Shown here one piece after another: positions 1 to 64,000 of a DNA stretch of 64,000 nucleotides. The stretch comes from Bispira polyomma (taxonomy: Eukaryota): positions 10,478,001 through 10,542,000 of the forward strand of contig OZ287749.1 in the NCBI GenBank assembly GCA_965649765.1, given 5' to 3'. The notes beneath the pieces were generated by a model that saw only the letters and a program-made list of their open reading frames with translations, was not told the DNA's origin and made no database searches. The translations under genes were made by a program, and so were the position numbers. How positions within the stretch are numbered: position 1 is the first letter of the stretch; every line of letters starts with the position of its first letter.

Positions 1-41
1 GTGTGAAATACAAGCCCAAGCGAGGTTACTATTTCTGTCCT

Positions 42-108
42 GCCATCAACTGCAGCAAATGGCCATTAACTGCAGCAAATGGCCATTAACTGCAGCAAAT
101 GGCCATTA
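42..108. repeat. 20-bp tandem repeat, ~3.4 copies
   Basis: GGCCATTAACTGCAGCAAAT repeated head to tail. Confidence 0.9.
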
Positions 109-789
109 AAATCCAGTAAAAAATTAGAGTAAATTATCAAAATTTTGCTCCAAGTTTCATTTGCCAATTACACATTTTTTTTTCTTGTTGTAGGCTGTAG
201 AAGTTTGAAATAGGCATGCTTTGTAAAAGCTAAAAGAACTTATCATACTGACAATAACAGAGTAAGATAGTAAAATGATCAACCTTTCAGTTTTACAGCA
301 AATTTTTATAGTAATACTTCATTGTGAAGCTTTCTGTTATCAGATAGATTGTAAAATTTACCAGTGTAAACACATCTGCAAAAGATATGCTATATATTTT
401 AAAAACCAAGAATCAACCTTAAACTAAATAACAATTGCTGTAGATTTATTAACTTCACTTTTCAATTTTTCTGTGTTCAACCAAACCAGTTATTTTTTGG
501 CTTGGGAATATTTATATAATATTTTTATCCTCTAGTGACATTATTTGCACATTTTTTTTTGTCTTAAAGTGTAACTTGACATTGTAGACTTGTATGCAGA
601 TGAGTAAGATCACCTTAACACAGGCACAGATATGTTTCTGCATGGGGTCTCCAGACATTTCATCTGTGAAGAGACATATATGTTTTTTTTGTAGGCCTGG
701 GCTGTTATGAGAAAACACTTAAAAACCTCATTTATAGGGGTAATTTGTTTTTCTAAGGGCACTGTGCGCTAATTACGTCGAATACGGTA

Positions 790-2230
790 TAAGAAAACGA
801 ACAAAGGTTAGTATTTAATCAAATAATCTTAATATCCCCCAATACATAATTTAACACAAGACCGTATCGGTCCGTAATTGCGTGACCGCTTCACTAGCGT
901 AACCGCTTCATTACCCCCTATCGACAAAAGAAAGCTCGTCCTCGAATTGCAATTCATTACATAAAGTACATTATAACACATAGTATTTCTCATACAGAAT
1001 CCTAACAACAACAAAAAAAAACAAAAACAAACAAAACAAACATACATAGTATTCATTAAAGTAAAACATGGTAATCATGAAAGAAAAATATCAACAAAAA
1101 TGTAACAATACAATTTCTATTGAAAATATATGATCAATACAAAAATTACAATCTCAAATCACATTACTAAATCAATCGTATATGATCAATACATTAATAA
1201 AGAAAAACACACAAAAAAAAAAATGTTTACGATCTCTCAATCCTACATTACTAAATCAATTGTCTCTGTCCATTAACTCTTGTGCCATCATGCACCTAAA
1301 TTTAACCTTTAAAATTTAACAAGAAAGTTCATTGAAGCCTGGGATCCATCCACCTCTGCAGGTCTGGCAGTTCAGAAAGGAACAATGAAGTGATCCTGGG
1401 CACGTCCACCTCAGTCAACTTCCACGGCATAGGCATAACAGTCAACCCCGCCTGGATTACAGGAACGTCAGCCTCTGGTTTCTCATCAAACAATTGGAGA
1501 AATCCATCCTCCGGTTCATCTCTCCACTCTGACAGACACTGCGTGTAAAACGTATCATCCTGAGCTTCAGAGACCTCCCACCCGAAAGGATTAACGCTAC
1601 CAGCCGGAAACCATCTACCCGATCTACAAGAGTGCACCATCACTGGACTGAAAGGTATATCCATATCTCTCTTCCTCTTCTGAAGTGGAATAGGATTCCC
1701 TAGACTTAACATGGGCCGTCTGTCCTCAAAATGCTCCTGAAAAGATCCCATCCTAGAAGCAGGCAGTATGAAGGCACAGTCTGCCACCTCTTCAAGATGT
1801 GTCTCACCATCTTTTACGTTGTAAGTGACAAAGCCACACTTGGTACACTTTTGGATAGCACTGAAAATATACCGTCCATAAAGTAATCTTTAATGTCAGA
1901 TAAGGTTTTACCCTTAAATAACATATACCTCTGTTTACAACCAGCAATGATTCACCCAAGCTGACCTTAAAATCCTCTGTAAAACAACATTTTAGCTGAA
2001 AATCTTTAAGTCTTCTGGGAAGTCTAGTGCGCTGTCCATAACACGTCGTCCGTTGCACAACAACATCATCCGCACCACCTGAAAATGAATCGCCCTCTGT
2101 TTTACCAGGGAGCACAGTATTTACAGCAGGCTTCGTTTTACCAGAGTGCCCAATGTCATTAGTAATATATCCTGTTTTACCAGGCTCACTATCAGTCACT
2201 TCATCTCATTCACATCTGGGTAAATAGTGT
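790..2230 (-). mobile_element. 3' fragment of a Gypsy-like LTR retrotransposon (integrase tail, extra 3' ORF, PPT, start of 3' LTR)
   Basis: ORF 1804-2199 contains RTTCYGQRTRLPRRLKDF, like Gypsy integrase C-terminal tails. On the minus strand TTCGAGGACGAG..TTCTTT..TAGGGGGTAA is followed by TG at 910, a typical pre-LTR/PPT signature. Confidence 0.6.
1329..1860 (-). CDS. Accessory 3' ORF of the Gypsy-like element, with a CxxC-x12-H-x6-C zinc-finger-like start; probably spliced
   Basis: Frame of ORF 1329-1787 stays open upstream to a TATTTTCAG acceptor at 1861: AIQKCTKCGFVTYNVKDGETHLEEVADC... Confidence 0.4.
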
Positions 2231-5130
2231 ACGGATCCCTGTGCTGACCGCTCTCTGCGGGGACGTCGGCATAAATCCGGGCCCTCCATCATCCATGCTA
2301 AAGATCAGTGCTTTTGACGCCTGCTTCCTGCAGAACAAGGCGCCTACCTGGACGAGACGTGGTTCAGCAGTAGGTATACCACATCTTTCCTGACAGACAT
2401 AGCTCCTCAGGGTTACAATTTTTTTTCAGTTTCCTAGGCTTCCAAAAACGCGAAAAGGGGGGTAGGCATCTTTGTAAAAATGTTTTCTCCTGTAAAATTT
2501 GCAAAACTAGTCCTATTTGTCTTTTTAATCTATCACATGCAAAATTTCAAACGGTTATCAGTCATTCCTGGTTTCCTCTTTTGACCACCCTTCTCTAGCT
2601 ACCTTTACTCAAAGAGTTATTTGAATTCACAGAGACCCTCAACCTTATCCCATCTAAAGCTATCATCCTTTGTGATTTTAACATCAAGGTTGACTTAAAA
2701 AATACCATAACAAAAGATTTCAACAACCTCCTTTACACTTTTAGTTTCTCACAGTTTATTTCTAGTTCAACCCACCTCCACAATCACATATTTGATCTGG
2801 TAATTGCAAGACCAAATTCAAATCTGATCAGTGACTCATGGATAACTGACAGGATTTCAGATCATCTAGCAAATTTTGGCCATTTAAATTTGCCAGTACC
2901 TGCTTCACAAAAACCTTGCGTGATAAAATACAGAAATATAAGAAAAAATTAATATTGACAAATTTAGAGACAATATCTTGCATCAAATCTTATTAAACAT
3001 CCGTGCGAAAATGCTGATAGCTTCACCTTACAATACAATCAGAGCCTTTGTACTATCCTTGATAAATACGCTCCATGGGTATCTAAAACCCTTCACCCAG
3101 CGAACCCCATGAATGGACCTATGTTGCCATCACAAAGGCTAAAAGACGCAAGCGCCAACTCGAGCATCAATGGCGTCGTACCAAATCCTGGTTCAATAGA
3201 AGCCGTTACCGCATCACCACAAACAATTTCAACAGCTAGTATCTTGTTCCAAAAGAAATGAATCTATCATCGGTGATAATCAAGACAATCCCAAAATTTT
3301 ATGGGCCTCCATAACAAAATACTGCGTTGAACCTCTGAGCAAGTCCCCCCCCCCCCCCCCCTATAAATCACTGTCTTACATTTTTAGCAGATAAATTTGG
3401 AAATTTTTCATTAATAAAATCAACAATATTCAAACAATGTATCATTTCTGTCCTCCAACCCCAAGGTTTAGGGTTTCTAACCTGTTCCATTTCTGCACTC
3501 TTTCCCAGCAGGATGCTCTAATCCTCTCCTATTGAATCTTCTTAACTAGTTCCTATCCCAGTGGTTATTTTAAATCGATGCCTTGTCATTCTAGTCACAC
3601 CCATAACTAACGTATTAAATTTTTCTCTTTGGGATGGTATTTTTTTCCACCTGTTTCAAGACTGCAAATGTAAATCCCTTGATAAAAAAACAAGGGCTTG
3701 ATAGGAACCAGCTCAAAAACTACAGACCGGCATCAAACCTAAGCTTTGTCTCTAAGGTTATCCAGAAAGCTGTAGCACAAAAAATTTCTGACCACCCCAA
3801 CAGACATAACATTGTAAGTTGTCACCAATCTGCTTACAGAAAATTCTGCAGAAAACTCTACAGAAAGGGCCTTTTTTTCTGTTGACAATGATATTATTGT
3901 GGCACTGGACTGCAAAGAAACTGTGGCCCTCGCGTTTTTGGATCTTTCAGCAGTATTCAACACTATTAATCATGGCCTGCGCTGTTCCACTCTCAAACAG
4001 TGGTTGGGAATAAATGGCATTGTCCTTGAATATATCAGTTCCGACCTTCCTCTTAGAGCACAAATAATTAAATTAGATGATCACCTATCGTCTTACTTAA
4101 ACCTACCATACAGAGTACCCCAGGGATCTGTCCTTGGGTCTCTACTTTTTACCCTTTATACACATCCTCTTAACACGGTCATCAATAATCATAATATTAA
4201 CACCACATGTATGCCAATGACACTTAAGTGTATCTCTCTCTCAACCCTCAAAATGCAGATACAAATATTGATCTACCCGCTGACTGTCTGTCTGCTGTCC
4301 GGTTGTGGATAAACTACTCCAAATTAAAATTAAACTCAGACAAAACTGAATTCATTCTCATAGGAAACAAGAAAAACTGTGAATTTTTAAAATCTTTGTT
4401 CCCCATTTTCCTTCTGAGAAAAGACATACTACTGAAATGCCAACAAGCTGGGGGTCACTTTTGATTCTGCCTTTTCGTTTGACTCATATTGCCAACATAT
4501 GTCGTTCCTGCTACCACATACATGACATCAAAAGAATCCGAAACCAACTGTCAATGTACACTGCGATAACTATGGCTAACGTCTTTGTGAGCAACTGCCT
4601 CGACTTCTGCAACTCTCTTTTTTTGGAATAAACAATTTACAGATTAAAAAGCTCCAGTCTATTTAAAACTACCTATGCAGGGTGATTCTTGCCTGGGTGG
4701 TCGCACAGACATCACTCCTTACCTCAAAAAATTACACTGGGTGTCCATTCACTCTTGAATTCTGTTCAAAACTCACGTTACCACTTTTAAGGCTGTAGTC
4801 ACTCAACAGCCCTCCTACCTTGCTTCCCTTCTCTCTTTCAGTAACCGTAAGAAAGGAAACAGACTGTTTCTGTTTCTTCAGTCAGATCCATTAGGAAGGC
4901 GGGATCCCAAGCTTTCTTCATTGCAGCTCCCTTGTTATGGAACGGTCTCCCAGTTGACCTTCGATCAGATGATACACTCATCGGTTTAAGGAGAAAGCTT
5001 AAAACCTATCTTCTTAACCTTGCCTACCCACCCTAGCTTCCCTCCTGTACACCCCCACATCTTTCCTTACGACCTTGCTTTGCCTATGGATTTTACAATT
5101 GGAACATTGATTATGCTGTTGTGCTTAAGG
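2230..5130 (+). mobile_element. Decayed L2/CR1-group LINE (endonuclease + RT, many frameshifts)
   Basis: Fragments [53 protein letters not shown]; ends RKLKTYLLNLAYPP*. Confidence 0.9.
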
Positions 5131-6805
5131 CTTTAGTAATGTAAACACAAAAAACGATTGCCGCTAAACCACGTTATGGATGCTAGAGCTTCTCAGAAAT
5201 TACACAACTTTTTCTTTGTGGCCTTAAACTCGATTTATGGATAACATATTTACATTTTCATCAGTAGAAATAATAAAGAATGACCTATATTTTAATTATA
5301 TATTAATTCATATATTTTACGTATCATTTTAATAGGCAACTTGAGACATACAATACATATAGCAGTGTGTCAAATTGTAACTAAAATGGGTAATATTTTC
5401 AAAGTACATGCCTCACAAATGTGACACAATTCATATACCAAAAAGGGATCAATACTGAAGTATTGTACATGACTAGAAAAAGGAAAACAGCTGCATTATT
5501 TTGAATGAATTCGTTTTGTATATAAGTACAAAAACGGGGATAATTTTAGAAAAACATTAAAGTTTCACTCTTCTAAACAGAAAGATGTTTTGTATTCTTC
5601 GTTTTTGTAAAAGAAGGAAACATATTGAAAAATGTAAATCATTCAAAATAATATACACGTTTTTTAAAGTTGTGTAGCGTATATATTGTGTTCATATATG
5701 CTGGATCAATACTCGTATTGTGTCACAATAGAAAGGGCTCTCTGCGAGAATTGTCTACAAATATGACGTTCTACCATAGTTTTCAAATTGTGTGACGTCA
5801 CAATACAAGATTCGCTGTACTACTGTTTTAATCATTTTTTAATGAAATATTGAAGTTTTAAATTGTTTCTGCATATAAAAATAGTTAAAACGGTCATAAA
5901 AGACATATTTTAAGGCTGCCATAGTAGGTAGTTGTGGTCACAATATTTTTGTAAGTCCAGTATAATCTACGGGCTGCGCGTTTGTGTGTTTACGTTACTA
6001 AAACCTTAAGAAGATGTCTAGCATCAATAAAGCGCATTAAAAACTTTATAATATTAATAATAAAAAAATTTCATGGGGTCTTCTTAAAACAAGTCACATT
6101 TTAGAATGTTACTGTATTCTTCAGAAAATCCGTACACAAAGTCATACATAGTTTATATTAACTGTTACTTATAATATACTGAATGTCCTCAGCACTGCTA
6201 GTGATGGTTCTAACATTTCTGAGATTTAGAACCGTCGGTATAAAATATATACTGTAGCACTAGAGATTTTATGTAAATATATTGTAAATTATGTGAGCTT
6301 AAGTTTTTATTCCTTATTGTAATTATTTCTTACAAAAGTTATAATATCTTTGGCACAACCAAAAGAACATGCTATATCTGTATATATCTATATTACTTGC
6401 AATCTTTCAGGAAAATTTTACTTGTTATTGATAAATAGCCCTGTTAGAAATGTTTCACCTTATTTTACCTACTTCAAATGATACAAGTTGAATCCATTTC
6501 TGTTAAAATGAGTCATTAAGACACTTATATAGAACAAAACATCCTGCATAGGGTGCCACTATGTAAATGTCATTAAAACTTTACATATAAGATGACAGTT
6601 TGCATTCAATTTTGAACGTGTTCATTTGAGTAGCTGTGTATTCAATATAAGATAGTTTACTGTAATTGTAGAACAGGTTAAATTTCATTGTAAACTTTAA
6701 ATGAAAAAAGTCATATACAAAATATAATGAAGATTTTTGACAAACAAACATGTGCTGTGAGCCAGGGACACACTTTAACAGTTGTAAGTTTTTGTGTTGT
6801 TTCAG

Positions 6806-6926
6806 TGTATAGTTCAATCCTATCTTCAGTGGCTCCAGGACAGTGACTATGACCCTACATGTCGTCTGTGTGGTAAAACCTTGGCCACTGGAGGGGAAGA
6901 CTCCTGTGTACGACTACTCTGTTATG
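6806..6926 (+). CDS. ZFPL1: Zinc finger protein-like 1, internal coding exon (first exon in window)
   Basis: TTTCAG acceptor, GTAAGT donor; [22 protein letters not shown]...RLLCY matches the ZFPL1 family; phase 0 to 1. Confidence 0.95.
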
Positions 6927-7277
6927 GTAAGTTTAAGCACAGAATCTGCAATAAACTGACTGTGACTATAAAAAGTTCAGTAGATGTTCCACATAACATA
7001 CAAAAATAAACACGATCAATGATATACAAAAGCAATATTTGCATTGGTCAGTGGACATACAGATACTGTACATAATATAGACAAATACACACTGTCGTAA
7101 TATAAAAAAGTAAATGCTATCAGTGATATACATTATTGATATTATCAATAGTCAGTATACACAAGGTTCAGTCAATACTGTACGTAAGATATCTAAAGTA
7201 GACAATATGACTGGTCACCTCACCTGTCATGTTGAAACACAAGTTGTATATTAATAGACGTGTTCACTGGTCCTGTT

Positions 7278-8048
7278 CAGGGTTCGATGCTTGCGGTAGT
7301 CCGAGAGTACCAAAAATTAAAACAGACTACTAAACCCCTTGTAAAAGGTAGTCCGACAGACTACTTCATATAATCTAACATACATCGGCAAATTTGTACC
7401 ATAACTTTAACCAACACTGTAAATATGATGTTTAAATGAAGCAAAGACACAAACCTGTCATTATTGCTCACTTGGTCGAAACCAATAAATAATTTAACAC
7501 CGCACACTGCATATGTTTAGTGTTCCTTCTAAAACTCGGAGTTCCCAAACAGAGCTCTGTTGGGAGGTAAAATCGCCCAAATTTTGGGAGGTAGCTTAAA
7601 AATCGCATAAATCTTGGGAGGTAGCTCTAAAATCGCCCAAATCTTGGGAGGTAGCTTTAAAAGCACATATATTTCTGGATGAATGTTGGAAGATCATAAA
7701 ATAATATCATATTTATTCTTCATTCAGGGTAATCATTCATAATACAATACACAATAATACAAGTTACACAAATACATAAAACTTTTTCACCATCCATTAA
7801 AAATTATACAGATAGAAATCGAAAATTAGGTCCCACCTTAACTTACAATATCTCAGTGAATGTTTAAGATTTTTATAATCTTAAACATGAAAGGATAATT
7901 CAATCTTACAGAACTTCTTTAATGAAGATTTTTTTTCTGGAGCTTGACTATATTTAGGCTGAACTACCAAGTTTTTGTTCGGACTACCAAAAATGGAAAT
8001 CAGGTAGTCCGGCAGACTACCACCATATTTTGTGAACATCTAACCCTG
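7278..8048. mobile_element. Non-autonomous hAT-like DNA transposon with 5-bp TSD
   Basis: TIRs CAGGGTTCGATG / CATCTAACCCTG; TSD CTGTT at 7273-7277 and 8049-8053; internal ~31-bp repeats TTGGGAGGTAGC at 7560-7660. Confidence 0.8.
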
Positions 8049-8126
8049 CTGTTTAGACGACTAATCATTGTGTATTACTCTGGTTCACTCCCACTTCACA
8101 CTATCTTCATTCTGTGTATATTACAG

Positions 8127-8320
8127 ATGTGTTCCACTGGTCCTGTTTAGATGAATATGCAAAGCGGTTGCCTGGTAACACGGCTCCAGCTGGGTACACG
8201 TGTCCTATCTGTAAGGCGGGTGTCTTTCCAGCAGGCAATCAGGTGTCCCCAGTGGCTGAGTCTCTGAGAAAAGTCTTATCTACAGAAAACTGGGCACGAG
8301 CTGGTCTGGGAATGCCACTG
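8127..8320 (+). CDS. ZFPL1: ZFPL1 coding exon (RING/PHD-like finger, second half)
   Basis: TTACAG / GTAAGA; [30 protein letters not shown]...[11 protein letters not shown]; phase 1 to 0. Confidence 0.95.
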
Positions 8321-8884
8321 GTAAGAGCTGTATATATTATCTCCCACCGGGCTGGAGATTATAAAATGCATGGCATTTTTATTTTAGCCAATATCACTGT
8401 AAACAGAAGGACTTGAAGGTCCTCTTTCTTTATCAATTACTTTAAAGGTCAAGGGTCACCATAACCTATTTTTGTTATATGATTGTTGATATACTTAAAG
8501 GCCTTTATATCTGGCTTATTATTGGTCCTCCAGGTTTCGGAGGTGAAACAAACTGATAGGAATTGATGAGCTAAGAATATTTTTAACAGGTCTCATTTGA
8601 TCTCAAAAGGTCGAATTTGACTTTTGACCCATCCTTCAAAGTCATAGTGGCGTGTCTATACATTAGTGCCCTTATATCGTGCTTATTATTGGTCCCACAG
8701 GTTTGGGATGTGAAACCAACATGTAAGAAATCATAGACTGGGAATCTTTTCATCAGGTAAGGTTTGACCTTTGACCCCTCTATCAAGGTACATGTGTGTT
8801 GGTTACCTGAGACGTTTACTGTTATGTAGTTTTATTCCAGATGGAAGTCCCTCTCACTACGTAATGCCTGTACTTTTATTTCAG

Positions 8885-9065
8885 ATCGAGGAAGCCCCTC
8901 CCCCTCCTATTAGTGACATCACAAACCCCCAAGGGGACATTCCTTCGGCAACTGTCCATGATGGTATCCAATCCAAGCCTGCTCCCAACAGCCACAGTGT
9001 TATCAGTATGGATGACCCCACTGTGTATGCTCGTACTGCAGAGAAAACAGGGGAGGCATTCCAAG
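8885..9065 (+). CDS. ZFPL1: ZFPL1 coding exon (low-complexity linker)
   Basis: TTTCAG / GTAAGC; IEEAPPPP...HSVISMDDP...; phases (0 to 1) fit both neighbouring exons. Confidence 0.85.
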
Positions 9066-9069
9066 GTAA

Positions 9070-10452
9070 GCCATTCATAGCCATATATAGACAGACACAT
9101 AGTCATACAGAGCCACCCATAACCATATATAGACATACACAGCCACACACAACCATATATAGACAGACACAGTCATACACAGCCACATATATATAAGCCA
9201 CCCACAACCATACAGACATACACAGCCACACACAGAGACATACACAGCCACACACAGCCATATATAGACCGCCACATACAGTCATACACAGCCATACACA
9301 GCCACACACAATCACAAAGACATACACAACCATACATAGATCCACAACCACTCACAGCCAGCCATAAAAACCTCACACAACCATATACAGCCTTACATAG
9401 ACGCACACAACCATACATAGCCATACACAACCACTCACAGCCACACACAACCGTACACATACCCACAACCACTCACAGCCACTCACAACCGTACATAGAA
9501 CCACAACCACTCACAGCCACACACAACCATACATCGAACAGCCACACACAACCATACATAAAACCAAAACCAGCCACACACAACCATACATAAAACCATA
9601 ACCACTCACAGCCACACAAAACCATACATAAAACCACAACCACTCACAGCCACACACAACCATACATAGAACCACAACCACTAGCCGTATTCGAGTGGCG
9701 TGTCAATACTTATTTTTTGCTGATTTTCGCCAATACTTATGTCTCTGCTTTCGGGTGGCTCTCAATCGTCAAGAAATAGGTATTGAACTAATTCATATAT
9801 ATTGGCTGATAACTTCTATAACCAACCCACGTGACTAAAAAATGGGGGGACAAGTATCTAAGTGAGTATGGTTAACAGCTGAATGAAGATTTTGTTTTTA
9901 CATTTCAAACTTTTTAAAATTGGCGCCGTGCATTAATATATAGAAAGATGCAAACGGAAATAGAAGTTGCCAGGAAGATCAGACATTTCAAATATATATC
10001 AACCATCCATATTAGTCAAATGATTTCAGCAAATATTATATTGATAATAATATAACATTGATTTATTGATAGCTTAAATTTATAAACAACTATAACACAA
10101 TTTTAACAAAGAATATATTTGTAACTATATTATGCATCGCCGGCTCCACATATCAGTGTGAATCGGCATGTAAATAACATGTGTCTTTCTATAAGTATTC
10201 ATTCTACTGGCTTGTTTTTCTATAAGTATATTTTTTAATGCGCAGGTGGGTGGGGCCTAAATACTTATAGGAAAACGATGCCAGTAGAATAGCTCTACTC
10301 ACAACCACACATAACCATACATAAAACCACAACCACTCACAGCCACACACAACCATACGTAAAACCACAACCACTCCAAGCCACACACAACCGTACATAA
10401 AACCACAACCATACATAGAACAACAACCACTCCCATCCACACACAACCATAC
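9070..10452. repeat. CA-rich degenerate minisatellite (ACAACCATAC / ACAGCCACAC motifs), split by a ~615-bp insertion at ~9682-10297
   Basis: Direct reading; explains the spurious Cys/Val-rich minus-strand ORFs. Confidence 0.9.
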
Positions 10453-10545
10453 AATAGAAAATTGAGGTTCTGTGATAGTGGTAAACCGTATACCATTAGT
10501 GAGTATATTTTATGTAAGCTGCCATGAACACAAGTTACAGACCTA

Positions 10546-11253
10546 GGCCTGTATTCACTAAAGTTGTTTTACTTAGAATAAGACTTTTTGGTATTCATTA
10601 AAGTTCTTATACTTAGAATTTTTGCTTATTCTTAGAAAAATTTCTAAGAATGAGCTTTAATTCTAAGAATGATCAAGACCTTACTTAAGTTAAAAAAGAC
10701 ATAGGGCCATACGCACTAAAGTTGTTATACTTAGAATAAGAATCATTCTTATACTTAGAATAAGAATCATTCTTATACTTAGAATAAGAACCATTGTTAT
10801 ACTTATAAAATTTTCATAAACAAAGAATATAATGTTTTTTTCTTAACTTAAGTAAGGTCTTGACCATTCTTAGAATCAAAGCTCTTTCTTAGAAAACTTT
10901 CTAAGAATAAGCAAAAATTCTAAGTATAAGAATTTTTCTAAGAATAATTCTAAGTATAAGAATTATTCTAAGTATGAGAACTTTAGTGAACATGAAAAAT
11001 TGTTATTCTAAGTATAAAAACTTTAGTGAATACGGCCCCTGGCATTATTATGTATTGCTTTTCACAATTCTTAGTTAAGAAAATTCTTATTCCAAGAATA
11101 AAAATAACAATATTCTTAAAATAGAAAATTTTCTAAATATAAGAATGATTCTTATTTTAAGTATAAGAATTATTCTTATTTTAAGTATAAGAATGATTCT
11201 TGTTCTAAGTATAAGAATTATTCTAAGTATAAGAACTTTAGTGAATACAGGCC
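10546..11253. mobile_element. PIF/Harbinger-type palindromic MITE with a related copy nested at ~10704-11038
   Basis: TIRs GGCCTGTATTCACTAAAGTT / AACTTTAGTGAATACAGGCC, flanks CTA/CTG; inner GGGCCATACGCACTAAAGTT / AACTTTAGTGAATACGGCCC; internal ~24-bp repeats. Confidence 0.8.
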
Positions 11254-11719
11254 CTGATTACACTTGACCACTTGACGCCTGTTTATCAGTCCTATTAGTC
11301 TTCATCATAGTCATTCATAAACAGTAGATTAGAAAACATAGTGTAAAATTTATTTTTGCCTTTTTTTTTCTTCTTGCCCTTTTGCGATAGGCTTTGTACT
11401 CTATTGAGCTTATGTCTTCCTGTCTTTATCAGGTGCAGCCTAATGTTGTTTTCATTCACTATCTTGGAAATAATATGTAAGGCCTTCATGGATTGGTTGG
11501 AAGCAAGCGACCTGTCCAAACTGAGTGGTGTATGATTAATATTTGTAGGGGTGCCCACTTGTCCGGGTATATAGTGGCCATATCAACGTTTGTGTATTTC
11601 ACACTGTGCGCCTGTGTCTTTTTTTAAAAGACAACTCTTGTTGATAAATTACTGTAGGTCACCATTTTTAGCAGTGCTATCATGATACAGATAATACAGT
11701 ACACACGTTGTCTTTGTAG

Positions 11720-11837
11720 ATTTTAGAAAAGTATTTGACACCACAAAGGAAGAGAGGCTGTTAAATGTATCACATGATCATGATCTGGACAAGTATAAGC
11801 GGAGGCCAGCATTGCAGTGGTTTTTCAGATGGTTTAG
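11720..11837 (+). CDS. ZFPL1: ZFPL1 coding exon
   Basis: TTTGTAG / GTAAGT; DFRKVFDTTKEERLLNVSHDHDLDKYKRRPALQWFFRWF resembles ZFPL1 RKVYDT...DKYRRRPALGW; not in the ORF track; phase 1 to 2. Confidence 0.92.
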
Positions 11838-12389
11838 GTAAGTGGGGTGACCATACAGCCTAGTGTTCATTTTAGGATTTTCAGTCCTAAGTATGAGCTC
11901 AAATGCAGAGATGTTGTCAGCTTTTGAAAAAAAAGAACAGGGAATTCCTCGTCGGCCTTAGAATAGTGGGGGAGTTTATAATTAAGGGGGCGGACAGATA
12001 TGCATCAGGGTCACTAGTACTTGCAGTTGAATTAAGATCAATCCCAGGAACTTTACCAGAAACATTATAAGGGTGCAGCCAAAAAACATTTATGAAGTTG
12101 TTTGATTTCTGATCTTCTGTTGCGATCGTCTTTTGTTGACATACATGTTTTTACTTTAAAAGTTCAACTAAAATGGCCGAAACGCTAAAGAAGGTATGCT
12201 GCCATAAGGTTTCGCAAACGGCTTTCTGGACAAGAGAAGACCAAACATACATTGATCTTGCATTATACCTTCAAAAGCACACGAGAAATGGTTGAAAACA
12301 CGAGATGTGCACACTTGCACGACCTTGCAACATCTCTGCAAATGAGTTCATATTCTATCCTTATGTTGACCTTGAACTACTGTTACGCT

Positions 12390-13697
12390 TTGTTACGCCG
12401 CTGGCGCGTCAGTGTGTGTAGAGATTTTACCGTTACCGCTCTCCTAGGAAACCTTTTACACCTAGGCCCCTAAAATTTACAGGAAATGTTCTTTATTAAA
12501 CTTTATTACAAAAGCTTGCCTGGGTGTAATTTTGGCCTCATTTTGAAAATAATCAGGCTTTTAACTGTGTCTGTTTCTCAGATGTAGAAGGTTGAATCTG
12601 TTGAATGTTTAACGGATATATATGTCCTGTATAAGCATGCAGACATTTGACCTTAAATCTCCTAATTCAAGGTCATCGACAGAGTGCCAAGGTACCCCAA
12701 GTGACCGATTTTGGCCAAACTTAAAAGTGCCTATATCTAGGATATCAAGGCCTGGGAATCTTTTGATGTGCTCAGATTTGACCTTGGGCCTCTCCTTCAA
12801 GGTCAAACAGGGATGGCCAAACCTAAAAGTGCCTATATCTCGATGTTTTTGGTCCTAGAGGTTTTGGATGTGAAACCAACCTATAGGAAATCATGACCTG
12901 GGAATCTTTTGATGTGGTCCGATTTGACCTTTGGCCCCCTCGTGCAAGGTCAAATGGGTAGACCAAACTTTAAAGTGCCTATCCCAGACTTATTGGTCCC
13001 ACGGGTATGCAATGTGAAATTCACTTGTGCCATTAAAGGCCTTAGGATACATGCCCTATAGGAAATCATTGGCGTCTAGCTTGGATGCTAGCTAGGGTGC
13101 TTGCTACCAAGAGTGCTTTGTCTTTCTGATGGATATAAATGCACATTGGTTTTCTATTTCCCGTTAGCTGTAGTAAATTTGTAAAAAACAATTTGTCATA
13201 GTACGAGTACATCGTACACTATGCAGCTCAAACAAACCAGCTGAACTAACTGGACCATGACAATCTGTAAATGACTGAAAGTGACGGTGTTTTAGGTCAA
13301 TTACAGATTGGATGCTATTTAATTGTGCTGTTGTAGAGTTCTGACAGATTTACTGTCCTTGCTATTGGTCTCTTTCTAGTTATGTAATGTTACTATGTTC
13401 AGTTAAAAAAGTAACTACTCTCCTACATTTAGGACATTTTTACATTGACAGGCAAATTCAGTTGTACATGTTTTTTTGGTAGGTTTACAGTATCTTGCAG
13501 CAACCTCAGCATATATTGATTCCACAGAAACCTGAACAAATGTATTAAAGAAAGCACACGTATACAGTTTCTTCATAGAAGTTCCTGTTAAATGTACCTC
13601 TAGCTTGGATGCTAGCTAGGGTGCTTGCTACCTAGGGTGCTTTGTCTTTCTGGTGGACACAAATACGCATCAGTTCTCCGATGCGCTAGGTCTAGTT
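12390..13697. mobile_element. Helitron/Helentron-like non-autonomous element (family B) with ~148-bp TTGACCTT-rich internal repeats
   Basis: Related copies at ~23225-24092 (opposite orientation) and ~8400-8800; terminal hairpin CGCATC-N8-GATGCG at 13666-13685 followed by CTAG. Confidence 0.65.
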
Positions 13698-13889
13698 TTG
13701 TCATGATGTAGTTATAGTTTGACCTTTGACTTTAAGTAATGAACTGAAGTATGAGCTTAAGCTTAGTTCTCACTCAGTAACACCTTTGGGTTAGGATTTA
13801 TGTCTTTGACCTTGCAAAGTCTGTTCGATTTTGTATTTATTTTAGCCACAATGCTTGTGTTATTGTGTGTATCACACAGTACAAACAGA

Positions 13890-15540
13890 TGTACATATTT
13901 CTATTTCAGTTCACACATGTGCAACCAATTGTACTTATTTCTCTTTCAATTCACACAGTACACACATGTACTCATTTCTCTTTGAGTTCAGACTTGTACG
14001 CATTCCTCTTCCGAGTTCACATACATGTACTCCTTTCTCTTCGAGTTCACACATGTACTCATATCTCTTCGAGTTCACACATGTACTCATTTCTCTTTGA
14101 GTTCACATACATATACTCATTTCTCTTCGAGTTCACACATGTATTCATTTCTCTTTCAATTCACACTTGTACTAATTTCTCGTTCAGTTCACACACATGT
14201 ACTCATTTCTCTTTCAGTTCACACTTGTACTAATTAGGCGTCTCTTAAAAAGGGCGCTTATTTGGTTTCACCCATAGATTCCTAAATGCCGCCACCTGTG
14301 CTGCCGTTGCATAGTCTTCTTTGAACATCTCCTTCAATATTATTCGCATCAAAATTATTTTTGGCAGTTATCTTAACCAGGAGTAGGAAATATATTTTAA
14401 ATTCTTAGATTTAAACTTTGGCCTACTTTAATGTCAGGTGACCCGGGGTGTAAAAGTGCTTGTCACCAGGTTTTTGCAGAAAGTATTTGTCATAGCTCAA
14501 TGAAATTTGGCGTGTACCTTAGTAATGCAATTTTCTGGATCAGAGACGCTGTTGAGATCAATCGGATAATAATTCACTGATTGAGGACAGATTGATTTTT
14601 TATTGAAATGCGAAAAATCATTACTTTTTTGCTATCTCGGAAACTGTTAGGATTTCGGCTTTTTTCTTAGTATAAGTGTTGATTTGATGTACGATGTGAA
14701 AATCTCACGGTTGTAAGTGTAGTACTTAACGACTACCGAGTACTTTAAATGAGTAGTTTGCTCTATTTTGCTCTGTCTTGCACATTTATTAACTTTTCTT
14801 TTGAACTTTGGCATGCACATTGGAAATATCAAAGCATAGATGCCTGTAAAGTTTTAGATCAATCTCATGATAATTGACTGATTGACTGGGTCGATCAATC
14901 GTACAAAATAGGAAAACAAAGTGTTGATGGGTGCTACAACGGGTGTTATCACAACGGTGCTACATAGAGCAATTTCAAGCTCATTTTCGACCCACAGGAC
15001 TGATCCTAAATTTTTGGATGTTAACTTTTTGAAAAAATATCAATTTTGGCGGCCATCTTAAGTTTCTGCATTTTCGAAAATGTCTGTTCTTTCGGAAAAA
15101 GTGCTAGATAGAGCTATTTCGAGCTCATTTTCGACCCTCAGGGCTAATTATGCTTATATGTCAACTTCAAGAAAATTTTTCCCGAGTTTGGTGGCCATTT
15201 TGAATTGCTGCCACTTTTTCAAAAATGTCTCTTATCTCAGAAATGGTGCTAGATGACCGATTTCAAGCTCATTTTCGACCCACAGGGCTGATTTTGCTTA
15301 TATGTCAACTTTGCAAACAATTAAAAACTTGTACACTACAACTTCATTATTGTTTCAACTTGTGGGACGCTTCGTTTTTGTTATCAAAAACCGTTTTTTA
15401 GTTTCTCTTTCATTTTACATACATGTACTCATTTCTCTTTCAGTTCACACATGTACTCATTTCTCTTTTAGTTCACATTCATGTACACATTCCTTGTTCA
15501 GTTCACACACATGTATTCGTTTCTCTTTCAGTTCACACAG
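13890..15540 (+). repeat. ~28-30-bp minisatellite ATGTACTCATTTCTCTTTCAGTTCACAC whose last unit is the ZFPL1 terminal-exon acceptor; split by an insertion at ~14232-15403
   Basis: About 11 units at 13890-14231 and about 5 at 15403-15540. Confidence 0.9.
14232..15403 (-). mobile_element. Helentron-like non-autonomous element (family A), short copy
   Basis: Both ends are the reverse complement of the ends of 33175-35519; inserted at a TT site in the minisatellite with no evident TSD. Confidence 0.8.
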
Positions 15541-15721
15541 TACCACTAAAAAGGCGGATCCTCAGGCTTCCACCAAGCGCTGTGCTGTGATCATGATGGT
15601 GGCGATCATTGGATTCATGACCCTTGTGGTGATTTTCACACGGGTTGGTCGTTCGTCTGCCAATAAAGACCCTTTCTTGGACCCTTTGGCCAACCCCAAC
15701 ATACACGTAGGGAACGATTAG
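15532..15721 (+). CDS. ZFPL1: ZFPL1 last coding exon (TM helix and lumenal tail)
   Basis: TTCTCTTTCAG acceptor, phase 2 (in-frame alternative CAG at 15540); ...IIGFMTLVVIFTRVGRSSANKDPFLDPLANPNIHVGND* matches the ZFPL1 C-terminus. Confidence 0.93.
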
Positions 15722-16046
15722 TAGTGTGTGTATGGACTTGCTAAACTACAACGGTACATCGCTTAGAGGTGTACTTTACATATAGAATTGTATTCAATGC
15801 TTATAGGTGTACAAAAACTATTTAGTAAGATATATACATGGCTTATAGGTGTACAGAATATTTAATGTGTGGGTTGTGGTGACAACTGGTTAATGGCATA
15901 TAGGGGTGTGTACTCTAATACTGGGGGGTTGTGGCTAACTTGTTGGGTCGTGGGGGTAGGTCTATGTAATAATCTGCATGGGGATTAGAGGACCTGGGGT
16001 TAGGGGTGTGCAGTACTAGGTTAGGGACCTGAGGTGGTATTCTTAC

Positions 16047-16256
16047 CTCAAACTCATACTCAAATCTGGATTCTCTATAACTTTGGATATAGTGAACATA
16101 TAAAAAATCGGACTTCATGTTTGAATTCAGTGTCGAAGGCTCTATTGAAATGAATGGTCAGAAGTATAGGTTATTTCCATGTACAATGATTCCACATGGC
16201 CTATATTTGAGTTGAGTATAAGTTTAAGCTGAGTATACGTCAGAGAATATGGGCCC
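16047..16256 (-). mobile_element. Partial copy of the Harbinger-type MITE at 35597-35838, downstream of the ZFPL1 stop
   Basis: Reverse-complement similarity, including GAGTATACGTCAGAGAATATGGGCC. Confidence 0.75.
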
Positions 16257-17978
16257 TGGGGTTTAAGGATGTATTGGGGGAGGTGGGGTTGGGGACCTAG
16301 AGGTAATCCTTTCCGTGTTTGTTTGTTACTGTTATTTATTGTTTGTTTTTGGGTGGGGGTGGGGGCCAACTAATAATATGTGTTTTTTTTTTTGTGGGGG
16401 GAGGGGTTGCGGGAAAGGGTAGGAATATGTAATATTTGGATAACAGCATCAGGTTACCTGTATCTAAGGGTGGTCAGTGTACATAAATATTATTCTTCGG
16501 GGTTGTGTACAACTGTTTAAGACCCAAGTTGGGATATATTGCCAGTGTATATGTAAATGGTTACAAATGTGTTATTGGCATTAAAAGTGAATAATCCATA
16601 AGCCATGCACATAATTAGGTTGCAGTCAAAAAACAAAACAACCGGTGACATAGTGCTACAGTACAACCAATGAGGTTGTCATCATGGATCACGATATTGT
16701 AATATCATCAGAATTCAGTGAAACAGTGTGTAAGTATTGCGTAAAATTGTCAGTATGTCTACAACTGTAACAAATGGTTGTGTTGGTATTGCCGTTATAT
16801 TCAGTTTTCGAACACGATTGTTTTTGAATGTGTATTCAGAATATTACACTTCCCGTTCTTTAACTTTTTTTACGGTTATCTGACCTATGTTTTAACGTTA
16901 GGAATGTGACCCTGACCTTACAGACATTTTTCAGGTGATATTTCTGGAACTCTGTGTCAGAGTAAATATTCCTACTAGGTAAAGCTGCGGCGATTAGTTT
17001 AGTCGATGCATTAATCTCCTGTGGCATATTTACCGATGCATCAAGTCCGGTCTTTGACTCCATATTAGCTGAATTTTAATATACGCTCAAAAGCACATTG
17101 TCATACAGGTAAAATATAAATAGTAGATGCATGAAAATGACACTTTATGGTAATTTTACACCTCAATTTGAAGTTATATTGAGTTCAGTTATGTATCAGC
17201 ACTTTATTGGGTTGGAATGGGTTTTTCGATGCATCGACTTATACATAGTTTGAGTGGGCGATAATAGATGCAGTTCACACACTTTGACTCGCAGCTTTAC
17301 CAGTAGGTGTAAAATGTGTAATATCAAGGCATAGCTGGAGGTATAATAATCTTTTCACCTGGATCTGTGAGCTTCACCTTAAATCTCTTGTGTTGACTAT
17401 ATCTGATGACCTGTATCACAGAGGAAGTTCCTAGTTTGACGATACAGTCCTTGTGGGTTAAGGATGGGATTTTGAACTTTGACCATTGATTTGATCTTGA
17501 CAATAAAAACTTACCTAAACTGTATCTTAGAGAAACTCCATCTTTAGTAGAAGTATTATGATTTGTGAGAGGACATTAGGTAACAGTTGTTTACATGGTC
17601 ATCTATCCAATTCTAGTGTACAAATCTAGTTGCCTTAAGACAGCTGAGTTGATCCCATGTCGAGGTATTTTTGTTTTCTTGTTTTATGGCCATGTGTGTA
17701 TTGCTTAGAAATTGTGTTATTTTTTGTATTATTCTAAATGATATACCGGTTCCGCTCTCTATCTCGCCCATGCTCCTGTAAACGCCCCTCCCCAACTTTT
17801 GAAATATCACGGAAAATGTCCCAATATTTTTGCAAATAACGTATTATGTAAGAACAAATATCATGAACAAAGTATCATTAATTTCTCACAATCAACGTTT
17901 TTAAATACAAAACTTTGCAAAACATACTAGTTTCAGGTAACTTGGTCACTAAGAAACCATCGATTTTCGTTTCCTGTA

Positions 17979-18191
17979 CACGGGTGGTCACAATACCGGT
18001 TGGGTCACAATACCGTTCGACGCACATTTTAAAGCTTAAAACGTAGATTTATTCAAAATAAAATAAAGTATTCTGTACTTTAATTTATAGACATGAAGTA
18101 GCATGTGTTTTCAGTATTAATTTCCGTCAGTAAAGTATTTTAAAATGCAACGGATGGTATTGTGACCCGACCGGTATTGTGAACGCCCTTG
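17979..18191. mobile_element. TA-flanked MITE nested in the 5' part of the pogo element
   Basis: ~40-bp imperfect TIRs containing TCACAATACCGG twice. Confidence 0.7.
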
Positions 18192-18268
18192 TATACACTA
18201 CGAATGATGACGTCTTTCAGCAAAAGTTTTGTAACCGTTTTTTATTCATATTTATTATCGCCCAGAAA

Positions 18269-19700
18269 ATGCCTAGACATAAATCTTATACTGTTTCATT
18301 CAAACTGAGTGTTATTAAGTGGCACAAAGAGAATGGAGAGTCTATCAGAAAAACTGCAGGGGAATATGGAATAGACAGAAAACGAATCAGGGAATGGTTA
18401 AAGCAAGAAGAAGAATTAAATTCCCATTCTAGAGGATCTGATGCCAAAAAAGACGAATCTCTTATGGTGGAGAAATTATTAGTCATAAAATTGAATTTGG
18501 TGTACTAGGTTATCTAATATCTCAAAGGGAAAAGGGAATACCAGTCAACAAGAATGACTTAAAAGAGAAAGCTCTAGAAATTGCTGAGGAGCTGGATCAG
18601 GAGAATCCTACTTTGAATCCTAGACTGGCAGAATTTAAAGGAAGCGACGGATGGCTTCGACGTTGGAAAAAAAGAAATCTAATAGCACTGCTCAGAGGAA
18701 CTAATGAAGCTCAGAAGATACCCGAAGATTATGGCGAACTGATTTAGGGCTTTGTTACTGATATAAAGCTAAAGAGCTGAAGAGATTCAGCATCTCTATA
18801 CCCTTCACAATATAGGTGAGATGGTTTTCCATTTTCAATAACTGAAATCATAACAAAACAAGATCATCAATTCCAAAAAGATGGTTTCCATTTTCAATGA
18901 CCGAAATTATAAGCAAAACAAGATTATCAGTTCTGAAAAGAAGGGTTAGGGCTAAGGTTAGGGTTAGAGCTAGGGTTGAAGGAAATAAAAAATAAAATGA
19001 AAGCGACACAAAGTATTTTAATTTCTTTGTTTATATATTCTGGAAATATATTTAGGGCCATAGGGTGTCAAAAGGTTAGTGTTAGGGTTACCCAGAGATA
19101 GGTGTTACGTGTTAGGGTTACCCAGAGATTCTATTTTATCTTCTAGGTAACATGGACCAGACCATGTGTCGTTTCGATATGGCACCGACTAGGACCAATT
19201 GGGTGCCAAAAGAGGCTTCACGGTTGCCCTTTGTGCCCTTGCCTCGGGTCACAAAAAGCCTGCCTTTATTTGCCTGAAGGAACGTAATGGTGTCATACCC
19301 CCCTGGGTATGTCAGCCCTTTCGGGTTCCTGACAATGTCAAGTTCACTGCTTCTAAGAATGGTTGGATGACAGGACCGATCATGGGGACTTGGATCAATC
19401 GAGTCTGGGGACGAAACCATGATGATGTCCGAAGACTTTTGATACTGGAAAAGGCCCGCATTCACACCATGGCACAGACCAGTGACCAGCTGGAGGAAAA
19501 GGAAACAGACCTTATCTTTGTTCCAGGTGATTAACTAGATAAGAATTTTGATACTTCAGTTGAAGTTAATATTTACAAAATTTCAATCGAGATACATTTT
19601 CTGAGCTTTGATAACAGATTTGAAAAGTCCTTGTTTTTGTATAAAGGTGGATGTACACCAATTTGTCAGCCAGCTGTTTTATGGATTGCCCCTTTTAAGA
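18269..19700 (+). pseudogene. pogo-family DDE transposase with frameshifts and stops; introns at ~18816-19146 and ~19527-19647
   Basis: ORF pieces 18179-18508 and 19199-19534 plus motifs joined across GT-AG introns. Confidence 0.85.
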
Positions 19701-22700
19701 AAGGGGGGGAGGGGGTTAGTATGGTAAATTAATGTGGCTAGAATATTTTGACTAAACCTGTAAATCTCATCTGGAAGCACCTGTAATTTCCGGTGCACCG
19801 TATATTTTTAAGTGACATTTGGAGATAAAAACAACAAAATGGGGCTGTTTCTTGCAAGGAATTGTATGGATTTGTTGATTATTCTATTTGACAGACGAAA
19901 TAGGTGACTGTTATATCATTTTATAGCAAAAAAACGAGTTTGCGTAACGCCCTATTCTCGCAAACGCCCACCCCCAACTTCTTTGAATTTTCGTCGTTTT
20001 CGCCCTTGGGCACTTCCGAGAGCGGAACCGGTAAAACTAATTTGTATAAACTTCATAATACTATAGTCATTTTGTTTCAATGTCAATCTTGGTGTATAAT
20101 TAGAAATAACAAAAAAAAAAAATCATCAAAACTGTAGGTTTATTCACTTGAATAAAAGAGAAGTGAATACAGGAGAACCTTCATTTTGATGCAGATGGCG
20201 TATTTGCAGTTTTACTGTAAATTCATCATCTCTGTAGTAGTATTGCACAAAACTGTTATGCCTGGCAACCGTGCGAGGACAGCTAAAATTACTGAGAGTA
20301 AGGGGAAATTTTGTCCTGAAAATTGGTATGGGTACATGGTCTGGTCTGAATATACCTTTACTATGATCCAAAATTAATTTCCTGTTATTATTGGATAGGC
20401 TGGCATTACTTGTAGGTAATACCATGATTCTGAGTTTGCTGGGCATTAATAAAAAAGGCTGAACTATTAACAGCTCACCTTTGACGTGATATTTTAGTAA
20501 TTACGTTGCACACTCAAAAGTCACAGCCATAATTGTAATTAAAGAAGAACACAGTTGCTGTCATAGAAAATTAACTTAAAAATCATTTTTAGAAAGCAGT
20601 AAAAATCTAGGTTTATGTGCCAGAATATTGTTGTTAAGGTTGATATTTTATAATAGCCGCACTTTATATAGCTTTTGGTACAACAGTCTTTATTACGTCA
20701 CACACAAGTTACGTCGCCACAGGATATATAAAAAAATATCTGTATTCCCCTCTGTATGCTCCGTATACGTACCCAAGTGGATAATAATGTTTTACCATTC
20801 TGTTATGATGGTTAATTTACCGTAGTTCAGAGAAATGGACACATACGAAAAGACTAGTTTAGTTGGTTAACATTTATTAGTTGATTTGTTATTTGAATTG
20901 TTTATACAATAAACTGTAAATGATCAGGATGTGTGGTATTTTTCAGGAGTTTATTTTATTTGATAAGAATAGTAATAACGTAATTTTGTACGGGCGTTAT
21001 AGATTTTAGCAGTATTTCATTAATCATTAACAGCTCTCGACCCGTTAGGGCCTTTGCCTGTTGGTGGTTAATGTTGTGCTGCCAAAAACTTATAATGCCC
21101 AACAAAATCATGGTAGTGTCGTATTGTTTTTGTGCTAAAATAGTTATTTTATTAACCTTCTGTTAGCCTGCAAATATCTCTCAACAAGTTTTTCTGATAT
21201 ATTAAGAGGTTTTGCAGTAGTAAAGTGTTCGTTAAAGAGGTCAACTGGTGCAGCATTATATTGCCAACTAAGTTACAGAAGCACTTATTCCAACCCACTG
21301 TGTGTGTACTTTTAAAAACTTTTTTGGCTGGAGACCCGTTAGCTGTAGAAGATTTGTAAAAACATCTTGTTATAGTACGAGTACATTGTACAATATGCAG
21401 CTCAAAGAGTGCACAATAGAAAAATCAAATTATTAGTCAAACACCATACAGTAAGCCTATTTTTTTACTAGCGATGTGGGCAACAGGTCTGCCTCTGTGT
21501 AAACACACCAGCTAAACTATCTGGACCATTACATGTTGGAGATGCCGGGTATCGATCCCGCCAAGAAAGTGTAGTAGTAGTTGTAAACTGAGGTCAGTTC
21601 TCATTTCAAGATGTGGTATGTAATAGTATTGGTACATTGTATTATATGCAGCACAAGGAATGCATAATAGAAAATTGAAATTACCTGTATAACATCTAGC
21701 AGGTCGTGTTTCTAGTGAGCCTTGCTTTTTAGTGATGTAGGTAACATGTCTGCCTCGGTCAAAACAAACCAGCTGAACTAACTGGACCATTACAATCTGT
21801 AAAAGACTGAAAGTGATGGTATCTTAGGTCAATTACTGATTGGTGTCCTTGCTATTGGCCTCTTTCTAGTTATCGAATGTTACAATGTTCAGTTAAAAAA
21901 AGTGACTACTCTCCTACATTTAGGACATTTTTACATTAACAGGCAAATTCAGTAGCACATGTTCTTTTGTAGGTTTACAGTATCTTGCAGCAACCTCAGC
22001 ATATACAGATACCACAGAAACCTGAACAAATTTATTAAAGAAATCCCACGTATACAGTCTTGTTATTTCTTCATGAAAGTTCCTCTTTGGTGCACATGTT
22101 GCCTGTTGACCCGAGGGTTATGACTAGGAGATATTGCCTTTGACCCGAGGGTTATGGTTTTACATTGCTTTCAAAAGCTTAGGTCATATTACGACAGCCA
22201 GATTCAATAGAAGAAACCATTGCTGAGGCCACTGGACACCATCCACTTGTGGCAAGTACCTGCCAAACTTTCCCACATGAAGGATTGAGCAGGATTCAAA
22301 CCCATATTGGTAAAAGGCCAGTGATTGTGAAGCAGGTGCTTCTAACCAAGAGGCCACAAGGTATAAAGAATAGTAGACCAAAAAATGAAAGAAGTAGCAG
22401 ACATTTTCTTACACTGAGTTCTGTATGTTCTCCATCTGTTTATGTTGACCCAGATATCATTATCCAATTGAAAGACTTGCACTTTTAAAAAATTGGTTTT
22501 ATTACATTAATGTAACAGCAAGATAATTTATTGTTTTCAGGAAATAGATACTAGACTTGAGGATGGTTCTTTGTTTTGCAGGTCGATTAATTGCCCAATT
22601 GTCTGACTGATGATTTGACAAAAAGGCCAATATGGTTTTGTTATTTGTCGTAAGCTCAAGCCATTTGTTAAATAAGCACATTAAATCAAATTTAAGACTG

Positions 22701-23224
22701 CCCAACCATGATAGTAAACTATCATTTATGATAGATCAACCGGCGATAAATATTAAACAAGATGACAATTAGGTGGAGCTCTGACTTGGGACAGACGAAG
22801 ATGGATTTTTTTGTACAGCTGCCTAGCAGTATATATTTGTCTTCAGTGGGCAAAAAAATGCGATAACAATTACCATAGTTTGCGATCTGAATGCATTTAC
22901 AAGACATGGACGAAACGTCTGATAAAAAAAAAACGGCTCTCAAATAGTGAACTATCAGCAAAATCAAAGGGTATCGAAGTAGGTACAGTGTCTAGTATCT
23001 TCTATTTTCGCTCACGCTGTATGAAAAGCTACGGCTGCGAAATTAGAAATAAAATACGTTATTTAAGTAAATCATTCCAAACCTTCTATATTTGCACCAA
23101 TAGGGACGTTATAGCTGCAAAAAGTTGAAGTCGGCTACGTAGTCGCAATTAATTATTCGTATCGGCTTAAAAATATAGTTTATCCTACATATTACCCACT
23201 GTATTTTCTGCCCAGACCCTTTTC

Positions 23225-24092
23225 TGCCTACCTGACATTGCAAACCTCTAGGATTTATAATAAGCAAGTTATAAGCACTTTTAGGTTTAGCTACCCTCGT
23301 CTGACCTTTATGGAGGGGCCCAAGGTCAAATCTGACCACATCAGAAGATTCCCAGCGTATGATTACCTATAAGTTTGTTTCACATTGCAAACCTCTAGGA
23401 CCAATAATAAGCAAGCTATAAGCACTTTTAAGTTTAGCTACCCTCGTCTGACCTTGACGGAGAGGCCCAAAGTTAAATCTGACCATATCAGAAGATTCCT
23501 AGCCCATGATTACCTATACGTTGGTTTCACATTGCAAACCTCTAGGCCCGATAATAAGCGAGTTATCAGCACTTTTAAGTCTGATGTGACCTTAAATGAG
23601 AGGCCCCAAGGTCAAACCTGACCACATGAGAAGATTCCCAGCCCTATAGGTAGGCTTCACATGCCAAACCTCTAGGACCAATAATAAGGGAGATATTGAC
23701 ACTTTTAAAGTTTGCTATGTGGGGTACTTTTGCACTCTGTGGATGACCTTGAATGAAGAGCTTCAAGGTCAAATTTCTGCATGCTTGTAGAAGACTTGTA
23801 TATCTGTTACACATATTACCTATGAAAAGATTTAACCTTCTAGTTACGAGAACCAGCCAGTAGAAAAAGATAAATAATTTTGAAAGAAATGCCCATGGTG
23901 GCCATCTTGTTTTTCAGAATGAGGCTAATTTCAGTCGCAGATAAGCTTACCTCCCAATAAAGATATCCTGCAAATTTGGTGAAGCTAGCTGCTCTAATTT
24001 TCCGCTGACAGTATTAATGGTGAAAATCTCTCTGTGGCGGCGGCGTAGCGAATGCTAAACCAAAGTATTCATTGGAGCGGTGGATACAATAA
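23225..24092. mobile_element. Helitron/Helentron-like element, family B copy
   Basis: ~140-148-bp repeats containing AAATCTGACCACATCAGAAGATTCCC, reverse complement of 12748-12950. Confidence 0.7.
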
Positions 24093-25456
24093 TTACTTTT
24101 TTCTTCATGAAAATCCCCAAATTTGGTCATGTGACCTCAGCATGCATGCAACAGTTTTACCTGAAAGTCATAAAAAATTTCACTCTTTGCTAAAGCAGCC
24201 TCCATATCAAATTGGGTGATTAACTGATTATTGCTTGAAGGATTTTGGCTGTAAAAGGCCACAGACTGTTTTTGAAAACATCACCACACTATATGGCTTT
24301 TCAGATTTGGTGGAAGACTTGTACATGCATTGTGTCAACATAATAAACACCCATTTAAAATATGATCATATGTCAAACAGTTTGGCTGTAATTAGAAAAA
24401 TGTAACAAACAGAAAAAACAGACTCGGCACAATTCTATATAACCTATCCTAGTGATGTTAACTGGCAAGGGATAACGGACCTAAACTTTAACAGAAGGTG
24501 GTGGCTTTCTGATAACAAAAACTGTTGCTAAAAATAACCTGATACCAGAGAATTACAGTGTACAGTTTAAAATCTCATGACCACAGTTAAATACATCTAA
24601 CATGATTAGCATTTAGCAATGACAAACAATTCTACAACACTAATTCTAGAATTTAAAAATGGAAACATACACGGTGAACCTAGTGTAAAACTTGTGTATA
24701 TATTAAAAGACATGCACACAGACTTTAATACACAAAAGCAATATTGTGGTGATCTGATCAGACTTACACTGACGCACCAAGAAGCTCCAGTATAAAAAGA
24801 AGATATAGCAGTTATATTTACAGCCAGTTTACGAAGGCATTTCATACAGATATTAATGGACCCTTCCGACCCCAAGATTGTCAGCTAGAAGTTGACAGCA
24901 GTTGTTACTTCCCGAAACCTATGTCTGTCGGCAAGCAGTCAACACCCTCATTTTTTTTTTCATTCAGTTCCTTTCAATAACAAATTGTTCATACAGCAGA
25001 ATGAATCTCCTATGTAAAAAAAATCTATAAGTGAGGCTGTTATTTAATGCTGTAAGTAGCCTGTGGTGTGTGTTTTTAGTGACTCCATCTATCTGTAACC
25101 GATTACTTAACAAAAAAAGATAAAAAAAATTCCTTCCGTTCTCGCCAATAGTTTTCTCTTGGGGTCACATGGGTTAACATACAAGCATTTGAATTCATAT
25201 AGTTACTGGAGTTAAAGAGATATTTTGACAGTCTGTTTCAGCCTTTGTTGCTAATTTCTGCAAGTCCTGGTCCCGTTTTACATTAGGTGGCCACGAGTTA
25301 GAGGATGAGTATGACCACCAGCCATAGCTGTCACTGCAGTATTGCTGAGTCATTGTTACACATATTTGGCAGGGCAGTATATAAACATGTTGGAGAAGTA
25401 CTTTGAATATGCACATTTGCATATACACACATGCGCGACTTCTACACAGACACCTC

Positions 25457-25545
25457 TTACTTGGCCATGCGGTAAAACTCGGGTCTGTAGCCAAGACATG
25501 AGAGTTCCATAGCAACACGTAGTGCAAAAACCAAACCATGACCAG
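25457..25545 (-). CDS. Putative last exon of an uncharacterised small membrane protein
   Basis: CATTTCAG acceptor; phase 1 gives SGHGLVFALRVAMELSCLGYRPEFYRMAK*; the phase-0 frame is open to 25195. Confidence 0.5.
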
Positions 25546-26427
25546 CTGAAATGATTCAAATGATAAAAATAGAAAAGTATTAAATAAAAAATCTGAACGG
25601 AAACTTAAAAGTAAACAATGAACATCAACTATTCACATACCAATTCTCCTGAAAATGCAAACGCACACAATGTCGAAGCCAAGTCCGTTGAAATTCTGTG
25701 AAATCTCTTTTCAAAATCTTTTGAGATAGAGGAGTACTTTTAGATGACCAGAAATTTACCTTCGTAAAAAATAAGATGGTGGTACCACTTTCTAGTCTAT
25801 AAAAAAAGTGATTCTAAGTCTTTTATATCCTAGCAATTAAAATATTTGAGAGCAGTTATTTGTTACCAATATGTGTATTGACTATTTATATTAAGCAGCA
25901 TTTTTATTTCAAAGATTCTAATTTTTTATTGACACAGTCAGGTGTAAAGCATCTTAACTCTGACATTAAAACATTTAGACAGGAAAATGGAATTGCTTAC
26001 TTTTACTTTAGTTAATAATCTCAAATTAATTTTATATTCACCACTCTGCAACCTTATAAATCTCAAAGCATTATTATTTTCACCACTCTGCAGTCTGCAA
26101 AATTCCGAGAATTGTAAGACAATTAAGCAATTCCCACGATGCAAGCTAATTCTCCAATATTATGGATAGTATTGGGACCGAATAACTGTGTGTATTAATA
26201 TCCATTCAATTTTCTGTCTACTATACTTTGACTTGCATTATTAATATAATACAGTATAGTAGTCGCCATAAATTTGGCATTAAATACAGTAAATATACCA
26301 CATACACAGTTTTAATAACATTTCGCAAGAATTAGGCTAACATCTTAAAATATTCAAATGCTACGATTCTCATCATCATCCATGATCATTGAGATCTGTG
26401 GATAATGATGAGACTACCAATACTTAC

Positions 26428-26530
26428 ACAGAGCAGCAAATGCCCACTTGACGCTTGTTGTGGCTTCAGTTCTCTGAGTATTGTACACAAAACCAAGTAA
26501 AGCCACATAGAAACCCACAGTGTGAACGAC
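26428..26530 (-). CDS. Putative middle exon of the same gene
   Basis: TTTTTTACTACTACAG acceptor, GTAAGT donor; VVHTVGFYVALLGFVYNTQRTEATTSVKWAFAAL. Confidence 0.55.
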
Positions 26531-27026
26531 CTGTAGTAGTAAAAAATAACAAGACTGATGGCCTGTAATAGGAATACACAAAAAGTAATAAAGTATACAG
26601 TAGAACCTCTTTGATCCAAACATGTGGGGGGAGAGTAAGGTAGTGTTCAGAAAATAGATTTAGAAGCTTCATAAACTGGAAGCGGTCTTTTATGTGCAAA
26701 ACAATAGCAAAACAAATTTCAGGACCATTTTAACACCAGTTTAACATAAAATATAACTATATTCCTCAGAAAATTTGTACATAAGATGTCAATACTTGAC
26801 ACTAAAGTGTTTGTTCAACTTAGTTGTATCATTATTTAGGGAGTTTCTTTGTCACTTAAGTTTCTGTGGTAGTTTTTTATTGGGTGACTTTAATATAACA
26901 ACAAGAAGTATAAGCAAGCAGGATTAATGCTAAGGCACAACATTCAACAAACACGACAAACGTTGACGTTTTACCAAGACCTACAAAGACATCACATGTA
27001 ATGTTGCCTTTAATTTATGAATACCA

Positions 27027-29550
27027 TAATAATAATAATAGAAGCATTTATATAGCGCAAAATTGACAAAAATCCTCTAATGCGCTGAATCCCCAAAAGG
27101 GATTGTCCCTTATCAAGCGAAGGTCGTTACCAAGTGAGCGCCAACCAGGAAGTAACTAAGGTGGGGGATACGCCAGTCAGAACAAGTGAGTCTTGCGCTG
27201 GCTTCAAAAACCTGATAGTGTCTACTGGGATCTGATATTTTTCGTTCAGGGCGAAGTAAAACAGATAGTCTATTTTCACGTGTGAAGCTGCTGGACTTGA
27301 TTAAGGAAGATAAGTAGGGGGGGTTGGGAATAATTAACAGCCTTGAAAACTAGCAGGTTTTACTTGAAAATGATGCGATGTTCAATGGGAAGCCAGTGGA
27401 GTTTTGAAGGTAAGGGGTGACATGACTGAATCTGTCAAACCTGTAAACAATGAGACAGAGAGCATTTTCGACTCTCTGGAGTTTTGCAATATTAGGATTA
27501 CTGACCCCATATAGTAAAGAGTTGCAGTAGTCCAAGTGACTACTGACCATAGCATTTGCCACCAGAACTGCAGTATCAGCGCTAAGTCATGCAGATGATA
27601 GTAACAGGCACAGCAAACCTTGGCAATATGGTTGTTAAAGGAGTTGTCCGAATCAAAGATAACACCCAGGTTTTTACCTCCGCTGACGGAGTGATATTGT
27701 TTTGGAGGAATGAAATAGGAACTTTTGGTGTGAGTGACTGTGGTGGTTTTGTTACCTATAATAATAAACTCTGTTTTATCTCGGTTGAGTTTTAATTTTG
27801 CACAATCCATCCACTCCTAGACTGATTTTAAACAGTCAGTGAGCTCGGCGATACTTGAGTCAAATTCCTGGAGTCTGGTGCTAGGTATATCTGTGTGTCA
27901 TCAGCATACAGGTGATGGGTAACATTAAACTTTGAAATGACTTGACTGAGTGGGGTAGTGTATAGGGTAAAAAGCAGAGGACCTAAGACAGAACCTTGGG
28001 GAACACAGAAGGGGAGAAAAAATACCCTAGAAAAACTGCTACCAATTTTGATATTTTTGTGTACGGTCTAGGAGGTAGGATTTGATCCACAGCAATACAG
28101 TCCCATCACTTCCAAACCAGTCCGTTAAACAGTCATATAAAATAGAGTGATCGATGGTGATAAAAGCTGCAGAGAGGTCCAGTAATGTAAGGGCCACTGC
28201 CTTTCCTGAGTCCACTGAAACTGAGATTCAACACCGGTCTGTAGTTCTTCAGGATGTTTCTGTCCAGGCTGGGTTTCTTGAGTAAAGGGGTGACATGACC
28301 AGTCTTAAAGCAGTTTGGAAAACTGCCCTCCTTGAGTGAGTGATTGACAATGTTGGAAATGGGAGTTATGAGTATGTCAATACACTCCTTGACCAGTGAG
28401 GTTGAAATGGGGTCAACGTCACATGATTTAGAGGGGGAGAATTGTACAATTTTGAGCAAGTCCAGCTCAGATACTGGTGTAAAAGTAGACAAAGTGTGTT
28501 TTCCTGAGCACTGCCGGTTGTTATCCAAACGGATGTGCTTTCGAAGGTTTCAGAGCAGGATAGCCACAGTGGCTTAAAGCACAAATCATCACGAATAAAG
28601 AAACCAACCCCACCACCCTTCTTGTTGGTGCAGGGTACATGAGTGAATTTGTACCCTGGAGGAGTGACACTGGCGATAAAGCTGTCTGTGTCCTAAGGTT
28701 TGAGCCATGTCTCGGTGACTGCGATAAGATCAGGATTTAGATTGACGTCACCCGAAAGGATCAGCAGAAATGATACCCAAGGAGAGAGATTCCTGAATGT
28801 GTTTGACACTCTTATGCAATGGCATTAGATTGCAAAAAAGTCATAGTTGATACTATTGACACATTGGTGGATGCCAGACTCAATGTGCAGTACAGTAGAG
28901 AAAGTGGGGTGGGTTTAGATGAATCAAAAGCATGAATGCCGATCAATATAAGGTAGCCAGTGAAAAACAAGAGATGCATGCCTGTAACCAGGAGTGCAAA
29001 CAAAACACAAAAATGGAATTTCTAGAATGTTGTTTGATTAAACAGAGGCCTGTAATAGTGAAAAATGAAATGTCCATCACAGTAGACAATAAGTAGTGGC
29101 ATAAAGAATAACATAAAAAAAAATAAACAACTTTAAATGCCATCCGTGGTGGCAAAAAATGTCAATCACAGTGAGTATATAGACAGTAATGACTGTGTAG
29201 TCCAAAAATAAAATAAATTCAGAACAAACAATAATGGCCACAAAATTGAATTAAAGATTTACTAAGTAGTGTTACGATAATATCCGTGGGTGGGGGATAA
29301 TACCAAAAGGTTGAAAAATTTACAATAATAAAGAAATAAGCAGGATAAACCACAATTTTAGTGGACTAACGATAGAAGTAACAATAATAGACAAAACGGC
29401 TGGGAAAGGTAATGAAATATAGGTATCTAGTTGTTGTTTTGACTTTAAAGACATACAAAAACGATAAAACGTTACTCTCCTGGTGAGCGCTAAATCTATG
29501 AAAACATAAACGACACAACAAGAGGAAAATAGCCTGGTGGCCATATCATG
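27027..29550 (-). mobile_element. Decayed L2/CR1-group LINE with (ATT)n tail
   Basis: [46 protein letters not shown]; 3' end CGCTATATAAATGCTTCTATTATTATTATT; 5' boundary approximate. Confidence 0.88.
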
Positions 29551-30916
29551 ATGATGCCACTACAAAGCAAGCTACTGACAAGTCCCAAAATAGTGAACCA
29601 GAGCAATCAAAGCATTGTCGGGGACAGAAAAATGGGTCTACAATAAGGTGCATTATCGCTCACAGCTCTCGATTTCATTAGTTAAGACTGCCTTATGTTT
29701 CTGGGGGTTAACGGTTTGTTTGGAGGCCGAAAAATGGAGTAGGCCAGATTTTAATATATGAACTAACCATGTATAAAAACTTTCAATGCTCATGACTCCA
29801 TTAATAATTGTTTTGTGATCAGTAGCATAGGCAGAGTCGAACTACATAACTAATGCTTTAGTATTTAGGCTTTTCAAAAACGGACCAAAAAGTATGGGCA
29901 AAAATTAGCATCACTACAAAATACACTACTGAACTTACCCTACACTGGTATTACAAGTATTAACTGACTATTTCATCACATAATCACTCTTCATAATACA
30001 TGTATGACAACTTTTTTTCTATTTAGAAGTTTATGTTCCACATTAGCAGTTTTGGCCACTGTCTTACGAAAATGAGCTGCTTATATCACAAAAAACAAGC
30101 ACACTTCATTTTTGGTTTTCAGACCCAATTAGTTTTACAACTATAAAGTGACTATTTCATCACATAATCACCATTCATATTAAATTTGAGGCAAATGCTT
30201 TACTAATAAGAAGTTTATTTTTGCTGTTGGCAGTTTGAACTGGTACAAAAACCAGCCGCTTATAGCATAAACAACAACACATGTGTCTGCATGTACCATA
30301 GTCACAATGGAAGATATATGTATAAAAAAAGACCATGATATCTCAATCAATATTGAAAAGAATTTAATTCTAGAAAAAAGGGTGAGAAAGTGTATTAAAT
30401 ACTCTTTCATGACATATAAATATTAAATGTTTTAGCTCAAGTAGCCACACAGAAATCCTAATTTGATCAATGCCTATTTCTCTGCAAACTTTTAAGATTT
30501 TTACAACGATTTCTTCACAAAGCCCAACTAATATTTAATGGATCTGGAATCTGTTTGGACTGTCGAAAAACACTAAATAATAGCTTTCTGGTGATACAAA
30601 AACGAAAATTTAGGGTTAAAAATTGATAAAGGTACAGCCATTCAATGCAGTAAATATTTAGTAAATATACTGTTTTTGTAGGGTATTTTCGCGACACCAA
30701 ATCATTGATGTTGAGATTTTGTGCAGCGTTTGAAGGCGTATATATATATATTGTGTACTTCGTTCTAACTTGCCATAACCCACGCATACAGTCTTGGTGG
30801 TATTTTCGGAACCAGCTAAGTCACTTGTCTGCCTTAAAAATACCGCGAAAACCATAAGGAAAAGGTCTCGATCATTAACCAAGACTGAAGCTTGTCTTTT
30901 GTGTGTTCGAAAGAAT

Positions 30917-31530
30917 AAACTAGAAAACGGTTTTTGATAACAAAATGAAGCGTCCCTGAAGTCAAGGTAATAATGAAATTGTTTAGTGTACAAGGTTTGA
31001 TATTGTTTACAAGTTGACATATAAGCAGAATCAGCACTTTTGGTCGAATATAAGCTCAAAATCGCTCTATGTAGCACTATTTCTGAGATAACAGACGTTT
31101 TCGAAAAAGAAGCAGAAATTGAAGATAGCCACCCAAATCAAACATCTTTTTAAAAGTTTACAAATACGCAAAATCAACCCTGTAGGTTGTAAATGAGCTC
31201 GAAATCGCTTTATCTAGCACTATTTCCAAGATAACTGACATTTTTGAAAAAAGACGCAAAAATTCAAAATCTTTGAAATTTAAATAATTTTATATCAGTA
31301 ACGATCGCATATTTTTGGATGGGGTAAAAAATAAACAAAAATTCAGGCTAGTCTTTAAAAGTTACGTGCTGCATGTACTGATCTAAAGTTAAAAATCATC
31401 ACTCGCTCAAAAAAGCACCCATCAACACTTTTCCCATTTTGTATGATTGATTGACAAAATTTCATTGAGCTATGACAAATACTTTCTGAGAAATGTTTAA
31501 GTTTTGACCTAAAGTGGACAGTAAAACCGG
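30917..31530 (+). mobile_element. Helentron-like family A, truncated copy with ~2 internal repeats
   Basis: Starts AACTAGAAAACGGTTTTTGATAACAAAA..GAAGCGTCCC as at 33175. Confidence 0.8.
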
Positions 31531-33174
31531 ACACTTGATGTAAACCACAGAATGTTCCAATAAATTCAAAAAAAGTAAATATCGTTTGCATAAATTACAA
31601 GAATAATTGATGAACAAGATAAGAGTGGCCCATGGGGCCACTTCGGCAGATGACATTTTTTGCTAGGTCTGGTTTGGGTTAAGTAGCGGGTAGCAGATGT
31701 GGTAGTGGTATGTTTGCAATGATGTGTTTGGAGGGCGTAGTTATAAGTGTGTTTATGTTTTGTCTAGTGAAAGTAATAAGGTATTGTGGTCTGAGAAGGT
31801 ACAGAATATGGTTGAGGGGTTGAGTGAGTGAGTCGAGAATGAAAGGTCAATGAGAGTTGCATGTCGAGATGTGGGGGTTAATTTAAGATGAAACTCGTAC
31901 TTTCTACACATTACCAATCAAGCACATGGCCATTTGTTTATATCCCAGAACAATAAAACAGATTTAAGCTGATCAGTAATATGCAGTGCATGTCTACCAA
32001 AACTTCAAACAGAAGACGGCCTGCAGACTGGCTACATTCAATGCACTGAAGGATATACGGGGGAAGAGGGGGTGGGCTTTGCCTGTGAAGAGGAGAAACA
32101 TCAATAAATGCTATGACTTTTGTCTTTGAAAACAAAAGATTAAAGGATAGTTTTGGGTGTGCATAAATTTTATCATTTTTTCTACACATATCGACTAGTA
32201 CCCTTGGGAATAAATGTTCACACACTTTATATATCTTTCTTTTCATCTGATTTATTATTTTCTTTTCATTTTAACTTCAGTACAAATAAATAGGACCAAA
32301 AAAAATTACCCTTGAGAGTTTTAGTACTGCACATAAAACTCCTTATTTTCGCCCATCCATGTGCTTATCAGTGGCCATTTACTGTGTTTATACAACTCAT
32401 GTTTAGCTTGTCTTTTTATGAGAAATGGCCCTGTGGTTATCTCGAGAATCTCTTATTTTGACATAATTTGTCTGGTCTCCTGTGACTTGAGATAACACAA
32501 TTGAACTGTTTTGAAAACCTTTAGAAATATTTCAAAACTATAAAGTTTTAAACGTCTGTTTAACTTGTTATAGACAACTAGTAATAAGTGTCAAGTAGCA
32601 TTGTTGAATGTGGTAATAAATATTAAGAGTTGTAATATGTAATGAAATAACATGTATCAAGTATATCAGCACCAATGAATGAATAGCAAAATATATAGGT
32701 TTGATTATTTTACCGTACACAGCACAAAAGTACAGACACCAATGAAAAATTTTGATTGGAAATATAATATAATAATGCAGAGCCCTGTCTATAGACAAAA
32801 GGGCTATTGAGGTGGGACCTGTTCTGTTCTGTTATGTGGGTTCTATAGACTGACCTTTACTAAGTACAATGTTTTGGTTATTTTACTTTCTATTTTTTTT
32901 CTAACCACAGAACTTTTTATTACGTCCTCAGATACCTTTATATTATTTACTTTGGTTCAAGAAATCAATACAATACTTCAGTACTTACTTTGTTTTTTAT
33001 ATTGCTGTATCACTGGGTTTTTTTCTCGCCTTTAATTCTAAGGCAAATATCCAATTAAATAAGCAATGTCATGTTCTGTAAAATACTGTACTTCATTCCC
33101 TCCATAAAAACACTGACAATAATCCATATTTGAATTATTTCTATTGTCCACATTTATAGAAACTTTCATTAATT

Positions 33175-35519
33175 AACTAGAAAACGGTTTTTGATAACAA
33201 AAACGAAGCGTCCCTAAAGTTGAAGTAATAATGAAATTGTTTAGTGTACAAGGTTTGATATTGTTTAAAAGTTGACATATAAGCAGAATCAGCACTTTTA
33301 GTCAATGTAAGCTCGAAAAGGATCACCATTTCCGAGATAACAGACATTTTCTAAAAAGACGCAGAAATTGAAGATGGTTGCCCAAATAAAAAATTACTAT
33401 AAAAATTTACATAAAAGAAAAATCAGCCCTATGAGTCGAAAAGGAGCTTGAAATCGCTCTATCTAGCACCGTTTCTGAGATAAAGAACATTTTCGAAAAA
33501 GACGCAGAAATTTAAGATGGCCGCCAAAATGTAACATTTTTTTAAAAGTTTAAATATAAGCAAAATCAACCCTGTGGATTGAAAATGAGCTCAAAATCGG
33601 TCTATCTAGCACCGTTTCCAAGATAAATGACATTTTCAAAAAAGACGCAGAAATTCAAGATGGCCGACAAAATTAAAATTTTTAAAAAAGTTTACATATA
33701 AGTAAAATCAACCCTGTGGATCGAAAGTGAGCTCGAAATCGCTGTATCTAGCACCGTTTTCAAGATAATCACATTTTCGTAAAAGTCCCAGAAATTCAAG
33801 ATGGCCGCCAAAATTAAAAATTTTTTGAAAGATTACATAAAAGCAAAATCAACCCTGTGGATCAAAAATGGGCTCAAAATCACTCTATCTAGCACAGTTC
33901 CGAGATAACGGACATTTTCGAAAAAGACGCAGAAATTCAAGATGGCCGCCAAAATTGAAAATTTTTTAAAAGTTTACATATAAGCAAAATCAACCCTGTG
34001 GGTCAAAAATTAGCTTGAAATCGCTCTATCTAGCACCGTTTCCGAGATAACGGACGTTTTCGAAAAAAACGCAGAAATTCAAGATGGCGGCCAAAATTGA
34101 AAATGTTTTAAAAGTTTACATATAAGCAAAATCAACCCTGTGGGTCGAAAATGAGCTTGGAATCGCTCTATCTAGCATCGTTTCCGAGATAACTGACATT
34201 TTCAAAAAAGACGCAGAAATTCAAGATGGCCGCCAAAATTGATATTTTTTTAAAAGTTTACATATAAGCAAAATCAACCCTGTGGGTCGAAAATGAGCTT
34301 GAAATCGTTCTATCTAGCACCGTTTCCGAGATAACTGACATTTTCAAAAAAGACGCAGAAATTCAAGATGGCGGCCAAAATTGAATTTTTTTTAAAAGGT
34401 TACATATAAGCAAAATCAACCCTGTGGGTCGAAAATGAGCTAGAAATCGCACTATCTAGCACTGTTTCCGAGGATAACGGACATTTTCGGAAAAACGCAG
34501 AAATTCAAGATGACCGCCAAAATTGAAATTTTTTTAAAAGTTTACGTGTAAGCAAAATCAACCCTGTGGGTCGAAAATGAGCTTGAAATTGCTCTATCTA
34601 GCACCGTTTCAGAGATAATGGACATTTAAAAAAAATTTTTTTTAATTTTTGAAATTAAAATCGTTTTATATCAGTAACAATCGCATATTTTTGGATGGGG
34701 TAAAAAATAAATAGCAATTCAGGCTATTCTTTAAAAGTTACGCGCTGCTTGTACTGGTCTAAAATTAAAAAAATCCTAACACGCTCAAAAAAGCACCCAT
34801 CAACACATTTTTTTCCCCATTTTGTATGATTGATCGACCCTGTCAATCAGTCAATTATCACCAGATTGATCTAAAAATTTACGGACATCTATGCTTTGGT
34901 ATTTGCAATGCGCATGCGAAATTTCATTGAACTATGACAAGTACTTCAAAAGAAAAGTTGATAAAAGTGCAAGATAGAGCAAAATACTCATTTGAAGTAC
35001 TCGGTACTGATTGAGTACTGGACTTAGAACTGTGAGATTTTTACATCATACATAAAATCAAAAAGTAGATGAATAACTTATACCAAGAAAACTTATACCA
35101 AGAAAAAGCCAAAATCCCAATAGTCCGAGATAGCAAAAAAGTACCGATTTTTGGCATTTCAATAAAAATCAATCGGTTGGCAATCGGTGAATTATCATCC
35201 GATTAATCTCATCAGTGTCTCCCGTCCTGAAAATTGCCTTACCAAGGTACATACCAAATTTCATTAAGCTATGATGAATACTTTTTGAGAAAACCTAGTG
35301 ACAAGCACTTTTACACCAGCAGGGTCACCCGACATTTAAGTAGGCCAAAGTTCAAAGCCAAGAATATGAAAAAAATTTCCCACTCCTGGTTAAGAGAACT
35401 GCCAAAAATAATTTTGATGCAGATAATATTGAAGGAGATATTGAAGGAAGACCATGCGGCGGCGGCGAGGAAACCCGAGGTGAAACCAAATAAGCGCCCT
35501 TTTCAAGGGACGCTTAATT
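33175..35519 (+). mobile_element. Helentron-like non-autonomous element (family A) with a central satellite array
   Basis: Subterminal inverted repeat AAGCGTCCC / GGGACGCTT, 3' hairpin GCGCCCTT-TTC-AAGGGACGC, no TSD; three copies in the window. Confidence 0.8.
33270..34640 (+). repeat. ~142-bp tandem array, ~10 units
   Basis: Anchor GCAAAATCAACCCTGTGG recurs about every 141-142 bp. Confidence 0.95.
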
Positions 35520-35596
35520 AGTTCACCATCTGTCAACATGTGTTTAGGCGGCAGCCATTGTTACTAATTAACATAATTGGCTTTCCTCTTAGCCTG

Positions 35597-35838
35597 GGCC
35601 CGTATTCTCGAACGTATACTCAGCTTAAACTCATACTCAACTCAATTATAGCCTATATGGAAATCATTGTACATGGAAGTATCCTATACTTGTGACCATT
35701 CATTTTAATAGAGCTTTTAACCCTGAATTCAAATATCAAGTCAGATTTTAGATATATTTACCGTATCCAGAGTTATAGAGAATCCAGATTTGAGTTGAGT
35801 ATGAGCTTAAGTTGAGTATACGTTCGAGAATACGGGCC
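35597..35838. mobile_element. PIF/Harbinger-type MITE
   Basis: Long TIRs GGCCCGTATTCTCGAACGTATACTCA / TGAGTATACGTTCGAGAATACGGGCC; 3-bp TSD CTG. Confidence 0.88.
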
Positions 35839-36929
35839 CTGGTATCCAAAATTGTAATTGCCTAGAGAGAGAGGGGGATAACTGGAGGAATGGGCTTAAA
35901 TTGTTGTGCCAGTATACACACACCCCGCACATGATACTTCACTATTAATTAGGACGAGCTGTTTGGTTAGAGTATTTGTTTCCCTTCTTTTTGTTTTTAA
36001 TTCTTTTCTGTAGTGTGAAAGATGTGCTTCAGTTAAATTAAAAAAGTTGTATTGTAGTTCCATTTAAAGTACATTATCTATTTTCGGAACAAGCATCCAT
36101 AGTTAAAAATGTCCCCACTTTACACTACCAGTATACACACACAAATTCCACACATTAGGGGTAGGACGGGTGCAAAACATTGCTTCGAGTGCTCGTGTTC
36201 GGAAACCCAACTCGAATTCGGGTACTCGCGAGGTTTAGTATTTACCAATTGGAAACACCAGAAACAAATATGGCCGTTTCACGTAGCAATGTTTTTGTGA
36301 AAAAACATCTGATATTTTAAAACATATTCAAGAATATGGAATGAAATGTAGGTTATTTGTCCAAATCTAATTTATTATTTGATTAAATATATGTACAACA
36401 TGTCTTCTCCAAAATGTTTATGGGCTTCATTTATTCACACTGTAAGTATATTGGTCAATTTTTTTGTTATATTTTAAGCAATACTGACAGTTTTATGCTC
36501 TACTTGGTCACGTTTTTCCTATTAAATCTATACATTGCTCTAAAATTAATGAACTAATACATTAAATTTAGTGGTTTGCATCCAAGTGCCTAAAACAAGA
36601 AGTCAATTGGAAAGTCTAAACAATATCACAATTTCAAAACTGTAATCACAATACCTAAACTCAAACTTATACCTTCTCTCGATGATTTCACAATATCGAG
36701 GTACACGATGACGTCCCTACCCCCAAATGACCAAGATCAACTTGTCATCAGATGGTTGCTAGGCTAGATAATCTTCTTACGACAAGACATCAGTAAACGC
36801 ATTTGATGTTTTGTTTGATAGCCTTCTCTAGCTTTCTCTAGTCACACCCAATCAATATGCAAGTCCTGCTTCATAGGCCTTTAGATCTTAGGAAAAGAAT
36901 CACTAAAAAGTGTTATAATATTATTGTGT

Positions 36930-37365
36930 CACAATGTTTAGTGATGAATCTATAACTCATAATTTTCAATCTAATCCAAATATCCCCGAACTATCTGAGA
37001 ATGATAAAGTCATGTGTAATGAATATATCACACTGGAAAAATGTGGTAAAACATTCCAAGGCTTATCAAATAATAAGTATGCTATTGTGATGGCCTACCA
37101 ATCTAGTTCTACAAAAAACATTTGGTCAAAAATCAAAAAGTTTGTCTTTACCAGTTTTAAATGATCACTGGAAAATGGTCAGTTGTCTACTGATCAGAAG
37201 AGGAGTGACTACATTAGTTCCTAAAAAAAGATAAATATTTATGTCAACTTAAAAACTGCAGGCCAATCAGTGTTTTAAATACGGTTTACAAAACTTAGAT
37301 GGAAATTTATGCCACTCAGTTACAAGCCACTCTGGTAAAAATCATACATCCAGATCAAGAAAGAT
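36930..37365 (+). mobile_element. Degenerate L1/Tx1 ORF2 fragment
   Basis: NIPELSENDKVMCNEYITLEK..LSNNK, then LKNCRPISVLNTVYK and KIIHPDQ. Confidence 0.7.
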
Positions 37366-38204
37366 TCAACTCTATTTGTAGTATCAGCTCTAATTCTATG
37401 GCAGTTTGAATTTAAGTAATTCTGAAACTTTCTTTCTGAGGAACTAATCTGCAGGTTTTCCACTATTACTTTCCTGCTAAAAGTGTGCAAGGTATGGTAG
37501 AGGTAAAGATCAGGTGACTCTTCCTATGTCCATCAATAATAATAATTGAAACATTAAAAAAATCCCAATATCTTAGTTAAATATTCTAAGTTATAAGTCC
37601 ATGCTATGAATCTTAAAACCAAAAATGTGAAAATTATAATAATTTTGTTTTTTAAAGATCAAACCTAAGCAATGTGTAGGGCCAAACACAAATTACAAGC
37701 TATCTAATCTATATGAACTAAAAATGTAATCCTCTGTTTTGAGGTGTAAGGGTTAATAATCTCCTTATTGTGATTGGCAAGCAGACATGTTTATAAGATT
37801 GACTAATTTTTTAAATGGATAGTGTGCACATGACAACCTGATTTATTTGCAACCATGTTATCCATTGTAGTTTAATGCTTAGGGGTTTACTGTTATAAAT
37901 AGCATCCCAGTAATGAGACAGCCATCATTAAATTATTAATAACACACACTACATATTTCATGTATTGTGTTTTAATGTCCGTATGTTTTGTACATCTTAA
38001 AGCTTTGTTAAATAAATTTCATATTAAAGCAAACCTTATTTAACTGTATATTTTCCCAAATGTACTGACTTTTCAATGCAAATTTCTTCAGAATTTCCAG
38101 TTTCTTCCATTTCTTACACTTGTCTAGAAGAAATACATATCTTCTGGAAAAAAATCCAACCCTGATTGTAAATAAAATGAAACCAACTAATTCTATGAGA
38201 AGAT

Positions 38205-38450
38205 CATAAAGAAATAGCTGTGAGTGATAGAGGTAGCCAAGGCCAAGGGAAACAGAGTTGCTGAGAGAGAATTCTCCATTGGTGAGAGTGTAATATGTGG
38301 CTGGAGAAAGATAGAAAAAATTAAATGCCTACTGGAAAAATGGCTGACAGAGTTGGAAACTGCAATTGTCTAGCCACAAAGGCCAATCTGAAGTATTGGG
38401 TGATTGCAATGAGGGACAAGGGCAGAGTGGTGTCAACTCTTTTTTTGTCC
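38205..38450 (+). mobile_element. pogo-like transposase HTH remnant
   Basis: IEVAKAKGNRVAEREFSIGESVICGWRKIEK. Confidence 0.6.
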
Positions 38451-40230
38451 CAACTTAAGTCTATACCTATGTATATTTTATAAATTACACTGTATGAAAA
38501 TTAATTTCAATAGTTACCAGCACTTTTTTTCTCCTGAAACACACACAGTGTAGTTTGTACACATCTTCTGTATTATTTAAATTTTCAGGAACAACATTCC
38601 CTTTCCCCTTATGCCTTTCTTCAATATTTGTACAACATGGTACATACACACATTTCAGTGAGTGATGTTTATAAAGCACTTTGGCTAAATAAAAAAATAA
38701 CTTATCTATAGTTGCAAAAACAAACACAGTTTGGTTTATTTTGAAATACCCTAAACTCCCTCGTAATAGCCTTTGGGCTTTTAACTTGAACTTAAGGAAA
38801 TGTAGAGGATGTGCTCTAAAAAGAATGTGTTTTTTTCATTCAAAATTTTAACAATATTTATAGAAAACTAGGGGTGGGCTCTTATAAAAGCATGAGCTAT
38901 TACAAGGGAGTTTAGGGTATGTACTGAATCATATTGCTGGTACTGTAAAATTTATAGTAGAGTGAGCCCCATAAAGTTTATCAGCATTTAACTTCTGGTT
39001 GTCAAAATACACTTTCCTGACTTCGTAGAACAATTTTGTAGGGGAATAAATTTGGCATTCTTTTCAATCAAAATTTGTTGGAAAAAGGTTTCTTATTGCA
39101 GGAAAAGCTTAAAATGACCTCTATTTTAAATAGTTGGCAACAGAAAACTCTTCACTATCTATAAGTTATCAATTTTAATACAACACAGGACTACCATGTT
39201 CTCTTACAGGTTACAAGTACATATTATTCATTTACATAATCAGAAATAGTTGTCTTTGGAACTCCAAAGGTATGGGGGATTTCTTTTGCATTATGTTCCT
39301 TTATGAACTACAGCAACTACTTTTTGTATAGATATTATCAGCAGATGAAAATTTGCTCATACTTTTAGTTTGGCTTCAAAGAATGGATCTTTAAAAACTG
39401 TAGGCATATAAGATTCATGGCTTAATTATTGAATTCTAGTTTATTTTGATTATTTCTTCATAAAATGCCATCGAACAAATAAAACAATCAACAGGCAATA
39501 TCTGAATAAAATATAGGTGTCATTATAATGCTGTTACAAGTCATATATAACATTTAAAATACAGTGACCTTGTACATATTTCGTTTACCTGAAAAAAATG
39601 TTGTTACATTAAATCCCCCCCCAAAAAATGTTTGCATAAATTATTGCTAATACACAGAATATTGAATATGAAAAAGGATATATTTGCATACGATTACCAA
39701 TATCAAAACTCTTAGAAACATCCTTTGTCCTTTATTTTAATCTCATTAAAAAAAATCAATGATAAATCAAATCTATTCAACATACTTATTCACAATGAAA
39801 TAATGCCTACCTCATGCCATGACGTCATAGTCATGTGACCTGCAATATGAGCTTTCCCTCATTTCAGAAAGTGGAAAAACAAACAACATACTTTTTTTGA
39901 GTGTATTTAGTTATTGGTGATTGAATATAGACTGGAAAACATCAAATAATGTGAGTAAAATATATGTATCTTATTATTCTTGGTAATCTTGAATATTTGA
40001 GTTTGATCAGCATATTTGTTAAAGTGTCCTGTTTTACTGTCCTGTCCGAGCGACTGTCCACCCGTGTATCGTTGGGTATTGTTGATTCGAGGGTACATTA
40101 CAAAATCATAGTTTAACATCTCTAGATTTACATACAGCTTCAATTTTCGCCAAAAACGATCTTTTTCAATGTGAAATAAGCCTATAAAGAAATGGTTAAA
40201 ACTCGCGTATCTACCAGACACAAGGGTATA

Positions 40231-40705
40231 CAGGGGTGGAGAGCTTAGCGGACGGGACAGCGATAGCGGACAGTAAGTTAAAACATAAAATTTGTTGTAT
40301 GTTCATATCGCTAGTTATCGTGCTACTACCAGTTTTCGTGTTATTGATTTTTATATTAGAAATAAACACATTTCATGGCGTCTTTTGACATTTTTGGTAA
40401 AGAAATTCATGTTATTTGTTTATAGTCTGATATTTGCCCAAAATATGCAGTATGCATAGATAAATTTCACTTTATTTTGTATATAGTTTTACTTATGTTG
40501 TATTGATAACTAAGACAAAAACTAGCGCAACCGTCATATTTAAAAAGCTTTCTGTATAATATAAAGTACTTAACTGGCTAATTTAATTGTAAATTCAGAC
40601 TTTGCATCTAAAATTGGTCAGATTACTTGATAAATGGATAAACTCTTTACATTTTAAGTTACTGTCTGCTAAGTTGTCCACTGTCCGCTAAGCTATCCAT
40701 CCATG
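40231..40705. mobile_element. TA-flanked MITE (Tc1/mariner-like)
   Basis: Imperfect TIRs CAGGGGTGGAGAGCTTAGCGGAC / GTCCGCTAAGCTATCCATCCATG. Confidence 0.7.
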
Positions 40706-40782
40706 TAGATCGTGAAAGTGTGAACCGCACATATTTCCATCCTACAGCTCCTAAAACACCCCCATTATATCTCTGTACTCAC

Positions 40783-40953
40783 AAATACGGCCAGGGACAC
40801 AGACTGTGTTGTACGACTTTGATCCTCGTCCAAGAATAGACATCCCACATCTGTACACAGCAACACTAGCACAGCAACAAAAAATAATAATGACACATAC
40901 ACGTAAAGATTGGGTTTCTTTGGCCACTTCAGGTCACTCCATGAGTCGGCCAT
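40783..40953 (-). CDS. Putative first coding exon of the small membrane-protein gene
   Basis: ATG at 40953; MADSWSDLKWPKKPNLYVYVSLLFFVAVLVLLCTDVGCLFLDEDQSRTTQSVSLAVF, then GTGAGT donor (phase 0). Confidence 0.55.
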
Positions 40954-41059
40954 TCGACGGGAACCACATCTTACTGTCGTATGGAAGTCTCCCTGACTGT
41001 TTAACTGTTTATATCTGACTCCCACCAAAGTGTTTACATATCTCCATTATTTGAACAGT

Positions 41060-41165
41060 CCGACGTCATGATATTACGTGACGTAATTACAGTGTGAGGT
41101 CATTTATCGGTAACATCATTGCGACGTCACGTGCGATTATTAGAGGTTTCGCTGTATGACGTTTT
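41060..41165. promoter_or_regulatory. Cluster of ACGT-core (CRE/E-box-like) motifs, putative promoter
   Basis: GACGTCA twice, TGACGT twice, CACGTG and TACGTG within ~105 bp, ~110 bp upstream of the 40953 ATG. Confidence 0.4.
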
Positions 41166-44100
41166 CGCTGCTGTTTTGGTTAGTTCGTTGTAAATAATCT
41201 AATTTGATTCATTTCAAAATTATGTTGTAAAAAGTACCAGAAAGCATATTTATCTGGCTTCATAAACACATAATCGAAAAATCTGTATCGCCTATATTTA
41301 CTATGGAATTAGAACACTCATTCTCATCTCTCAACGATCTGTCCAGTAGTGACAGTGAAATACCAGGTAGCCCAGGAGAACCAGAATCTACATTATCCCC
41401 AATATGTAAGAAAAATTACAAATTCAAACATTGCAATCTTAAATCACTCAATATAATTTCCAGTCCATCAAATACAAAATGCCAGAAACTATAGAACTAT
41501 TGGATACCAAAGATCCAGATATAATCTGTGAAATGAAAACATGGCTTGACCCCTCAATCCAATCGACAGAATATTTCTCTCCAGATTACAACATATTTAG
41601 AAACGACTGTCCACCGACAAACACAGGTAACTCCCAAGGGGAGTCATGATAGGAATTAAAAGTAGCCTAACCTGTAGAAGAGCAACTGAATTAGAAACAG
41701 ACTGTGTATTAATTAATATGGTGCAAAGTAAAAATTACAGGAACTAGAACTCTGTATGTTGGGAGTTATTACAGAACACCAAACGATGATGAAACTGGCA
41801 TAAAACAACTTCGTGAATCACTAGACAAACTCAGATCAAAACCGAATGCACAAATTCATCTAATGGGCGACTTCAATTTTCCAGACATTGACTGGAGCGT
41901 CCCTGATATTAAACCTTCAACAAGCAGAAAAACATTACACCAGTTACTTCTAGACCTACCAAATGGCCATGGTCTGAATCAACTAGTAATAGAACCAACT
42001 CACATGATCAATACTTTAGACCTTGTTATTACAAACTTTGAATCGAGAGTCTCTAACATTAAGATACCACCTAAAAAAGCCTACATATTTCGTAAAGCAA
42101 ACTGGGATGGATTAAGGGCCGACATCAATGAGTTCAACCAATGTCAAGATGTGCTAGATACTTTAAATATCCTAGTGAACAACTTATGGGAAGATTTTAA
42201 AACCTGCATCTCCAACAGCCAGGAAAAATATGTGCCAACAAAAGGTATAAACAGGAAACACAAACAACCTTGGATAAACCACAAGGTCAAGAAACTAATA
42301 ATTAAGTGGAATAAGATGTTTAGAGACAGAAATATTAATGCAAGCAAACAAAGTAAATATAAACACCCGAAGGCTGAAATCCAGACTGAAACAAGAAAGA
42401 GCTACTGGAAATATATGGATGGGATTATAGGCATCCCACCAGAAGAAGAACTTGCTATCAATCTACGATCAAAGTGTAACACCAAAAAATTCTTTACCTT
42501 CATTAAATCACTAAATAAAGAAAACAGTGGCATCTCAGTCCTTAAAAAAGAAGATAAGCTTGTTACAGATGATCGGGAAAAGGCAAATATTCTGAATGCT
42601 CAATTTCAATCCGCATTCACAAATGACAATGATCATGGCATTACACCAAACAAAGTACCCAGCCCACATCCAACTATGCCAGGTTTTAGTATCACAGAAA
42701 ATGATGTACTAAAACTACTTACCAACATCAATCCACATAAAGCTATACGTCCAGACCAAATACAAACAAAAATCCTGAAAGAATTTAGCCGAGAAATCAC
42801 ACCAATACTTACCAAAATCTTCAATATATATCAAGGAAACATCCCTGATGACTGGTGTAAGGCAAATGTGACACCTGCTTTAAAAAGGGGCGATAATCAG
42901 ATCCGGCTAACTATCGACCGATGTCACTTACATGTATTTGTTGTAAGCTCATGGAGCATATCATGGCAAGCAATAATATGTCACACCTTGAAGACAAGAA
43001 CATCCTCTATGACCTCCAACGTGGATTTAGGCGTAACAGATCATGTGAAACTCAACTCCTTCAGTTCATTGATAATCTCCACCACAACCAAAACAGACGG
43101 TCACAAACGGATGTAGTGATTATGGACTTTGCAAAGGCTTTTGACAAGGTTTTCAACTCATGGCTAAATTACAAGTTAAAATACTATGGCATTAGAAACC
43201 AACACCTCAACTGGATTGCTTCCTTCCTGAGCAAGAGAAACCAAACCGTATTAGTTAATGGTAAAACCTCGGTCACAGCTCCAGTCACATCAGGTGTACA
43301 GGGCACAGTTTTAGGGCCTATCTTGTTTTTAATCTACATTAACGACCTGTCTGAGTACATTAAAAATAGCAAACTGCGGAAATTTGCAGATGATAGCATT
43401 CTGTATAGAGATATTCATTCAGAGGAAGACAATGCCCTTCAACAAGCCGACATAGACGCCACATCTTAATGGGAATAATACTGGCTCATGCAATTTTACC
43501 CCAAGAAGTGCCAAGTACTCCAGGTTACCAACGAAACTGCACCATGTTCATTTGACTACAAATTACACAATCATAGCCTTGAACAAGTAAAATCTGCAAA
43601 ATACCTCGGCATAACATTACAATACAATGAGAAATGGAACTGTCACATAGCTAGTATCTGCACAAAGGCAAACAAGACACTGGGCCTGTTGAAGCAAAAG
43701 ATAAAGACCATTAACACCAGTCTTAAGGCTAAAGCATACCAAACATTAGTTCGACCTAAATTGGGACCGTGTGGGACCCACATACCAAAGAGAACATTGA
43801 CCGTCTGGATAAAGTCGAACGGAGGAGTGCACTGTACATCACTGGTGACTACAAGTACACCTGTAGTGTAACAGCAATGACCAACCAACTTGGATGGCCA
43901 ACACTACAACAGACTATATGTTCTTCAAAGTACATCATTGCCTGGTAGCAGTACATCTAGGACACTTTGTTATACCTGTACAAACTACAACCCGATACAG
44001 TCACCAACTCCAATACCGTACCATCTTAACATCAATATAATGTTACAAATTTTCATTCTTTCCATCCACAATAACTTTATGGAATTTTTTTTTTTTTTTT

Positions 44101-44509
44101 TTTCAGAATATATTTTATTTCATAATAACAAAACAAAATCAGAAATACAGTAAAATGTACATTACACATACAAAAAATAATATTTTATTTCATAAAAAAA
44201 AAAAAAAAAGGAATACGGCAAAAAATGTTCAATAAATGTGTTAAAGAGTATATATATTTTTTTTTCTTTCTTTCTCCTTTCTTCTTCTTTTCCTTTTTTT
44301 TTTTTTTTGGATAATCAATATTTTATACATTCACAAATTATTAGAGCTTTCCTTCAATGCTAAATATATTCCATGAGCTAATGGTAACACAGACACCTGT
44401 TATTCACATAATAAAACACAACAAAAGCAACTTGACATTATCCTATAAGGGGAAGATTTTATATTAACTATGCCTCATTTGAAGTATTTTTTTTTTTTTT
44501 TACACATTT

Positions 44510-47500
44510 TTATATACCCGTGAATATTGCCTTCCAGAATGACCATTTTCTTGTAAAATCCTCAAATGAACTATTTATTTTTGATAACATTTCTTGTTCT
44601 TCAAAATTGTGCTTAATTATTTGTTGTACATGATAGATGTTTAGCTTTCGATTTTTACTAGCACATGTAAATATATAATATATTGTATTCATCAAAATAA
44701 AATTTAGTGGCGAAAACATTTTGTCATTACAGTGGTATCCCAAAATAAGAGTGGTCTGATTTAATTCTAAATTTATGTCTAGTTTTGATTTAATCCAAAA
44801 CTTAACATTACTCCACAATTCTTTTACTTTACTGCATTCTGAAAAAAGGTGCTTTATACTCTCACAGTGGTGCTTACATATTCGACATAGGTCTGAAGTT
44901 GTTATTTTAAGTTTATTTAAATACATTTGAGTACCAATTATTCTATGTAAAATCCTATATTGAAACCATATATATGTATTATCAATGATAGTATAGAAAC
45001 ATGCGGCATACAAAGACTTCCAAACATTATTATTGTATTCTATATCTAATTCAGAATTCCATTTTGATTCATTACCAACGCTATTAACTTCAGAATGACA
45101 TAAAATTTGATATGTGTCTTTACTACCTTTACGAGAATTTAAAAATGGTTGAATATGGAATGGCACATAAGGCCGCTGCAATATAAATTCATTGCTCTTT
45201 TTATTTTTAGTTAGATATAAATTAACTATTTTCTTCACAGTAAAATAATGTAAAAAATTAATATTAATATTGTACTTTATTTTCAAATTGTCTAAGCTTA
45301 ATAACTTTCCATCAGAATCAACCACATCACCAATAGTATTGATGCCTCTTCTTGACCAGTTTTGGAAGAAAACCTTGCTGTTAGAGATGTGTTTGTTAAA
45401 CCAAATACTACTACTCAAGATGTCACTGTTAGACTTAACCATTTGTATTCTGCATAGGTTTGCCCAATTTTCAAAAACTATTTTCCAGAATGGGTTTAAT
45501 TTGTCGAGAAATGTAAGACACCACTCACCACCAAGAGTAAATAACCTATCTAAATTTCCAATTGTTTGGCAAAGCAAATGGTGCCAAACTGAATCCTTTT
45601 TGAAGAAAACATCTTTCAACCATTTTAATTTTAATGATTTCTCAAAGTTGTAGATATTAATCATCCTTCAACCACCTTGGGAGTAATCTTTAACTATGCG
45701 TTTCCTATTTATTTTATCTGGTTTCCCACTCCAAAGATAGTTATATAGTAAACTATTTATTTCTTTAAGAATATGATCAGGAGTAGGAATAGACAAAAAC
45801 AAATGGTTAAATTTTGGTAATATCAGTGTCTTTATAACAGTAGTTTTTCCTATAGGTGTTAAAAACCTATATTTCCAAGAATTAATTACTTGTTTTGCTT
45901 TTTCGATAATTTTATCAAAATTCATGTTTGGGATACTGTTTAAGTTAGTAGAAAAATCTAAACCTAGAAGGGTAAATTCATTGTCTCCCCACTGTAAATT
46001 TTTTGATACTTTTAGCTTATATTTTGAAAGTTTCTTACAACCAATCCAGATAAGTTTAGTTTTTTCTGAGTTCATCTTTAGACCTGATAAATCCCCAAAT
46101 ATTTCTAATACATTCAAAGTTGCCTGCAAGGAACACTTACTTCCATCAAGTATTAAAGTGGTGTCATCTGCAAACTGTGTTAGTTTTATTGTTTGATTTC
46201 CTATTTGAATACCTTTAATATCAAAGTTGTTCTCTATTAGAACACTTAACACTTCTGCTGCTAAGAGAAAAAGATACGGTGATATAGGGTCGCCTTGTCT
46301 GCAGCCTCTTTCAATCGCTATTGGGTCCGATAATACGCCACATTGAAGGACATAAGCACTTATATTGTTATTAAAGAGTTTAATCCATCTGGTAAAATCT
46401 TTACCAAAACCAAAATTATCTAATATTTCATAAAGAAATTTCCACGAGACTGAGTCGAATGCTTTTTTAAAATCGATTAGCATTAATAAACCAGGAATTT
46501 TGTGTTTTTCTGTGTAACTCATTAAGTCGTATACAAGTCTTGTACTTTCACCAATATGTCTTCCGCTAATGAAACCCGATTGACTTTTTGAAATGATATC
46601 TGGTAGATATGGCTTCAGTCTATTCGCAATAACAGTCGATGCTAATTTGTACACTACGCACAGCAAAGAAATGGGGCGCCAGTTCTTTATATATTTTCTA
46701 TTTTTATCTCCTTTTGGTAAGCAAGTTATCAGAGTTTGTCTCATCGAAGGCGACAGCTGACCTTTAGTATAGCAATAGTTTATTGCATTCATTACATAAA
46801 ATTTCAGTTTTATCCAGAAAACTTTCAAGAAATCAGCAGGTATGCCATCCATCCCTGGTGATTTGTTATTTTTCATATTTTTGAGTGCGATGCTTAACTC
46901 ATACACTTTAATTTTATCTCCAAGATCCAATTTTGGGATCTGTGTAAGTTTTAGTTTGTTTATTTGATCGAGGAGATCCAAGCTGTCTCTCGGTATATCC
47001 TTGTTTTGAAATAAATCACTATAGAAAGCCTGTACTTCTTTTAATATTTTACTTTGTTCTGTTATATTCACTCCATTTGGTAACTCTAATCTTTTAATTG
47101 TTCTGTCGACAAAAGCTTTCTTTTCAAGCTTGCAGAAATATGAAGTAGGTTTTTTTCCTTCACCCAGCCATTTCATTCTTGACCTTGTTATATAACCCTT
47201 GATCTTATGTTTACGCATACTTTCTAACGCTATTCTTTTATCTTCTAATAATGTAGAATTTTGTAGTGTATTTTCAAGATTCTCTAGTGTAGTTACATCT
47301 TCAATCAATCTATTTTCTTCATTTTTTGACTTTTTTTTCAAATATGATGCATACTTAATTGTTTCGCCTCTAATTCTTAAAAAAAGAATTTCTAAAAACA
47401 TGTCATTATCAACTGAAAATTGGATATCATCGCTGTTTTGTAAATAATCTAAATTGTAAATTGGTAAAGCATATTTCAATTTTTCTTCATAAATAACTTT

Positions 47501-48304
47501 ATTTATCAAATCTAGGTAATCTTTATTTTGCAATAAACTGGTGTTAAATTTCCAAACACCTTTTCCACACTTAAAGTTGTTCAAGTTTATGTGCATCTCA
47601 ATTATAGAATGGTCAGATCTATAGCTACCAGTGATATTGCACTTAGTAATAATATCCATCATAGCACTAGTTACCAAGAAATAATCCAGCCTTGCTTGCT
47701 TTAAAGGATTTTTTTTTCTCCAAGAAAAACGCTTAATATCCGGGTGTAAGTATCGATATACATCAGTTAAGTCCAGTTCATTTATCATTTCAAAAACCTT
47801 TGTTCTAGATTTTGGGTTATTGATATGTACATAATTATAGCAGTCTATTGAGGGATTTAAAACCAGATTAAAATCTCCACAAATAACAGTATAGTCGGAA
47901 TTACAATTCTCAGCTAGGTCTTTAATTTTTTCAAAGAATTTAGGATTGTCTTGATTTGGTGCATATAATGTGATCAAATTGATCCTAATCATGTCACATA
48001 AGATCAGTAATTGTAACCAATTGCCATCCGTATCTTTAGTGACTTCAATAACTTTGTATTCAAAGTTATTATTTAGGAGAATGGCAACACCACGAGAATT
48101 GGTTTTAAGACCATGTATCTAACAATCAGGCCAAATCTGTTTTACTGAATGTGTGTCATTTTGAGTAAGATGTGTATCTTGTAGTAATACTATGTTTGCA
48201 CCCGTGTCCTTTAAAAATGAAAGTACATCTACTCTTTTCTCATAAGTACGAAGACCTTGACAGTTTGCCGACAGCACCTTAATACTATTGGCTATATCGG
48301 TCAT
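44510..48304 (-). pseudogene. L1/Tx1 ORF2 (APE endonuclease, RT, C-terminal CCHC) with two in-frame stops (48119-48121, 45668-45670)
   Basis: Three ORF-track pieces share one frame; SANCQGL, GDFN, RLDYFL, SDHS, KSPGMDG, WRPISLL, GCRQGDPISPYLF, QFADD, CRICKHHCESIKHLFSEC. Confidence 0.95.
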
Positions 48305-49391
48305 TTTGTATTACTGAAGTGTTCCTGCAGGCAATGACATATTTAAAGGTGTTATGTTTCCAAAAAGAGGCATCAAGTACATCATAATAAATACTTTTAA
48401 GATAAATCTTGTTACATATCTCAAAAAGCTGATGGAAAAAGGGACTATTTTTAAACTCTAATAACAAATCTTTATATACTATACAAACAATACATCTAAG
48501 CACATTGCACAAACAACATATATACATACATAACTTATGGTAAAGAAACATAACTTAAATAAAACAAGAAAACAAATAATAAAAATAGAAATAGAACTGC
48601 AGAATTATCATTTCAAACTCGATTGTAGCATTTATTTGGAAAATAGTACGGCTTGATTGAAATTTGTTTTAAACACAATGAACATGTCATGCACACAATG
48701 TAATTTTTAAATTAAATCTAAAAATGTAATTCTTTAAGTTTTCAGTTTGGTAGCACGTATAGCCTTTGTACACTATAACAGTAAACCATAATTAAAGCAA
48801 GTACTGACCAGATCAGTAACACACTAAATGATGGCCGAAGTTTGAACAAACTAATAAACTACAAAACAAAAAATATCACAACATAGAAGAAAATATACAG
48901 TCAAACCCTCAACCAAATCAAGTAGAAGCTCAAAGAACGATACATAATACCTCCACTCCAGAATGACTCACAGTTAACAGAGTAAGGTTTAATGGAAAAA
49001 GTCCTTTTTCGACTACAAATTCAGTTCTGGACCACAAATTCAGTTCTGCTTATGGGAATTTGACTTAGCAGAGTTCTAACCAAAAGGGTCTGATCGTATA
49101 TACATGTCCTTTATATATACTTTTTCAAATACCGTTAAATATCGAAGGGTGTGAATAAAGTTATCAACTTCAGTAGGTTTTCAACATAAAAAGTTTAATT
49201 TTAAAAAGAAATATTTCACTGTGGCAATAAATTTTCATTTTAATTATGTTCAAACTACTTAAAGTGTATTTTGCACATCACTTGATTGTTTATTGTATCA
49301 GTCAATGTCCGCCCCAGTCTCCCAGTACCCTCACTCAACTTACAAAAATTGTGCCACATTGTAAATCCTCACTCCACTTTTGAAATTGCCT

Positions 49392-50672
49392 CTAGTGCCG
49401 TGGTTCAAGGTCAAACCTTTTCTTACCGAGATTTGGTCCCTCATGACGCCTAGATACTGCCAGAAAAATAATGCAGAGGGTTTTCTCTTCGAGCAGATTT
49501 CTTAGTATCTGGCTCGACCCAGCTTCTCCATCATCACTATAGCCAGTGGTAACAGCATTTTCTTTATCTGGGCATCCGTCTTCGTTCAGGGAATAGATGT
49601 AGCTAATGTGATGCGCGTTTGCTACATCTGGATTCTGCAATAGTGCCGCGTATGCAGCTTGTGCCTCACAGATAGAACTTATTTTATGTACATGGCCTTG
49701 AAAATTGCTTTGGGTATGCTCAACAACATCTATGTGGATCATATTGTTGTAGCTAATACAACCAACCTCAGGGCGCCCGGATGACTTTAATGGTTTGTCT
49801 TCGAAATCACTGGGAACGAGAGAGCCATTGATATACAACTTGTCCCTTGTGAGCCTCACATTGATGGATCTGTCATCTTTATATTGTTGTCTCAGGTTTT
49901 TGAATTTTGGAAACTGAATGTCTCTTCTCTCACGGATCTGTGCTGGCAGTTGCTCAGTAACGATTATCCTGGTTCCTTTCAGATTTCTAACATGGTTAAA
50001 AATAATGTCCTTTCCACGTCGTAGGACAAGTTTCAATACAATAGGTCTTGGTTTTCGCCCTTGCTTGCCGACACGATGGGCAATGTCAACTTGGACTGGG
50101 GCTGCAGGGTTTCTAGCTGAGTGTATCAAACTGTCAAGTATTTTTAGTTTGTTGGACAGGATATCTGCTATTACTACATAAATTTCTTCTCCTGGTTGCT
50201 CTGGTATGTTATGGATCAAAATGTTAGTACTCATTGTTCTAAGTTGAAGATCTTCAAACTTGGAATTTATAACATCAATGTTTGCTGCCATTCGCGTTAT
50301 CTTTCCCTGGGCTTCTGAAAGTTTGAGCTTTAAAGAGTCATTTTCTGTTTGCAAATTACTTACGTCTTTTTTAATTGCCTCCCTATGATTGTCAAAGGTA
50401 TGTGTCATCCGTCTCAGAAGGTCTATCACAATGTCTACCTTCGTATGTAAAGACATTGCACCTGCCTCAGATTCTGTGACAGATTCCAAGCGTTGTAGCT
50501 GTGCTCTTGTTTCAGAGGGTAGATTTTCAGTACTAGTTGTAATGCCCTCCATGTTTGACATTTTTAGTGCAGGACTTGTGGATAAACTACTCTGTGAAAC
50601 TTGGCTGAGATTTCTTTTTTTTGATGATCCAATGTTTTCAGCAGTTTCAACTAAATTTTCCATGTAACACAA
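49392..50672 (-). CDS. LINE ORF1 protein (coiled coil + RRM-like/CTD) with a C-terminal IMPACT/UPF0029-like domain
   Basis: NILIHNIPE..AHRVGK..PRPIVLKL..VTEQLP (ORF1 type), then SNFQGH..AHHISYIY..DDGEAG..LAVSRRHEGPNLGKKRF. Confidence 0.85.
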   Translation of the reverse strand: MCYMENLVETAENIGSSKKRNLSQVSQSSLSTSPALKMSNMEGITTSTENLPSETRAQLQRLESVTESEAGAMSLHTKVDIVIDLLRRMTHTFDNHREAIKKDVSNLQTENDSLKLKLSEAQGKITRMAANIDVINSKFEDLQLRTMSTNILIHNIPEQPGEEIYVVIADILSNKLKILDSLIHSARNPAAPVQVDIAHRVGKQGRKPRPIVLKLVLRRGKDIIFNHVRNLKGTRIIVTEQLPAQIRERRDIQFPKFKNLRQQYKDDRSINVRLTRDKLYINGSLVPSDFEDKPLKSSGRPEVGCISYNNMIHIDVVEHTQSNFQGHVHKISSICEAQAAYAALLQNPDVANAHHISYIYSLNEDGCPDKENAVTTGYSDDGEAGSSQILRNLLEEKTLCIIFLAVSRRHEGPNLGKKRFDLEPRH

Positions 50673-52164
50673 TTAAATTATTGAAATATAATTTGCTAAT
50701 TCAATGTAGTTAATAATAACTTCTTGCCGGTACACATAAATGTAGGTTACACACAATATCAGTACAGCTTTCCTTATACTTGTGATTGTTTTTCCTCCAA
50801 GAAGCCTCACAGTGAATAAATGTAAACAAAACCTTGATCATTTATTCCTGTTTAAAACATACCAAGTTCTTTAAGGTTATCTGGTCCTTTCAATATCACA
50901 CTGATGGTCTATTTAAAACACCAATGTTGACACATGCACATTTCACACCTCAGCTTGTTATTGAAATCCTTTTGGTACAACTTCAGTCACACACACAGAG
51001 GGCTTGTCATTGCCTTATATGGGAATTCATCAATATTCACTGTTAGTATTACATCCTTGTACACAATTTTTAAATGGTGATTTTATCAATTATTGCATTA
51101 TTTTTTACTTTAAACTTTAGTCATAAATGTTCACCACAACTTTACATTTTTGTTCAGTCCATTTTTATTTCACATACTGCAGTTCCTCTATATAAAATTA
51201 AAGAAACATTTCTGTCAATTTTTTTTCCCTCCTGCACTCTGATCCTCCTTGAGACTTTATGGAATTTGCTACCCATAGATGTCATATGTAATCCAGATGT
51301 TGATGCCTTCAGGACAAGATGCACTGCTTCTGTCCTTGCTGCACTTGTACATTAACTGACAGATACCACATTGTAAATACTAGTTTGTTTGTTATTCGTT
51401 ATTGCGTTACCAAAAATTACGTAAAGAACGGAGTTTATAAGCCTGCATAATTATCATTATTGATGGAGCAGCCATATCAACGTAGAAGTAGAAGTAGAAT
51501 ACGATCAAAATAATATTCACTCTAAAAACCTGTATTTTTTAAAAATTTATTTTTTTTAACAATGCTTAATAATGTGATGTGGGTAGTTTTATAGTAGGGT
51601 GAGGCAAAACAATATTATATGTTCTGTAATCTGTAAGGCTTATATAATTAGTAATTCTCAATAAATTTTAAACGTATAGTAGAAGTACAGATAACTTAAA
51701 CCAGGGGACAATTTTTAACACTTATTAATGTAATATGGGTGTATCTTCAATATAGTTTCATCTTTTCATAATACTTTATAGATATTTCACTGTTATTACT
51801 CTTGTCAGTATATATCATATAATTTTAAAGAATTACATTATGTCATTTCAGGGGAAACATCCAGCAGTTCATGCTTTAATTCAGAATGAAAAAGATGATT
51901 TTCTTTGTGGATAATACAAAATTATGGTGTTTAGACCAGACAGGTGTCGCATGAGTAAAAAGTGTGGACATATATAAACCAGATATAAACACACTATTTA
52001 GTAAATGAATCCATGTGTTAGTTGTTGACATAGTGGGAAAAATAACTAAAATAGTAACAGTAAAGTTAATATGTGTACATCAAGTGTTTCTGTGATTGTA
52101 ACCTAACTTGTCTTTTATTTTTTATTGTTACATAAGATGTTTTTGGTAAATAAAGTTTGAACTG

Positions 52165-52322
52165 TGTTTAAAAGGATTTTAATTCCTTTAAATAAAAGGA
52201 TTTGGATTCGGATTTTAATCCCTTTGAAAATAAAAGGATTTGGATTTGAATTGGATTTAAAAAATTCGAAAGGATTTAGATTTGGATTTAAACCCTTTTC
52301 AAAGGATTTGGCCCCAACCCTG
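52165..52322. mobile_element. End of a hAT-like MITE with GGATTT repeats
   Basis: Terminus GCCCCAACCCTG and repeated AAAGGATTT(GG/A)ATT; other end not found. Confidence 0.5.
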
Positions 52323-52898
52323 ATACAGTCCAACTTGAACCATGAATGCTTTAATTATTTTTTATTATAATTAAAATCAAAGACACCTATCGTAAAGGAC
52401 ATATTAATACCAAAACCAAAACGTCATAAAATAAATAACACGGTCTTGTAATTAAAATAAATATCCAGCAAAACCCCCGACTTTAAAACAGCGAAATAAC
52501 TATACATCGAATAGGAAATACAGCGAAACCTCTGGACACCACATCTGCGATGCAAGATTCTTGTACCGACTGCCTCTAAATATTATAGATGGTTTCATGT
52601 GGAATAATGGAGAGGAAAACTAGGTTGAATTAGTGTTGAAAATTGGTCCTCGCGTTGATCAATGGATTCTCAATACTAAATTTGTTATACTAATGTTGTT
52701 TTCAAATCATTTGCCTACTGCAACCGGTACCGGTATATATTCCACAGTCAAGATTTTTACGATCTTGGTGGCATCCTGCTGAATTCTCTGGACCACCTGG
52801 CATGACAGGAAATACCTTGAATTTTTATAAATGCTCCAGAGAATCCTGGGGTACGCCAGGGTGATCTTGAAGGACCCAACGATTTAACTACAACAAGC

Positions 52899-53012
52899 CA
52901 CCCAGATTGATCCTAACAATCGGGAAAGTCACCAGGTTGATCCTAACAATCGGGAAAGTCACCCAGGCTGATCCTGACAATCGGGAAAGTCACCCAGGTT
53001 GATCTTTACAAC
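52899..53012. repeat. ~31-bp tandem repeat, ~3.5 copies
   Basis: CACCCAGGTTGATCCTAACAATCGGGAAAGT. Confidence 0.9.
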
Positions 53013-53015
53013 AAT

Positions 53016-53128
53016 CATGCTGTGGGCTCTATTGACAGAAAGCATGTAGCCATCAAGAAACCACCCAAGGCTGGGAGTGAATTTTTCAACTATAAAGGGT
53101 TCCAATCGATTGTGCTGTTAGCCCTGGT
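53016..53128 (+). pseudogene. PIF/Harbinger (HARBI1-like) transposase fragment cut by the Polinton insertion
   Basis: [38 protein letters not shown] matches GAIDGKH..NYKG..SIVL. Confidence 0.85.
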
Positions 53129-54233
53129 AGTAGTAGACCGGTATCGCCGGTAGACACCCCGGTTGGCTACGATAGACCCCGCGCTTTGCTTAATAGACCT
53201 CCCTATCTGCTATGGTGGACCCCGCGCTTTGCTCAGACAGAAGTTAAGAAGTCAAAAGCTGCAGTCAATTATTTATGGTAAACCCAACGCTCTGCTCGGT
53301 AGATACCCCCTTCAGCTATGATAAACCCCTCTTTCTAGAATTATGCTAAACGTTTCCACATCTGCTTACCTAAGTCAAGAAGTCAAGAATTATGCTAAAC
53401 ATTTACACATCTGCTTACCTAAGTCAAGAAGTCACTGTGAACGCTTTAAATCTTGTTTTATTAAACCACACGCTTTGCTCAGTAAGTGGTAAACCCAAAG
53501 CTCTACTCGATACCTCTGGATTTATTTTGTAAAAGTTGAAAAGTCAAGAGTCATTGAAGGGTTTACTGTATGCTTACCCAAGAAGTTAGTGTAAACGTTT
53601 TAAAACATTTAAAGGTTTTTGCCTTCCACAAGAAATTACAGGAAACAAAGTGTAAGACGTCAACAAGTCACAGAAGAAGGATTTGGTGTGAATTTTTATC
53701 TTCTAACATAAGTTTGGAAGTCAAGAAGTCACAGTGAAAACTGGGTAGAAGTTAATATTTCAGTTTTACGGAGTCAATAAGAGTCAATATCTTAAAAGTT
53801 AAATGAACCCAAACCTTGTAGCCAGACCTCCGCTAATGTCAAATTCTACAAATTCACCTCAGATTAAGCTCAAATTCTATAGATTTACCTCAGATTAAGC
53901 TCTAACCCTAGATCAAGGTTTACTTCACATTGAACATAGACCTCTCTCTCTAAATGTCAAAATTCTATAATTCCAACAATACAAATCTGTTTTTGAAGGT
54001 ATCTTTAGGTTAAATCATGTAACATTGAGTTTGTAAAGGGTAAAGTACTTTTCTACTGTAACATACTAACTTATGGGTGAATAAATGGGGTCTATTCAGT
54101 TCTATTGAAAATATTTATTATAAAAGGTTGTAGTATTTCTCATGTCTTTAGTGTTGCTAACATCTGTACACAATTGTGTTGAAGTAATTAAAACAACCAA
54201 GGAGTGATATTGTGTGTTTATTTATTAATACAG

Positions 54234-55525
54234 GACTATGGCTTCAATGTAAGTATTCTACTATTTTTCTAGTTTGGCATTATGATTGAATGATTTAACT
54301 AATATTGAGATAATTAATTTATAAATTATCAACAATTCTGTGTTATTGTTAATCTATATGCAGTTAGAGGATAAGAGTTTAAATGTAAGTATTCTAGGAT
54401 TCATCTATTTTGAACGATTAACATAAGGAGTGAGTATAGATACAATGTGAATTAATTCATGATTTACTATTCTAATTTAGGGTGTTAATATTTTAGGAAA
54501 AGAATAAAATAGTGATGACGGGGAAGATAATTCTAACAATAGGAAAGGTGGAAAAAAACCAAAAAGGTAATAGTTTGTTGTCTTGTTTTTGAGGGGTGGT
54601 TGAGATATTCTTGTAACGTTTTCACATATATATTGGTGAATATTTCAGTGATATACATAAATATACATTACTACAACTACAACCAAACAAAGGTGTATTG
54701 TATAATATATGAACACCGTATATACAACATATACTATATATGGACATATGATGTCTATAACGTTCACAAACATTAGACATTACAAAATAGTTGGGATTTT
54801 ATATATAATATCAATCAGTTGGTAAATTATAATGTAAATAGCTAACATAAGAAAATGTTAATTTTGACAGCTCCCTCTTTGATGATGATTATTCTGAGGA
54901 GGAAGAGGAGGACTCTGACTCAGATTTGACGTTAGTAGAGTCTTTTACAGCTCTAAAGCCTCCTTCTAAAATGGGAAAAACGACTAAACCAAAAGGAAGA
55001 GGGAAGACACCTGCGGTTCATCTATTAGCGAGGATGGCAGAAGCTATCGAACCACCAACCAGACTGACCACTGGCACCTGCAATATACAAGAGGAACCAC
55101 AACCCTGTCAATCTACGACAGTGTCAAGTACTACACCAACAAGGTAAGGATATATATGTAGTATTAATTCATCCAACTAGCACAGAGTGACTATGTATAT
55201 TTTCTATATAATTTATACATATATACTGTTGGTCTATATAAATAGCAATACAATATATACAATCTAGTAATATATGTATATTTCTATATAATTAATACAT
55301 ATATACTGTTGATCTATATAAAACTTATGATACAATATATGTTTATATACAATCTAGTAATGATTAAAAGATATTACAAAAAAATTTGTGTTTAGCACTT
55401 TCGTGGAAAGGATTAACGATGACCTTAGTCTACAAAGAGATTATGATGAAGGAGAGACAACTCTTCTAGTGTGTTACAGGACAGATGAAACGTTTAAAAC
55501 ATTTACTGTTTTTCTCTTTTATTAA
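54234..55525 (+). CDS. Putative spliced acidic/disordered accessory gene; exons 54234-54248, 54364-54384, 54497-54566, 54871-55143, 55396-55525; one frameshift needed
   Basis: All candidate introns are GT-AG; SLFDDDYSEEEEEDSDSD..KTTKPKGRGK; the last two exons are phase-compatible. Confidence 0.5.
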
Positions 55526-55960
55526 TGAAAAATAAATAGTACTCTTAATAATGTTACATATATAGTAGTCTACATATTTTAACTGATTAGCATTTTGTTG
55601 GGTTTTTTTTTTTGGTGGTGGTGTTGAAACGTTTAAAACATTTACTGCTTTTTTCTTCTTTTATTAATGAACTATATTAATGAACTATAAATAGTACTCT
55701 TAATGTTACATATAGTAGTCTGCATATCAACCGATTAGCATTAATGATTGATATAGTGATTTATATCATATTTGTAATAAACTTTTAACCAATTTAGTAT
55801 TAATGATTGATTATAGGTTTATATCACGTTGTACATGATTTGTTCTTTGAATAAATTTGTGGATGAATTTATGTCTTATATATTTCTGGAATGCATTAAG
55901 TTTGGAGTTCATAACTGATTATCAATAAACATTGCATACATACATACATACTCACCTATA

Positions 55961-57694
55961 TTATAGGTCTGTCTCTTGACTGCCATAGCTCATATTTTCT
56001 AGGAATATGGGGCTTGTCTCCCTCCTTCTCCTGATTCTCTTTGAGAGACATTTCAGAAGACAGATAGTGGCCACCACACTGATTATAATTGTCGCCACAC
56101 CAAAGCCACAACCAATTCCAATAATCATCTTTTTATCTATAAGACAACAAACAATCATTTCTCAGGAAATTCCTATAACCTATAGCATCAGATTCTGTTT
56201 ATGACATATTATCTTAATCATAGAAAAGTTTGAAACCTTTAACCTATAGCATCAGATTCTGTTTATGACAGATTATCTTAATTATAGAAAAGTTTGAAAC
56301 ATACATAACTATACTTAACAGTACCAGCATCTGATCTTGGTAACTCTGTTGAGGGCATTGTGTATATGACAACATTATTCATATTAAAGTTTGAAATAAA
56401 AATCACATCCAAACTATAAACACTAATACTTGATTTAGCAAATTCTCTTGAGGACGTTGTGTATATGACAGCGTTGCTCATATTAAGTTTGAAATATACT
56501 TACCAATACTGGAGTCTGACCCAGGTGACTCTGTAGAGGACGTTGACGTAGTGCTAATTGTCGTCTTAATAGACATTTGTGTTGTGGTAGGTCAAGGAAT
56601 AATACTCTTTTCTTTCCCTATGAATAGAATACTTTCATTATTCATTCAACTTTACTTAGTTTGGTGGTAATATTATAACAGTACATTCACTTACCACAGA
56701 ATTATTTGATCTTATCTTCTACCTATTATTTAACTATATACATCTCTCTTATAACCTTTTAGAAGTTAAGTTTGTGCAAGTAATACACAATGCAAATAAT
56801 TATCTTGGAATTGTCTGGTTTGAATGTAGTTATGTTAACACAAGACTTGGGATAACTTGAACTCTCTATGACTGTTATGGGTATAAAACTATCAAAGCTG
56901 CTATTCTATTAACAACCACAGACATTTAGTTGTTGTCTAGAGTCAGCTTGTCAAAAAAAAAAGTTATAGTATTATTACTATGATCTAGAGTTGAGATAAT
57001 CATTGACATTGTAGTCCGTTGTTGGGTTGGCTGGGTTGAGTTCTGTACAGTTGATGACTGGGTAGTCTGTACAGTTGATGGTGGGGTGGTCTGTACAGTT
57101 GACGGTGAGGTGGTCTGTACAGTTGATTTGGGTGAATTAACCCTTTGAGTGGTTTGTACAGTTGGTTTGGCTAATGACATTGTACTGCCTAGGTCCACAG
57201 TTGAAAGAGCTTTGTAAGATTAAGAATACATATATTAATTGTTGATGGGTGTGGGAGCTGTATCTTGTGAGGTATATTGACGTTAAGTTAGTGTTTTTTT
57301 TTGTTGTTTAAAAGAGTTAAGTTCAATATACAGTTGTGTATACACTAGACTACTTAACATAATAATAACTAACTTACCTGGACAGCGAGTGAAAGTAATG
57401 CTGTAGTCTACCATTTTTGTACACCAAGGTACAATTTATGTCGACAGTCCAATCACCTGAGAAAATCTCAAGGTTGGTGAATTGATCCACGAAATCCAAC
57501 CCAGTTACATATGAGTTGGTGATGAAGAAATATCTCACTTTTTCTGGGTGTTCCATATCCATTTTTGGTTGCCCAAAGATATTATTACAGTTTATTTGTT
57601 TTTCCAAACACATGCATTTATCTTCAGCAATACAATCATTCGCTAACACACTTGTGCAAGCAGTCAAACATACTAATGTGATTAGTATAAACAT
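55961..57694 (-). pseudogene. Spliced type I membrane protein: signal peptide, LRRNT/LRR-like domain, S/T mucin stalk, TM, tail ending ETDL; disrupted as assembled
   Basis: Exon 57694-57378 (GTAAGT donor); stalk from 57209 with STVQTT repeats; stalk end at 56504 (GTAAGT); TM exon 56136-55961; needs a 1-nt correction near 57415 and has a stop at 56926. Confidence 0.65.
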
Positions 57695-58154
57695 TTTGCT
57701 TGATTTTTTCGATTTGCTTTGTATGTAATTCCTAAAACTTGACTTGACGCATTCACCCTCTCACAAGAACTAATCTAATCTGACACTGGAGTTTGTCTAT
57801 CTCTCCTGTGTAATGCTTAGCCAAAAAGGTTGCTTTTTTGGGTGGAGGTGGAGTTTGACTGATTGTTTTCTAAGATATCTGGTTCACATTAAAGTTGGCA
57901 AGGTAGCTATACCAACAGAAAGAAGAACACCATTCTTAACAGAATAATGCACATAAATCTACTAAAGCGAGGAAAAACTTGGATAGATATCTTACATGCA
58001 TAGTAATAACGATATTTCTTAGTCAGAACGTCTGCAATTAGAGAGATACTACCAGTTAGAGAAACAGGCTTAGACTTATATGTGAATGGTTGTATATATT
58101 TCATTTGTGTATGACTTCACACACTAAAGTTCTTGTACATTGTCTTCTGTTATG

Positions 58155-58645
58155 CATTAATGTAAAGATATATAATTTCACTGCATTCCTAATCACCCTC
58201 AAAGTTTTTACTCTCTCTTAAGTTGATCTAAGAGCACCACATAAAATAAATTCCATATTTGTCCTTTGTTAAATACATTACTGTAAAGATGTATGATTTC
58301 ACTACCTTCATAATCTAACAAATTTAGATGGTTTAAAGTTACCCTTTTCGTTTTTTAACACCAAATGAAATTATCCTCTGTTAAAGTACATTTCTGTAAA
58401 GATGTATAATTTCACTACCTTCATAATCTAACAACTTTAAATGGTTTAAAGTTACCCTTTTTGATTTTTAACACCAAATAGAATTATCCTCTGTTAAAGT
58501 ACATTACTGTAAAGATGTATAATTTCACTACCTTTATAATCCAACAAATTTAGATGGTTTAAAGTTATCCCATTTGATTTTTTTACACCAAATAAAATTG
58601 TCCTCTGTTAAAATACATTACTGCAAAGATGTATAATTCACTCTA
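58155..58645. repeat. 113-bp tandem repeat, ~4 copies
   Basis: TACATTACTGTAAAGATGTATAATTTCACTACC at ~58274, 58387, 58500, 58614, with a degenerate copy at ~58155. Confidence 0.9.
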
Positions 58646-59315
58646 TTCTTTATGTAATGCATCTCTGATAGTTAGTAATTTAGGACTTGGTTTTGTTTCA
58701 TTAAAATTTAGATGACCTCAGTGAACTTAAACAACTATATAGTTAGCACACATGTATTCTTTCTTAGTACATATTCATAAAGGTGTGTTTTGTATGAAAG
58801 TTCTTATAAATAGTAATCTTAAAGTTTGTCCTCTGTATGAACTAATCTCCAGTAGGGACTGTCCTCTTGTTGTAAGTGTGTCCTCTATGTATTAATCAGT
58901 TATTTAGTATGAGTGGGTCCATTCTCTCCTTGGTTTGGTTGACAAGGTTTTAACAAACTGATTGACAAGCTTGTGTGTGTGTGTGTATATTCATTTAACA
59001 GGACCTCTTTAGACAGGGTTTACAAGGTTTCAACAACAAATCAATTTGTAAAGTCGTCCTTTATGTATGAGGTCATTTATGTTGTGACTTTACATTATAA
59101 AACAAGAAGTTTCTTATAGAACAAGTGTTAACTGGAAATTATTGTGTAGTCGAACAGGTTATTATATGTGTGCAGAAGGAAAGGATTTATTCTTTACTAA
59201 AATATTAAAGTAAGTATTATTTAACTTGACTGTTATAAAGTTCTCTGTAGTATTGTATAGTTTGTTATGATGTTAAATATGTCAATGTATTAATAATACA
59301 TTGTCACAGGATTAC

Positions 59316-59433
59316 TGAAAACATCATGTATTCTTATTATGAAAATATTCATGTTATTGTATACTAATACATATATTTGTATAAGTAATACAACAATATG
59401 AATAACATCATAATAAGATACATGATGTTTTCA
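59316..59433. other. Long imperfect inverted repeat (hairpin 1)
   Basis: TGAAAACATCATGTAT...ATACATGATGTTTTCA with pairing continuing inward. Confidence 0.85.
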
Positions 59434-59475
59434 CTTTCATCTATTGCTGACACTCTGCTATTTTGTTTGTTATAG

Positions 59476-59626
59476 ATGACACAGAATTATGCTCCTCTAA
59501 CAGTTTTAGAAAGGCAAGAGCTTCAAAACCAACCAAATGCACCTATGATAGAAGAGTGGGCCAAAGTTATCTAATATATCTAATCATCCTGAGGTGCTTC
59601 AAAAGATTGTTGATGAAGTTAGAGAG
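59476..59626 (+). pseudogene. Putative accessory-gene exon disrupted by a short ATCTAAT duplication
   Basis: TTGTTATAG|ATG; MTQNYAPLTVLERQELQNQPNAPMIEEWAKVI-SNHPEVLQKIVDEVRE, then a GT donor. Confidence 0.4.
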
Positions 59627-60382
59627 GTAGGTAACAAATATTTACTTTATTTGTAGAAAGAAAAAGTACAAAAGTATGAGATTCTTTCCTTGAACCTGAA
59701 ATTACCTTTAAACAGAGTTACAAGTTTAACAGTCATATATTATTAAAATAAATTACTATGTAACTGTACATAGTATTAATAACTTCACATGTGGTCTATT
59801 TGACACATTCTTGTTTAAAACAGTATTAGTAGTAGATTCAAGAAGTCAGAATATTTAATTAAGAATTACTGGAATGTATTAAATCTTGATAATAGAATTA
59901 ACAGTATTGTTTGGTGGAATTATACTTAACACTAACTGTAACTTTAACATTCTGATACTTTAGATTTAGTTTGATTTATTATTACTAAGTAAAATTACAT
60001 TAATTAATTACATTAACTTGCATATATCATAACACATCTTGGTAAAAAAAAATCAACTATATAATTCCTCTGTTTACAAAAATCACCGAAAAAATATCAA
60101 TAATTAATAATAATAACAGTAATATTAACAAAAAACAAAACCACACAATCACAGCATAATAACAGTAATAATAAAATAAACTCGTAAGGGTGTTTTCTAC
60201 TGAATTACAGTATAATAACAGTAATATAAATAATCACATAAGTTGTTTGTCTACCTAATCACAGTGCATTAACAATATAATAATCACATAAGGGTTCCAC
60301 AGATAATATGTATTTACTACATCACAGTTAAACTTAACTAATAACTAAGTACCTGAATCAGAATCTAATTAGAGGTACTGCA

Positions 60383-61931
60383 TTAATATATAGTTGTTAT
60401 AATAGAATCCATTGAGTTGGTCCTATAGGACAGTCCTTTAAAGGAAACATCCTTGTCCACTTTGTAATGGGTGGTAGGTCCTGGTTTCGAACCTGGTTTC
60501 AGAGGGTTCAGTAGTGTTTTTGGACCTCGTCTGGACTCCACTGCTCCCCCGACTGCTCCTTTCACTTCGTCATTTGCCTTTACCTTTGGGATAGTTCTGT
60601 ATATTGAAACACCAAATATTAGCTAGTTTTAGTTGAAGTTGAAGGAATACAAGATATTTAACAGGTTAACATTATAAAGTTAAGTTAATGTGATCTCTTA
60701 CTAACCTCCACTAATTATTATTTAGAAGCATTTTATCTATACTTCCACTTCTCCTATTATATGTGAGGGAGATACTAGAGTGTTGGTATGCCTTGGTTTT
60801 TTTCAGGATGTTACTACTACTAGTTCATTTACTCAGATTAACATTTACTTCTACTTCTAAGATATTTAACCTGTACTAAATATTATTTATTTATTTACTA
60901 GTATTGTATCTATACTTCCACTTATCAATTATATGTAAGACTACTACTACCACTAGTACATTTACTCAGATTAATATTTCACTTGTACTTAAACAATAGT
61001 TAACCATTTATTTTTAACATATATACTAACCCTGGGTTAAGTTCTCTTGGTTTTAGAGGGGCGGGTCGCTTGGATCCCTGGGTGATGTAGTGCTCTGGTG
61101 TCCTTAACTCTTCTTGAGGTAGATCCGGTGTAACAACATGTCTTGTAAGTCTTGGAAGTCCAGACAGTCTTGAATTTCCTCTGTAATTCAAAATAAAGGA
61201 ATTAAATACATGGATATATATATATATTATATTTTACATTGATATTAGTTTAGGGTGTATTCTAATGCCTAATTTAATTAACCTAGTAATAATAAGTGAC
61301 ACTACTTACCACTAAATTAAAAATTAAAAGTCTTGTGCACTTGACAGATTCCTATATCTGAATCAACATCACATTTATTTGGATATTAATAATAAGAAGT
61401 ACTATACCTTTCTGGGTCTTGTCCTGATGCTGATCCACTATGATTCCTCCAGCACATACGTTCTTGTTTCCGGAGATAGTTTACTGTTCTTCTGATACCT
61501 TCAATCATAATACCCACATATGTGGCAATCAGCAATCCAACTGTCACCCAATTTGGGACGTTGTCATCGTCATTTGTTATGTCTGTATTTTCTTCTTTCT
61601 CTGGTAATTCAACTTTTACCCCGGTAAGTCCGTTACAACCGCCATACATGGTTACTTGTATCCCGATTGGGCAGTTCACAGTTACTGTATTAATAAAATT
61701 CATAGATTCCAAGTTTGGAAAGGCATTCACCAGTTTACTAACATCTACTATGCTGTCCTTAAACACTGCGTGGATAAATCTAACTGACACCGAGTACACT
61801 GTTTTTAAATCAACATTGTCACACTCGACCCTCGATAGTCCGCAACTGCATCCACTTGGGCATCCCCACACATTAACACAAAACATCAACACTATTATAA
61901 CCACAACTAATTCTAGAGATCTGCACTTCAT
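60383..61931 (-). CDS. Three-exon, 295-aa type I membrane protein with an LRRNT-capped ectodomain (exons 61931-61408, 61180-61031, 60596-60383)
   Basis: Signal peptide, CPSGCSCGLSRVEC, LRR-like AFPNLESMNF, TM WVTVGLLIATYVGIMI; both introns GT-AG and phase 2; 524+150+214=888 nt with no internal stop. Confidence 0.78.
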
Positions 61932-62147
61932 CTTGTTTGTATTTACTTATTATTCCTTGATTTAACTTTCGTCCTACAAAATAACGCACAAAATAACCAC
62001 GCTTTCCACAAGTTTTGGTTCATACTAAATTTTCTGCGTACAATAACTGAATATAAACCGGATTATAAGAGTTATCGACAAACTTTGCAGGTTTTCTTGC
62101 TAAATAAAGTACTTGTGTAAAATAATGAGGTAAACATAAAATGTTAT

Positions 62148-62215
62148 ATTGACTATTGTTGTATTACTTATACATATACAGATTATAATGTATAAGTAAT
62201 ACAACAATAGTCAAT
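62148..62215. other. 28-bp perfect inverted repeat (hairpin 2) in a probable leader intron of the PolB gene (donor 62130, acceptor 62256)
   Basis: ATTGACTATTGTTGTATTACTTATACAT-N12-ATGTATAAGTAATACAACAATAGTCAAT. Confidence 0.88.
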
Positions 62216-62256
62216 TTAAACATTTTACATTTACCACCTTCTTTTTATTTTAATAG

Positions 62257-64000
62257 ATGATGAAGAGTTATTCGACTGCTGACCAATTCCAAGAACGTTT
62301 AGGACAGACACAGAGTAACAATACACCTTCAAATATAGAAGAGGTGATAAAGCTGCATTGGAACTGTACAAAGTGTGGGTTGACTCTACACCAACAACAG
62401 AAATGGAAGAAACATCAACAAAGCTGTCAAGGTTTATTGTGTGTTCTAAATAAGAAATTTCAGTGTGGGTATTGTTTAAAACTCTGAAATCTAGTTTAAA
62501 GAGACATTCTTTAAAATGTAAAGGAATTGAAACTGAGAAGGTTTTATTTACATGTAAGAAATGTAAAAAGTCGTACATATCAAAGGTTCATTACACAAAG
62601 CATATAAAAATCTGTAGTAAACCAAACACAGATCCAACTATTTACAGGTGTAGTTTGTGTAATGAGCAATTCCTAAGCAGGTCCTATCTATACTTGCATA
62701 GGATAAATCAACATGGTGGTGGTGACACTAATAGATCTGAAGATTCTGATTCTAGTGAATTTCAGTTGCATTCTCCACCATGGTTGAACGAACATGGTGA
62801 AAATATTGATCCTGAATTGCAAAAGATTTATGATTCAAATCCTGCTCACATATTAGCTCCACACCAAACAGAGGGTGTAGTAAAAAAATACAATTTTCCA
62901 ACAGAGAATTTAGATGGAGGTGTGGATGAGATAATGAAACATATAGAACACATTATAAAAGAACAAAACAAAGCTTTCAAGATTAATATTAATTTAGGGT
63001 TTATTTTAAAAAACAAACGTACTGGTGAGTACAGATATTATGTTCTATATGCCAATTCCTATCTATTTCCAAAACCTTACACTATAACTAGAACGACAAG
63101 TTTAAGAGCTTTAAAAAACAAATTAAAGAAGTTAAATCCTACTGAATATATTATGAACAATCGACCTAATAGTAGGTATGTCCCTGTTTTTATCACTAAC
63201 CTACAACTAGATGTTGCCTTGTTAGATTATGTTTTAGGGAAATCTGTAGAAGTTCCTGACTTTGTAAAAAGATGTAAAAGTGTATTCACTTTCCTCACAT
63301 CCCCTAAGTCTGGAAAAACATATTCTGATAATTTGTGTTTCTTTCGCTGTTTAGCTTGTCATGAGTTGAAATCTAAATACTCGATTGACATTTTAGCCAG
63401 AACTAAATTTGAGGAGTGGATTGATTTTACTGGTAGAAATGTGAAAGATTTTAAGGGTGTAACTTTAGATGATTTACCTGATTTAGAACAGTGTTTTCAG
63501 GTTAATATTTCTGTATTTCAATTATTAGAAAATTCTTGTGTTTTAACACATTATACTTCTTCCTGTGATTTTGGAACTTCTCTTTTTTTAGATAAACAAG
63601 AAGGTCATCTGTCTTATGTAACCAATCTGAACTTGTATGCAAAAAAGTATCAATGCTCAAAATGTGAAAGATGTTTTAAACAACGTTCTTACCTTTCAAA
63701 ACATTTCAGACACTGCTCAAATGTGACAAAATTAATATTTCCAGGTGGGTTTTATAGATCTAGTGAGAACGTATTTCAAGAACTCGAAAAGTATAACATT
63801 TTGATTCCTTTGAAAGATAGATTCTTTCCATATTTTATTACTTATGAGTTTGAGGCAATTCTTCAAAAGCAAACTGAGCAATCTTTTGGGCAAAGAAAAC
63901 TATCTTGGAAAGAACAACATATACCAATATCAGTTGGGGTATGGTCAAATGTAGACACTTTTGAAACTTGTAAATGTTTTGTTGATATTAATCTTGACGA
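62257..64000 (+). CDS. Polinton-type protein-primed family B DNA polymerase, N-terminal part (zinc fingers, OTU-like region, start of exonuclease); one frameshift near 62480; incomplete
   Basis: Frame open from 62454 to the window end (absent from the ORF track): FKININLGFILKNKRTGEYRYY, YSDNLCFFRCLACH, FKGVTLDDL..LE..FQVNI, HLSYV, CSKCERCF..H..C, FPGGFY, FPYFITYEFE, HIPISVGVWSNV. Confidence 0.8.

What the first reader, a model, noticed from the sequence alone, without database searches (positions are those of the whole stretch)
53129..64000. Polinton-like endogenous virus with a 9-kb arm of spliced accessory genes, including two LRR-type surface receptors
Seen: between the terminus and PolB there are no recognisable core genes. 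Instead there are four compact, alternately oriented, intron-containing genes (+ acidic protein, - LRR/mucin TM protein, + small ORF, - LRR TM protein) with short introns and no obvious nested TEs, unlike the host genes in this window. Known: Polinton core genes are pPolB, integrase, ATPase, protease and capsids, and adenoviruses place spliced immune-modulating membrane proteins in accessory regions. Inference: an analogous host-interaction cassette (receptor decoys, superinfection exclusion or entry factors) in an invertebrate Polinton. Best candidate for an undescribed system.
Basis: partly seen in the sequence, partly recalled or inferred. Interest (0 to 1): 0.9.

Follow-up and report, generated by a model that had tools for sequence, protein, structure and literature searches.

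The report
Mollusc-type Polinton end with cargo genes
The last 11 kb of the window look like the left end of an integrated Polinton/Maverick virus-like element whose polymerase gene is preceded by about 8 kb of small, intron-containing "cargo" genes, two of them membrane proteins; this is a new example of a layout already described in nematodes, and the function of the genes is unknown.

Summary
[quoted passage not shown] It has 2352 relatives, one of them from the abalone Haliotis rufescens, and its fold matches adintovirus, MELD-virus, adenovirus and mavirus polymerases. Upstream are three credible small spliced genes: an acidic protein, and two weakly paralogous type-I membrane proteins. 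No core Polinton gene and no transposon ORF lies among them. None of the three has a detectable homologue. "LRR-type" rests only on a sub-threshold LRRNT cap in one gene. The fourth "small ORF" is unsupported.

A sharp change in composition supports the arm belonging with the polymerase. GpC is depleted to 0.60 in both, against 0.98 in the 53 kb of flank, and the best change-point of the whole window falls at 53.5-53.9 kb. The right end, integrase, capsid genes, terminal inverted repeat, target duplication and other copies could not be examined.

Sub-terminal cargo regions with intron-bearing genes are already known in nematode Mavericks. I therefore file this as a new member of a known kind. 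The proposed host-interaction role is speculation. Interest is moderate.

The parts
52947..53129 (+). Neighbour on the host side: short remnant resembling the start of a PIF/Harbinger DDE_Tnp_4 transposase domain, cut off at 53129
   Evidence: Pfam DDE_Tnp_4 E=0.14, profile positions 1-36 of 158. The match ends at residue 61, which is base 53129. Weak and not significant on its own.
53130..53950 (.). Repeat-rich terminal region: several families of 20-50 nt direct repeats. Candidate terminal repeat of the element; its membership is uncertain.
   Evidence: repeat families D6, D7, D9, D13; TRF periods 21-49. Its GpC ratio is 0.91, like the host and unlike the rest of the arm.
54238..55522 (+). 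Acidic/basic small protein gene. Hand-made four-exon model of 155 codons: 54238-54248, 54513-54566, 54871-55143, 55396-55522.
   Evidence: All junctions are GT-AG and in phase. The main exon has 16 D+E and 9 K+R in 90 aa. No Pfam match.
55964..57694 (-). Gene A: signal peptide plus cysteine-capped domain (exon 57694-57378), a Ser/Thr-rich stretch (within 57219-56929), and a transmembrane segment with a basic tail (56136-55964). Splice model unverified.
   Evidence: KD 2.08 and 2.45; 39% S+T. No homologue, no PDB match. 24-28% identical to gene B.
58139..58642 (.). Tandem array of a 113-bp unit, about 4.4 copies, between gene A and palindrome 1
59316..59433 (.). Palindrome 1, about 118 nt, AT-rich. 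It shares an exact 21-mer with palindrome 2.
   Evidence: (DNA hairpin z=-7.5)
59476..59571 (+).
60386..61931 (-). Gene B: type-I membrane protein of 295 codons. Exons 61931-61408, 61180-61031, 60596-60386. Signal peptide, C-x3-C-x-C-x6-C cap, about 1.5 LRR-like repeats, transmembrane segment, and a tail of about 140 aa.
   Evidence: both junctions in phase; KD 2.47 and 1.77; LRRNT E=1.3e-3, below cut-off. No homologue. Structure model unusable, pLDDT 38.9.
62119..62245 (.). Palindrome 2, about 127 nt, lying between the 5' ends of gene B and the polymerase gene. Candidate bidirectional control element.
   Evidence: z=-11.8; the 21-mer occurs 3 times in the window, all in the two palindromes; 0.02 expected
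62257..64000 (+). [quoted passage not shown] It contains C2H2 fingers, a terminal-protein-like region, a vOTU-like domain and the start of the exonuclease region. It is disrupted once at its very 5' end.
63261..63653 (+). vOTU-like cysteine-protease domain inside the polymerase gene (approximate bounds)
   Evidence: Invariant or near-invariant Cys and His columns in 25 sequences. Foldseek hits OTUD1, OTUD2 and nairovirus vOTU with probability 0.95-0.98 and E=0.011-0.06. The architecture is as published for Polinton polymerases (PMC11161782).

Best explanation
Bases from about 53130 (or about 53950) to 64000 are the left part of one integrated Polinton/Maverick-type virus-like element of the mollusc pPolB2 lineage. 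From the outside inwards it holds a repeat-rich terminal region, an 8-kb cargo region, and then the polymerase gene, which is transcribed towards the interior of the element. The cargo region carries three small spliced genes: an acidic nuclear-type protein, and two tandem paralogues (A and B). A and B encode short type-I membrane glycoproteins with an LRRNT-capped mini-LRR ectodomain. Each paralogue has a related palindrome of about 120 nt on its 5' side. The second palindrome sits between gene B and the polymerase start and probably acts as a shared bidirectional control region.

Shown: the identity of the polymerase, the gene anatomy, and the compositional unity of the arm and the polymerase.

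Inferred: that the arm moves with the element, that A and B arose by tandem duplication, and that they act at the cell or particle surface in the relation between element and host.
For: Polymerase:
- 2352 relatives, 351 below 1e-30.
- Full-length relatives carry DNA_pol_B_2 (P0017, E=1.7e-7), a VSR-endonuclease insert (profile against PDB, E=3e-7) and C2H2 fingers.
- P0017 is from Haliotis rufescens, one of the species with VSR-bearing pPolB2 Polintons in MBE msad274.
- The model (pLDDT 79) matches an adintovirus protein (E=3.9e-19), MELD-virus PolB (2.7e-12), adintovirus polymerase (2.1e-8), adenovirus polymerase (7.7e-5) and mavirus polymerase (8.9e-4), and OTU folds. This fits the published TP-vOTU-pPolB layout.
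- 16 relatives align in a single frame with no stop in the 515-codon body.

Unity of arm and polymerase:
- GpC ratio is 0.51-0.63 in every arm unit and 0.60 in the polymerase, against 0.83-1.05 in four flank ORFs.
- Thirteen windows right of 53130 average 0.60 +/- 0.10, against 0.98 +/- 0.16 (minimum 0.69) in 69 flank windows, p=3.6e-8.
- The arm's dinucleotide distance to the flank is 103, against a flank-window mean of 40 and maximum of 64.
- The best two-segment change-point is at 53.5-53.9 kb, with a log-likelihood gain of 111.
- There are no transposon ORFs and no repeats shared with the flank.

Genes and precedent:
- Gene models.
- Paralogy of A and B: pairwise E=9e-4, reciprocal best hits within the window, shared Cys columns.
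- Precedent for sub-terminal cargo with introns.
Against: - Only one copy and one end are visible. No integrase, capsid, ATPase or protease gene, no second terminal repeat and no target duplication could be examined.
- The repeat-rich 53130-53950 stretch is host-like in GpC (0.91), so the true left end is uncertain by about 800 bp.
- Over all 16 dinucleotides the polymerase segment is no closer to the arm than to the flank (85-139 against 108-115). The link rests on GpC and CpG.
- The flank sample is only 53 kb.
- None of the cargo genes has a homologue, so conservation and co-occurrence are untested.
- Gene A's splice model has a phase problem.
Confidence: 0.55

Rival explanations
1. The element starts near the palindrome at 62119-62245. 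The 9 kb to its left is ordinary host DNA that happens to hold lineage-specific orphan genes (A, B and the acidic gene), and the compositional step at about 53.5 kb is a host domain boundary.
For: Gene B starts only 326 bp from the polymerase start, which leaves room for a short terminal repeat. The cargo genes have introns and no viral homologues. The terminal region 53130-53950 is host-like in GpC. The DDE_Tnp_4 remnant is statistically weak.
Against: The arm shares the polymerase's marked GpC and CpG depletion, and no 9-kb flank window comes near its dinucleotide distance (0 of 29). The single best change-point of 64 kb coincides with the proposed end. The arm lacks the LINE, Tc5/pogo and reverse-transcriptase debris that fills the flank. 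A palindrome related to the one at the polymerase start lies 2.8 kb inside the arm.
Confidence: 0.25
2. The arm is element-derived but dead: a patchwork of decayed or rearranged pieces of older copies. Some or all of the proposed genes, above all gene A and the small ORF, are open frames without function.
For: No homologues were found for any arm gene. Gene A's junction is out of phase. The Ser/Thr frame lies on a 24-bp repeat. Several tandem duplications are present. A and B have diverged to 24-28% identity. The polymerase gene is itself disrupted once at its 5' end.
Against: Gene B keeps 295 codons open across two in-phase GT-AG junctions, with a signal peptide, cysteine cap and transmembrane segment. 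The acidic gene is in phase at three junctions. The proposed frame scores best of the six frames in 9 of 10 segments, although that test is biased towards open frames. No recognisable remnant of any core gene is present.
Confidence: 0.15

Closest known systems
Mollusc and marine-nematode Polintons with pPolB2 carrying a VSR endonuclease insert (Jeong et al., Mol Biol Evol 2023, msad274; bioRxiv 10.1101/2023.08.22.554363)
   Same: The window's polymerase fragment belongs to a family whose full-length members have the VSR insert and DNA_pol_B_2. One relative is from Haliotis rufescens, a species listed in that paper.
   Different: The VSR and catalytic parts lie outside the window. The paper does not mention the N-terminal C2H2 fingers, a C-terminal NADAR domain or an LRRNT-type cargo.
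Cargo region of nematode Mavericks (Widen et al., bioRxiv 10.1101/2022.07.12.499685)
   Same: A sub-terminal region between a terminal repeat and the first core gene, holding intron-containing, poorly conserved non-core genes.
   Different: Here the region is about 8-9 kb rather than 2-5 kb. It abuts the polymerase rather than the integrase. Its composition equals that of the polymerase gene instead of standing out from the element. It encodes membrane proteins rather than WASP proteases or KRMA kinases. Transfer between species was not tested.
Adintoviruses / MELD viruses (Starrett et al., Virus Evol 2021, PMC8502044)
   Same: These are the best fold matches of the polymerase N-terminal region. 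They are animal-associated, with polymerase plus integrase and sets of accessory genes.
   Different: Their described accessory genes (PLA2X, gasdermin-like, cupiennin-like, Oncoid) have no resemblance to genes A and B or to the acidic gene. No splicing was reported in the passages I read.
Adenovirus E3-type membrane glycoprotein cassettes
   Same: Small type-I membrane proteins in a non-core region of a protein-primed dsDNA virus.
   Different: No sequence or fold relation was found. Function and expression here are unknown.
LRRNT-capped leucine-rich-repeat ectodomains (for example lamprey variable lymphocyte receptors, PDB 2r9u and 3twi)
   Same: Gene B has the four-cysteine C-x3-C-x-C-x6-C cap followed by an LRR-like segment.
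   Different: At most about 1.5 repeats are present. The matches fall below every significance threshold. Gene A is recognisable only through gene B.

Membership tests
Polinton/Maverick (Polintoviricetes) | [quoted passage not shown] | tested here: met
   The N-terminal 515 codons are homologous to a family with DNA_pol_B_2 in full-length members. A vOTU-like fold and conserved Cys and His are present. Fold matches include adintovirus, MELD-virus, adenovirus and mavirus polymerases. The catalytic motifs themselves lie outside the window.
Polinton/Maverick (Polintoviricetes) | Retrovirus-like (RVE) integrase in the same element | not testable with these tools
   Not in the window. The rest of the element lies beyond base 64000, and fetching it was left out.
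Polinton/Maverick (Polintoviricetes) | [quoted passage not shown] | not testable with these tools
   None among the 105 open frames of 53100-62460. These genes would lie to the right of the window.
Polinton/Maverick (Polintoviricetes) | Terminal inverted repeats of 100-1500 bp and a target duplication of 5-8 bp | not testable with these tools
   Only one end is visible. 53130-53950 is repeat-rich, but no inverted partner lies in the window.
pPolB2-VSR subgroup of Polinton polymerases | VSR endonuclease domain inserted in the polymerase | tested here: inconclusive
   Present in the family profile (PDB 1odg/1vsr/1cw0, E=3e-7, profile positions 913-983). That part of this copy lies outside the window.
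Maverick cargo region | Non-core, intron-containing genes between a terminal repeat and the first core gene | tested here: met
   Gene B and the acidic gene have phase-consistent GT-AG models. No core gene lies in the arm. This depends on the left boundary being right.
Maverick cargo region | Composition that stands out from the rest of the element | tested here: not met
   The arm and the polymerase have the same GC (0.316 and 0.318) and the same GpC and CpG depletion.
Maverick cargo region | The same cargo in other copies or species (moves with the element) | not tested
   No protein homologue was found. DNA of other copies was not fetched (step referred).
Leucine-rich repeat proteins with an LRRNT cap | LRRNT domain above Pfam's curated threshold | tested here: not met
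   Gene B scores 18.8 bits against a cut-off of 25.8. Gene A has no match.
Leucine-rich repeat proteins with an LRRNT cap | Solenoid of several LRR units | tested here: inconclusive
   There is room for only about 1.5 units between the cap and the next cysteine. The structure model is unusable, pLDDT 38.9.

The most novel reading that the evidence does not exclude
A mollusc Polinton lineage carries its own fast-diverging family of LRRNT-capped type-I membrane proteins. They duplicate in tandem next to the polymerase gene under a shared palindromic control element, and they serve as surface factors of the infected cell or of the particle (attachment, exclusion or immune decoy). That would make them a virus-owned receptor-like gene family in an invertebrate endogenous virus.
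Probability: 0.12. Interest if true: 0.7.

Novelty: new member of a known kind. Interest (0 to 1): 0.4.

Why it matters
If the arm really travels with the element, it extends the cargo-region principle from nematode Mavericks to molluscs and to the pPolB2 lineage, and it adds membrane proteins to the list of cargo. That bears on how such elements interact with host cells and move genes between marine invertebrates. As it stands it is one copy seen from one end, with orphan genes, so it is a lead for a comparative survey and not yet a discovery.

Tried and rejected
1. A partial duplicate of the polymerase 5' coding end after palindrome 1. It looked plausible by eye, but BLASTP finds nothing and a local alignment beyond the palindromes is not above shuffles (z=1.6). 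Rejected; only the palindromes are shared.
2. The palindromes as head-to-tail junctions of terminal repeats of three adjacent copies. Rejected: the two ends of the middle segment match each other (42 nt, 79%) worse than each matches its neighbour's arm.
3. A cytochrome-P450-like peptide at 59552-59653. No Pfam match. Dropped.
4. The Harbinger identity of 52947-53129. Only E=0.14. Kept as a weak hint.
5. Homologue searches for gene B and for gene A exon 1: nothing. PDB sequence search: nothing significant.
6. Structure of gene B without an alignment: pLDDT 38.9, so no fold search was made.
7. Rfam and tRNA scans of 50-64 kb: nothing.
8. The bacterial promoter/terminator scan is irrelevant to a eukaryote.
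9. Host identification through the UPF0029 ORF: only unnamed ENA relatives.
10. The codon-model frame test favours the proposed frames, but it is biased towards open frames.

Steps left out: queries with joined exons (exons were searched one by one by reference), and every look-up or pattern search that would bring in DNA of other copies or of the rest of this element.
Full report
**What is in the sequence**

The window has no N runs. To the right of about 53130 I find the following features, in order.
- A repeat-rich stretch, 53130-53950.
- A + strand gene for an acidic/basic small protein, 54238-55522.
- A - strand gene A, 55964-57694.
- A 113-bp tandem array, 58139-58642.
- A palindrome of about 118 nt, 59316-59433.
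- A 32-codon + strand ORF.
- A - strand gene B, 60386-61931.
- A second palindrome of about 127 nt, 62119-62245.
- From 62257, a + strand gene whose 515-codon open frame runs off the window end.

**The polymerase**

Pfam sees only C2H2 fingers in the 515 codons, and a PDB sequence search sees the same. An exhaustive HMMER search finds 2352 relatives, 351 of them below 1e-30, with a best identity of 47%. Many relatives are 1400-1850 aa long.

In the full-length relatives:
- DNA_pol_B_2 passes Pfam's threshold in P0017 (E=1.7e-7) and matches 2 of 24 members.
- NADAR closes 13 of 24 members.
- C2H2 fingers open many of them.
- A profile of 24 members matches the Vsr endonuclease (E=3e-7) and NADAR (E=1e-7) in the PDB.

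P0017 is an uncharacterised protein of Haliotis rufescens. Jeong et al. (Mol Biol Evol 2023, msad274) describe exactly this: a pPolB2 class of Polinton polymerases with a VSR insert in molluscs (Haliotis among them) and one marine nematode.

A model of the window's 515 residues, built with 24 relatives, reached pLDDT 79. Its matches in predicted viral structures are:
- an adintovirus C2H2 protein, E=3.9e-19
- MELD-virus PolB, E=2.7e-12
- an adintovirus polymerase, E=2.1e-8
- adenovirus polymerase, E=7.7e-5
- mavirus polymerase, E=8.9e-4

In the PDB the model matches OTU domains weakly but consistently: OTUD1 at E=0.011 with probability 0.98, then OTUD2 and nairovirus vOTUs. No hit is below 0.001. 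Together with invariant Cys and near-invariant His columns, this fits the TP-vOTU-pPolB layout published for Polintons (PMC11161782).

The label "PolB of a Polinton-like element" is therefore well supported, although the catalytic domains lie beyond the window.

State of the gene: 16 relatives align in one frame with no stop in the 515-codon body. At the very 5' end the gene is disrupted once. This is either a frame change or stop, or an unrecognised 5' intron. I give no place for it.

**Does the arm belong to the element?**

I could not look at other copies or at the right end (see "Steps left out" below), so I used evidence from inside the window.
- None of 105 open frames of at least 35 aa in 53100-62460 matches a Pfam family significantly. 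There is no integrase, ATPase, protease or transposon ORF.
- The flank, by contrast, holds LINE, reverse-transcriptase, Tc5 and DDE_1 ORFs.
- No part of 53-64 kb is similar to the first 53 kb.
- Composition changes sharply:
  - GpC relative abundance is 0.60 +/- 0.10 in 13 windows right of 53130, against 0.98 +/- 0.16 (minimum 0.69) in 69 flank windows, p=3.6e-8.
  - Every arm unit (0.51-0.63) and the polymerase frame (0.60) share the depletion, while four flank ORFs have 0.83-1.05. It is therefore not a coding artefact.
  - The arm's dinucleotide distance to the flank is 103. Equally long flank windows have a mean of 40 and a maximum of 64.
  - The best two-segment Markov change-point of the whole 64 kb lies at 53.5-53.9 kb.
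- A weak DDE_Tnp_4 match ends exactly at base 53129.

Three points count against this reading. The repeat-rich 53130-53950 stretch is host-like in GpC (0.91), so the left end is uncertain by about 800 bp. Over all 16 dinucleotides the short polymerase segment is no nearer to the arm than to the flank. And 53 kb is a small sample of the host.

I put the probability that the arm is part of the same element at a little over one half.

**The genes of the arm**

Gene B is the best supported.
- It has three exons with GT-AG introns of 227 and 434 nt. Both junctions are in phase with the open frames, giving 295 codons.
- It has an N-terminal hydrophobic segment (KD 2.47), nine cysteines including a C-x3-C-x-C-x6-C cap, a transmembrane segment followed by basic residues, and a tail of about 140 residues.
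- The LRRNT match is below Pfam's cut-off. The PDB gives only non-significant matches to lamprey VLR caps.

Gene A is less certain.
- It has a signal peptide, a similar cap with a five-residue first spacing (C-x5-C-x-C-x6-C), a Ser/Thr-rich stretch and a strong transmembrane segment (KD 2.45).
- Its first junction is out of phase with the nearest acceptor of the Ser/Thr frame.
- That frame lies on a 24-bp tandem repeat.

A and B are 24-28% identical (pairwise E=9e-4). They are reciprocal best hits within the window, though not significant at window scale (E=0.2 and 0.82). They share three cap cysteines, an F-x-N-L-E motif and a T-V-x-x-N-C motif.

The acidic gene has a hand-made four-exon model that is in phase at all three junctions. 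The 32-codon ORF has no support.

A single-sequence structure model of gene B was unusable (pLDDT 38.9), so the LRR fold remains untested.

**The palindromes**

Both fold far better than shuffled sequence (z=-11.8 and -7.5). They share an exact 21-mer that occurs three times in the window, only in them, against 0.02 expected. Outside that core their arms differ, yet each stays self-complementary.

Each lies on the 5' side of one membrane-protein gene. The second ends 12 nt before the polymerase start codon. I read them as control elements or duplication borders of a tandemly duplicated unit made of a membrane-protein gene plus a palindrome. This is inference.

**Comparison with what is known**

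Widen et al. [quoted passage not shown] It has odd GC content, low conservation and intron-containing genes, and they interpret it as cargo taken from hosts. Adintoviruses carry other accessory genes (PMC8502044).

The finding is thus a new example of a known layout, with four differences: its size (8-9 kb), its position (next to the polymerase), its content (membrane proteins) and its host lineage. The adenovirus E3 analogy remains an analogy. I found no homology, and I fetched no adenovirus comparator.

I searched spliced models exon by exon by reference, and I made no joined-exon query. I made no look-up or pattern search that would bring in DNA of other copies of the element, of its relatives in other animals, or of the rest of this locus. 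These steps are referred.

The slip: while reading the 5' end of the polymerase gene I worked out, in my own reasoning, roughly where the reading frame changes.

**Verdict**

This is a new member of a known kind, of moderate interest.

Noticed in passing
Relatives P0006, P0010, P0013, P0021, P0039 and others (C-termini; outside the window): 13 of 24 full-length relatives of the polymerase end in a NADAR domain (best E=1.2e-16; PDB 8bau, E=1.4e-7). NADARs remove ADP-ribose from guanine in DNA (PMC11543638, PMC11125620). DNA ADP-ribosylating toxins of the pierisin/CARP-1 type occur in clams and butterflies (PMC11209040). No paper in the library links NADAR with Polintons. A possible counter-defence domain fused to a viral polymerase.
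   Followed up: partly
window 62257-63700 and alignment A4: The polymerase N-terminus carries C2H2 zinc fingers ahead of the TP-like and vOTU-like domains, plus one more finger after the vOTU domain. The best viral fold match is an adintovirus 'C2H2-type domain-containing protein'. The fingers might read the terminal repeats or the palindromes; this is untested.
   Followed up: partly
window 59316-59433 and 62119-62245: Two long AT-rich palindromes share an exact 21-mer core, but their outer arms differ while remaining self-complementary. This suggests that structure is maintained rather than sequence.
   Followed up: partly
window 49395-50672 (- strand): A single 426-codon open frame with a C-terminal UPF0029/Impact domain (E=6e-10). 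It has 11 unnamed relatives of about 50% identity on separate ENA contigs. Possibly a multi-copy or mobile gene rather than the host IMPACT orthologue.
   Followed up: partly
window 41713-48310: Two LINE-type elements in opposite orientation (endonuclease, RVT_1 and zf-RVT domains), the second with an 816-codon open frame.
   Followed up: no
window 33000-35250 and 36750-39750: A CpG-rich patch (observed/expected 1.2) is followed 2 kb later by 3 kb almost free of CpG (0.05-0.14), within otherwise uniform flank.
   Followed up: no
window 58139-58642: A 113-bp unit repeated about 4.4 times (77-92% identity) lies between gene A and palindrome 1. It is not found elsewhere in the window.
   Followed up: no
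window 18442-19531: Tc5/pogo-type transposase remnants (HTH_Tnp_Tc5 E=1.7e-11, DDE_1 E=2.3e-12) lie in the flank.
   Followed up: no
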